A stretch of 63,988 nt of DNA, the filler included, from Asterionella formosa (taxonomy: Eukaryota): the NCBI GenBank assembly GCA_002256025.1. It is 19 parts of 19 records of this genome, joined end to end, with 100 filler letters (N's around TTAATTAATTAA, not from the genome) between each part and the next. Parts side by side here need not be neighbours in the genome. Positions count along the whole stretch, not along the records: positions 6,777 to 10,062 come from NKIB01014284.1; 18 more parts are not named here. One strand, written 5' to 3'. The notes below the pieces were generated by a model. It was not told the DNA's origin, made no database searches, and was given only the letters and a program-made list of their open reading frames with translations. Within the stretch, counting starts at the first letter, position 1; every line of letters begins with the position of its first letter. Made by a program: the position numbers and the translations under genes. Of the stretch, positions 1 to 63,988 are shown one piece after another.

Positions 1-1169
1 GACATTAAACAAGACACTGCTTGTTCTTTAGGTGACTAGAAATACTGCATCGCGAGAACTATCACTAATTCCCCTCACTAACCCATTGTGTATTTTCGGA
101 GGACACATTCTTTGTGAAATGAAGTTAATGGACCTTGGGCTATTTGGTGTCATCTGTTGGACCAGGCAATGATAAACATTGCATATTCTTCTTCTAACTC
201 TTTTGCTTTTCCTTTTGTTGTGGAGGAGTCATTCATACTGTGCGTTGCTCCAATTATTCATGTTATTGTTGTATTAGTAGTCTTATGTTTTGTGTGGATA
301 CTGTCAAAGTGTTATCAAAGCTGCTAGTAACATTGTTTTTCAAATTGCGCATCTCTAGTTTACTTGGAAACTGTGCCATCGTCGACTTCAATTTTCGTTG
401 TCTTCAATTTTCATTGTCAATAATAGTGTAATTAGGAAATTTCTTTTATGATCCTTCTGTGAATGTTGTTATTGATATAGTTTCAAGTTGCAAAGCGTCG
501 TTCTCATTTTTCATGGAGATGTTTCTTTATTTTGTGATGGTCAAGGCTGAGATGACATGATGCAGCTCCAGCCGCTCAGAACGACTAGACTGTAGCACTG
601 TGGTGTCTTATATAGGCAAACATCACGCAGCCTTTGCTAAATAATTACATATTTGTGACTATGAGGAGCGCTACCTTGAGTACCCTGTCATTCAGGGATG
701 ATCCATCAAAAGGTAGAGTATGATATAGCAGTATGTATTGTATGTATGGGTGGTATGGAGAAGTATAATTAGCAACAGTGTTCCATAGGCAGGTATTAAA
801 ATTCTTAATCGCTGGTTGAATGTACAAATAGCTACGACTCTACCGGTAGTATAACATACTCAGATCAACAAATTTGTGTCATAGTATCATGTATGACCCG
901 GCTGCTCGAAAAAATATTTGACAGTGCATTCTAGTATTTTACTGGTACGCGTACACTACTATAACCAATGATGATCAGCTACCAGTGTGGCCAGCGTCGG
1001 ATTGCAAGACCTCGCAGCAAACTAGGCCAACTGAGGAATGGATGTACATTTAACCAATTAGTATATGAATAATGAAGCGGGCCCTTACAATGGAACTTTT
1101 GTGCAAGAAATTTTACGTCTAAAAATTTTAGCGCTAAACTAACATTCCGATGATGATGTTTTGGCGATT

Positions 1170-2560
1170 AGTAATTCTGATTCCGATATTTTGGAGAAGA
1201 TAGAAAAGGCCGATTTTGTCGAATTTTTGGAGAGCAATAGCTCAATGGTCGATGGGTCTGAAGGCGATTTCAATATATAGGTAACCTTCAAATAGCCTCA
1301 GTTTATATCTTCCGGTGAGAGAAACTGCAGAAAGGAATTTCGGATTTTTACTGTACCAAATGAACAGATTTACTCCGAATTTTCTAGTCTTTTTAGCATT
1401 AAAAAACCCCAAGTTCCTTTCTGCAGTTTCTTGTCAGATCTTTCTTGTCAGATCCTAGTATATCCTGAAATTATATAAAGTGGACCTCCACCCCTACTTT
1501 GTCCAAAGACTGTATGTAAGCATATGGATAGGGTGTCTAATGGTGAAAGCTCTGTTGATCATATATTTTAGACATGAAAAGTACTTGTTTGATTAGTCTG
1601 ACTCAATATTATTTATTTAAGGTTGTGGCCCCACAGTTAAACATTGCGAGGTCCTTTTTTCCCAAAAGAATCTTATGATGGACCTTATTCCACACATTAC
1701 GTACAAGTAAATAAAATAGTTAAAGGTAAAACTAGCTTTCACCAATACGACCCCTTTGCATATGCTTAGAGATAGTCATGGGTCGGCTTAGGGGTATGTT
1801 CTATCTTCGGATATGTTAAGGACCTCATTTCTGTAGAGAAACTGCAGTTTTGAATCAGAGATGCATAACTATAGCAAAAATAGTCGAAAAAGGGGCTAGA
1901 AAACTTAAAAAATCTACAAGGGGTAACTGCAGTTTCTCTCCGGAAGCTAACTCCTGACGTTATAGGGTACATGGCTATCTATTTTAATCTTCATGAAATC
2001 CCGTAGATGTAGAGCAATCCTTCTCCAAAAAGTCGACCCGAGCGATCAGCTTTTTCAAAACAGTCGCCAAAATATTGGAATCAGAATTTTTTTCGTGCAA
2101 AAACGTTCTCGTACACTTAGAGTCTTGCCTAGGTATGTTTTGCTGCATAATTCTCAGTCTGAAAAGACTCCAGGGTAAGTTGCCACATCACTACATATAT
2201 TCTGATAGGTTGAATTTAATTTATAATTTACTCACCTGCTCCAGATTGGCTGAAGTATTCCGATCTTGTAAAATTATGCCAACCAAACTTGAACCACATG
2301 TATTAGATGCACTGTATACCGGTAGGTAAAATCAGTACTGCTGGTACCTTGTACCGGCAGTTTCATCCTGTTGTCCATCATCATCAACCAAGATTATGTG
2401 CTACCAGCTACTGATTTTTATATATACCTTTTTGCAAGTAGTAGTATTAAACCTACATGCTGAAATGTCAATTCTATATAATGTATAAACACAAACCATG
2501 AGCATATATGTTGGCATACTGGTACTCCTTATTTATAAACCGGTATGTGTTTTGGCATGG
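1170..2560. mobile_element. Non-autonomous foldback/MITE-like dispersed element with degenerate inverted arms
   Basis: Arm ~1170-1560 is a degenerate reverse complement of ~1735-2090. Segment ~1870-2560 recurs inverted at ~56660-57412. No credible ORF. Confidence 0.6.
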
Positions 2561-3193
2561 AGCAAAATCATGTCAACATTCAGCAACTTGGATATAGTAT
2601 AAATGTTTAAAGATTCATTTTTGTTTGTTTAAAACAGAACTCTATCAATCTGGCACCAATTCCTATTTAATTCAAATATTCAAATCCACACTCAAATCCT
2701 AGGAATTCATCCCTGTTCCATGCCGTTTTTACAACCCTAGCGACGTTTTCTCCAAACTAGGGTTAGCCAGGGCCGCAAGCTTAACCCTTCCTCGAGCTAG
2801 GGGTTCAAATTATCACAACTTGCTGGTGCCAGATAATGTTACTTTACCCTGGTACCAGGTACCAGGTACCACTACCTGGTACCGGTCCCCTTCAACCTCT
2901 CGTCTGGAAGGATATACAGTATAAGTGTACCTGGTACCAGGTACAGCTAACTTTGAAGGCGGCTAGCTGGAACATGAAATATTTCTGTGTTTGGGGCTTG
3001 ATATACAGATATGCAGATATGTATACCTTTCGCATTCTTTCCATTTTCTTTATGGAACTACCGTTATGTCCCCGGTAGTGCTCACATTAGTTTTCTTTTT
3101 TCTCGAAAGGAAAGCAACCTTCATCAAGATATCAAAACTCACCATCCGTTTTGCTGCATGCTGTTCAAGATTTGGATCTACAGGATTTGTACT

Positions 3194-3288
3194 ATGCACC
3201 AAACGCTGTTGATTGTCGCGTTGGGAGTGTTTGGTTTGACAATACAAGCCTTTCAACCTCGTCCGGCATTTATCCGATCACAGCGCCC
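3194..3288 (+). CDS. 5' end of a probable plastid-targeted protein (bipartite presequence), truncated by contig end
   Basis: MHQTLLIVALGVFGLTIQA-FQPRPAFIRSQR: a hydrophobic signal peptide, then Phe at +1 and an Arg/Ser/Pro-rich transit-like stretch, resembling the diatom ASAFAP motif. Confidence 0.6.
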
Positions 3289-3388
3289 NNNNNNNNNNNN
3301 NNNNNNNNNNNNNNNNNNNNNNNNNNNNNNNNTTAATTAATTAANNNNNNNNNNNNNNNNNNNNNNNNNNNNNNNNNNNNNNNNNNNN
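3289..3388. other. Artificial contig linker (N44-TTAATTAATTAA-N44), first of 18
   Basis: The same 100-bp linker, with stops in all six frames, recurs at 6677, 10063, 13448, 16834, 20216, 23601, 26985, 30367, 33750, 37133, 40516, 43898, 47277, 50656, 54035, 57413 and 60789. Intervening contigs are about 3.28 kb and roughly decrease in length. Confidence 0.98.
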
Positions 3389-4014
3389 ATGGCACACTTC
3401 CCACAGAGATTGGACTCTTGACAAGTCTCACTCATCTAGATTTGTCCTCTAATACATTCAATGGCACACTTCCCACAGAGATTGGACTCTTGACAAGTCT
3501 CACTCTTCTAGATTTTTTTGCCCATACTGTCGATGGCACAAATTGGATAGGTTTCATTGTTGAAAATTCGTTTGATAATGGAACAGCACTTTCAACTCCT
3601 GGCACCTCACAGGAGAAGGCACTGACATGGGTGCGGCAGAATGCAGAATATAATTTTGCCAAAAACTATATTTTGCAACTATATGGATTGGCAGTGTTAA
3701 ATTATGCCACTGGTGATCTACTTTCAGGCCTATCATGGTTGAAAAAAAGTGGAATCTCTTCTCAATACAATTTTTGTGATTGGGATTACATTTCTTGCAA
3801 GGGTGGGAAAGATATCACTGATTTGACACCTTCTCAGTCTCAACTTGTTGGATCCCTTCCGCCCAAGATTGGACTCTTGACAAGTCTAACTCTTCTAGAT
3901 TTGTCTCACAATATATTCTATGGCACACTTCTGACAGAGATTGGCCTCTTGACAAATCTCAATTATCTAAATTTGTCAAACAATACTTTTACTGGCACAC
4001 TAACAAATCATTGA
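3389..4014 (+). CDS. LRR receptor-like protein fragment (LRR-LRR / Cys N-cap / LRR-LRR), rearranged
   Basis: Plant-type 24-aa LRRs (GTLPTEIGLLTSLxxLDLSxNxF) lie on both sides of a cap domain (TSQEKALTWV...LQLYGLAVLNYAT...FCDWDYISC). Confidence 0.75.
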
Positions 4015-4057
4015 GAATCTCTCACTAACGAAATGAGTCATATCATTTTACGACAAA

Positions 4058-5300
4058 GAATCTATTGATTTTTCATGAAATGCCATAGATGGATCACTAC
4101 CAAGTGAACTGGGTCTATTGACAAGTGTTACAGATTTATATGTACACCAGAATCTGCTTACTGGCCCAATTCCAAAGGAGCTTGGACAGTTGACCAACAT
4201 TACAACATTGTCATTGTATGAAAACAAGTTGACAGGAACACTTCCACCAGAAATTGGCCAATGGGCTAACCTTGTTGTTAAATTGTTTCTACAAAATAAT
4301 GAATTACAGGGAACACTTCCGACAGAGATTGGATTGTTGACAAAACTATCAGCATTGTATATCAACTATAATTACTTCACTGGTCCACTTCCTTCAGAAA
4401 TTGGATATTTGACAAATCTCATTGATTTTAAAGCAAATTCCAACCGTCTCGTTGGCACACTTCCTACAGAGATTGGATACCTGAGAGGTCTAACAACATT
4501 GTATCTATTTGAAAACAAGTTGACTGGTCCACTTCCTTCAGAAATTGGCTATTTGACAAATCTCATTGATTTTGAAGCATTCAGAAACCAGTTCAATGGA
4601 ACACTTCCTACAGAGATTGGATTCTTGACAGGTCTAACAGTATTAGTTCTTTGGGAAAACCAGTTGACTGGTTCGTTTCCGACAGAAATTGGCAATTTGA
4701 AAAATGTTGCAACATTTGATGCAAGCACAAACCTTCTCAATGGAACACTCACAAACCTTCTCAATGGAACACTTCCTTCAGAAATTGGATTCTTGACAAG
4801 TCTAACATTATTGCATCTATTTAATAATCAGTTGACTGGTGCACTTCCAACAGAAATGGGCAATTTGACAAGCATTGCAGATTTTCAAGCAAGCACAAAC
4901 CATTTCAATGGAACACTTCCCACAGAGATTGGATTATTGACAAATCTAACGTTATTGTATCTACAAATTAATCAGTTGACTGGTGTACTTCCGGCAGAAA
5001 TTGGCAATTTGACAATTCTCAATGATTTTGAGATTCATTCCAATATGTTTACTGGTGCAATTCCCACAGAAATTGGTCTCATGTCTTCATTGAGTAAGTT
5101 TTGTTTATCTGAAACTGACATTTTATGACCATTTGTTCTAAAATTTCACTTTCTTGACAGCCACATTATCTTTTGAAAAGAATAATTTTACAGGGCCAGT
5201 TCCAACAGAAGCATGTAATATTACAAAAATACAGAGCATTTTTGTTTGCCCACCACTGATTTGCAAATGTGGTAGCCACTGTTTCACGTATTGTTTTTAA
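4058..5300 (+). CDS. LRR array (about 14 repeats) of a receptor-like protein, possibly pseudogenised
   Basis: ORF 4118-5128 consists of LxxLxLxxNxLxGxLPxEIG repeats. An in-frame TGA sits just upstream (~4076). A probable intron runs from GTAAGT (~5094) to ACAG (5160), followed by a last exon with a Cys-rich C-cap ending ~5300. Confidence 0.8.
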
Positions 5301-5450
5301 TCATTTTTTGCTCTGATGATTTGTGTAGATGCATACTCAATTTATATCTTAAGGCGGCCAGAATTCCATGATAGTAGTAAAATACCAAGCATCTGCTGGT
5401 ATTAATTCGATTCATTTATATAACATTTTAAATATTAGCAAATTGTCTGT

Positions 5451-6538
5451 CTATTTTCTGTCATGGAATCTTGGCATGGCACTGTCTGGTGTTGGCATCG
5501 GCGATTCATCAAAATAAATCGACTTGCTTGCCTGTTGAGCAGTCCATCGTTTACTGGGATCCCACTTCATTAAATTGGAAAATAATGTGAGACCAACTGG
5601 TGATATTTCAGGAAAGCGATCCCACAGTTTTGCAGGTGAAACTTTGGTAGGAAGTTCAATGGTCTCATTTGCAATCAAGGGTAGTTCTGAAATACCTGGC
5701 CATATGGCCTCATGTGGTGTGCCTAGTTCATTGAAGAGTGTTCTGATCATTTCCATCTCTGTCTTGCCAGTCCAAAGTGGTTTTCCCAATAGCAGTTCTC
5801 CCATGAAACAGCCAGCTCCCCAAATGTCGATGGACTCGTTATACCTGGAGGCACCCAACAACAGCTCTGGTGGTCGATACCACAATGACATCACCTTGGG
5901 GGTCAATGGTACTTTTTACTTGCGACTCAGTCCAAAGTCTGCCAATTTCAGCTCACCATCATATAACAATTGGCGAGCTTTAAATCACGATGTAATATGT
6001 TACGAGCATGTATAAATTCCAGCGCTGAGAAGAGTTGCAAAAAGAGACGCTTGACTTGAGGCAGAGAAAACGGTGACTTGCGATGTATCTGATAGTGCTG
6101 ATCAACTAGCTGAGCCAGATCATGAGGGCAGTAGTCAAACACGAGAAAGACAGCTGAGGATGATACTGCCACTGTTTGTAGTCGAATAATGTTTGGATGG
6201 TGTTGGCTGCTTTGGAGCGTAGCAATCTCCCGAAGTGTAGTTATCGGAAACCCTTCAGTGGCTTCCTGGTGAGGTAAACACCGTTTGAGGGCCACCAGCT
6301 GGTTTGTGTGTTTGTCTCGGGCCTTGTACACAATTCCGTATGTTCCTTCTCCAACGCGTCCAATCTTTTCGTATCGTTCTCCCACACTGGGACAACGACC
6401 ATTGCTCAATTTCGGTTTGTTGTCTGTTGGTTTCAACGAAGTGTTCGACACGGAGCTTTCTCTTCTTCGTTTACGATCAGCAATCTTCGTTTTGATCCCA
6501 GAAGCTTCATCTTTTGATTGAGAAGTCAGCACAGACAT
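5451..6538 (-). pseudogene. CDK10: CDK10/CDK11 (PITSLRE-family) cyclin-dependent kinase, disrupted by a frameshift and an in-frame stop
   Basis: Motifs GEGTYGIVYKARD, PITTLRE, HRDLK, LKLADFGL and TPKVMSLWYRPPELLLGA. The frame shifts after ...KLAN (~5970) and a TAA follows DFGLSRK (~5917). Confidence 0.8.
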
Positions 6539-6929
6539 GGGTATCAGATGAATGCATCCATATATGGTGTGGAACGTGCATGTTAATTGAGTAGAATATG
6601 GAGTACAAAATTGCATTCTTTTGACTTCAACTGATAACCCTTCCGTATGTATGTTATGGCAATTCCCGCTCCAGCTNNNNNNNNNNNNNNNNNNNNNNNN
6701 NNNNNNNNNNNNNNNNNNNNTTAATTAATTAANNNNNNNNNNNNNNNNNNNNNNNNNNNNNNNNNNNNNNNNNNNNTAATTTTATATATTTACTGCAAAC
6801 AAATAGGTATTCAATTCCATAGTAGTAGTACTAATAATTGTTACTACTATTTGGGGTTTCGGGAGGCACTCATGATTATCATGTACTCTACTACCGGTAT
6901 ATGGTAGCAACAATTGTGTACATGATAAA

Positions 6930-7075
6930 CTATTGCATTATGTATTCGCAGACAACATTGGTGGGAAACTGGCAATGTTCAGGAAGGTTGGCATAAGAAA
7001 GCCTATTGCATTATGTATTCGCAGACAACATTGGTGGGAAACTGGCAATGTTCAGGAAGGTTGGCATAAGAAAGC
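6930..7075 (+). repeat. Exact 73-bp tandem duplication
   Basis: CTATTGCATTATG...GCATAAGAAAGC at 6930-7002 and again at 7003-7075. Confidence 0.9.
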
Positions 7076-7869
7076 AAGGAATCCGTTGGGGTCTCCTGGA
7101 TCTCCTTCATTGTAGAAGTGTAATCAAATAAATGTTTTGGTGGAATCATTATATGGATGATCAAATGGGGCGACAAAATGGCATCAGATTTAAAAATCGA
7201 CCTGATAATTTTCAACTGCAAAAACTCTCTGGAATGCAGAGCAGTGCTTAGATGCTCTATGAATGTACTACAACTAGTAGCAGAATCATTTGTCCAATAC
7301 TAAGTAGCACAGCATCTGCCTGCAATTGACTTGCATGCAATCATTGTAGCAAATAAAACTATTTTCATTTTAGCTGTTATAGTCTATCATTTGGTGCAAC
7401 CAATATGGTCGAGATGATGAATTGGTTGCCATTACTACTACTCTTAACAACAATGTGAGAATTGAAAATGTCAACGAGAACAAGTCGAATGTGTTTGTTT
7501 ACGGGTTGATTGGCGAGATTGTCATGCTGAAGTGGACGAAATGGATATACTTTGTGCGCTGTGTGCGGAAACATTACGAGTTCGAATGGTTTCTTCTCTC
7601 CTGTAAACTCTGAATTGAATGATTATGAACAAAGGTTCACTGCACATGACAATTACTCGAAGACATAAAGACCAACAAATTGAAGACGTTATCGCAAACA
7701 TTCATTCCGCTTGTCATCGCTAGTATTTCGTTGTTGTTGCAAAAATCGGAGTGATGACGGATGGAAATGACTAACTTCATTGAAGAATTACCATCCATTT
7801 TTGGAAATTTGACCAATCTTTGTAAGTACAGGCAATAACAATTGTGATTCAAGAGTGTGATTGAATACT

Positions 7870-8452
7870 AACAACATTTTGTTGTGACACAGTTGTTATG
7901 GACTTTGGTGACAATGTTTTATTATCTGGAAATATCAGTTCAAATTGGCCTCAGTTGACAAAACTACGTAAGTAAATGAAAAAATTGAAGATTAAAAAAC
8001 CAGCAAATCATTGATTTTTCACATTTTGTACACACTTAATGATTACAGGACATTTGAACTTTGGACATGGAGATCACCAAATTCGAAATGGAAATGATCT
8101 GACTGGAAAAATTCCAACTGAGCTAGGTCTCTTGTCAAGCTTAACATTCTTATCATTGGGTCCTAATCGGTTAACTGGCACACTTCCCACAGAGATTGGA
8201 CTCTTGACAAGTCTCACTGATCTACGTTTGTATTTCAATACTTTCACTGGCACACTTCCCACAGAGATTGGACTCTTGACAAGTCTCAATTATCTAGATT
8301 TGTCTTACAATACTTTCACTGGCACACTTCCCACAGAGATTGGACTATTGACAAGTCTCAATTATCTAGATTTGGCCAATAATACTTTCACTGGCACGCT
8401 TCCTGCACCATTCAATTCCTTGAACCCTGTTTCTTCACCAGCTTTTGTATAG
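7870..8452 (+). CDS. LRR protein 3' part (about 5 LRRs), upstream exon degenerate
   Basis: ORF 8039-8452 contains near-identical 72-bp LRR units. A probable intron runs from GTAAGT (~7968) to ACAG (~8048). The upstream exon reads CDTVVMDFGDNVLSGNIS. Confidence 0.75.
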
Positions 8453-8531
8453 AGTTAGGGTATGTGTATGTGTGAGGGCTACAATGACTATTATCAAAGC
8501 GACGATGGGTGACTACTTAAGTTGCCAAGGG

Positions 8532-8615
8532 TTAGTGTTAGGGTTAGGGTTAGGGTTAGGGTTAGGGATAGGAATAGGGAAAGAGAGAGGGAGAGGGATA
8601 GTGATAGGGATAGGT
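8532..8615 (+). repeat. Interstitial telomeric repeat (TTAGGG)5 decaying to ATAGGG/AGAGGG
   Basis: Five perfect TTAGGG copies at 8538-8567, flanked by variant hexamers. Confidence 0.85.
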
Positions 8616-8805
8616 AGAGTGGAGATTGGACTATTGACAATTTTTACTGATCTACCGGTATATTTGTTGAACAATACTTTTTTCCTTTGGAGATGTAACT
8701 CAAAAAAGCGCAAGACAACCAGCCAAAGGTTACAAAGGCGAAATCAAATAGTTAGTTTGCATAACTTTTTTTTAAGCAAAAACATGTTTATCGCAATGCA
8801 CTTAC

Positions 8806-9766
8806 TCATTCTTTCACTTAGAACTGCTACTTCTGGAGGAATGGATCCAACAAGACCTTCACCACTGAGTTGCAGTGATGTTATAAATGTTCCATTGCAA
8901 CCAATTCCTTTCCAATCACAAAAGTTGTAGTTGCCATATTCATTTGGTTCTAGCCATTTTTCATAAGTATTTGATTGAGACAGAGTACTAAGCCATGTTT
9001 TTCCAAATGCTTCAAAATAGATTACCGCCAAAACATAGTGTTGGAGCAAGTTGAAATCAATTTCAGGGCTTTGCTGTGGTATTAGCTTCTCTTCTAACCA
9101 TGACATGGCCCTATATTGAGATGTGCCAGCAGTTTCAAGTGCTGCACCATCATCAAATGCATTGTCAGCCAAGTAACCAAACAAATTTGAAGAAGGGCTT
9201 TGTGATGGAATATCTGTTGGAGTCATTGTTGGAATATTGCTTGTTGTTGGAGAACCTGTTGGTGCTAATGTGGGGTTAGGGGTTTGTTCAGGTCTTGTGA
9301 GCTGAATGGGAGTTGCAATGATTGTGACTAACAAGCCAATTACCAAGAAAAGCACCAAGGCCATCCGCACTTGACGTTTACATTGAGCTTTTTCTTCAGC
9401 TTCAATGTCAACAACAGAGGCTCTTGCAAGTTCTGGATCAACCACTAGCTCAGCATTGAATAGTGTTGTATGTTCCAGCTGGCCATCGTAGGTGTCAATA
9501 GCAACATTGTCATTCACATAAGAATTGTTCTGTGAAGATGTCACTAATCCCAGTACTGGAAATGCACCAGGAAGTGTCTGTTGTGGTGGTGGTGGTGGTG
9601 GTGCTACAACTTCTTGATTCGGAACTCTTGTTGGTTCCATCAAAGACACCTCGCATTTTTTCGCTGCAGTTGTTGCATCGCTCAACTTTAACTCCCATTG
9701 TATCTTGTCATGTAGGGTGAGGAAGTGGCGCCATTGCAGTTGCAACTGGTATTGCAGCGTCGCCAC
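8806..9766 (-). CDS. Single-pass (type II) LRR receptor-like protein, first exon(s); LRR array missing
   Basis: PGAF motif, TM helix (MALVLFLVIGLLVTIIA), Pro/Thr stalk, cap domain (SQYRAMSWL...LLQHYVLAVIYF...FCDWKGIGC) and a first LRR (GLVGSIPPEV). A GTAAGT donor follows at ~8805. The 5' region up to ~10026 appears frame-disrupted. Confidence 0.75.
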
Positions 9767-10162
9767 ATATCATAGTGTCATGGTATCTGGTAAGTAGAAG
9801 TTGCTTTGTTGTTGGGAATGGAAGATTGCCTGCTCGCTTGTAACATGTTGCCATTGTTTTCGTTTGTGCCGCTGTCCACTCTGTTGACTGTTTGTTCAGA
9901 GTTCTGATTGCCGCTGTGTGTGCATCTATTTTCTTATACTCTCGCTCACTCTACACTTCTTCCGCACGCCTCTTCCTTATCAGCTCTTCATCGACCACTT
10001 CAAAAGTTACCTCCCTGCAGCAACATGAAGACCGGCTGTGTATTGTTTAGGTGACCGTTCCANNNNNNNNNNNNNNNNNNNNNNNNNNNNNNNNNNNNNN
10101 NNNNNNTTAATTAATTAANNNNNNNNNNNNNNNNNNNNNNNNNNNNNNNNNNNNNNNNNNNN

Positions 10163-10362
10163 AGCTTGCTGAACCCGTCATGCATCTGTTTTCTATTTCT
10201 TATCCTCTGATAACAGCATCTGTAGGGCTTGGGATAGGACTTTACTCGGAGCTACAGCTTGGCTTTGGATGTTGGATTGGTAGGTTTGCCAAGGCTCTTG
10301 TCGGACACCACATGGGATGAATGGTTTGTCCAGATCTTGTTCCAATCCGTCACTCAAAGGCG

Positions 10363-10409
<47 letters not shown>

Positions 10410-11149
10410 CATATTTTCTTAGGTGAATACCCAAAGGGATGTAACGAAAATGTCAATAACCCCTGCATATCAACGCTTATTGGGTGGATTTATAGTGGAA
10501 TACCCTTGTTGGGGTCCTTGTTGTTTCTTATTCTTTCTAATTTAGCCATTTATCTAAAGGTGCGCCACACCATTGCACAATCAGAACGATTTGCCTCAAG
10601 GGGATCACAACAGCAGAGGAATGTACGGCAACGTGATGTCGGAACACAAGCAACACTTTATGTCTTTGCATATTTCAGTTGTATTGGGTGGATGCTGGCT
10701 GTTAGAATTCTAGAGAGCAATGGTGTATCTCGTGACGACGAACAAAGTATTTATGGCATTCTCCTCCTCACGGGAATTTTTTACCCTGCTCAAGGATTCT
10801 GGTATGTCATCAGGCAGACAGGCAGGCAGACATGAAACTGTTGACTTTTTTGTTTCTCAATTTATCCCTTCACATTGCACCTTTTAGGAATTTTCTGGTT
10901 TTTATGCGACCAAAATACATGAAGCAACGACGACTCAACCCAAATGTATCCCGATGGGTGGCCATGAAGAGGTCATTCACTGCTGGGCAGCTAGCACGTG
11001 GTGTAACATCAGCTGCTGCGACTCAACAAAGTCGAGCACCTCGCAGCGTGAATACTAGTGTTTCAATAGAGCAGTCTGTTGAGTCTGCCGATTTTCCAAC
11101 TGAATGTGAAGCCAAGGAAGCGTCGCCACAGCTTCTTCTCCAGACTTGA
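10163..11149 (+). CDS. 7TM GPCR-like protein (diatom cAMP-receptor-like family), 3' part, 2 introns
   Basis: Spliced reading EPVMHLFSISYPLITA...GCWIGEYPKGC...QATLYVFAY...FYPAQGFWNFLVFMRP, using GT-AG introns 10280-10422 and 10802-10887. Confidence 0.8.
10366..10407 (+). repeat. (CT)21 microsatellite inside the GPCR intron
   Basis: Read directly from the sequence. Confidence 0.95.
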
Positions 11150-11413
11150 TTGCTTTGTAAGAATTCAAGCTACATATCCGCCTTTTTTGGTACATATCCT
11201 ATGAATAGATGTATTTTTAATATGCTGTAAATGTTTAGTTTTGTCAATACTATGTTGCTCAGCTGCCAGGCAGCACATGTGAGGGTTGACGGTGACACTT
11301 TCCTACCTAACTTATGTTGGCTGATGACCAGCATTTGAACTAATACACTCTGTCCGGCATCAGCTCAGATGACTTGCCTTATTGTTCGGCTGTTCCACGA
11401 GCCTAATCCGAGT

Positions 11414-11711
11414 NNNNNNNNNNNNNNNNNNNNNNNNNNNNNNNNNNNNNNNNNNNNNNNNNNNNNNNNNNNNNNNNNNNNNNNNNNNNNNNNNNNNNNN
11501 NNNNNNNNNNNNNNNNNNNNNNNNNNNNNNNNNNNNNNNNNNNNNNNNNNNNNNNNNNNNNNNNNNNNNNNNNNNNNNNNNNNNNNNNNNNNNNNNNNNN
11601 NNNNNNNNNNNNNNNNNNNNNNNNNNNNNNNNNNNNNNNNNNNNNNNNNNNNNNNNNNNNNNNNNNNNNNNNNNNNNNNNNNNNNNNNNNNNNNNNNNNN
11701 NNNNNNNNNNN
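11414..11711. other. Internal scaffold gap (N run without linker)
   Basis: About 298 Ns with no TTAATTAATTAA. Confidence 0.95.
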
Positions 11712-11752
11712 TCCAACTTATCAAGTCCCACTGGTGATGCCGGTTCCTCGAT

Positions 11753-12699
11753 CTACGAATCAGATTCGTCATATTGATCATCACTGGCAGGTAGTGACGA
11801 TGATAACTCGTCTCCGTCCAATGCCGTGGCGTCAACATTATTTGTCTCAATCATGAGGAGGGCATTGCGTTCATTAGGTTCTTTCGTTGTCTGTTCTGCC
11901 ATGCCATCAAATTTCATGGAAAGGAGAGTACACACATAGGCAGTTCCAAGAAACGAACAAGACACAATGCTCAATGTTGCTCCCGAATCTTTCGGACAGT
12001 CTGTCGTCAAAATTTTAGAAAAGTCCACATTATTTGTACACAAGGCCGAATCCAAAATCGAGAGAGTAAACAATTGGCAAATGGCAGCTGCTATAAAAGC
12101 GAGGGATGCCAACGCAAGTTTGTCAGGGACACAATTTGTCGTCAATTCTCCCCAGTACGTGAATCCCAAGCCAAGACACCCAAAGATGGGACTTAATATT
12201 GTCATGGCTTGTGCTGCCTTTTGTTTAGCATTGATCTCTTGTTGAGCATTGAACGATACGCAATCCGTCAATCCACTCCCGGCTTTGTATCGACCCCAAA
12301 TTCCATACATCAATGATCCTTTCCGGTTGACGACGGAAAAGAAGTGACACGATGTAGTCGATGCGATGGACAAAATCACTGCGACCCCACCAAAGACCAT
12401 TGCGATTGTGGCGCATTGGACAGCACTACCGGTAAAGTGATACATACATATATATATATTTATAAATATAAATATGATCAAGCATAAAATGTGAAAGAAG
12501 TTCCGTGAGAGAAAAGGGAGCAAGCACAAAGAATTGCCACTTGATGTTACTCCTGGCGCCGGTCATTATCAATGCCCTGCCAAGTTTAGTTTATGAAGAC
12601 TAGCTGTGGCAGCAAGAGAAGAAGGAACTACAAATGAGGAAATTCTCCAAGAACTCACCGTTTCCTAGCTCTATCGACTATTGTGTTCATTGTCGCCAT
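11753..12699 (-). CDS. Four-TM claudin/PMP22-like membrane protein
   Basis: ATG at 12699 (MATMNTIVDRARKR) splices through a GT-AG intron 12426-12658 into AVQCATIAMVF. Four hydrophobic segments, a YGIW...C loop motif and an acidic tail. Confidence 0.65.
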
Positions 12700-13547
12700 G
12701 ATGAATCGCCAAGTCTCGTATCGAAAGAATTTTGGTGGGTGTGATTATTCGCTCTAGCTAGGTGGATGAGTGAGCGAGGGAACTGTCGGAGCGATTGAGT
12801 ATTTCATACACCAGTATGTGTAGCTGTATACAGAATGATGTATATTACCGTTATTTATATACCGGTTGTTTACCAATTATTTATTTGCTGAAATTCTGGA
12901 TAGGACCTGGTACCAGTTACTACCCATGACATGGACGTTACTGGTAATGTGCTACAGCTCTGTATCCCAATATAATGCCGGTAAATCAATCCAAGCAAAT
13001 CAAGATACACCGATACCGGTGGTGGGCATTGGCAATTCCCGCTCCAGGTATCGTCTCGCCATTCGGGTATACCGTATACTTCATTGTCCTGAGGTTGCTG
13101 GACCCCCCTGTACATTTTTTCGAGGTGGCACCAAAAACCCAATAATTTTCTAGACATAGACAAAGGAACGTGCTATAATTCTGATTTTTGTGGCGGAAAT
13201 TGAATGACACTACTATTAAAAACTACCAGTAATATCAGTACTACTACCAATGCATACTACATATTAATCATGTCAACAACAAGATCAGCAACAATCAACA
13301 GTTGCCGAGATGGGGAGTTGCTTGGACTGAATCGTCTGCAAATAAAAAATATCGTACTTATAAGATCAGGGGTATCATACAATAACTGGCACAGAATTTT
13401 TCTGTGCATGATACATATTTCGTTATATGTATGATAAATGCATACTANNNNNNNNNNNNNNNNNNNNNNNNNNNNNNNNNNNNNNNNNNNNTTAATTAAT
13501 TAANNNNNNNNNNNNNNNNNNNNNNNNNNNNNNNNNNNNNNNNNNNN

Positions 13548-14930
13548 GCCGCTTTCCTCAATTGCTTGGACCAGGACTGTTTCCTCATTGGTTTCCTTAC
13601 TGCCTTCTTGCCTATTATCATTGCCCTGCCTATGTCGCAATCCAATTTTTCCCATTCAGCCTGTATGTCTTCCCTTTTTGCACTTAACCCTTCTAATGCA
13701 TCTATCCTTGCCACAATCTTATGAATGCTCCAGTATTTTTTTACTGCCTTAAGATATTTCCTGCATTCTTCTGGATTTGTAGACTGAAATTGTCTATTTT
13801 TGAATGCCGCGATCATATCATGTTGGTTTCCTCCTACTAACTTGTTTGCATGAAAATCAATGTATATTGATCGATGGTCTGCTTGCATGTGATGATTAAA
13901 AGGAAGTATCCTGCACCTTTCCACTGCCTCATTGCAATTTGATGTTCCCAATATATAATCTTTTGTTTTTGTACCCCTGTTATATGTAACTGGGCTTTGT
14001 AAAGTAGGATGCCTGTGTTGTAGTAAATCTGTCAATGAGCATTCACTTAGCAGTGTTGTGATTCACTTGGAGTTTATTCCAATTTCCTCATTAGCATCCA
14101 TCATCAAAATGATTTCCCTGCCTTTCCTTTGCTATTTGTTGATGAAAAAAATTATGTCTGTAACAAATTGTCCCCTTGGGTTTGGACTTTTTATCCCTTG
14201 TTTTGACATTAACATATGTTGTTGGTGATATGTTGTTCCATCCCCATGTTGAGGCATTGATACTTGAGACACTCTGTATGCTGTGATGATTGTGATTGTA
14301 ACTGAGTTTTTGCCTTTAAGAGTCATATAACTCCAACGTCCCAAACAACCTGAAGGATCTTCTCCCAAGTCCTGTTCCGCTCGGCCACACCATTTTCCTG
14401 TGATCCCCATCGCCATGCCTCCATTTATGGTTTGAGCTTGAGGGCAGCTTGCTTGTCGAAAATTCGCATTTTGCAGTTTGAAGTGCTCTTATTATTCTCT
14501 CTCTAAATTCCTCCTTTGTGCAAGGGTTCAACCAAATAGTGTTTGTTTCACTCCACCAAAACAGGCTAACTTGGGATGCTTTTATCGTTTCCAAATAGTA
14601 TGTCAAGTCTGTAGACGTCCTGTGAAGGTGTAGACCTTGTTTATTCTGAAAACATACTCTGAATGCCCATGTGCCTTGGGACATATCAGCCTGTCTCCCT
14701 GCTTGGAGTAATTTGGTTTGAATTTTGTTCCCTGTTGCTTCCCTTTGTTCTTGAAATTCTTGATGTTTCTCTGCTTTTTGTCTTCTGCTAGATGGTAGAT
14801 GCACCTTACTTTTTTCTACCGCACTCTTCTCCTGATTATCTACTCCTGTAGGTTTCTGAAGGGCCTTCCATTGTTTTGCCTCTTCATCTCCCTCTGACTC
14901 CATTGATAACGAAACCCACAAATTGCGTGG
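13548..14930 (-). mobile_element. Degenerate non-LTR retrotransposon, AP-endonuclease region
   Basis: Fragments LGRWSYMTLKGK...IITAYRV, MMDANE, TYNRGTKTKDYILG and ADHRSIYIDF are split by stops and frameshifts. Confidence 0.75.
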
Positions 14931-15402
14931 TTGCCAATAGCGGGCAATCAAGGTGGATGCAATGACGGTAGCATGGAATGGAGGAAAGCCCGCCATGGTG
15001 AAGAGGTGGATCAATTCGTGCAGGGATACGTAGAAACCCTGTAGGTGGCTGGTAATTATTATATTATACATTTACTGAAGGCGAGTTTTCCGAAAATAAC
15101 GAAAAACTAGCAGGCAACCATATTATGAGTCTCACAAACATACTAGTCTACCTGTACCTATAAATCCATATTCATCATAAGATTTGATGTTGTGACAGAT
15201 CAGCCCATGTCAAATGGTGCAATGAACAGAGCTTCTTCATGTTGGTCAATTTATTTCCTACTTGTACTATTTTTACTATGTCATGTGGTATGATTAATTT
15301 ATTTCTGAAGTGATTCTTTTATGGCCTATAGCCGCTACTGGTGTGATATGCTAGTTAGAAACAATGGAATGCAGCAAACAACTTCCCTCCTCCACCTGAA
15401 CT

Positions 15403-16698
15403 TTATTCTTCATGACCATCCTTATTGTCAACTACCTCAAGTTCACGATTAGTGCAATATGCAGCTCCAGAGCCACAATAGCCATAAGGGGAGCAACACA
15501 AACCTGCTTGGGGACAAATACCATTGCCACGTTGGCCACCACCACATGTGCCTGTTGAACCAGTTGTGTCACACCATGGTGATCCAACTCCACAATAGCC
15601 CCAAGTCGAGCAACATTGTCCAGCTTGAGGACAAATGCCATTCCCACGTTGACCAGATCCACAAGTACCAGATGCCACCACCACAGGTGCTTTCGGGGCA
15701 GGAGTTGAAACTGGAGTAGCAATGGGAGTGGGAGGACGAGGTGTTGGAGAAGGAACAACTGGCTGGCCGCTACTAACAATTTTCACCTCTGCACAATTCC
15801 AGAACTGCTCAGATCCACTGTAGGCTGGAGCAGGGCCGCATTTGGAGACGAGTGAGTCCATATTACCCCAGCTTGCAGGCCAGTTGTAGGCTTCATAGCC
15901 TGGGTAGTCACATGAGTTTCCAGTCAAATACCTCCACTGAATCAATACCAAGTCACCCACAGCACTGTTTGGTAGCTTCATACGGTAACTGAACATGTCG
16001 TTCTTTGGACCAGACACAGCTGGTGGAGCCATGTATGCTCTGTATGGGTAGTTTACATCTTTAGGAGACCCATACAACAAGTCCTCCACAAATTCCAATG
16101 GATTTGCTTGAAAACATCCTTGAGTGGCAATTTGTCCAGCATTGATGGGACAAGCAGAAAACTCAAAATGGCCCCGATGGTGCACATTAATCTACATGAG
16201 GAAATACATTTGGCAAAATTGAGAATGGATCTGTGAGTGAGTATGCAACAAAGATTCATGCTTACAGGGGCAGCCCTATGCCTTACCTTGACATCAACTG
16301 TGATGATTTGTCCTCTTGTATATGTGGCCTGTATTTTTGGAGCCAAGACACTTCCAGTGCTTGAGCGTGGGACATCATAATTGTTGCCATTGGGAAGGGA
16401 ACCAACCTTACCACACTGAGGTCCTGTTTATTTTGTTTTATTTTAATTTTGGTAGTTGTGAGTGGATGAATTGGAGAACAGCATGACTCCTGATCAATGC
16501 CATGATATGACCACATTTCTTACCAATGACATTTAAAGAATGAGCATCCCATTCTTTTAATGGGTCATTGGGTCCACCATTCCATGCTTCCTTGCCCTCA
16601 ACACTTGCAACATAGTTACGTGCACGAGGTGTTTTGAGGTAGCCATGGCCTTGGACTGAAAGGACAGAAGAGAATAGGATTAAAAAAGTCTTCAACAT
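15403..16698 (-). CDS. Secreted lytic polysaccharide monooxygenase (AA15-like) with two hevein/CBM18-like domains
   Basis: Signal peptide ending VQG then His1 ([11 protein letters not shown]); motifs [25 protein letters not shown] and EQFWNCAEV; Pro/Thr linker; two [25 protein letters not shown] domains. GT-AG introns 16424-16523 and 16192-16286 restore a single frame. Confidence 0.85.
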
Positions 16699-17442
16699 GA
16701 TCACTAGTTCTAGAAGAGGGAAGGTTTGATTTGTATTCAGGAAAATCAACAACTTTTTTTCTTGTTCTTGTTTTCTTTTTGTGAGGAAGAATTGGGAAAA
16801 ATCAATCCATAAATGGCTGAACATGAGGGAAATNNNNNNNNNNNNNNNNNNNNNNNNNNNNNNNNNNNNNNNNNNNNTTAATTAATTAANNNNNNNNNNN
16901 NNNNNNNNNNNNNNNNNNNNNNNNNNNNNNNNNAAGAAAAGAAAGTTTTCGCAATACATAACGAAAAACATTGTGACTTCGACACATTGCGCCTTCGAAG
17001 GATGGAGAATGTCTAAGGTAATGAAGCCATCAATGTGGTACTTGGATGACAATCGTTGGGAGACAGGCAGCAAAACAACAAATTGTTAACTAATCGCAGC
17101 CACATTTCCTTTTTTCTCAGTTGATTCAACAGCTCGTTTCGCTTGTTGGGGAGCACCAATGTAAAACAAAACCAAACCAAATTGCATAAGTGCTCTTGTC
17201 GCTCGTTGGACCTGTTCACTTCTGTTGGAACAAAACTAACAAAACGTTTATATTCTCTCAAAGTTAAGATGAGAAAAATGAATCGGTAAGTTTTATTCCA
17301 CAACATTGGATACCCGAAACTTACTTATTCAAGAATTTGGCTTACTGACAAGTTACTATTACAGACTTATGCATCAGTTGCATTGATTTGTGGTAAGTGA
17401 AGCAAGAGGATACGATGGAATTGCGTGTTCTTGTGTCAATGT

Positions 17443-17568
17443 AACATGACTAGCTAACAAACCATTCCTTCTCATTGTAACTGTAACAGCATGCATAGGA
17501 AAATAAACATGACTAGCTAACAAACCATTCCTTCTCATTGTAACTGTAACAGCATGCATAGGAAAATA
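17443..17568 (+). repeat. 63-bp tandem duplication
   Basis: AACATGACTAGCTAAC...GCATAGGAAAATA occurs twice in tandem. Confidence 0.9.
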
Positions 17569-18189
17569 AAAACAATCAAACAACGGAATAGTCGGCAAGT
17601 TCAGAATGACACTTACAGCAGGGAAAGAGACGCAGCATCAGTAGGGCACTGCCTCGCACACGATTCAGATCAGAGGAAGACAGAGCGAGAAAGGGATATA
17701 CATTGAGCCGAGTAGAGAGAGAAACGTTGGGTCGCTGGCATGTAGATTAATAGATAGCATTGCTTAATTTGATAGTTAAATTACGATCCATTTCAATCTA
17801 TTTTGAGCAATGCTTGTGATTAGAATTATGATCATGTTTACAATAGATTTACGATGAAACAATTCACATGATAGCATAGAGTTGAGCTGGTTTCCAGGAT
17901 ACGTTGTAGTTATAATTTACATCGGGCGATCACGAGAAGTGAAAATAATATGAGAAGGTTTATGATATTGATGGGAAATGTTGTTGATCAGTTTATATAC
18001 ATTGTGTGATGATAATGTTCTTATTATCATTATACTTCAAGGTCGGTAACATATTAATAAATCATCATAGATACAAGATACCTTGATCATATTTTTGATC
18101 CAAAAATTATCATATATACAAAAATCCTGTGCCACTTAGCGTACGATACCTGTGATCATATTTTCATGATTTTTTTTATTTACAGACGT

Positions 18190-18947
18190 GGGCCACGATT
18201 TGGACGCCAAGGCAGAAACTAACCCCAAAAAGTGTCAAATGTGTCGTGCTTGGATACAGCCATGACCACGCCAGTGATACCTACCGCATGTACAACGTTG
18301 CCACGAAAAAGGTCTTCAACACAAGAGACCTTAAATGGGCCGACTGGCATGGAAATGCCAAACCGACAGCGGACATGGACGAATTCACCACAGACGGATC
18401 CGGTATAGATGAAGAATTTGACACTCTTACTAAACCTTCCAACGCAATACCTCCTGACGAACAAGGGGCTGATACGCAACTACCAACGAAACCGGACGAT
18501 CCCAGTACTCCCAAAGGAGTGAGCTTTGCAGATTCCGTCGCAGGTGGTATGAATACGAACGAGCATCATACGAATTATGCTACGAAATCTACAAAGCTAG
18601 ATCGAGAAATGAATAGGCTATCAACAGGCCTTGTGACCTCGCCTACACCTACTCGTGTAGGTACACGTCAGCACTCATCCGCAGCACGCACGCTTATTTT
18701 GGATGACGACACGAATGAAAACCTCGAAGAGCACCAACCTAACGAGGAAGCACATTCAACGAGCCTAGCTTCTGACCCACTGGAACCCAAGAGCTACAAG
18801 CAGGCACTACTAAGTAACGAAAAAGACGAATGGACCAAGGCAATCAAAGCTGAGATTGAAAACTTCTACTCCCGCAAAGTGTGGAAACTACATCCTCGTA
18901 AGAATCTAAATGGACGAAAGCCACTTGGAGCAAACCAATTGTTATAA
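18190..18947 (+). mobile_element. Ty1/copia (CoDi-like) pol fragment: post-integrase SH3, linker and start of RT
   Basis: KCVVLGYSHDHASDTYRMYN and EPKSYKQAL...WTKAIKAEIENF...VWKL; truncated abruptly. Confidence 0.85.
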
Positions 18948-20315
18948 ACTTATATCTAATCATGGCATAGCCTTAAAGCGTACATGCTCAGGATTAGGGT
19001 CGAAGTTTTAAAATTAGCAAATCTGCATTTGCTAGGGTCGAACCGTGTTTTTCTCCTGTTCAGTGGGTCACAGCGGTTCCAAATTTGTTTTAGTGGGTCA
19101 CAGCAGTTTTTTACTGGTACCAGGGAGTACCAGGTACCCCCAGCAGTACATACGACGACAAATGATTCACAGAACAGGATCAAACAAACATGCGGTTTGT
19201 ACAAGCGTCGTCTTTTCTTGATAGTCCAATTTTTGGGGAGACAAAACTCCCTATTTTTCTGCCCTGATTAAGAAGCCATTATCTTTTACAGCTATTCCGT
19301 AGAACCTGGCTGGTGTCTCGTACCCCTTTACTTAGAGGGGAGTACAAAACATTGGACCTTTTTTGATCGTCAGACATTATGAAAAAGCAAACTTCAACGT
19401 TTCTTCATTTTCTAAAACATAAATAGCTCTATTCAAAGCAATGTTCATCAATATATTTCCACCAAAAGTCGACTACTATAGATATGGCTTTGATTTTGAT
19501 TACTAACGAGGAAAATCCAAGTGGACTACTCAAAAGGCAGGTGCAAAAAGGATTACTTCCATATTTCCCTTTTTTGGAACTCGTTTTCTTCTCCATTAAT
19601 CTTGTTGCGTTGTTGCGGGTTTGAGCATGTGAATTTCTCTGTACGTCTTCCATAAAAAAAATTTTATATATATAAATATAAATATATATACATATATATA
19701 TATACATATATAATTTCACATTCAGAAGTTTCTGGTTTAAGATGTTTCTGGTTCATTCATTCAAGACAACAGAGCCCATAATTGTTGATATGGTTATTCA
19801 GTCTTTCAAGTATTGTGGAAATATACCAAGTGGCTAACTCATAGGGTTAATTTTCCCATTGTTAACATGAGCCATTATATTATTTGTTGAACATTTATGA
19901 TAATGGGGAATAATGGATGGGACAGTATTATAAAATACTTTCCCGGTATATCATACTGTTGATCGATACGATCATCTTGAACTGGCTGGATCATAGAAGA
20001 AAGGTGAAATAAAAGGAGGCAGAATCTGCTTACATATTTTGGATGTATAGTAATAAAACAGAAAGAAAAACGTATAATATATAGATTCGGTGTTACTTTC
20101 CCCTTTGCTAAGGGAGTGATAGTGAGGAGGGCAGTATTTTATGTGACTTTTCACTGCTGTTTTCGAAAGGATCCCACACCAACCCGCAGTACCTGTTGTA
20201 GAAAATCAAATCAAANNNNNNNNNNNNNNNNNNNNNNNNNNNNNNNNNNNNNNNNNNNNTTAATTAATTAANNNNNNNNNNNNNNNNNNNNNNNNNNNNN
20301 NNNNNNNNNNNNNNN

Positions 20316-22445
20316 AAAGTTCAAAACTTGACTCATCAACAGTTATCGCACTCAGTTTTGAAACATTTTGCTCCTTGTGCCACGTCCATTCGGTTTGCTT
20401 CGAACGATGCAGTGCCTGATGAGGAAGTAAACGAGAAGAAAGCACCGGAATTGCTCGAGTTTAAAGCAGAGACTAAACAGTTATTGGACATTGTGACGAA
20501 CGCACTGTACACCGACAAGGAGGTTTTTCTTCGAGAGCTCATCTCCAACGCAAGTGATGCGTGCGAGAAGCTGCGACATATTCAAGCATCAGCACAGGAA
20601 ACCACTGTGGACCCGGACGTGCCTCTCGAGATTCACATCGAAACAGATGAAATTGCACAGACACTGACCATTAGAGATACTGGCGTTGGTATGACTCGAA
20701 ACGAGATGAAAGACAACCTTGGAACAATTGCCAGGTCAGGTTCCAAGGCCTTTATGTCTGAACTGGCTCGCAGCTACAAGGAAGGAGAAGTTTTGGATGT
20801 CCAACGAGGAATCATTGGAAAGTTCGGTGTGGGTTTCTATTCTTCTTTCATGGTTGGAAATAAGGTGGAATTCCGATCCAAGTCGGCTTTTGAAAAGAAT
20901 AAAGACCAACTCCCGAAGGTATGGAGTTCGGAAGGAACCGGCTCCTATGAGATTTCAGATTTGAACGACGACATTAGACAAGATCGAGGATCTTCCATCG
21001 TGATTCATTTGAAAGACGCTCAGATAGAATATTGCGATGAATCAAGAATTGAGAAGATCTTGATGAGATATTCCAACTTTGTCAACTTTCCCATATCCCT
21101 CAATGGTAGGATTGTCAACACTCAAAAAGCTGTATGGGCCATGGATCCAAAGGAAGTCGACGAGGACACATACACTGCGTTTTACAGGTACCTAGCCAAC
21201 GCTGTTGATGTCCCTTTGGATACAATTCATTTCCGTGCAGACGCACCATTGGATGTTAAGGCCTTGTTTTTCATACCATCATTTCATGCGGAGAAATACG
21301 GGATGGAACGAATGCAACCGGGAGTGAACCTATATTCACGTAAGGTGTTGGTTGAAGCCAAGTCACCAGATATTCTCCCTGACTGGTTAAGGTTCCTAAA
21401 AGGAGCTGTAGACTCCGAGGATTTACCTATTTCCATATCGCGAGAGCGTGCCCAAGACAGTGCCTTGATCAAAAAACTTCAAAAGGCATTGACAAGGAAA
21501 ATCATTTCTCACCTGACCACCATGGCCAAGAAAGACCTAGACAAGTACAAATACCAATTTTACAAGGAATACGCCTACTTTTTAAAGGAAGGAATTTGCC
21601 AGGACCATGAATTTCAAGAGCCGCTTAGCAAACTGTTGTACTTCGAAACTTCGAAGGGTAAGAAGAACCAAACCGTTTCGTTTGATGAGTACATCTCTCG
21701 TTGTGCACCAGAACAGAAGGAGATTTACTATCTCCATGTTCCTTCTCGAGAAATGGCTATTGAAAGTCCGTATCTCGAAGCATTCACCAAGGTGGGGCGA
21801 GAAGTGATATTTGTCTACACCCCCATTGATGACTTCGTTATGGCTAACCTCAAGAGCTTTCAAGGCCGCAATATTGTTACCATTGAAAAGAGTGGTATTG
21901 ATCTTGGCAATGATATGAAAAAGGAAAATGAGGATTCAAATTCCCATCCAGAGAAATTGTCTACCTCAGAAGCAGATGAGTTTTGTGCCTGGTTTAAAAT
22001 GACGCTAGGCAACGACAAAGTTAGTAGCTGTAATATAACCTCTCGTTTGGTTTCGTCGCCCGCAGTCGTTGCCAACAACGAATCAGGGGCTATGCGAAAG
22101 ATGATGCGTATGGTAGACACAACAGATGGCACTGGTGACTCTGATCTTCCGAAACAGCAAGTTGAGATCAACCCCGGGCATCCCATTATTATTGGAATCA
22201 ACGCAATCAGAGAAGCGGAGCCAATCCTTGCTAAGGTTGTTGCTGAGCAAATCTTTGATAATTGTTTAATGTCTGCTGGACTACTCGACGACGGAAGACA
22301 GATGATTCCTCGTCTTAATGACATTTTGCTCACAGTGATAAAGGACGCTAAGGTGCACGTGGAAGCCGTGAATCCAGGGAAGGACTCAGAAGTTGCTACC
22401 CCAATTGAAGTAGAAATTGTCAGTGAGAGCATGAATCAAAGCTAA
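20316..22445 (+). CDS. TRAP1: Mitochondrial Hsp90 (TRAP1/Hsp75), 5' end truncated
   Basis: EFKAETKQLLDIV, KEVFLRELISNASDA, NLGTIARSGS, IIGKFGVGFYS, GAVDSEDLPISISRE and EINPGHPII. Short charged linker, no MEEVD/KDEL, and an N-terminal transit-like remnant. Confidence 0.93.
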   Translation, partial: KVQNLTHQQLSHSVLKHFAPCATSIRFASNDAVPDEEVNEKKAPELLEFKAETKQLLDIVTNALYTDKEVFLRELISNASDACEKLRHIQASAQETTVDPDVPLEIHIETDEIAQTLTIRDTGVGMTRNEMKDNLGTIARSGSKAFMSELARSYKEGEVLDVQRGIIGKFGVGFYSSFMVGNKVEFRSKSAFEKNKDQLPKVWSSEGTGSYEISDLNDDIRQDRGSSIVIHLKDAQIEYCDESRIEKILMRYSNFVNFPISLNGRIVNTQKAVWAMDPKEVDEDTYTAFYRYLANAVDVPLDTIHFRADAPLDVKALFFIPSFHAEKYGMERMQPGVNLYSRKVLVEAKSPDILPDWLRFLKGAVDSEDLPISISRERAQDSALIKKLQKALTRKIISHLTTMAKKDLDKYKYQFYKEYAYFLKEGICQDHEFQEPLSKLLYFETSKGKKNQTVSFDEYISRCAPEQKEIYYLHVPSREMAIESPYLEAFTKVGREVIFVYTPIDDFVMANLKSFQGRNIVTIEKSGIDLGNDMKKENEDSNSHPEKLSTSEADEFCAWFKMTLGNDKVSSCNITSRLVSSPAVVANNESGAMRKMMRMVDTTDGTGDSDLPKQQVEINPGHPIIIGINAIREAEPILAKVVAEQIFDNCLMSAGLLDDGRQMIPRLNDILLTVIKDAKVHVEAVNPGKDSEVATPIEVEIVSESMNQS

Positions 22446-22589
22446 CAAGGAGAATACCGGTAATGCAAGTTAGGAAATTAGAAATGGTAGAAGTTCCTTT
22501 TTGCGTGATAGTTCAATAGAGATTCGGCCTGTGAAGCAAGATTGGCTTTTAAACATCATGCAGCTTAGGTGGTGAAATAACGTTCAAGA

Positions 22590-23589
22590 CTACATCGTCG
22601 CAGGAACAGATAGTTTGAGAAGCAGGCGCTTTGTAACATGGTCGACTTTGAGAGCCGAGCCCCATTCCTCGTACAGAGATCGAGCCTGTCGCAGTAGCTC
22701 ATGCCCCGCTTCAGTTTGTCCGATTGACTCCAAGGCGAAAGCTTTTCGTTCGCAAGCAAGGGCGTGCTCCTGTATGAACCCTTGCTTGTCGGCGAGTTCG
22801 ATGGCGCTATCATATTTGCCCAGTGCCAGTGCGACATTTCCGTCCAGGAAGAAAACCTCTGCTTCCAACAATGCAACCTTGTTCCTCGTGTTTTCAGGGC
22901 CAAGTAATTGCAAGTTTTTCAGGATTTTCAACTTCTTTCTCCCCAATCTTCGATTTCGGCGTTTATTTGATGTGTGCGCAAGTGCTATGACCGTCAGACC
23001 CTCAAGGAAGGCATGCATGCACACACCAACAGAAGACACTGCGTTCAATCGACATCTTCTTAGATTTTTGGCGGCCGTCATCGCGTCTTCAAATTCTTGG
23101 AGGTAATACGCAAGGAATAGCTTGTAAAGATGAATTGTCGTGACTACACTTCCATTCCTAGTTGCTGTCGCGCTGTCTAGCTCAGCTTTTTCATTCATTG
23201 CTTCGCCGGTAAGTTCCCAAGCATTACCATAACCTTGCCCCATGAGATTCAGCACAGCTTGCATGTTCGGCAGCAGCATGGAAAGCATTTGTGTCTGCTT
23301 ATACATTAGCATAAGCTCTTGGAACTTCCAGTTCTCGCCAGCAATATCACGCAGGGACCTGCCCGAATGAATCGAGCACGTAGCATACAATGCAGCGCTC
23401 AACATAGCAAACTCAATATCTCCAGTTGCAAGCCCGATACGATGAGCAGCCATCAATGGCTCGATTGATAGCTTGATGTCGTCCTTCCAAGTGAAAATCA
23501 TTCCGTGAACAGCAACTGCTGTTCTTGGGTACCATTCAGGAGTCGCGAAATGGTTTTGTAGACGCATTGCAAGCTGCCCATATCGATAT
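22590..23589 (-). CDS. Last exon of a diatom STAND/AAA-ATPase family protein (helical TPR-like C-terminus, similar to cyanobacterial Ser/Thr kinase-AAA sensors)
   Basis: GLATGDIEFA, WELTGEAMNE, NKVALLEAE, YDSAIELA...FIQEHALACE and YEEWGSALKV. Splice acceptor CGCAG at ~23590. Confidence 0.7.
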
Positions 23590-23701
23590 CTGCGTGGAAT
23601 NNNNNNNNNNNNNNNNNNNNNNNNNNNNNNNNNNNNNNNNNNNNTTAATTAATTAANNNNNNNNNNNNNNNNNNNNNNNNNNNNNNNNNNNNNNNNNNNN
23701 A

Positions 23702-26700
23702 CCAGGCACATGCAATACAGAGACTCTATGTGGCCAATGTGTGTGGGCCCGAAACGCATGCCAGGTAGAAACAAGGTGGCTTGGGTATACAGAAATTGGT
23801 CAGACTCATGTGGTCCGCACTGTTGGAGAAACACGACGTGCCCCAAGGATCGTGGCAGAGCGTGAGGCCGAGCTGCTCTTCTTCCCAACTTTGGATGCCC
23901 AGCCAACAGTGTCGCCGTCCTCAGCTCCCACTGCAACAGTGAATCATGTCTTTGGTCTTGAGTTGATTGGAAATTTTACTGTTGATCTTGTTAACGCTTC
24001 CAATGTTTGGGGCAGTGGATACCCAAGCAACAAAACAAGATTGATCGAACCATCAACAGAGTATTACATTCCTGGAAATATCAACGATATCGACATAAAT
24101 TTTGATTTGCAGGCTCAGCGCACCATCCAAGGTGTTGCGGTCCAAATTTGGTACTACAGTGAAGTTCAGTCGATCCAGATTGGCGTGCGCCGTGATGGCG
24201 GCACTACTTGGACGTTGTTTAATGGAGGATCCGCAACAAGCCTCAATCAACGAGTCACCATTACTATCCCCAAAACTGCTGCCCGATATGTATCGATCCG
24301 TTTGCGGGGAGGAACTTATAATGGTGTTTTTGACACAACGAAAAAGTGGGGACTTCGTCAGGTTCAGATCAGCGGAAGTTTGGATGGCTCGTTGGTCGAC
24401 ACAGGAACAAACACCACACGCAGTCCAAGTGCCAAGCTTGCATTCATCCCAAGCCAGTCAGCCATTGTCATGCTTGATGTTTTCAACCAGTCGGGGGCGC
24501 TGCTAGGGACAATGCCAGTTCGCAACCAAACATTGCAACGCCCGCTCTTGGAACAGGCTTTGGTCACATCGAAACTTGATCCTTACAGCTTGATTGATAT
24601 GTGGAGTGTCACGATTCCTTGGCGTTGGATGAAGGAAGGAAACCAACTTCGCATTTCTGTCAATCATACACTAAGTGGCAAAATTCTCACTCACTCGCAC
24701 ACCCTGAGCTATTTGGTGCAATGGGGAGAGCACACCTTCATCCGAACCAAGGTGGCAATCTTCGGCAATTCCACTGACATTGCTAGTCTTAACTCATTTA
24801 CTTATGGTGCCTCAAAGCTGGCAACAGGTATGTTTGCAGCAATGCCGTTGGCGACACTTAGCTGGGTTGACTCTGAGTTGTGGCACTTGCCATACCTAGT
24901 TGTCGCTACAGCAAATGGGGCAAGGCTTGTCCGCAGTGAAGCAGAGAGGAGGCAGGCATTCATTGATGCTGGACAAACAGATTATGGAACTGAGCCACAG
25001 TGGGAAGTGTTAAAGAATCAATTAACCTTTCGCCATTCCATGGCCAACGTAGGGAGGGGCTTTGCTGAAACAACTGATGACGAATACACTCCATACGCTT
25101 CGCAAACTTCAATCTTTATGGGTTGGTCTCTTACTGGTCAGCAAGCTGACGGAAGCGTTTATTGGGATTACTTGGGTTATTGGGATGGGTGGACTGCTGC
25201 CGCTTGGACAGGCTGGTGTGCCATGGCACCAGGTGATGAGTGCGGCAACGCGTTAATTCATGAACTTGGCCATTCACAGACAATGGAACACTTTACGTCT
25301 GGTACATCAGTGAGCTGGGGTATTGCTGATGAGTATCCAATGGACGGAGTCAATACAAAATTCAATCCCTGGGGATATGATACAGTCTCCCGTAGATTTC
25401 GTACGTGGTACAACCCATATACCAACGATGGGAAGAATGATCCAATGAATGGCGGAGAAGACCCAAACTCCGAGACTTGTTTCCCACAGTACACTGCCTA
25501 CCACGCCCAGAAGTCTCAAAACTGGGCAAAAGCATCACCAGTGCTTCTGTCATCAAAGACTTCCGGGGTACCAAGTGATGGAGCATACTTGTTCAATGAA
25601 GCAACTCGCAACTACGACAAGGTAACAGATGCTCAAGTTGTTTCTCTTGTTGATAGCTATGCTATGCCACCTGTAAAGGTCGGTGTTCCCGTTCTCACAT
25701 TTATTGGAACACTGGGAAAATTGTTGGAAACTTGCCAAATCTACCCTCCAGTGCGCTCCAGTGCTGGGAATACATTCCGATTCCCGGATCCATTTGATCT
25801 TACTCTTGTGGCTTCCCTGTTCAGTGGTGCAAGGTACTATGTTGAAGTCACCTATGCCACTGGAACCAAAATGAAAGGTTTAGTTGCTGTGCCAGACCTT
25901 AGTAGCTCCACTGCTACTCGTTTCTTTTCCTTCAATATTGCGATTGCTGATCAACCCACCAAAGTTGACTTGTATCGCTACAATTCAGTTTCGTATCCTA
26001 ACATTGTGTCTACCAGTGCTACAACTCTTCTTTTCACTCGCACCATCAACCTTCCTGCTCAGCCTTTGGATGGTATTGCTGCAACGGTGAAGGTTGGTCG
26101 TGGATGGCTTGGTGAATCAGGAGACATTGATATCTCCAAAATCTGTATCTCCGATCTAGACTGTGAGGAAAAGTCCACTGTCTTGAAGTGGCGTGGAACT
26201 GAATCCATTTCTTATTCTTCGGTAGTCCCATCATCAAATCTTGGTAACAGGAGTGCCTTTAATATTACAGTGACTCGTATGGAAGACAAGAGCACATCAG
26301 TACTTACTGTTTTGGCGACACGCTTCACCAACGAGATTTCTGCTTCACTGCTCAGCTCTCTCCCATCACCAGTTGCCGCTGACTCCACTCATGGAGTGAA
26401 GTTTTGGATCCCATATGATCTCAACTCTGCATTTTCATTCGGGACCTACAAGGCCCTCATTCCTGCTGTGACAGCATCCAACCCAGATGGCAGTCGCTTT
26501 GCCGACCTTCGAGTCAATTTAAATCTATATATTCCCCAGGTTACTGCCACTGTGAATTTGACAAAAGGGTACACTAGCCCAGGTTACACTGCACCTGGTT
26601 CATCGGCTTACTTCTTGGTCACAGACCCATCAGTCGGACCCACGACTAGTGAGTGGTGGGGTGGTGATTCAACAAGTCTTTCAGTCCCTCTGATTTCCTT

Positions 26701-26984
26701 CAATTGCAACAAAAAGATGGTGAAGGCTTCAATCATTGGAACTCAGACATCTTGTTTTTGGGGAGGTGCAATTTGGCAAATGAATGCAGGACGAAGCGCC
26801 GATAGCTGCGCACACTTTTTGATGCTCACGTTGGCCTCCTCAAGTTTAAATACATGGATGATTGATCCAACCTTAAAAGGGTGTAAGTTTGAGACGCACC
26901 CAATAAACCCAATTCAAGTCAATGCTCATCGTTGGCATGATCCCAATGGTGATGCAGTGATTGGCCGTATGGTCCTCAAGATGG
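23702..26984 (+). CDS. Peptidase M66 family zinc metalloprotease (StcE/TagA/dictomallein-like), both ends truncated
   Basis: Open across the whole contig (~1094 aa). EIGQTHVV...PRIVAEREAELLFFP N-domain, zinc motif HELGHSQTMEH (25259-25291), WGYD...RRFRTW, Met-turn DPMNGGE, and a GVPVLTFIG...QIYP C-domain. Confidence 0.8.
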
Positions 26985-27534
26985 NNNNNNNNNNNNNNNN
27001 NNNNNNNNNNNNNNNNNNNNNNNNNNNNTTAATTAATTAANNNNNNNNNNNNNNNNNNNNNNNNNNNNNNNNNNNNNNNNNNNNCACTTTTTGTGCCTGC
27101 CGGAGAGTGTGGATTGGGTTAAAGATTTCCTTTCCCGTTTGGTCCTATTAGATAACTGTACTTTTTGTGTCAGCCGGAGAGTGTGGATTGGGTTAAAGAT
27201 TTCCTTTCCCGTTTGGCCTCCCAATTCTGGTTGGTGATTCAATTTGAAGTCTCCTTATAACAATTAGTGATTCTCTTCCAACTCATTTTTTTGTCGTTGT
27301 CTTTATTATCACAAAAATTATTGCTTTGAGCAGCAGCCCATCCAGCTCAGGCGCAATTTCTTCATCAGTGACTTCTTCATTTCTTTTTCTTCATTTCTCT
27401 GTTTCTTCATTTCTCTGTATTCGTAATCATCATTTTGCACGTGTGTGTCATCATGATCACAACAATCTCAAGGGAGTTTGAGTAAATTATTGGCGATTGT
27501 ACCCGCCTCTGTCTGCCCAAAGCCACGGATCTGT

Positions 27535-27660
27535 GCAGCCCAAATCAATCAAGGAAAGAAGATTTAATAATTCAAGAAATACATTTACGCACGATCTGGC
27601 AGCCCAAATCAATCAAGGAAAGAAGATTTAATAATTCAAGAAATACATTTACGCACGATC
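27535..27660 (+). repeat. 64-bp-period tandem duplication in AT-rich repeat DNA
   Basis: GCAGCCCAAATCAATCAAGG...GCACGATC occurs twice. A second near-tandem 44-bp pair lies at ~27119 and ~27173. Confidence 0.85.
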
Positions 27661-29354
27661 ATGTGGCAAAGAAGATTTAATTCAAGAATATACATCGGAC
27701 TCACCATGCGGGCGGCAACCCGGTAAAATTAGAACGAGCTCATTAATTAAATTAATTAGGGTTAGGGTTGCAAAGAAGTTAATTCAAGAAATTACATCGG
27801 GATACTCTTTATACGCATGGAGGCTTCACTAAGGAAGAGCTGGTGCTCACGTTGTGTACCCGCAACCAAAAAAAGGTAGAAAAAAGCGTGGCTACTAGAA
27901 TTGTGACGCTCGGTTCTATAATAAGTAATTATATATTAATTAATAAGTAGAAGAAAGAAATCTTATTTATTTTAATAACCATTTTTATTAATAATAAGTA
28001 GTAGAAATGAATCTTTTTTATTTTGGTGCTTGGTTGAACCCCCAACCAAAAAATATTATGATGCCGAAGTTGTGTGACTACCGCAACCAAAAAGGGTAGA
28101 AGAAATTCAATTGGAAATGACTAAGGTACCATTACCGGGGAAATCAAGACAGGGAATATTGAAAGGCCGAATGCGCTTAAAGTTAGCAAGTGGCATTTTC
28201 ATCAATGAGTTTGCCCATAATAATGATAACGAATGAATGAGATTGGTTCGGAGGAATGTAAGATTGAACTGAAACGAGAATGATGAACTTTGCAATATTC
28301 AACTAAAATGTATTCGAAACAAAGAAAAATTTTAGAAAACGAATTGATAAAACAAAATTGATCAGCGATTGTCTCAGCAAAGCAAGAAGATTTTCATTCA
28401 ACGCAATCTTGTCTTCCTTGAAGTGAAAAGTAGATTCCCATTGTTATCGAAAAAATAATCTAATTAATAAAACATGATTTTCTCCGCAATCTCGTCTTTC
28501 TTGAAGTAAAAAGTAGATTCCCATTGTTTGCCGAAAAAAATTTAGTATCGTCGGTAAAGAAAGATATTATTACCAGTGAAGGAAAAATAACTTTGTCCGG
28601 TTAATATAAATTCATTTTCTAGTCATAGAAATCTTTGATGAATTCATTTTAATTCTTTTCGTTTTCTTATGATTTTTTAACAAAGCGCCGCTTTCATTGT
28701 AATTAAGCAGAAAAGATGTCTCATGATTGATTGAACCCAAACAAATTCCTGAGATAGAATTCATCTCATTTCACAATACGACCTGTGGTGTCTGTCTACT
28801 ATTGATTGGTTGAACCCACAAAACTACCTGAGATGGAATTCAACAATTTCATACTATTGATCGAGTTCATAATTTTTTAATTTCCACTATACAGAGTCTA
28901 TATAGGCTTGCCAAACTTGTTCTTTCAGATTATTTCATTCTACATACCACCTTCATCAGTTCTTCCCGCTATCCCATGGGTATGGCTTACTGGTTTAAAT
29001 TATCGGTTCACTGGGTAGTACTTAAACCTCGCAAGAAAAACGCGACTCATGTTTAATCCGACGATCTCAATTTTCGTTGTCATTATTTATGTTATTTACA
29101 TTACTTCTTTAATACTTATACATGTATTTTTCATGTCGTTCTTAACTCTGAGTAGTAAATTAAAATAGCAAAGCGTCGTTCTTCTATTTGCGCACTGTAA
29201 TCAAGACACGGGATTAAGTGGTGAGTAGTTTTGGCATGGAACAAATGCACCCTTCGACTAGGAAAAATTTACGAGGACAATGCCAAAGAAAATAAGTCGC
29301 TGTTCAACCCAGAAATTGAAGTTAATAATATCTGATCTACAAATGCCGATCGAG

Positions 29355-30040
29355 CAGCTTAGCAGGGCGAGCACCAGGAATATGTGATAAGGGAGCCAAA
29401 AACACGTAAGTGGGATAGATCAGGTGGGGAACCATTCCAGGATTTCAAAAGGAGTGTATTATACACTGAAGCGAAGAAAAGAGTGCCAGATGCGATCTTA
29501 AGGTAGACAGCATGAACAAGTGCAGCACTCCCAGTATGTTGGGGGAAGGCCAGCAGAATAGAGAAGAGTGACCATGACACCAAATGTGCCATTGAGGTGT
29601 TCAACTTTCCCATTTTGATGTGGACTGCCAGTGGGAACCCTAACCAGCTGTGGAAGTAACGATGCATCAGGCATCAGATCGCCATAGTTCACTCCTTGAT
29701 CAACACGGAGAGCACGGCAGCCATCACGAAGACCAAAAATAGTTAGGAATTTGTGAACAATTAATCAACTGGAGGGGGAGATTTGGTAGCAGTTAAGAAT
29801 ACCCCATGTAAAGCAGGTTTTAGCATCCGTGATAAAGAGATAGGAATTATAGCCATCATATGAATTCACAATATAGGGAGCACCAACTTGTTTCTGGAAA
29901 GATTGAGAACTGGCACGCATGAAACCAAAATCCAAATGAAAACGGGAGCCAGGAAGGAGATCAGCAACAGAAGTGGTTTGGCCCATGGTGTTACGGCGGG
30001 CATGTGCTTGACTGCAGATGGGACGATGACGGAGTGGGTA
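29355..30040 (-). mobile_element. Degenerate Ty1/copia integrase fragment
   Basis: RFHLDFGFMRASS, YNSYLFITDAK, RVDQGxEL, PHQNGKVE, GLPPTYW and PDLSHLRVFGS, spread over shifted frames. Confidence 0.8.
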
Positions 30041-30466
30041 TATATATGTTCATAATCATTAATTAAGAGTTTACAGAGAAGAAATCATTCGAACTCGTAA
30101 TGGTTCTACACACAGCCCACATTGTAAATCTGTTTCGTCAACCACCTTGCATTACAATCTTGCCGAAATCAATTCGTAAACAAACACGTTCTACTTGTTC
30201 TCATTGACATTTTCAATTCTCACATTGAGGTTCATTCAGCATAGAATACGAAAATGTAAACAGACTGCTATTATCATACATACGTTATAGTTATAGATGA
30301 TTCTGATTACAATTTCTTTTTCATATTGCTTGTTTCCGCATTTGGGATGCTGTTCTTGTAATGTATNNNNNNNNNNNNNNNNNNNNNNNNNNNNNNNNNN
30401 NNNNNNNNNNTTAATTAATTAANNNNNNNNNNNNNNNNNNNNNNNNNNNNNNNNNNNNNNNNNNNN

Positions 30467-33244
30467 TGTTTGTCGTTGTCACTTGAGGCCAAACTGTTCC
30501 AAGATGAAAGTATGTTGACTTGGTTGGTGGGTCAGATGTAACAGATAACAAATCGTCTGTTCCATCAGTTGCTACCACCTGACGTTTTAAAACGTTCCAG
30601 GACTCCGTCTCCAAACAGAATTGTGCCCGGTTGCGAAGAAATTTGGTTTTACCATTCCTCTCTGGTTGCAATAGAGTTTCCAATACTTTCAAAATTGTAA
30701 ATGGTCCACATGACCATCCACTATCATCTTCTGATTGAAATAACATGGAATCATGTTCAGTGGCCATAATGAGCGATCTGCAATGGTGCTTTGGTGCCAG
30801 TATAGAAAGATTCCGATAAACCAATTTCTTCAGGTGTATGATGCAGTACTAACGGGCAAGGTGAAATACTTGATCATAATGTTCATCCAATCTTGCATCT
30901 TTTCCTGGATCACGGACTTGACATAATCCATCAAAATGGTTGTTTTCCTCCTCGCCTGATCTTTTGCAATTAACAATTAGCACATAGTTACTGTCATGAT
31001 GAAGTGGATGACAATCACCCCGGTATAAATACGGTTTGTCATTACCCTTTTCTGGGTTCTCATCCAGATCAAATATAACCTTTACATCAGTTGGATGAAG
31101 TTCATGAATTATATAATGGAGCGTAGAGCAAGGTAATTGTTTCAAGGTCCCAATATGCAAGATCTTTAAAATCTGACGATGATTTTTTGATGATATTACC
31201 TTTGACTCCATAAAATACAGAGGCGTAATTGCATATTTCTTGTGGGGTAAGTTTGTACAATTCTTTCCACAATTTTAGTTGTCCATGCGATTTCGGCAAA
31301 CTCAAGGAAAATGCCGTTTCTTGCTTTGGCATAATAACTCTATACATTTCACATGCCGACTCTTCACAAAAGTAGCTGCCTTCGTGATTGTTCTCGATGA
31401 TTTTACAAAGAAATTCCTTTTCTTCCATGTATGATTTGGAAAAGATTCAATTTTTTGCTTCAAACATCGTTCCCGACTCAGTGCATCAACTGCCTTGTTG
31501 CTTAGCCAGCATGGTTATCACATCTCTGTCTGCATTGATCTTCTTGAATTCGAGGGCTTGATCTTGCGCAGACTTTTTCTTGAATATCTTTCTTTTAGAA
31601 ATGCAATAGTTTCTATGCTTTCATGATGTTCATCTTGATGTTCTGGACGAATAGTCTTGTGAAAGAAATCCTGTATCGGTTCGAAACAATTCCAATTGTT
31701 TCGTGCATCCAGGGTTGACGCAGCACTTACGGACAAGGTGAAATACTTGATCATAATGTTCATCCAAACTTGCATCTTTTCCTCAATCACGGACTTAACA
31801 TAATCCATCATATATAGCAAAAAGATAATGCACAAAATGGTTGTTTTCCTCCTCATCTGATCTTTTGCAATTAACAATTAGCACATAGTTTCTGTCATGA
31901 TGAAGTGGATGACAATCACCCCGGTATAAATACGGTTTGTCATTACCCTTTTCTGGGTTCTCATCCAGATCAAATATAACCTTTACATCAGTTGGATGAA
32001 GTTCATGAATTATATAATGGAGCGTAGAGCAAGGTAATTGTTTCAAGGTCCCAATATGCAAGATCTTTAAAATATGAAGATGATTTTTCGATACCTTTGA
32101 CTCCATAAAATGCAGAGGCGTAATTGCATATTTCTTGTGGGATACGTGTGTACAAATCTTTCCACAATTTTAGTTGTCCATGCGTTTTCGGCAAACTCAA
32201 GGAAAATGCAGTTTGCTTTGGCGTAATAACTCTACACATTTCACATGCTGACTCTTCACAAAAGTAGCTGCCTTCGGGATTGTTCTCGATGATTTTATAA
32301 AGAAATCCTAATCTTTTTCTTCCATGTATGATTTGGAAAAAGATTCAATATTTTGCTTCAAACTTCGTTCTCGACTCAGTGCATCAACTGCTTTAGCCAG
32401 CATCACATCTCTGTCTGCATTGATCTTCTTGAATTCGAGGTCTTGATCTAGCTCAGACTTTTTCTTGAATGTCTTTTCTTATAGAAATGCAATAGTTTCT
32501 CTGCTTTCATGATGTTCATCTTGATGTTCTGGACGAATAGTGAGACAGACATATTTCTTGGTTTTGCAACTTTTCAACCATTTCTACTTCAGAAGTGATG
32601 TCTCCCACATTTCCGCCGGTATTTTCATTCATCGCATGAATTTGTTCATCAAATGAATGAGAATCACTGATTTCTTATTCATTATCAGCGATTTCAGGAG
32701 AGCAAGGAGCAACATACGACACTGGATGGAACTGTGACTCTATAGGAATAGAGTCTTCATTCGCGAAGTACAACTGTTTGGGTTTCCTTGGCTCTTAGAA
32801 AGCAATCTTTCCTTGTTCTTTTCAATCTCTGCCACTATTGTATCGTCATATTTAATTATTTTTTCTGGAGTAATATGAATCTGTTCAAATTCATCTGATC
32901 TTTGAGTGTATTCAAAGGAATCTTCGATTGATTTCATAAGTTTCTTCATCTTCTTTTCCGAAAACATAAAGTCGTGTAGTGTAAACAATGGAAGTAAGTC
33001 TCGTTTCTTGTTTGACTGATCCTTTCTTGCATGAAATCCATGAAATGCCATTTGGAAAGTTGTCAAAGGGCAAAAGACTATGATGTAAAACAGTGGAAGT
33101 GAAACGCGGAGCTAGCTTTTTGCGGCGCTTGTGGAGGTGCAGCTGCTGTGATGGTAACCGAGTGTAGCAATTGTTGAACAGAGCACAGCAATGTAATATG
33201 CATGTTCCGCTAGCATAGTTTTTACACAATACACATGCCGGCAT
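30467..33244 (-). pseudogene. Decayed long ORF of unknown function with an N-terminal Cys cluster
   Basis: A chain of same-strand ORF fragments beginning MPACVLCKNYASGTCILHCC, with many frameshifts. Confidence 0.45.
30857..32541 (-). repeat. Tandem duplication (~880-bp period) inside a decayed unknown ORF
   Basis: ~30857-31655 and ~31734-32541 encode the same peptides (FDLDENPEKGNDKPYLYRGDCHPLHHD; FKDLAYWDLETITLLYAPLY). Confidence 0.85.
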
Positions 33245-33469
33245 AAATACAGCTATAACAAGGAAAAACTACATGACAATGGACATGATGGATGGTTGTT
33301 GAGGATACCAGTATGTGATATGCATCAATCCATATCACAAATCATACTATAGTGATGTACATATCAACGCATCTGTATACTTAGATCCTATACACCGTAT
33401 AATACTATCACATTAACTGTTGGCTTTTACTGTATTCATCAAAAGTCGAATTTATATATTAAGTAACAT

Positions 33470-33749
33470 ACTCTATGATTTATTTATTTTCTATGATGTA
33501 TTGATAACACTTTCTTACATATTTAATCGTATTTTATTATCATTGTATTATTTTAACATGATCATATTTTGATCAAAATTATGTCATAAACATTTTAAGA
33601 AATTATCATAGTTCTATGATCAATGCATCATAGCTATGTGATATACTTTATTCAATATTATGTATCATACTTTGGTGATGTATGCATCGATGTAACCCTA
33701 TTGTGATATCACATTATCATCTTATCAATCATGATGAGATGATTGTGAA
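33470..33749 (+). repeat. ATCAT/ATGAT-rich dispersed repeat
   Basis: Close copy at 36880-37132 and an inverted copy at ~37660-37822. Confidence 0.85.
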
Positions 33750-33849
33750 NNNNNNNNNNNNNNNNNNNNNNNNNNNNNNNNNNNNNNNNNNNNTTAATTA
33801 ATTAANNNNNNNNNNNNNNNNNNNNNNNNNNNNNNNNNNNNNNNNNNNN

Positions 33850-36800
33850 ATTGTTGATGGGGACACCATCAGCTACATAGGATTCGTAATTGATACTGAA
33901 AGCAATGATGACATTTCTTTTTCAGTTGTTGATACAAGAAAAATGGCTCCTGTCGATGATACCATTAATAACTCCCAGATGCAGATGGACGACATGGTAC
34001 CATATCATAAATTTTCTAATTGCACGGACCAACACATACATGACAAACTGAGGGAAAAACATTTTGCACTTGCCAAAGGATATTATCAATTGGTCAATGA
34101 AATCAATCACTACAAAGGTTGAAATTCGGTTCAAAACTCGTCCATACGAGGTTATCAAGAATATTCAATTTCAGCAGCCTTATCAGAACGTCGTTCTAAA
34201 TTGAACCATCAATTGTCACACAGGTTGTGAGTTTCATTTTCAAGACCAAGAAGTTTTGCTGTGAACGTGTAAGTTTGATGTTATAGTTCGTGAATCATTG
34301 CAGGTACTTTAAAACAGAATATCAATCTCATGTGCTTTTTTCTGGTCCCAAAAGAGAATCAAACATCCCGCCCTGCCTATCTGGTACAAGTAGTATGAAA
34401 GGTATTTCCAATCACAAACAGGATTGGTTTGCCCAATGTTGACCTGCCTAACTCGGCTATACACAGTGAAACCGGAGTTAGGCAAAGAAGTGGAGAGTGA
34501 CCTAGAGCTTGCCGACTTTATATGGAATGGTTCTGATGCACTTCTTCCGATGAATCAGACCATTGAACGTACCAACAAGGCATGTTTAGATTACATCAAA
34601 TCAACAATTGGCATGTGCATTAAAAAGTTGAGAGAATGTCAGAATGTATTGAATAATCAATTTAAAGGAATCTTAGGTAAGTTCTTGCAGGGAGATGCTC
34701 TGAAAGCATGACGTTTTGAGTCGGTGATTATAATCTTATCAAATATGTTTCAATTTAAAAATGCTAAACTAATTCATGACATACCAGCTGGTCTAAGAGA
34801 ATATAGCTAACTTCCAAACTATGGATATTGATGACTTTATGAGGTGGGCGTTCACGCTTTATCGTTTTGCGCAGTCAAAGGACATTGACAGGGGAGGCCA
34901 AGGCTACCAATACTGGCGTGATGTTCTTGCTTCATTCATTTTTGCATCATGGATTTTACCAAGAAAACATCAGTTGAGAGAATGTCAGAATGTATTGAAT
35001 AATCAGTTTAAAGGAATCTTAGGTAAGTTCTTGCAGGGCGGAAGATGCTCTGAAAGCATGATGTTTTGAGTCGGTGATTATATTCTTATCTAATATGTTT
35101 GAATTAAAAGTGCTAACATAATTCATGACACACCAGCTGGTCTAACAGAATATAACTTCCAGGCTATGGATGTTTATGACTTTATTATGTGAGCGTTCAC
35201 GCTTTATCGTTTTGCGCAGTCAAATGACATAGACAGGGGAAGCCAAGGATACCAAGTCTGGCGTAATGTTCTTGCTAGGAAGGACAAGCCGTGGAGAACC
35301 GTTTTTAACAGGAGAAAATCTGGTGTGACCAAATTTCAACTAAGTCTTGGGGAACAGTGTGAATTGCAATCACGTTTTGTTGGTTCGCTGATCAATGCCA
35401 GTACAGAAGCCTTTTGCTTCTTGGTGCTGAAAGGAAAATTCCGATTGCAACAAAAATATTTGGGTTTCAATCCAGATACTACGCATGAAATTTCAGAGAA
35501 CGATATTCGTCATTCTACTGATTCTATCGACATTGGTGGGAAACCACTTATCAAAAAAGTGTGAGGGAAGAAAGTTCAGTTTCAAATGGTCTCACTGATC
35601 AATGAACTGATGATAATGATTTACTCGGTTATTATAAGGAAATCTACACTGGACTTTCTCAAAAGAATCGATCGGAATATGGAAGGAATCCTAGAGGAAT
35701 TGCTACTTCCACAACAAATATCATCTACCCACACTCATACTTGTTCTCATTTCCCAATGTAAGTGAAGAGGATATGTGTCAATATGTTGAACCACTTCAA
35801 CCAAATGTTCCTGAGAAGAATATTGATTACAATGAACGCATGAATCAACGGGACATTGATGACGACGTTGATTTTGAATGGATCTAATAGAATCCAATGC
35901 ATGCTTAGTAGTTACATAATAAATATAGTTAGTGTGAGACTTCTACAATGCACAAACCATATCATAGATGTTAGGAAAACATTGATGTTGGTCTATACTA
36001 CTAGTAGTGCCGCCTGTACTGTATGTAGCGGTATACCTCCATTTTTACTACTATGGTGGAGTGATAATTTCACGACTCTGTATTGTCCAGCACAGCATGA
36101 TCGGAGTGATGCTAAATTTATCATTATATATTCATTCATTTTCATTCTATCCTGTTCATTTCCTGACTTTGTCATCATTTGAAATTTGCAATGTCTTTGC
36201 GGACATTGCAATGGTGTTATCTGCATAACTACAAATTTCGGAAGAACAAATCCCCATCTGAGTCTCACAACCGAAATTGTAGCAACCGTGTTTTCTATGC
36301 ATATGGTCACTGTCGACATTGCATGCAAGAACATCGAGTTCCTGTAATACATAATGAAACTATGTATTGCGGTAGTGCGCGCATCGAATCATTCAAGGAA
36401 AGAAGTTAATGGCAGTGTAACTGCTGCAGCATTTAGGGAGAGTAGACAACAAGAAGAGATTATGTGTCCTATCCTTGAATCAAGTGGCCACAATCATCCA
36501 TTTCATGACGACAGCGACGATTCAGTTTATAACAATATTCAGTAACAACAAGACAAACAATTGAGACTAATACCTCTCCAAGGATTGAATTCAGAAACCA
36601 TGCAATATACAGTTTTTCAAGATCATACCTGCTTTCTCCCTGAAAATGCAATGGAAATGCCCCTTCCTCGGCTCCTCAATTTCAACATCCAAGTAAGCAT
36701 TCTCTAAACATACGCGCATCCAATCGAATTAGAACTCATGATATTCCTTAACGAGAACTACCTACCTTCCACCAGTTTACTTTGATCATCTAATGAAATG

Positions 36801-36860
36801 GCTGTTCAAGGCAAAAGCAATGAAATATTTTGATGGAAGGTATCAAGCTCCATCCTACCA
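33850..36860 (+). pseudogene. Decayed ORF chain of unknown function with a ~345-bp tandem duplication
   Basis: Plus-strand fragments at 34424, 34821, 35325 and 36179. 34627-34935 is repeated at 34973-35275 (LRECQNVLNNQFKGILGKFLQG). Confidence 0.4.
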
Positions 36861-36879
36861 GACTTTGAAAAAACGCATA

Positions 36880-37132
36880 CTTTATGATTGATTTATTGAT
36901 TTTCTATGATGTATCGATAACACTTACGTACATATTTTATCGTATTTTATTATCATTGTATTATCTTAACACGATCATATTTTTTTGATCAAACTTTTAT
37001 CATGAACATTCTAAGAAATCATCATAGTTCTATGATCAATGTATCATCGCTATGTGATATACTTTATTCAATATTATGTATAATACTTTGGTGATGTATG
37101 CATCGATGTAACCCTATCGTGATATCACATTA
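36880..37132 (+). repeat. ATCAT-rich dispersed repeat copy at contig end
   Basis: Aligns by eye to ~33470-33717. Confidence 0.85.
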
Positions 37133-37232
37133 NNNNNNNNNNNNNNNNNNNNNNNNNNNNNNNNNNNNNNNNNNNNTTAATTAATTAANNNNNNNNNNNN
37201 NNNNNNNNNNNNNNNNNNNNNNNNNNNNNNNN

Positions 37233-37575
37233 TGATATCTGTATCGTCATTTGCTTGTTGGAATTGTCCGTTGCCTCAAACTTGCTTGGCGTGTGCGTGC
37301 ACACACTGTCGACTTGTTTTCAATGGTATGTTGTTCTTGTATTCACTGTTGAACTTGTCCGCATCTTTGTAACCATCGATAGAGGGACACGTGGGTCTCT
37401 TCATTGTTGTTTGCTCCTGGAAAAGTCGGTGTCCGTGTCATCCTCATCAATAGAGAGACAAGTTCTTTCGTTGGAAAAATTGGCACCCGTGGTATCATCA
37501 CTCGCTCGTTCGAACCACTGTCCGTTGCCTCAAACCTGATTAGCGTGTGAGTACCGGTATGTGCACTGTCGACTT
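37233..37575 (+). repeat. Dispersed repeat, inverted copy at 54135-54440
   Basis: Shared segments TGTCCGTTGCCTCAAAC, ATTCACTGTTGAACTTGTCCGCATCT and GGGTCTCTTCAT...GCTCCTGGAAAAGTCG. Confidence 0.8.
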
Positions 37576-37630
37576 TAGTTCATTACAGGCGGAGTGACTT
37601 CGCTACTAAATTGCGTGATATAATAATATA

Positions 37631-37822
37631 CCCTGTAGCACGATGCAGAATACAGTTGCTTCCCAATCATCTCATCATGATTGATAAGATGATACTGTGA
37701 TATCATGATAAGGTTACATCGATACATACATCACCAAAGTATGATACATAATATTGAATAAAGAACATCACAGAACTATGATACACTGATCATAAAATTA
37801 TGATGATTTTATGAAATGTATA
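37631..37822 (-). repeat. ATCAT-rich repeat (inverted) with candidate terminus TA-CCCTGTAGCACG
   Basis: Reverse complement of ~33590-33749, extending outward to CCCTGTAGCACG at 37631. Confidence 0.7.
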
Positions 37823-38087
37823 CATCCAGGTACCAAATTATTTTCAAGTGTTTGGACTTGGGAACATAAAAATTCTGGCGTTGCTGATCTCCAGAGCCTG
37901 CCACACACAAAAAGGCTAGTACCAACAAAAGTGACGATACCCTGAGTAACCAAACGAATGCTTCCGTAGATGCGCAAATATACCTTGACACAAAATTGAT
38001 GTATGTTGGCCCACAGAGAATGAATTGACATAACCATAGATAGCTAAGTAGGCTATTTAAATCGGTCATCACTCCCCGGCCACTTCC

Positions 38088-39353
38088 CTAGCCACTCACA
38101 GATGTCTCATCTTCCCCCTGGTTGGAGTCTTCATCATCATCGCGCCCTTCCATGATACTGGCCAGAGCGTTCGATAGGGAAATGGCATCAGTGGCTTTCC
38201 CCTGTGGTTTCTTGGTACCTTTAGTAACAGTAGGAGTAGTTGCTTCATTGAGGTTGCACTCCTTGGCGGAATGCATTTTCCACAATGCATGGTTGGTGCA
38301 CCAATGATACTCCTTTGTGTCCACTGTCTTGGTCTTCGCATCATTCTCCTTTGGTGGCACTAATTTCCAGGCCCATTTCTTAGCCAGTTTAGCCTTGCGA
38401 GCATGTTCCTTTTTGTCATTCTTGTTGTCCTTCACAGGCTTGTCGGTCTTGAAATATTCCAGTTTCGCTGTGAGTGCGACAATCTGTGCCTCCAACTTAG
38501 CATCTTTAGCAGATGGTAAATTACACTTCTTAGACTCCACAAGCATCTTATATTTATTTAGGGCCAGGTCCATCAACGAATACACATCAAAATCCACCCG
38601 TCCATCGTGATACTGATCCTGCTGACCAATCATGTAATCATGGAACACTTTATCCTCCACAGCATCGTATGCTGTAAACAGATTTGTCATTAGGTCAGAA
38701 GAAAATTCCCCACGAGACATAAGCGCGTCACGTTGCACATGGACATGGAGGTTTAACTTCTCAATGTTGCAGTCCACTGATAACATGTATTCATCCAACA
38801 CGCTGAGGGTACGGCGAATAGTTGCCACCGTGGATCGTGTATCGTCCATGCATCTCGTAATGAGAAGTTTCAAGAGTGCAGCACCACTTGCCACCACGAA
38901 TGTAGGGGCTGTAGGTGACGTAAGACGATAGGCAGATGCGTCTGTAGAAACCTTGAGCAGGGCCTCCATGGAAAGCGAGTCGTAAATGCACGTAAACAAC
39001 TGCACATTGTTCTGTGCATCATGCGTCTGGGAATGAACATGTGTGGCTGCGTGAGCAACCACATTTGCCATGGTGACCCTTCCATATTCGGTGATCAGGT
39101 TTCGCCCAACATTGTGGTCATCAGGGACCGTGAGGATGGAAGCCAATCCAAATGCGTCGGCTCGTTGCTGCAAGGCTTGAAGAAAAAGGCGGAGGCTTCC
39201 AGTTTCACCATCGAAGTTATGATTGAGTTTTTCGGTTGCAGACTTGTACAATTTCATCGCTTCATTTGAGTTGTAATCAACGGGATCAGGATTTGCGAGA
39301 GCTGGGGTTAGAGCAAAGACGAAAGCCGCATGGGCGTTGGGAGCTTGAGCCAT
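38088..39353 (-). mobile_element. Intact gag-like ORF (421 aa) of a diatom LTR retrotransposon (copia-like)
   Basis: FALTPA...DY...LY...FDG N-terminus and a C-terminal WAW...KEYHWCTNHALWKMHSAKEC knuckle. PBS-like TGGTATTGAAG at ~39839-39849 on the minus strand. A decayed homolog lies at 45495-46190. Confidence 0.7.
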
Positions 39354-39959
39354 GTTAGGTTCTAGACCACGAAGTTGAGAGGATCGATGAAGAATGATAG
39401 ACGATAGTCTACAATATGACGGTTGTCGTGTTGCGCAGGGGAAGCGTGAGGGAAACCAGCAAATATTCAGACAAATAAATGCAGTTTGACAATAACCAAA
39501 GTAAGACGCAAATCAATAAGAGATTAGTCTAGTTTCAATTATATGTCTCATAATCATTTGGCATTGTCTGCAACAGCACGCTAGCTCGTCCAACATGCAC
39601 CAACAGCAGCAAGACTAGAAGACCCTCAGCATTCAGATATACCTGACTGTGGAATGATCGCAACGCCCAAAAACCCTTATTATGCCAATAGAAGAATCGC
39701 TACACCGCAGCATGACTCGCCATCAACCAACTGCCAAAAGAGACCCAACCAGATCCGCGTGGACCCAATCCGGCAGCAAGTTACAAATTGAATCGTCAAC
39801 ACAATAATGAAAGGGGAGAACCCGGAAACCCATCAGATACTTCAATACCACATCCTTACGTACGTCAAACATTTGAACACCCAATGACACTGCACCCCTG
39901 GCACCAGGGAGCAAGGGCACATGAGAAATGCATAATTCTCACAGAGGGATCAATTTTGC

Positions 39960-40509
39960 TTGATACCAGTGGCTTTAGCCCCGAAGTTTGGAAGTAATTT
40001 GTTCAAGGTCCATTCAAGCACTTTCCAACAGACGACTTCGTGGTGCAACCTCATTGGTAGCGTCGATCCCAGCGGGTGGCACCAAGAAAGACAGGAGGTC
40101 CGATGTGGTACCGGTACTGGGGAGTGTGGAACTGAGTGTTCACGAGTTTTTCGGCTGTGAGTTGGTGAAGAAATCTGCAGAAGGCTCGATTTTATACATT
40201 ACAGAGGTGGCGGTAAACCCAGCTGCTCGACGATGTGGAATCGGTTTGAAGCTATTACAGGTGCGAACAAATTTACAATGGATCCTTTGTATTGTTTTCA
40301 ATGAGAATGGATTAGTTACAAAGTCATTTAACCCATCCCATGTTTTTTTCCTTCTTGTTATACAGGGAGTGGATAAATTGGCAACATTGCGTAATGTGGA
40401 ATCCTTGTATCTTCATGTGGATGTAACCAACTCCGGAGCAATTGGACTCTATGAAAAATTGTTGACGCTTATTCCCGATTGTACTATATTTTTCTGTATG
40501 AAAATATGA
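39960..40509 (+). CDS. GNAT-family N-acetyltransferase fragment
   Basis: LYITEVAVNPAARRCGIGLKLLQ, GT-AG intron 40261-40365, then GVDKLA...LYLHVDVTNSGAIGLYEK. The 5' part is missing or disrupted. Confidence 0.75.
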
Positions 40510-41558
40510 GAAGCTNNNNNNNNNNNNNNNNNNNNNNNNNNNNNNNNNNNNNNNNNNNNTTAATTAATTAANNNNNNNNNNNNNNNNNNNNNNNNNNNNN
40601 NNNNNNNNNNNNNNNTTGCCTTGAAAAAGGGGAGTCGAGTACAAATGGGCTATGAAAGAGATTATCATTTTAATCTAAAATAATTCGAGTATCAGAGCGC
40701 AATGATGAGATTACATATTACTTCACCAAAGAATATTTGTGATAAAATAATAATTTTGGCACAAATTAATTTCTTTTTTCGAAGCATGCACCCATTGACA
40801 CAAATTTTGCAGAAAAGAAAAGATGTTACAACTGTTGCATAATATGTATCAGTTCTATAGGAGGTGACGGACAATTGAAGAGGAGCACAGTCCCAAATTG
40901 ATGGCGACAATTAAATATGAAGATTAAAATATTATCAGCAAATGATTTTTTAGATTCTAATATTGTGTCTTTTTTGATAAGAATCAATGTTGAAATATTT
41001 GCAAGCTGGCTGGGGTAATTCAGAGATCAATGAGCGAGTCTAAAAATGATGGTAGAAATTTGAAGCCTTGAAACTATCATGACTATTTTTATCACAAGAA
41101 CATTGCAACATCAACATTAGTTATCATGATTTCACACTATTCATATTTGATTTGGTTTGATTGGATTCATGTTTATATTATTCTAGCATTGCCATGAGAT
41201 TAAGACAATCACTCCAAGACTGCTGTTGCCTTGATCATAATCCTTTGTGGAGACTTGATAGGAAAGGCATGGTCACCTAAAGACACATATTAATGCAAGT
41301 AGTATGAAGAAACAATCAATCGCTCATCACTATTTCATACATTCACTGAAATATCTTACAGCATTCATCTATCTGATGGATCAGGGGGAATCTATTACAT
41401 TGCTCTACTGTCTGATGATATGGCTCCAATACAATCTGCAATATAAAATTTAAGAAAAAAACATAAAACCAATGTTCCTGCCAATTCAATTCTTCGTCCT
41501 TGTATCCACATCTATCATGCACCAAATTAACAATGCTCAGCATTCTCACTTGACCACT

Positions 41559-42775
41559 TTATGCCCAGATTTTCAAGGTGGCATCCCAAGACCCTGTACA
41601 AAGTGCATCTCCTTTGGGGTTTACACCAATGCAAGACACATGCTGATCATGCGCTTGATTAAAGGTAAAGGTTGGGGATGCCTTGTCACCAAGAGTGTCC
41701 CATGCCAACACATTTGAATCGGCATGGCCTCCAAACAAAATTCTACCACTTCGACTGAAGGATACTGATGTCAATCCCTCCCCATCTGCCTGGACTTTGC
41801 CAAATTTGCAAACTTCATTGTACGCCCGCAAGTCGAAGACCCTTGCTGTACCATCTTCTGATCCAGTTCCAAAAGCAAGTCCATTGCTCATAAAGTCTAC
41901 ACCATTGATGTCGCCTTCATGGCCGGTAAAGGTTTGGACGGCACCTTTTGGTGTGCGAATGTCCCAAACCTTGGTTGTTCGGTCAACAGAGGCAGAGACA
42001 AACACATTAGAATCCTTGGGATTGACGGCCAAGGCGATGACATCTTCCTTGTGCTCTGCAAAGATTTCGACGGGTCTTTGAGTAGGAATATCCCACAAGA
42101 TAACCATTGAATCTCCAGACCCCGTCAGAATTTGCTGTTCATTCAAGAACCGACACGATGCCAAGAATCCATCATGTGAGGCCAGCTCCACTGCCGTCTT
42201 TTCTGGATCACCTTGATTCAAGTTGTGAATGGTGCACAAATTGTCCAATCCTCCAGAGGCGACCATCTGTCCCTTGGTGGGCTCCATGGCAACACACATG
42301 ACGTAGGTCGATTTCAACGGAATGACATGTAATTTGTTGGTCGTGACGGCGTTCCATACGAGTAATTTTCCATCTAGCGACGAGGACACGAGAGCATTGG
42401 AATCAGATGCCCAATGTAGGGCCATGACTTTTCCGAAATGCCCCTTGAGCATGCGACGGACTTTAGTTGCAGGAGGACCCCGTATCATGGGGAGCGTCTT
42501 GGAAACGGAACCTCGCATGGTTTTGTCCTTTTTGGCAGAGCGCGCCTTGTTGATTTGGTCTTTCAAGGAGGCGACCTTTAGAGAGAGCGCGCGCGACCGG
42601 CAGCGAAATGACACGGTGTGAGTCATGACAACAAGGAGGAACGATGAGAACCGAATTTTGTCGGACCTTCGTCTGCAAACAAGTAGTACCGGTAGTCCTC
42701 AGTGCCGTGGCTACAGCTTCTTTCATTGCTTACCTCCGCTTTGGCAGCTTCGATGCGTCTGGCAATTTCCGACAT
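41559..42775 (-). CDS. GNB1: Heterotrimeric G-protein beta subunit
   Basis: MSEIARRIEAAKAE splices through intron 42576-42733 to VASLKDQI. Motifs RRMLKGHFGKV, VASGGLDNLCTI, QTFTGHEGDIN, FDLRA, FSRSGRILF and TGSWDATLKIWA. Confidence 0.93.
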
Positions 42776-44169
42776 GGCGAACAGCAACGTCTGTGTACTC
42801 AACGAAGGAGCAGAGGCAAAAAATTGACGGTCGATACAAAACTAACAGCTACTTATTAGTTTACACTCGCTGCGTAACAGAGACAAGCATAATTTGCTCG
42901 ATCTTCTTCAAGTCGAAACAATAGACAGAGGTTCGTATCATCTACCGTTACATATGTAGTAGACTAATAACAAATATGTGTACTGCACGCGTTCAGTAGA
43001 TACACATTTATCGATCATAAATATTAAGCTATTGTTCCTCTGTTTTGTAAATAAAAATTGACAACTACCGGTATACTGCTAACTAATAAATTTTTATATT
43101 TATCACAATATTCAGTACACCGGAACGTACAACAAGCAGACATGCAGTTTAAGTCACTCATGAATATGTCCGTGCGTTGTCGTTTTTCCATTTGCAACTG
43201 TCCCACTGTTGCTAGCTGGCATGGTACCTGGTACCAGGTAACAGGAACCATCGTCAATAAGCTACCGGTATATTATGTCGTGGGATTATACAATCTGTAT
43301 CAATCATGATTTGTCCTGAAGGTGAAGATGGTTGGGAGACATTTTAATCTGTATACCAGTACCGGTTTTCCGACGTGACTACCGGGTAAACATGTGTATA
43401 TACCGGTATATCCATACCGGAATATTTAATCAGTGTCAACTCGTACGGTAGGCTGATTCCGCGGCATAGACTACTATGAAGAGTGTGTAGTACATACAAG
43501 GGGAGCGACCGGTATACACATTTGTCATTCCTATTTTATTGCCAGTATATTTAACATGACTGATGGATTTGCTGATTTGTCAATCCTCATCTAGCTATAC
43601 CGGTACTGGCAGTCACCTAAAGAACAAGCAGCGCATTGTTGGATGTCTATTATGTACAGCATGTCGATATGTAACTTCAAAATGACCTACCGGAAATCAA
43701 GATTCTATTAGGAATATGAACTACGACATGAAGTATGTACGTACATGAAAGTCAGTACAAACAGCGAAGTATTTTCTTGCATTTTGACCTGTTGCTTGCT
43801 TTCCGAGATTTCATTTTCTCAACAATACACTTGATAAAAATAATCATTTAGCATAAGTCATCAAGCTAGCTACTATGGACTCAATTGTGTCTCTACTNNN
43901 NNNNNNNNNNNNNNNNNNNNNNNNNNNNNNNNNNNNNNNNNTTAATTAATTAANNNNNNNNNNNNNNNNNNNNNNNNNNNNNNNNNNNNNNNNNNNNTTC
44001 AATATCCTCTGGGTTATAATTCAATAAATGATAAAAAAATTTCTGGATACACAATTGATTCTCAATCAAACAACACATCTCATTCTCAATCAGCCAACAA
44101 ACACATCTCTTTCTCAATCAACAAACACATCCCTCTATCAATTTCATGATTTACATTTACTATGTTTCT

Positions 44170-45160
44170 TTGTGAAGAATCCAGGAGATACTTGGCATAT
44201 TGCTATTCCTACATCACTATTGGATCCCATTATTAATAGTTAATTGGTATCATCAGATGTTAACTCATGTGGGTATGACAAAATCAAAAGCTACAATTTC
44301 TACAATTGCCACAATTGCTACACATTTTCATCATCCTACATTAAAAGCAAGAATGGAAAAATATATTGTAAGCATATGTGAAGCATGTCAAAACATAATA
44401 AATTACCTGGTGCTGGTTTTTGGTGAACTTCCACCAAGGAATGCATTGTTATTACAATGTTCAGAAGTCACAATGGATTTAATTGGTCCATGGAAGATAA
44501 CAGTGGCTGCACAAGCAATTGAATTTCGTGCTCTAACTTGAGTTAACACAGTCACCAATTTACCAGAAATTTCACATTTCAATAGACTAATAAGACATCA
44601 AAATATATTGCAATGAGATTTGAAAATGATTGGTTAGCGAGATATTTCCGCCCAGAACGCTGTATGAGATATTTCCGCCCAGAACGCTGTATACATGACA
44701 ATAATGAAGGTGAATTTACTGGTATTCCTTTCATACACATGTAAATGTTGAATGGAAATAAAAATGGGATTATTACAGTCAAGAATCCACAAGCAAATGC
44801 TATCTGTGAACGTCTACATCTATTTTACCAGGAACATGCTGGGTTTTCCAATGTGATATGAAATTAAATATTCCTTTGATTACAGATTAAGTGATAATCG
44901 ACAAATGTATATGTCTTGCTAATTTCCAACATCAGCCATTCTTTGTCATTAAAAAGTTCGTGACGAGATTCTAACTATATTAGATAATCCTACTACCTTG
45001 GAAGTCCATAGACGAGGTCCTTATTCTATTATTCAAGTGCATGCCAATGGTACAGTTACTTTTCAACAAACTATGCACATTATGGAACAAATTAATTTTC
45101 ATTGCATCAAACCTTTTCAAAGGTAAAAGGTTTTCCCTTGGCTGGTGTGGGAGAGTGAGC
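44170..45160 (+). mobile_element. Degenerate Ty3/gypsy integrase region with a purine-rich PPT-like tract
   Basis: WYHQMLTHVG...CEACQ (H2C2 finger), MDLIGPW, NPQANAICERLH and GPYSIIQVHANGTVT. GGTGTGGGAGAG at ~45144 precedes a possible LTR. Confidence 0.8.
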
Positions 45161-45494
45161 AATCTTGCGCATCAATACAGATGTATATACTAGGGTTAGT
45201 AGTGTTATATCATAAATATCAGAACTCAATAATGAGAGAACTCGACTAGCCCTTATTGTATACTTTGGTGTCGACTTGTTATGAAATGAGTTGCACACAA
45301 GCAAGGATTAACTAATGAGCTCATCTATTCAACAAGTACTACTACTTCTAGTTAGATACTTTACCAGGTACCTGGTACCAGGACCGGTACTTGGCTCCCT
45401 TATGGTGTCCGGTGGTTCGCCTGAATGTATGATGAATATTCAAGTCTACTACCGGTACCTGGTAACTGGTACCATACATACATATCCTCGTTCG

Positions 45495-46190
45495 ACTGTG
45501 GTATTAAAGTAACTGATGGGGTTCCGGGTTTCCGTTGCTTTTGATTTGCAGATTCGATTTGTAAGCCAACTCCTTCCTGCAGGATTTGTTTTGCAGACGA
45601 GGAAGGTCCAACAATCGAGATATTTAGCTAAATCTTTCAATGAAGATAAAAACGTGTTTTACTGGACCTTCCAGTAGATCTGAGTCGTCCTCTCCATTTT
45701 TTGATAGTTTGTTTGGTTCTCGCTATGACGATTATAACATGAAGATCCCTATATCGATACTAGAAAGCATTTAGGCGACGTTTCATTGAGTATTCAGGTA
45801 TATTTGAATGTTCTGGCGGGGCGTTGCATCTTGCTGTTTGTTGGCAAATGAGTGGAGGGGTTTGTGTGGTTATTTGAACGTAGACTAATGATTATAAGAA
45901 TTTTTTTGAAACTACTAGACTTATTCATTTAGTGAACTGTCTTATTGGTAGATTTTCGTCTATCATGCTCCAATGATCTCTTTAACTTTGCAGTCTTGAT
46001 CCTATCATGGCTCAAGTTCCCAACGCCCATGCGGCCTTTGTCTTCACACTTCCTGATCTAGTAGATTACAACTCCAATGAAGGATGAAAGTGTAAAAGTC
46101 TACAATGGTGAAGCTCAATCACAACTTTGATGGTGAGACCGGAAGTCTCCGCCTCTTCCTTGAAGCCTTGTAGCAATGAGCCGATGCCTT
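45495..46190 (+). mobile_element. Decayed 5' UTR and gag start of the element at 38088-39850
   Basis: TGTGGTATTAAAGTAACTGATGGG and ATGGCTCAAGTTCCCAACGCCCATGCGGC...GGAAGTCTCCGCCT match the reverse complement of contig 12. Confidence 0.75.
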
Positions 46191-47376
46191 CTCAAATAGC
46201 ACACTATGTCGATGCACCTTACCTGGAATGACAGGAATAACTAATTCCATCACCTGGTCAGCACAGAAGAACGCCTCTCAATTTGACAATTCTTTTAGCT
46301 TCTGGCTCTTTTTCTCTGTATCAATACCGACCAACAATATTGGTAAATGTAAGGGGATCATTAGAAACTCCCCAATAGCGGAGAAGTTCATCAACATCAT
46401 TGGACTCATTTTTGGACTTCTGTCATTGCTGTACACCATTGCTCTATGAATGAATAATGGAACATAAATATATTTTAGACATAATACATACCACCAGTAC
46501 CCATGTGTGGGATGCATGTGTAATACAAGATATAAATGTTATACAAGTATAGGGTAAACATTCATGGCAATTGGTGCGTCATTTTCTGGTACTTCAGAAA
46601 TTGACGTTGAAGATGCAGTTATGGTATATGTTCTCAACACCATTGTGGCTTCATGTTGTGACAAAGTTGCAGCAATGGAGTTCAATCCTGAATTCGAGTT
46701 ATCTCCGATGTTAACTACAACTGAACTTACGTATCTTAGTAAAATGGTTCATCATCATCCCGCCGTAGAATCTTACCATTGGCATGGTAATAAAGAATCA
46801 TTAAAATTTGAAAAAGAATACGAACATGCTTTCGTTGTTGCTGAGGGCATGTAGAAAGTGAGCAGGTGTGCTGTTCTCCTGAATGACAGCCAGCATGATA
46901 TACTATACAAAGATTTCAAGAGTTTCTTGAAATCTTCGGAAGAATTAGTGGATGATGACAGTTCTTTTTCATCGTCATGTTCTCAAAAAAAAAGAAAATC
47001 ATAAAGATAAGTAAACTATGAATTCGGAGGCAGTTATAAAATGTTGATGTATATTCGTAATAATTTGTATTGTGATGATTAGTGCTACTTCTCTGTACTT
47101 AAAGGAATATCCCAACCAATTAATTTCCATTGATTTCGTGGTGGTAATTCAATATAATAATCTGTATTTTCCATGGCTTCAACGGTTTCTCATGTACTCA
47201 TACATATACTGATTGAAGCTGGTGCTAAAGCTGGGACTACTAATGCTGTGGAAAGAATGTTGTTATGCTCAACAACNNNNNNNNNNNNNNNNNNNNNNNN
47301 NNNNNNNNNNNNNNNNNNNNTTAATTAATTAANNNNNNNNNNNNNNNNNNNNNNNNNNNNNNNNNNNNNNNNNNNN

Positions 47377-50300
47377 GGTAGGATAATGTCGTGCCAGCTA
47401 AAGTAATGTGGTTTGGCTCATCATCCTCTCCAGTCCTCACTCTGATTCTTGCAACAACGACAAAGCAGCCATGTCGAGAGGAACGAGTAATTGTGATAAA
47501 ATCTTCATTTGTCGTTCAAGTCATCTTATGTCTTCGATGAATCATCATCTACAGTGTACAGTAGATATCCATTGAAAATCAAATGGCTCATCACACAAGA
47601 CGAATATTTCCGGTCTGTCACCGGAGCATCGATCAGTGTTACAACCTCAATCATAGCTAAACATTATCATTACAGAACAGCATAATCTACTTCTATGTTA
47701 CATTTTCTCTCTAACAAGAACATAATAAATTTAGAATTGAAACGCAGCATAGCAGGCGATATGAACAAAGAAGCAAGAGACTATTATGTATAGTAACAGA
47801 GTGATTCTGGTTTCGTAATTTTCATGTCTCATTAGATTTCCCTTGTCATCGTACTAGTTCCTTACCTTTGACGACAGGAGCGTATTCTTTGATGTATCTG
47901 GAATGGTTCAATGGATGGCAGGCAGCAGTTGTGTTAAGACACAAACTCGAAAAAAGCACTAGAACTTTGTAGATGTTCATGAAAAGCTAGACACTTTGGC
48001 CTATCGAACACCAGCCAGTCTATACTGCAAAAATACAAGAAGCACAAGTTGATTGCCCATTTATGGATTCAAGTTTCATTAGTGCAACAATGTAAAATAT
48101 TAGAAACAGGAAGGTTTCATCTAATTACGGCTTTCAATTTTACTGTTATTGATTGAGAGGAAGCAATGGTAGAATGGCTGCCAAACGGGCGGTGGCAAAC
48201 ACAGAGAAGACCCTTCTTGGATGTCAGTTGCTACAGAAAATGGAGAACAGCCGCCACTTTCTGTTGATTGTTTCTGTATGCTACTGACCAAAACCTCCAG
48301 AAATCTCCTCCATGAGTTGCTTGTTTCTTGACTTGAATGCCAAAGGGATCAAAACCGGTGGAAAATGCTTAAGGGAACAACTTAAAATTCTCTGCAAACA
48401 TCAGGAAAATTGTGAAAGAGAAATGAAGGTTTTTGGGAGGAGAATTAAAGGGATAATTGCTGCTGGTCTTGCGGGAACAAGAATGGATTGACCCAAACAA
48501 TGTTGACAAAAAGGTACTTACCGGAAAAGGTAGCAATTCTTTCGGCATCATCAATCTATACACGAGCCTGCGCCACCTGATGTAAATATAGATACCTCGA
48601 CTTCATCAATGAAGAAGTCAATGGGCGGAGCATGTGAAGAAAATCGGGGTTGAGGTTTTCTTGACGCCAACGTGCTTGGCTGAATTTTCAGATGAAGACA
48701 TTGAGTAACCTGGGCCTGTGCAGCCAAAGAATAAAGAAAAATCTATGACAAGGGTGGTGAGATAGTGTTTAAAGCAAAAGTTATCATAGCTGAACGCATT
48801 CGAAAATTCTTATAGACAAGATATGGTGGCATACCATCATGGCTGCTCTTGGCTGACAGTTGCCAAGTCAATGTACAAACACAACAAGGGTGCACAAAAG
48901 ATGGTCCCATTTTAATTGACTGGTTGATACATAGTTTTGAGACTCACCATTCTGCAATGGTGTGGACTTTGATCATTGCTTTGTTTGAAGCACAATCAAT
49001 TTGAATGCTGTCCAGTGAAACGATGACAACATTTGTGGCGAAAAATCGCAGAACAGATCAAGAGATTTCATAGGAAATAAAATAACAGGGCATGTATCAT
49101 GCACTGATCCTTGTGTATATTTGATCATTTCCATATTCCATATACAGGTGCATGGATGAATCCTCCCGCCCTTTCATTAGATATGCAGCCATGTTGCGAT
49201 AATTCTACAAGACCTATAGGATTGGTAGTCTGGTATTGTGTATACTAGTAGGAGTCATATATGTGTACATGCTGCAATAATTCTTACAAGACATACAAAT
49301 CTGGTAGCTTGGCTGGGGTAATCACTTCCGTGCTAAATACAGGGGGGAAGGGTTGCATGCATGAGCAACTACTCCTCCGGTATAAACTATGATCTTTGAT
49401 CAATAAATTTTGATTCGTTTATCCTTTACCTTTGATCATAACATATTGATCACACTGTGCTCCTGAAATGAAGGATCATCGCACATAATGATGCGGAAAA
49501 CGAAAGTGATAATACATCACAATGATACTTTTGGCTTAGAAGGAGTGACTACAGAGAAGGGCGGAATCAATTGATGGTTAAGTCAAGAGCAAATGGCTTT
49601 CATGTTCCTTGTCATGCATACACTTCCTGAAAGGAAGGATCTCAAGCACCACATGATGCGAAAAACTGAAGTGACAATACAACGCGATGATACACCATGT
49701 GGCTAAGATTGAGTAAATTTGATGGAGAAGGGCGGAATCAATGAGCTGTGCATGGTACCATGTCAAGAGTAAATGCCAGGATGATCAATTGTTGGGATTA
49801 CAAATACAGAATGAGCAAACCATCCCCTTTCAGTGATTCAATAGCTCCTTTTCGATTTGGCGGCTGGACAACCATCAATGTGGACAAAAGAAATCGGTAA
49901 GTGCTATCATCTTTGGATCAATCCACAGTTGTTAGAAAAACTGACACATGTGTGTTGCTTCTTTCAGGATAATGGTAAACAACAGTATTTGAAAGTTACA
50001 AACAGCAGCGTTGGAGCCCATTTATTGATCGATACTTTCTTATTAAATCTTCAACTGACACATTCTTTTACAGAAATACGCATCAGTTACTTCCTCAATT
50101 TGTGGTAAGTAAAGATAGAAGCGAAATGCATGTTGTTGTGTAAGCAAAACATGAACAGCTAACAATGAATTGCTTCTCTTTGTTAGTATGATTGGGACAA
50201 CGAAACGGATTAAATAGTAATGCGAAAATGCATGAATGCAAACTCAGATCCGTCAGGAGTAAAAGGAAAGCGGGGGAACAAGGGCAAGGCAACCAGTACT

Positions 50301-50655
50301 ACTACAACAACCTTCAGAATTGGATTGGGGGGAAGTGGAAGTGAAAGCTGAAGCACCAATCATTGCGATGAGAGCATTGTAGAACATTCCGTAACCACTC
50401 AAGATATAGAAACATAGAACCATTCTTAAATATAGTTCTAAATTTCGATCAATTTCATCCTTTTTTAGACAGTGATATTGATGAGAATTATGATCATGCT
50501 AAGATAGATGTCTGACAAAAGTATACACATCATAGGACCATGTTTAACTAATAATATGATGCAATGGTATTATAACTATGATAGTATCATCATACTTCAA
50601 GGTCAGTAAAAGTTTACTGCATGATCGTAATTATATGATACATTGATCATATTTT
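47377..50655. repeat. 3.28-kb contig nearly identical to 57513-60788
   Basis: Same first bases (GGTAGGATAATGTCG) and last bases (TTGATCATATTTT); collinear with scattered SNPs and indels. Confidence 0.95.
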
Positions 50656-50755
50656 NNNNNNNNNNNNNNNNNNNNNNNNNNNNNNNNNNNNNNNNNNNNT
50701 TAATTAATTAANNNNNNNNNNNNNNNNNNNNNNNNNNNNNNNNNNNNNNNNNNNN

Positions 50756-50986
50756 GCATTGCATTTTGGTCTCAACCAACGGCCATACATACTTTAATAT
50801 AATTGTTGCGAAGTAGACAAAGAAAGATGGACCAAAGCAATGAACATACTTGTTCTCAACCACATATGATTCATAATGCTGCTATATAATTGAACTTATT
50901 AATCCTTTCCACTTACTAATGTATGTTATTAATTATATTCTAGCATTAAATATCTTCCTTGTCAGTTTTGAGGTTCGTCACTTGTC
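50756..50986. repeat. Dispersed repeat, inverted near-identical copy at 62312-62547
   Basis: GCATTGCATTTTGGTCTCAACCAACGGCC... is the reverse complement of the sequence ending at 62547. Confidence 0.85.
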
Positions 50987-53399
50987 TCACAAAATATACC
51001 TACTAGTACATACCGTTTGTACACTGGTGAGACATGTATCATCGTGGTACCAGCTGCAATTACCAGTATATCGCTCTCGGTGTGAGTGATATGCTGATGA
51101 TGTGATGCTCGATTTCGACATCAAGCATTACATCCAAGCTGATTCTGGATTCCTTTTCTCCATATACTCGTGTGTAGAATTTGTCTTATGTAGATGGCTG
51201 GTACAAACGGAACACATCGACCTAAGTGTCAGGTAAAATGGTTGTGCAACTCATCAAATGCAGATTTAATATATACGGCACTACCGGTATAGCATATATA
51301 CATACTGGTGTGTAGTTGGATGACAAAGACAGCAGCATCGCTCAAATTGCGGGAAAAACTGACTAATTCCCAAATAGAAATAATAATATTTCATTTGTAA
51401 GAGTAGTCTAATAGAAATATTTTACTTTTTTGAAAATGGTTTTGTCATCCTACGTCACAGTAGATGGGTGGTTGACAACATTTAGGATTTCCCAAAAACT
51501 GGTAGCATCGTTTTTGCGTCAGTCTGACCAAAACCAAAACCAAAACCAATCCAAAAATAAGTTTTTGGGTTTTGGTTTGGCTCAACGTTTAGCAACGGCC
51601 TAACTAATAAGCTCATGTATTCAACAAATAATAATAGTACTTCTAGTTAGATACATCACCTGATACTACCAGGTACCGCTCAATCCTGAGTCTGTGTACT
51701 GCTCCTGCTAGTATTAGAAGTGTTACCATTACATGCAGGGTACCGGAATACCATATTGGAAAAGGAAGATACACAGCACCTTGATATCTTCAGGTATAGG
51801 GAAGACCTCATGGACTAGAAGTGGTTATAGTGTGGAGGTTGTTTCATTAGCTTTATCCAGTACTTATATTATGTAATGAATCCCTTGAATGACCTAATAC
51901 CAGTAACTTTTGTTTGCTCCTTACTGTCTTTTAGCACTTCAAAAACTACAGCAGTACAATTGACATACTGAGCTACCTTGACTTTGTGATGTACGATTCT
52001 CCTGGAAAGATATCCAACTCTGCATTTCTGACAAAAAAGCTCTGATAAACGAACCTGGTGATATGGCATTAAAAATTATACAAGCATCTTTTTTCTGATA
52101 AACAGACCTGGAAAAGAGGCAAATTTGAGATTTAAAACCTCAATTTTGCTGTTAAACCATGATGTGCTATTTGCGTAGCCAATCTTAATTTTGGTTGAGG
52201 GTGGCTAGCTATCTGTGCTGTTTCCTGGTGGGCTGGTGTGTGCAGTGATTGTGATAACTGAAATGGGTGATAAATAAAATTTATGTGTTATGATATTTAG
52301 CATCGTCACCAGATTTCACATCAACAAGCCACTCTTCCTTCGAAACATCATGGTGGTTATAGCATGGAACAGCAGTCCTCCTCTCTCTGCTGGCAGCAAA
52401 CAAAAATTATCGTCCCTCATGACTAGTGGATCACAAAGCTCAAGGCTTTCATACAACAAAGCAACTCCTGGAGTCACAGTGAACACTGATGAACCTATTG
52501 CAAGCAAGGCGCCTACTCCTTCCCTTGCACATTGAAGATAATCAGATTTTACATGGATCTGGTGCTTCCGCAACAGATACAGAAAGTATGAATTCCCACC
52601 TCCTGCATTACCGGAAACGCTCCCATTAGACTTCCATTAAAGGATATCTCATATGAATGGCCTCTACCAAACAACATGCAGATGTTGTAAGTTGCCAAAA
52701 TCCGAAACTTGGTAGCAGAGGAAGCATGAATCATGGTCAAGTCTCTATGGTTTAATGCTTTAAATTAGCGAGGCCACCACATGAAGAAAGTATCATATCA
52801 AGTTCTGGTTTGAAAGTTTCAATTTAAAAAAGGTTGGTTATATGGTTTCCTTTGCGATGCATGCAAGACCAGGGAAAATGAATGGCATTTGCCCTATTTT
52901 GCTTTCTTATAATTGGAACTACACTACCGTCTGCAAATAGAAAACATCTTATTTGTGTGATGCATCTTATAATGACAATCATATGATCAAATAATTTCAG
53001 TATATCATGTATGAGTAATATGTAGTATTGTTTAGTAATGTTAACTTGACAGGCCATATGTTTGACCATTGTGTCACTATCCCATGCGTGGAAGGCTGAA
53101 TTAATATTGTATGTGCCCTTCCATTATCACTTAGTGTAAAATTATCGCATACAAATTGACGCTTAACCTGTTTGTTTCTGGATGCATCACACAACTGCAT
53201 TCAGCAATGCAAGCAAAGACAATCTTTTGTCAAAAATTGACACTAGTCACGCTTGGTTTCCTGATGCATCACATGATTATCTTCAACTTCAACTATATAG
53301 ACGATTTTGTGTGAGAAAATTGAGCCCAGTCAAGCGTGTTCTCTTGACATTTTCACGATTGCCTTCAGTGATGCAAAGACCATGTTGTATTTTGGTAGA

Positions 53400-53765
53400 A
53401 CTCATGCTTGAGGATTTACTTGAGGATGTGCTAGGATGTGCTTGAGTTGATCTTTGAATGATTGTTGACTTCTGAAGTAAGTCAAAACTAAGCGAATCAT
53501 TTGTTTTGTGTTCTTCTCATTGTTCCATTCAAACTCTTGCTGCCACACATTGGGCATAAAGTAAATGACAATCAACCTCAAATCGTCCTTGGCCAAGACC
53601 TCCTGATCTTCTGGATGAATCATCATGAGTTTGAGAAGCTTATTTAAAGTCTTGAGACAGGCAGCGAAGTCTCTCATCAGCATGTTGAAATATTTTATCG
53701 AGTATCATCATTACCATCCCCTGATACTGACTCTCAAAGATTTCATTAGTAAGATATAATACCCG
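53400..53765 (-). mobile_element. Retrotransposon gag-like remnant (diatom gypsy type)
   Basis: MRDFAACLKTLNKLL...LAKDDLRLIVIYFMPNVWQQEF resembles the RL..LN / MP..WQ pattern of this gag type. Confidence 0.5.
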
Positions 53766-54649
53766 TATATACCCTAGTAACTGGTACCAGGTACCATACT
53801 CTGTACTGTACTTCGGAATACAGTACCAGGTATGTAACAAAACTAAGTACTGCATACATATTTAGCCTATTTTGACTCCCGCCCGGTATGCGAGATCGCT
53901 CATCTGTCGTCATCAACAATCAGATTTCGTCTATGTGACAAATGAAGACTTCATATACTGCCCATGATATGCATTATGTAGTTTTACTTGACGACCGGGA
54001 ATTGAAAATCCAGCTGGGCGGTTTGTTCTTTTGTNNNNNNNNNNNNNNNNNNNNNNNNNNNNNNNNNNNNNNNNNNNNTTAATTAATTAANNNNNNNNNN
54101 NNNNNNNNNNNNNNNNNNNNNNNNNNNNNNNNNNCAAAGGCACTCTGAGGATACCACGGGTACCAATTTTTCCAGCGGCAAACTGCAATGATGAAGGACA
54201 CTTGTCCCTTTATTGATGGGGATAACACGGAAAACGACTTTTCCAGGAGCAAACAACGATGAAGAGACCCACTTGTCGCTCTATTGATGGTAACAAAGGC
54301 AGATGCGGACAAGTTCAACAGTGAATACAAGAACAACATACCAATGAAAACAAGTCGGCAGTGTGTGTACACACACGCCAAGCAGGTTTGAGGCAACGGA
54401 CAGTTCCAACAAGCAAATGACGATACGGATATCAAATATTTCCTATGAGCAAACAAAAATGAAAAGAACCACTTGCTTTCGCTCTCTTGATGGTATCAAC
54501 AATGCGGACAAGTTCAATAGTAAATACAAGTACAGCATGCCAAATGCAGAAACGAGTGACATGAAAAAGAAATTGTAATCAGAATCATTCTATAACTATA
54601 GCTATGTGGACAGTAGCCTGTTACATTTTCGTATCTCCTTCTTGGGTTG

Positions 54650-54995
54650 TGTTAAATTTTACAACATAGAACCAGCAGTACAACAGGCCAGTGCACATCA
54701 AGCCATAATTTGGATCGAAGTGCTTTATCCTACCGGTAGGTGGTAAATGGCATGGTACCAGGTACAACAGGTGAGAGGGTCTATCTTGAGAGACCACATA
54801 TTTACCACAGCCAAGTCCTTGTCTTTTGCTTGGTGACGCTGGCTGGTTCCAACCGGTAGTTGACAATCGCCCATTCACATATACATAAACACAGATTCCA
54901 TCAGGACAACTGCTACATATATAAAATGCCACAAGAAAACAGCTACCAGAAAAAACGGCCGTTTGTCTCGTATTCCCCTCAAATGATCAAACTTC
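54650..54995 (+). repeat. Dispersed repeat, direct copy at 63430-63838
   Basis: Shared CAAGCCATAATTTGGATCGAAGTGC, CCACAGCCAAGTCCTTG and CAGCTACCAGAAAAAAACGGCCGTT. Confidence 0.85.
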
Positions 54996-56659
54996 TTATT
55001 CACACCCTGAATTTTAGGTCAATCTGACACCTAAAAATGGTCGGTACAAAATTTACACACGAGAATAACTTCTACCTCGGGCGGACCACACCCATCCATA
55101 TCTAATACAGATAGTACTGATAATACGTTCCAGGGGGACAAAAATTATTGTCACTATGTATGATGCACATAGTCAATTATGACTCACCATCACTTCATTT
55201 CAACCTCAACCAAATAATAGAATGAAGATGAAATGATTCATGAATCCTTAATAGCTAGCTATTAGTAGTGTCAGTACTACTTGTTCTGTTGAAAATTGTT
55301 GACAACATTCAACAACGGCAGCATGATTCTTCGGTTGGCTGCTTGAACCAAATTAATTCCCTTGTTCATTTCAATAACTACTAGCAGTAATTCATTAGCA
55401 TCAAAATTTCAAAATAAAAAGTTTTGATGTTAACATTGTAGTATTTAGTAGTAGATTTATCCATACTGGTGCTAGCTAGTTTGAATAATCTTGCACACTG
55501 TGAGATTAGCTTCATGCACTCCTTGCTTGTATCGCTCATGAAGCCTCAATGATAGTAGGCTTATGGAGCAAGTTCAATCATCTCTTAAATCTATCAAAGA
55601 ATCATGTTATTTGTGTGAATTTTTAACTACCGGACCTGCTTTTTAAGCTTACAACAAATGGTGGTCCCTCAGTGACAAATTTGCATGAAATGGTGATAGA
55701 GAATCCGGAAAACTTGATTCAATTCAACAATCAAAAATGCGCCAGAGTTTAAAAACTTGGTTGGTAGTGAATAGACAAACACATTTGAAGGGCTTTTCTA
55801 GTAATGAGAATTTTGATTGTTCCATTATATAATGAATTTACGCTTATTGAATTCAACTCTCTTTCTGTCTGTGGCACTTGGACCGGATCTCTCTGCTGAA
55901 TGTGCAATTCTGTTGGGTCCCCTAGTGCTCCGGGAGGCGCCGCTTCTATCTCCATATCGACATCCTGTGTTTTGCCTTCTGTTTTTTCTCTTCTGACCTT
56001 GATAATCAACATGAACGCTAGATCCACTGTTATTTCTTGTTGTATTATCGCTTTCTTTCTTGTCCTTGTAATTGCGCGCTGTTTCCCTAGGCATGGATGG
56101 TAAACAGAATAAATCAGACAACCACATAATCAAACGAACATTTTCACGGCTGTTATGATATTTAGTCATCACCATTCTATTTTAAAATCACATCCACACA
56201 TGCAACAAGCTGTTAGAATAGTGGTCGCATTACCAACATGCAACTATCACAACATACTAAAACCCGAAGTTCACTTTCAATTTTGCTGCGTACTTGCTAG
56301 TATTTCAGAGATTGATGAGACAGTATGGACTTCGGTTGATTCTTGCTGTGATAAGAAATCGTTGCTTCTTAAAAATGAGCACAACCGTAGCTAGCAATGA
56401 CAAAGGTGAGCTGTGGAAAACTTTAGACCGATCGTATGGTCTCGTAATATTTGATATCAAGCATTTCCTTAAGGTTGTGGCCCTGGCTTAACCAATATCG
56501 CTAGGGTTGTATAAACGGCAAGGAACAAGGAGTTTCCTACTATGAATTCCCATTATTCGAGTGTCCATTTGAGTATTTGAATTGAATAGGAATCGGCGCC
56601 TGATTGATAGAGTTCCATTCAAAAAATCAAAAATGATATTTAAACATATATACTTTTTC

Positions 56660-57412
56660 TACGTTGCTGAATGTAGACATAATTTTGCTCAACGCCAAAA
56701 CACATAAATAAATTAGGAGTATGCCAACATGTATGCTTATGGTTTGTGCTTATACATTTATATTGAATCTACGTTGCTGTATGTAGTTTCAATATCACTC
56801 CACGCACAAAGGTATATACCGGAATGTAAATCAGTACCGGAGTCCCAGACTAACAGTATTTCGGTACTCGGAGTATCAGGTAGTACATAATCTTGGTTCA
56901 TCATGAAATAAGACAGGGGGATGAAACTTCCAGTAGTACTGGTACCAGTACTGACTTTACCAAGCAGTATTCAGTGCATCTAATACGTGTGGTTCAAGGG
57001 TGGCTGGCGAGATTTTACAAGACCGGGATACTTCAGCGAATCCGGAGCAGGTGAATAAATTCAATTCAACCAATCAGAATATGTGTAGTGATGCGGGAAC
57101 ATACCCTGGAGTTTTTCCGGACTGAGAATTATTCAGCAAAACATACCTATGCAAGACTCTAAGTATACGAGAACGTTTTTGCACATACAAATTCTGATTC
57201 CAATATTTTGGCGACTGTTGAAAAAACCGGTCGGGTCGACTTTTTGGAGGAGGATTGCTCTACACCTACCCGGTAGCTACGGGGTTTCATGAAGAATGAA
57301 ATAGATAGCCGTGTACCCTCTAACGTCAGGATTTAACTTCTGCAGAGAAGTGGCAGTTATCCCTCGTAGATTTTTTTAAAAGCTTGATGGCCCCCTTTTT
57401 TGACTATTTTTT
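56660..57412 (-). mobile_element. Second copy of the foldback/MITE-like element in contig 1
   Basis: Its reverse complement aligns to ~1870-2560. Confidence 0.7.
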
Positions 57413-57512
57413 NNNNNNNNNNNNNNNNNNNNNNNNNNNNNNNNNNNNNNNNNNNNTTAATTAATTAANNNNNNNNNNNNNNNNNNNNNNNNNNNNNNNN
57501 NNNNNNNNNNNN

Positions 57513-60500
57513 GGTAGGATAATGTCGTGCCAGCTAAAGTAATGTGGTTTGGCTCATCATCCTCTCCAGTCCTCACTCTGATTCTTGCAACAACGACAAA
57601 GCAGCCATGTCGAGAGGAACGAGTAATTGTGATAAAATCATCATTTGTCGTTCATCTTATGTCTTCGATGAATCATCATCTACAGTGTACAGTAGATATC
57701 CATTGAAAACGAAATGGCTCATCACACAAGACGAATATTTCCGGTCTGTCACCGGAGCATCGATCAGTGTTACAACCTCAATCATAGATAAACAACATCC
57801 ATTACAGAACAGCATAATCTACTTCTATGTTACATTGTCTCTCTAACAAGAACATAATAAATTTAGAATTGAAACGCAGCATAGCAGGCGATATACACAA
57901 AGAAGCAAGAGACTATTATGTATAGTAACAGAGTGACTCTGGTTTCGTAATTATCATGTCTCATTAGATTTCCTTTGTCATCGTACTAGTTCCTTACCTT
58001 TGACGACAGGAGCGTATTCTTTGATGTATCTGGAATGGTTCAATGGATGGCAGGCAGCAGTTGGGTTAAGACACAAACGTCGACAAAAGCACTAGAACTT
58101 TGTAGATGTTCATGAAAAGCTAGACACTTTGGCCTATCGAACACCAGCCAGTCTATACTGCAAAAATGCAAGAAGCACAAGTTGAATGCCCATTTATGGA
58201 TTCAAGTTTCAGTAGTGCAACAATGTAAAATATTAGAAACAGGAAGGAGCATTTCATCTAATTACGGTTTTCAATTTTACTGTTATTGATTGAGAGGAAG
58301 CAATGGTAGAGTGGCTGCCAAACGGGCGGTGGCAAACACAGAGAAGACCCTTCTTGGATGTCACTTGCTACAGAAAATGGAGAACAGCCGCCACTTTCTG
58401 TTGATTGTTTCTGTATGCTACCGACCAAAACCTCCAGAATTCTCCTCCATGAGTTGCTTGTTTCTTGACTTTAATGCCAAAGGGATCAAAACCAGTGGAA
58501 AAAGCTTAAGGGAACAACTTAAAATTCTCTGCAAACATCAGGACAATTGTGAAAGAGAAATGAAGGTTCTTGGGAGGAGAATTAATGGGATAATTGCTGC
58601 TGGTATTGCGGGAACAAGAATGGATTGACCCAAACAATGTTGACAAATAGGTACTTACCGGAAAAGGTAGCAATGCTTTCGGCATCATCAATCTATACAC
58701 GAGCCTGCGCCACCTGATGTAATATAGATACCTCGACTTCATCAATGAAGAAGTCGATGGGCGGAGCATGTGAAGAAAATCGGGGTTGAGGTTTTCTTGA
58801 CGCCAACGTGCTTGGCTGAATTTGTAGATGAAGGCATTGAGTAACCTGGGCCTGTGCATCCAAAGAATAAAGAAAAATCTATGACAAGGGTGGTGAGATA
58901 GTGTTTGGAGCAAAAGTTATCATAGCTGAACGCATTCGAAATTCTTATACACAAGATATGGTGGCATACCATGGCTGCTCTTGGCTGACAGTTGCCAAGT
59001 CAATGTACAAACACAACAAGGGTGCACAAAAGATGGTCCCATTTTAATTGACTGGTTGATACATAGTTTTGAGACTCACCATTCTGCAATGGTGTGGACT
59101 TTGATCATTGCTTTGTTTGAAGCACAATCAATTCGAATGCTGTCCAGTGAAACGATGACAACATTTGTGGCGAAAAATCGCAGAACAGATCAAGAGATTT
59201 CATAGGAATTAAAATAACAGGGCATGTATCATGCACTGATCCTTGTGTATATTTGATCATTTCCGTATTCCATATACAGGTGCATGGATGACTCCTCCCG
59301 CCCTTTCATTAGATATGCAGCCATGTTGCGATAATTCTACAAGACCTATAGGATTGGTAGTCTGGTATTGTATATACCAGTAGGAGTCATATATGTGTAC
59401 ATGCTGCAATAATTCTTACAAGACATAAAAATCTGGTAGCTTGGCTGGGGTAATCACTTCCGTGCTGTATACAGGGGGGAAGGGGTTGCATGCATGAGCA
59501 ACTACTCCGGTATAAACTATGATCTTTAATCAATAAATTTTGATTCGTTCATCCTATACCTTTGATCATAAAATATTGATCACACTTTGCTCCTGAAATG
59601 AAGGATCATCGCACATAATGACGCGGAAAACGAAAGTGATAATACATCACTATGATACTTATGGCTTAGAAGGAGTGACTACAGAGAAGGGCGGAATCAA
59701 TTGATGGTAAGTCAAGAGCAAATGGCTTTCATGTTCCTTGTCATGCATACACTTCCTGAAAGGAAGGATCTCAAGCAACACATGATGCCAAAAACTGAAA
59801 TGAAGATACAACACGATGATACACTGTGCGGCTAAGAAGGAGTGAATTTGATGGGGAAGGGCGGAATCAATGAGCTGTGCATGGTACCACGACGTCAAGA
59901 GCAAATGCCAGGATGATCAATTGTTGGGATTACAAAAAAGGAATGACTTTTTACCTTTCAGTGATTCAATAGCTCCTTTTCGATGTGGCGGCTGGCCAAC
60001 CATCAATGTGGACAAAAGAAATCGGTAAGTGCTATCATCTTTGGATCAATCCACAATTGTTAGAAAAACTGACACATGTGTGTTGCTTCTTTCAGGATAA
60101 TGGTAAGCAAACAGTATTTGTAAGTTACAAACAGCAGCGTTGGAGCCCATTTATTGATCGATACTTTCTTATTCAATCTTCAACTGACACATTCTTTTAC
60201 AGAAATACGCATCAGTTACTTCCTCAATTTGTGGTAAGTGAAGATAGAAGCGAAATGCATGTTGTTGTGTAAGCAAAACATGAACAGCTAACAATGCATT
60301 GCTTCTCTTTGTTAGTATGATGATTCGGACAATGAAACGGATTAAATAGTAATGGGAAAATGCGTGAATGCAAACTCAGATCCATCGGGAGTAAACGGAA
60401 AGCAGGGGAACAAGGGCAAGGCAACCAGTACTACTACAACAACCTTCAGAATTGGATTGGGGGGAAAGTGGAAGTGAAAGCTGAAGCACCAATCATTATG

Positions 60501-60788
60501 ATGCGAGCATTGTAGAACATTCTGTAGCCACTCAAGATAAAGAAACATAGAGCCATTCTTAAATATAGTTCTAAATTTCGATCAATTTCATCCTTTTTTA
60601 GACAGTGATATTGATGAGAATTATGATCATGCTAAGTTAGATGTCTGACAAAAGTATACATATCATAGGACCATGTTTAACTAATAATATGATGCAATGG
60701 TATTATAACTATGATAGTATCATCATACTTCAAGGTCAGTAAAAGTTTACTGCATGATCGTAATTATATGATACATTGATCATATTTT
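57513..60788. repeat. 3.28-kb contig nearly identical to 47377-50655 (allele or paralog)
   Basis: End-to-end collinear with 47377-50655. Confidence 0.95.
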
Positions 60789-63700
60789 NNNNNNNNNNNN
60801 NNNNNNNNNNNNNNNNNNNNNNNNNNNNNNNNTTAATTAATTAANNNNNNNNNNNNNNNNNNNNNNNNNNNNNNNNNNNNNNNNNNNNTCATTGCAACAC
60901 CTTTGATGAAAATCACCTTTGTCCTTTCACTATCAAGCACAAAGTCATCAGGAAGTATGAGGGAGTCAACAAATCGATCGACTTCAGTATCTGTAGCAAG
61001 AGACTGCATTGTATCTTTGTAGGTGGTGGGTCGATCTTGATATACAGTGGTCTCCACATCAACAGTTGTTGTTTGCGTTTGTGTGACTGGTTCCATACTA
61101 TGCGGTTCCATTTGCCTTGCTTGTAGTATCTTCAGGGAGATTCAAATGACTGATCTGTAGTAACAAATACACAAAAACACTCGGGAGTTATAAGATCACC
61201 AAGTATAACTTTCTCTCTGGTGCTGTATAATTGTATCAATGGTGTTGCTTGGACGATGTAAGCAGCCAGCATAAAATTGAAGGAATAGTATATGCCATTT
61301 ATATTATCACTGGTGCCTTGCCTTGCAGGCTTATTTTCGGTTATTTTATTAGTGACAACGGAAATGATACCCGCGTGAAAACGTCAGTATCACTGATACC
61401 GTTTTTGGAGGGGGCAAAAAAAGGTATCAATTTTGTATCAATGAAACAAAATTGATACCATCAAGTTACCGTTGCTGATACCTTGTTTTGACACCAACTG
61501 TCACTTTTTGCCCGCAACCCGGAAATGATACAGCAAATTCGGAATGATAAGAACGACCCTAAGGTAATGTACTGGAACTGTGTTTGGATTAAAAATGGAA
61601 CAGCAATAATTCATTTGGACATTCTAACTGCATAAAATCATACACTATTCCTCTTAACTATTACCAGTGCTCTAGAATCCCATGGATAAATGCTTTTCCT
61701 CCTTGCAAAGGAGGAGTAACACCAGCAATGTCTACAGTCTCCACTGAAGGATGGCGGCATATATAATGCTGATTGTTACCATAATTTACAACCATTTTGT
61801 CTACTACTGCAGAGTATACTCTTGCCATCCAAGGATCGAGAAGCTCATCATCACTGCTCATCCTCAAAACCTGTTAAAAAGGGACAAAATCTCTTGTCTT
61901 GGTGATGGCCTTTAAACAACTAATATTTTCAACAGCTGAATTGAATTGACATAAATACATTCCAAGTGTAACCATTGGATTGGGATAAGCAGGCCTTGAG
62001 AATCTTGACTGGTCACCTTTTAAATATTTATCCCTCAAAAGTGCTTGTTTTTGGTCATCACAACGGCCATTGCAATGGCCATCACTTACCTTCTCTTATC
62101 TTTGTTCCTTAATGTGATCCTGTGGATTGCTTGTTCACTGCTGGTTCAAGAATTGGAACTATGAGATGATGGTTCCTCGAGGGCACTCATTCCAATTTAG
62201 TTTTGAGCGATTTTAACATTGCTTGTCAAGGCAAGGCAAAGCAAAGCAAACATTTTGAAATTACAAAGCAAAATGCACAGGACATTTGGTCTGAGAAGGA
62301 GGAATGAATCATGACAAGTTTGATGAACCTCAAAACTGCCAAGGAAGATAGTTGATGCTAGAATATAATTAATAACATACATTAGTAAGTGGAAAGGATT
62401 AATAAGTTCAATTATATAGCAGCATTATGAATCATATGTGGTTGAGAACAAGTATGTTCATTGCTTTGGTCCATCTTTCTTTGTCTACTTCGCAACAATT
62501 ATATTAAAGTATGTATGGCCGTTGGTTGAGACCAAAATGCAATGCATTCAAGATTTAGTTGCCTTTCTTTTTTCCTTCCTCCAAAGATGTTTACAAACAG
62601 AAATTATAGTGATACATCAAATATGTTGAGCCCACTCAATTTCAGAAATGAATTTGCGTGGGTAAATGTTCCTGTTTCAACAAACAATAAAGGAGGACCC
62701 ACATTCCCCATAACATCAATCTTGTATCCTTGATTGATGCAAGGCATTCTCTTGTCACCACGAAAATCAATCCTCTCAATTCCAAGACTCTCTTATCAAT
62801 TGCATCATTTTAAATTACTTCGAAATGGATCAAATCCTTCTTGTTCTTTTCGTTGAAACCTGTAGATATCTTTCTCCTTTCCTTGTTTTTTGGTTGAAAC
62901 TTGTAGACAGAATTCACCACAGCAAGCTTTTGGCAATTCTGAGAAATCGCCTCTTCATGTTCAGACATGGGCATTGGATTTATGCTGACAGGCAAGGATT
63001 ACCTTCAGTGCCTTGCTTGTTAGTATTGTTACCATTTGTCGTGTTTCTTTCTATTCGTTCTCCCTTGGTCACTGAAAATCAATTGCAAGTTTCCAACAAG
63101 CTCATGGAACATGGAACGAATGGTACTACCTGTCACCAAGAACATCTGAGACTCAATGAGGATGGCATTGCTGGTCGATCATAGTTATAGCAAGGAGTTG
63201 ATGGTGAAGATCAAACAATGACAAACAGAGGTATCATCATGGTGAGTGTAGCAATCAAGTGTGAGGCTGTGGCTCCTCAGTGTATGTGGCATGTATTTGT
63301 CAAGAGATTCATGATGGTTTATTATTAACAAGTGGTATGTTCATTCATATATTTAATGAAGAGGAAATGAACGACATCAACTTGGACGACTCTACTTTTA
63401 TGTATTCAAAACAAATATTAGGTTGTGCTAAAATTTACAAAAGTAGAACCAGCTACTGGTACAATGGGCCGGTTTGTACCTGATGTACTTTGGGGGGGCC
63501 ACCAAGCCATAATTTGGATCGAAGTGCTGTATACTACCGGTAGGTACATGGTATGGTATGGTACCAGGTACCAGGTACAAAAGGGGCCCTATCGTGAGAG
63601 ACCACGTATGTACCACAGCCAAGTCCTTGCCTTTTTGCTTGGTGACGCTGGTTCCTAAGATACCAGTACGATAGTTGACAATTGCCCATTCACACATGAT

Positions 63701-63988
63701 ACTTACGTAATTTGCATCGAAGTGCATAAACACAGATTCCATCAAGACAACTACTACATATGTAAAATGCCACGAGAAAACAGCTACCAGAAAAAAACGG
63801 CCGTTCGTCCGGTATTTCCCTCAAATGATCAAACTTCACTCCAAGTTCAACATAGTAGTACTAGATATACCGTGTTAAATTATGAAATGGGAATGAACGG
63901 AAGTTCAGACTTCGGCTGAAAAACCGGCCTACTGTCCGAACATTTCTACGAAAATCAGCGTAAGTGTCCGGTAGATGTCTGATGATGA

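What the first reader, a model, noticed from the sequence alone, without database searches (positions are those of the whole stretch)
8160..8400. 72-bp LRR cassettes with a fixed nucleotide framework and variable concave-face codons, shared across contigs
Seen: units at ~8175, 8247 and 8319, and at 3389 and 3461 in a different contig, share a near-invariant ~40-nt block (TGGCACACTTCCCACAGAGATTGGACTCTTGACAAGTCTC), synonymous sites included; units at ~3870-3990 are slightly more diverged. The differences cluster in the xxLxLxxN codons (THLDLSSN, TLLDFFAH, TDLRLYFN, NYLDLSYN, NYLDLANN, TLLDLSHN, NYLNLSNN). Established: these x positions form the ligand-binding concave face of LRRs. Inference: a homogenised framework with variable binding codons suggests a cassette-shuffling or gene-conversion system that diversifies recognition receptors, analogous to brown-algal LRR shuffling or lamprey VLRs.
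Basis: partly seen in the sequence, partly recalled or inferred. Interest (0 to 1): 0.75.

Follow-up and report, generated by a model that had tools for sequence, protein, structure and literature searches.

The report
Fast-evolving diatom-type LRR receptor repeats
These are the 24-residue leucine-rich repeats of a large, expressed family of surface receptor-like proteins in a probable freshwater diatom; the repeats were copied recently and natural selection keeps changing only their binding-face residues, a pattern well known from plant immune receptors and not a sign of an antibody-like shuffling machine.

Summary
The 40-nt framework occurs 5 times in the window (4 exact, 1 with one synonymous change; 0 expected), in two separate assembly pieces (3389-6676 and 6777-10062). 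Among those five units, 17 of 18 variable sites lie outside the framework (Fisher p=1e-6).

The units are plant-type 24-residue LRRs (Pfam, PDB and a model). They form the last exon of a spliced, transcribed gene.

In 40 consecutive units from the window and six metagenome loci, the five xxLxLxx codons have pN 0.53 against pS 0.23 in the other codons (ratio 2.3, bootstrap 1.8-3.1). Third positions are barely raised. This points to selection on amino acids, not local hypermutation.

The framework is not fixed family-wide (pS 0.23; 0.51 in an older array). The identical units are therefore a young subfamily.

Arrays grow by duplication of blocks of 1-4 units, and one candidate mosaic unit suggests conversion. 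Nothing shows a programmed or somatic system. The repeats are not one-per-exon as in brown algae.

Verdict: real, and a new member of a known kind. Interest is modest.

The parts
7767..7821 (+). First exon of the + strand ORF as it stands in this contig (ATG at 7767). Similarity to intact relatives L006/L001 begins only at 7771, inside their third exon, so this copy lacks the N-terminal membrane anchor and cap.
   Evidence: Stops lie just upstream of the ATG.
7822..7892 (+). Intron, 71 nt, GTAAGT..CAG.
   Evidence: An RNA contig of run X19 skips it, with 6 differing letters at the acceptor side, so it may come from a close paralogue (tables 5 and 5c).
7893..7967 (+). Second exon (irregular LRR).
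7968..8048 (+). Intron, 81 nt, GTAAGT..CAG.
   Evidence: An RNA contig joins 7967 to 8049 with GT..AG ends in polyA run X19.
8049..8452 (+). Last exon with the LRR array and the stop codon. The spliced ORF is 177 aa.
   Evidence: Pfam LRR_1, LRR_14, LRR_8 and LRR_4 all score above their cut-offs. The model has mean pLDDT 89.6.
8105..8176 (+). Older-type LRR unit (GKIPTELGLLSSL...), more than 9 of 39 mismatches from the framework.
8177..8248 (+). Unit 1, exact framework, variable part TDLRLYFNTFT.
8249..8320 (+). Unit 2, exact framework, variable part NYLDLSYNTFT.
8321..8392 (+). Unit 3, framework with one synonymous change, variable part NYLDLANNTFT.
8393..8449 (+). Degenerate partial unit that forms the C terminus (GTLPAPFNSL...).
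   Evidence: Relatives end differently (...NGSVPQDL/F).
8622..8697 (+). Untranslated degenerate LRR pseudo-unit downstream of the stop, 96-97% identical to the same tail in L004 and L006.
3389..3534 (+). Two units with exact framework at the very start of the neighbouring contig (THLDLSSN, TLLDFFAH). The contig begins inside the repeat.
3850..3993 (+). Two more diverged units (8 and 4 of 39 framework mismatches) directly after a cap-like Cys domain (3535-3849).
4091..5095 (+). Older array of 14 units with a two-unit (144-nt) super-repeat. The framework is diverged at synonymous sites.
   Evidence: 12 of its units measured.
8806..9640 (-). Exon 1 of another family member: cytoplasmic N terminus, one hydrophobic span (aa 94-112), a Pro/Thr/Ser linker, a Cys-containing cap and the first LRR. 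It is 96% identical to L001. Nothing on its own strand follows it.

Best explanation
The 72-bp units are plant-type 24-residue leucine-rich repeats. They form the extracellular part of a large germline-encoded family of type-II membrane LRR receptor-like proteins in a eukaryote that is most probably a diatom. The typical member has an N-terminal cytoplasmic part, one membrane span, a Pro/Thr linker, a Cys cap, a variable number of LRRs and a short tail.

The units with the identical framework are a young subfamily. Arrays grew recently by tandem duplication of blocks of one to four units (unequal crossing-over), with occasional conversion between units.

Since then, selection for new amino acids has changed almost only the five solvent-exposed xxLxLxx positions (plus positions 22 and 24). 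Purifying selection keeps the rest.

Shown here: the repeat anatomy, the clustering of differences, pN above pS at the x codons, splicing and transcription, and the large copy number. Inferred: the selective agent (a variable ligand such as parasite, bacterial or mating molecules) and the recombination mechanism.
For: (1) Family. Pfam LRR_1, LRR_14, LRR_8 and LRR_4 score above cut-off on the exon. phmmer gives E 2e-117 to 8e-90 against plant LRR receptor-kinase ectodomains GSO1, FLS2 and PEPR1. In the AF2 model (pLDDT 89.6) strands fall on unit positions 15-17 and a helix on the PTEIGL part of the framework.

(2) Selection. In 40 consecutive units of 7 arrays, the five x codons have pN 0.531 and pS 0.306, and the 17 other codons pN 0.090 and pS 0.232. 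The ratio pN(x)/pS(other) is 2.27 (bootstrap 1.78-3.12), and 0 of 300 replicates fall at or below 1.

(3) Selection, not local mutation. Diversity by codon position in x codons is 0.57/0.60/0.29, against 0.12/0.07/0.20 elsewhere.

(4) The whole unit is young, not only the framework. Conserved codons 16, 18, 21 and 23, interleaved with x codons, have pS 0.254, against 0.233 for the framework.

(5) No nucleotide-level constraint on the framework. The older array at 4091-5053 has pS 0.51 in its non-x codons.

(6) Block duplication. Near-identical variable halves lie 144 or 288 nt apart in L002 and L005 and 72 nt apart in L003. TRF reports periods of 144 and 168.

(7) Large expressed family. At place 8225, 74 DNA contigs of run X1 and 41 RNA contigs of run X19 carry another letter. 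Summed contig depth in the LRR bins is about 25-100 times the flanks in X9 and X4. Intergenic bins have RNA depth 0, and a GT..AG intron is skipped.

(8) Stable germline order. L001 and L006, from two samples, are 96.2% identical (871 of 905) with the same first three units.

(9) Context. Tandem-duplicated LRR families are reported in the diatom Seminavis (PMC7335047, passages). Two LRR receptor-like genes have Ka/Ks above 1 in Pseudo-nitzschia (PMC5485032, passage).
Against: The rate ratio between the two halves of a unit is not constant. Of 171 unit pairs with 0-1 framework differences, most differ at 6-13 of the 33 other sites. Yet some pairs with nearly the same variable half differ more in the framework (10 against 2; 4 against 2; 3 against 1). 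A simple clock with positive selection does not predict this, so some conversion or recombination inside units is needed.

Within-array and between-array diversities are equal (pS 0.233 against 0.225). Duplication within arrays is therefore not the only source of similarity.

The units pooled come from metagenome contigs of unknown species and may mix orthologues, alleles and paralogues.

Pairwise pN/pS on 72-nt units with possible recombination is crude, and no tree-based site model was run.

The assignment to diatoms rests on language-model look-alikes only.

Short-read assemblies can mis-join units that share 40 identical bases, so unit order in any one contig is not secure.
Confidence: 0.75

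Rival explanations
1. Passive cassette exchange. The long identical framework serves as the homology tract for frequent ectopic gene conversion or unequal crossing-over among tens of units. This could occur in meiosis or in the long clonal (mitotic) phase of diatoms. Old variable halves would be reshuffled and frameworks homogenised, and recombination rather than point substitution would be the main source of receptor diversity.
For: One candidate mosaic: L006 unit 927 has the canonical framework but the variable half of unit 711 (2 of 33 differences), whose framework differs at 10 of 39 sites (Fisher p=0.03). Within-array diversity equals between-array diversity. P0004 is identical to the window gene for 83 residues and then carries a different next unit. 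Mitotic interhomolog recombination is reported in diatoms (bioRxiv 10.1101/2020.11.08.373134, listing and start of abstract only).
Against: Conversion tracts cannot skip single codons. Codons 16, 18, 21 and 23 between the x codons are as conserved at synonymous sites as the framework. Third positions of x codons are close to background (0.29 against 0.20), so the variable halves are not old. The P0004 difference may be a paralogue or an assembly path.
Confidence: 0.13
2. A programmed, VLR-like somatic assembly. Incomplete receptor genes would be completed in individual cells by copying LRR cassettes from silent donor arrays, using the framework as the short homology.
For: The contig holds an exon-1-only copy (9640-8806, minus strand) and, facing it, a 5'-truncated array without anchor or cap. 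An untranslated pseudo-unit follows the stop (8622-8697). The neighbouring contig joins LRR units to a cap domain in an unusual order. Contigs of runs X9 and X4 leave the window sequence at 7771 and 8697.
Against: Fragments and pseudogenes are usual in fast-evolving LRR clusters. The truncated array starts beside a high-copy dispersed repeat (7453-7770) and may be a transposon-associated break or an assembly chimera. L001 and L006 show an intact germline gene with the same unit order in two samples. No cell-to-cell variation was or could be observed. No deaminase or recombinase was sought, because no genome is held.
Confidence: 0.05
3. Assembly artefact. The identical framework and the unit order come from collapsed or chimeric short-read assembly of a repeat family.
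For: Contig 2 begins exactly inside the framework. Logan contigs break at the framework, for example X4 record 18 ends at 8200. Contig 3 departs from contigs of other runs at several points.
Against: The exact 40-mer stands in 6 independently assembled metagenome contigs. It is also in DNA and RNA contigs of the four runs that were laid. Fourteen runs hold half or more of the 2-kb stretch. The framework sequence itself is therefore real, and only unit order is in doubt.
Confidence: 0.04
4. Targeted hypermutation of the x codons: a retroelement-like adenine mutagenesis or a deaminase hotspot.
For: The x codons are mostly NNT with variable first and second bases, which superficially resembles AAY-templated diversification.
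Against: Of 13 highly variable sites, 6 have consensus A and 7 have C, G or T. Eight of 21 A sites are nearly invariant. Third positions of x codons are near background. No template repeat or reverse transcriptase lies beside the arrays. Retroelement-like ORFs elsewhere in the window were judged by eye only.
Confidence: 0.02

Closest known systems
Plant LRR receptor-like proteins, receptor kinases and R-gene LRR domains under diversifying selection (such as Cf-9/Cf-4-type RLPs; these gene names are recalled, not from a call)
   Same: The repeat is the same 24-residue plant-type consensus. The best solved relatives are GSO1, FLS2 and PEPR1 ectodomains. Hypervariable xxLxLxx positions show pN above pS. 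Repeat number varies, and there are fragments and pseudogenes. The combination of point mutation, repeat-number change, duplication and rearrangement is described for plant resistance genes in PMC3341825 (introduction passage).
   Different: The topology differs: N-terminal membrane anchor with the LRRs at the C-terminal outside, no kinase seen on these contigs, and a cap domain with no Pfam match. The organism is a probable diatom. No function is known.
Ectocarpus ROCO / NB-ARC LRR-TPR exon shuffling (Zambounis et al. 2012, PMC3341825; brown-alga ROCO follow-up PMC11378527, listing only)
   Same: It is a stramenopile. Positively selected sites lie on the concave LRR face, gene turnover is fast, and 72-nt / 24-residue units exist there too (passages).
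   Different: There each repeat is its own exon, and shuffling of exons is the proposed mechanism. Here four full units and a partial one are contiguous in one exon. The proteins are membrane LRR proteins, not ROCO or NB-ARC.
Lamprey variable lymphocyte receptors
   Same: LRR modules have a conserved scaffold and variable concave residues, with short identical stretches that could guide copying.
   Different: Intact germline genes with full arrays exist here (L006/L001). No somatic assembly, no incomplete germline locus and no deaminase is shown.
Tandem-duplicated LRR families of diatoms (Seminavis robusta genome, PMC7335047; Pseudo-nitzschia multistriata, PMC5485032)
   Same: LRR-containing proteins are among the main tandem duplicates in a diatom. 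Two LRR receptor-like genes have Ka/Ks above 1.
   Different: The passages I read in those papers do not describe per-repeat framework identity or site-specific variability. I did not read their supplements.

Membership tests
Leucine-rich repeat proteins, plant-specific 24-residue type | Repeat of 24 residues with LxxLxxLxLxxNxLxGxIPxx-like consensus | tested here: met
   The units read GTLPTEIGLLTSLxxLxLxxNxFx, period 72 nt.
Leucine-rich repeat proteins, plant-specific 24-residue type | Profile match to LRR families above curated cut-offs | tested here: met
   On the 133-aa exon: LRR_1 50 bits (cut-off 20.6), LRR_14 42.5 (40), LRR_8 31 (27), LRR_4 31.1 (27). PDB phmmer gives E 2e-117 to GSO1 for the contig-2 array.
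Leucine-rich repeat proteins, plant-specific 24-residue type | Solenoid with one short beta strand per repeat at xLxLx | tested here: met
   In the AF2 model (pLDDT 89.6) the strands are residues 33-35, 57-59, 81-83 and 105-107, which are unit positions 15-17. Helices fall on T-E-I-G-L. Solvent exposure itself was not computed.
Plant-type LRR receptor-like protein or kinase architecture | LRRNT_2 N-terminal cap, C-terminal transmembrane helix, with or without a kinase | tested here: not met
   The exon-1 protein has no Pfam family. The hydrophobic span lies N-terminal of the LRRs (aa 94-112, KD 2.77). No kinase is on these contigs. The repeat type is shared, but the architecture is the anchor-first one also seen in P0003.
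Brown-alga LRR exon-shuffling families (ROCO, NB-ARC) | Each repeat encoded by a separate exon | tested here: not met
   Units 8105-8449 lie in one exon (8049-8452). The only introns are 7822-7892 and 7968-8048.
Brown-alga LRR exon-shuffling families (ROCO, NB-ARC) | Positive selection on concave-face residues | tested here: met
   pN(x5)/pS(other) is 2.27, bootstrap 1.78-3.12.
VLR-type somatic cassette assembly | Incomplete germline gene plus silent donor cassettes | tested here: inconclusive
   An exon-1-only copy and a truncated array exist in contig 3. However, intact genes exist too, and the contig may be rearranged or chimeric.
VLR-type somatic cassette assembly | Different assembled receptors in different cells of one individual or clone | not testable with these tools
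   Only Logan contigs were available. They break at the framework.
Diversity-generating retroelement-like mutagenesis | Variation confined to template adenines | tested here: not met
   Of 13 highly variable sites, 7 are not A. Eight of 21 A sites are nearly invariant.

The most novel reading that the evidence does not exclude
The framework is kept identical because it is used. Tens of units sharing 39-45 identical bases would form a recombination substrate. During long clonal growth of the diatom this would generate new receptor arrays at a high rate, by mitotic conversion or template switching between expressed genes and truncated or silent arrays such as the two in contig 3. The result would be a unicellular, lineage-level analogue of VLR-type repertoire generation, perhaps in arms races with parasites.
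Probability: 0.06. Interest if true: 0.8.

Novelty: new member of a known kind. Interest (0 to 1): 0.33.

Why it matters
Diatoms are attacked by strain-specific parasites and live with specific bacteria, yet no recognition receptors have been established for them. This last statement is my own knowledge. My four searches on diatom LRRs found no paper describing site-specific hypervariability of diatom LRRs.

A large, transcribed family whose predicted binding-face residues evolve about 2-3 times faster than silent sites is a concrete candidate for such receptors. The stretch with this gene is also held in many freshwater metagenomes and metatranscriptomes, so the family could be followed in natural populations.

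The mechanism itself, duplication plus diversifying selection, is textbook. The value lies in candidate genes and not in a new principle.

Tried and rejected
Whole-genome census: no genome is held for this window, so the count of all framework copies could not be made. I used one metagenome scan (6 loci) and contig laying instead.

Summed contig depth is, by the tool's own warning, not a copy number. I use it only as a hint of tens of copies.

Logan contigs break at the repeated framework, so unit order could not be compared between runs X1, X9 and X4. Cover of the telomere-like stretch was skipped by the tool.

Protein searches. The exon-1 protein found only 2 weak longer relatives. The cap domain found 7 unnamed proteins. 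The exon search gave 471 hits, but only four in the listed table (best 120) are at or above 76% identity. None gave a species name for this organism.

Earlier-findings look-ups gave nothing for this genome or sequence. A word search returned two analogous cases in other genomes.

Rfam and tRNA scans of the window found nothing.

The table of 28 'young' units was dropped from testing because the units were chosen by framework similarity.

From the 55 framework-like windows I kept 40 consecutive full units. I dropped the run-offs into C termini, the tail pseudo-units, the truncated unit at the L001 contig end and the two other L001 units, and the six detected units of the older contig-2 array. 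That older array was measured separately from coordinates: 12 units, leaving out the 75-nt unit at 4235 and the last unit at 5054.

The DGR-like reading was considered and rejected. No tree-based site model (codeml or HyPhy) was available.

Full report
WHAT THE WINDOW IS

The 63,988 bases are not one locus. They are 19 assembly pieces of about 3.28 kb, joined by N44-TTAATTAATTAA-N44 spacers. The finding lies in piece 3 (6777-10062). The 'different contig' is piece 2 (3389-6676), which begins inside the repeat. No whole genome is held.

The DNA is eukaryotic. It has short GTAAGT..CAG introns that are skipped in RNA contigs of a polyA library.

The nearest protein clusters by language-model features are from Bacillariophyta. 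This is the only evidence for 'diatom'. The 2-kb stretch around the finding is held, at half or more of its words, in 14 runs, mostly freshwater, lake and river metagenomes.

THE OBSERVATION

The 40-nt framework occurs at 3390, 3462, 8176 and 8248 (exact) and at 8320 (one synonymous change). Zero matches are expected by chance. TRF reports a 72-bp array at 8174-8403 (3.2 copies, 92%), plus 72-bp arrays at 3389-3540 and 3866-4001. All seven quoted peptides are present.

Among the five near-identical units, 1 of 39 framework sites varies against 17 of 33 in the second half (p=1.1e-6). Of the sites in the seven x codons, 14 of 21 vary, against 4 of 51 elsewhere (p=7e-7).

ANATOMY

On the + strand there is a three-exon ORF of 177 residues: 7767-7821, 7893-7967 and 8049-8452. 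Its last exon holds one older-type unit, three framework units and a degenerate C-terminal unit.

- Pfam LRR_1, LRR_14, LRR_8 and LRR_4 match above cut-off.
- The array of piece 2 matches plant LRR receptor-kinase ectodomains at E 2e-117 (GSO1), 9e-108 (FLS2) and 8e-90 (PEPR1).
- In an AlphaFold model of the exon (pLDDT 89.6), each unit has a strand at positions 15-17 (x-L-x). A short helix falls on the T-E-I-G-L of the framework. The variable codons therefore flank and fill the strand, and the framework encodes the helix and loops between strands.

Similarity to intact relatives (L006, L001) starts only at 7771, inside their third exon. Just upstream lies a high-copy dispersed repeat at 7453-7770. 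Its summed contig depth in run X9 is 254-681, against 1-25 nearby. This copy therefore lacks the anchor and cap.

On the minus strand, 9640-8806 is exon 1 of another member. It has a cytoplasmic N terminus, one hydrophobic span (aa 94-112, KD 2.77), a Pro/Thr/Ser linker, a Cys-containing cap and the first LRR. It is 96% identical to L001, but it breaks off in intron 1. A full-length relative, P0003, shows the whole architecture: long N terminus, anchor, cap, many LRRs and a Cys-rich end.

EXPRESSION AND FAMILY SIZE

In polyA RNA run X19, a contig joins 7967 to 8049 (GT..AG), and another skips 7822-7892. Contigs reach the unique 3' end (at least 8507). Intergenic bins 6997-7436, 7657-7766 and 8537-8756 have depth 0. 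The gene, or a copy at least 90% alike, is therefore transcribed and spliced.

At place 8225, just after the framework, 74 DNA contigs (X1) and 41 RNA contigs (X19) carry another letter. Summed depth in the LRR bins is about 25-100 times that of the flanks in X9 and X4. The tool warns that this is no copy number. I read it only as 'tens of units, not a handful'.

WIDER SAMPLE

One scan of metagenome contigs for the exact 40-mer gave 6 loci. With the two window pieces, they hold 55 windows within 9 of 39 mismatches of the framework, of which 11 are exact.

To avoid choosing units by their framework, I took 40 consecutive full units from 7 arrays:

- Five xxLxLxx codons: pN 0.531, pS 0.306.
- Codons 22 and 24: pN 0.407.
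- The 17 other codons: pN 0.090, pS 0.232.
- pN(x5)/pS(other) = 2.27 (bootstrap 1.78-3.12), with 0 of 300 replicates at or below 1.

By codon position, diversity is 0.57/0.60/0.29 in x codons and 0.12/0.07/0.20 elsewhere. A local rise in mutation would lift third positions as much as first and second. It does not, so the excess reflects selection for amino-acid change.

Highly variable sites are not adenine-specific: 6 are A and 7 are other bases, and 8 of 21 A sites are nearly invariant. This excludes a retroelement-like mechanism.

IS THE FRAMEWORK HOMOGENISED?

Not as such, for three reasons.

- Across the 40 units the framework's silent-site diversity is 0.23, not zero.
- Conserved codons 16, 18, 21 and 23, which sit between x codons, are as little diverged (0.254) as the framework. 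Conversion tracts cannot skip single codons.
- The older array at 4091-5053 in the same piece has pS 0.51 in its non-x codons, so nothing forbids silent change.

The identical units are therefore a young subfamily.

Growth is by blocks. Near-identical variable halves lie 72, 144 or 288 nt apart in L003, L002 and L005, and TRF sees 144- and 168-nt periods.

Some exchange inside units is nevertheless likely.

- L006 unit 927 has the canonical framework and the variable half of unit 711 (2 of 33 differences), whose framework differs at 10 of 39 sites. This runs opposite to the family trend (p=0.03).
- Within-array and between-array diversities are equal.
- P0004 from another assembly is identical to the window gene for 83 residues and then has a different next unit. 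That could be a strain difference, a paralogue or an assembly path.

AGAINST A PROGRAMMED SYSTEM

L001 and L006, from two samples, are the same gene (96.2%, 871 of 905) with the same first three units. Intact germline genes with full arrays exist.

The brown-alga model requires one repeat per exon (PMC3341825, abstract and passages). Here the units are contiguous in one exon.

Somatic variation could not be examined, because only contigs were available and they break at the framework.

The truncated array and the exon-1-only copy in piece 3 are suggestive. They are equally expected as debris of a fast-evolving cluster. Contigs of X9 and X4 also leave the window sequence at 7017, 7185, 7771 and 8697, so the piece may be strain-specific or chimeric.

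LITERATURE

- LRR-containing proteins are among the main tandem duplicates in Seminavis robusta (PMC7335047, passages).
- Two LRR receptor-like genes have Ka/Ks above 1 in Pseudo-nitzschia multistriata (PMC5485032, passage).
- Mitotic interhomolog recombination is reported in diatoms (bioRxiv 10.1101/2020.11.08.373134, listing only).
- Four searches found no paper on site-specific hypervariability of diatom LRRs. Subscription journals are not covered, and I did not read supplements.
- Two earlier notes of this scan on other genomes reached similar 'ordinary recombination' verdicts. I treat them as parallels, not support.

VERDICT

This is a real and statistically strong pattern. The best explanation is recent unit duplication plus diversifying selection on the binding face, in a large, expressed, probably diatom LRR receptor-like family, with some conversion (confidence 0.75). 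It is a new member of a known kind. Interest is 0.33. A recombination-based repertoire generator is not excluded (about 0.06).

Noticed in passing
window 8528-8614: There is a telomere-type repeat, (TTAGGG)5 at 8538-8567, running into degenerate AGGGAT-like units. It sits between the stop codon of the LRR gene and the downstream pseudo-unit. The relative L006 has only a 9-10-nt TAGGGTTAG seed in the same flank. It could be an interstitial expansion or a healed break. The read-laying tool skipped it.
   Followed up: partly
window 6777-10062 (piece 3): The piece is a mosaic relative to other data. In L001/L006, exon 1 and the LRR exons are colinear on one strand, whereas here they face each other. 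Contigs of runs X9 and X4 diverge from it at 7017, 7185, 7771 and 8697. A 39-nt segment (8697-8735) is inverted relative to L006. It is either a real rearrangement or an assembly chimera.
   Followed up: partly
window 7453-7770: A high-copy dispersed repeat lies directly upstream of the truncated LRR gene. Its summed contig depth is 10-50 times the neighbours in three DNA runs. Ninety X1 contigs continue past 7771 into another, shared sequence. It is possibly a transposon end.
   Followed up: partly
window 3389-4090 (piece 2): Two framework units run in frame straight into a cap-like Cys domain that normally precedes LRRs. Two more units follow, then a stop at 4012-4014. No GT donor is visible before the next array, which starts after a CATAG acceptor-like site near 4088. 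This could be a fused or fragmentary gene.
   Followed up: no
window 4726-4773: A perfect 24-nt tandem duplication inside the older LRR array adds 8 residues in frame (LLNGTLTN LLNGTL...).
   Followed up: no
window 23701-26984 (piece 8): The whole piece is one open frame of 1127 residues, open at both ends. Its G+C is higher than most of the other pieces (0.475), and it has an HELGH zinc-protease-like motif. It was not searched against any family.
   Followed up: no
window 20268-22445, 41559-42698, 18156-18947, 38088-39512: Other pieces carry, judged by eye only, an HSP90-family ORF, a WD40 G-beta-like ORF and retrotransposon-like gag or integrase ORFs.
   Followed up: no
window 6930-7075, 17443-17570, 34626-35276: There are perfect or near-perfect two-copy tandem duplications of 73, 63 and 345 bp in non-coding-looking DNA.
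   Followed up: no
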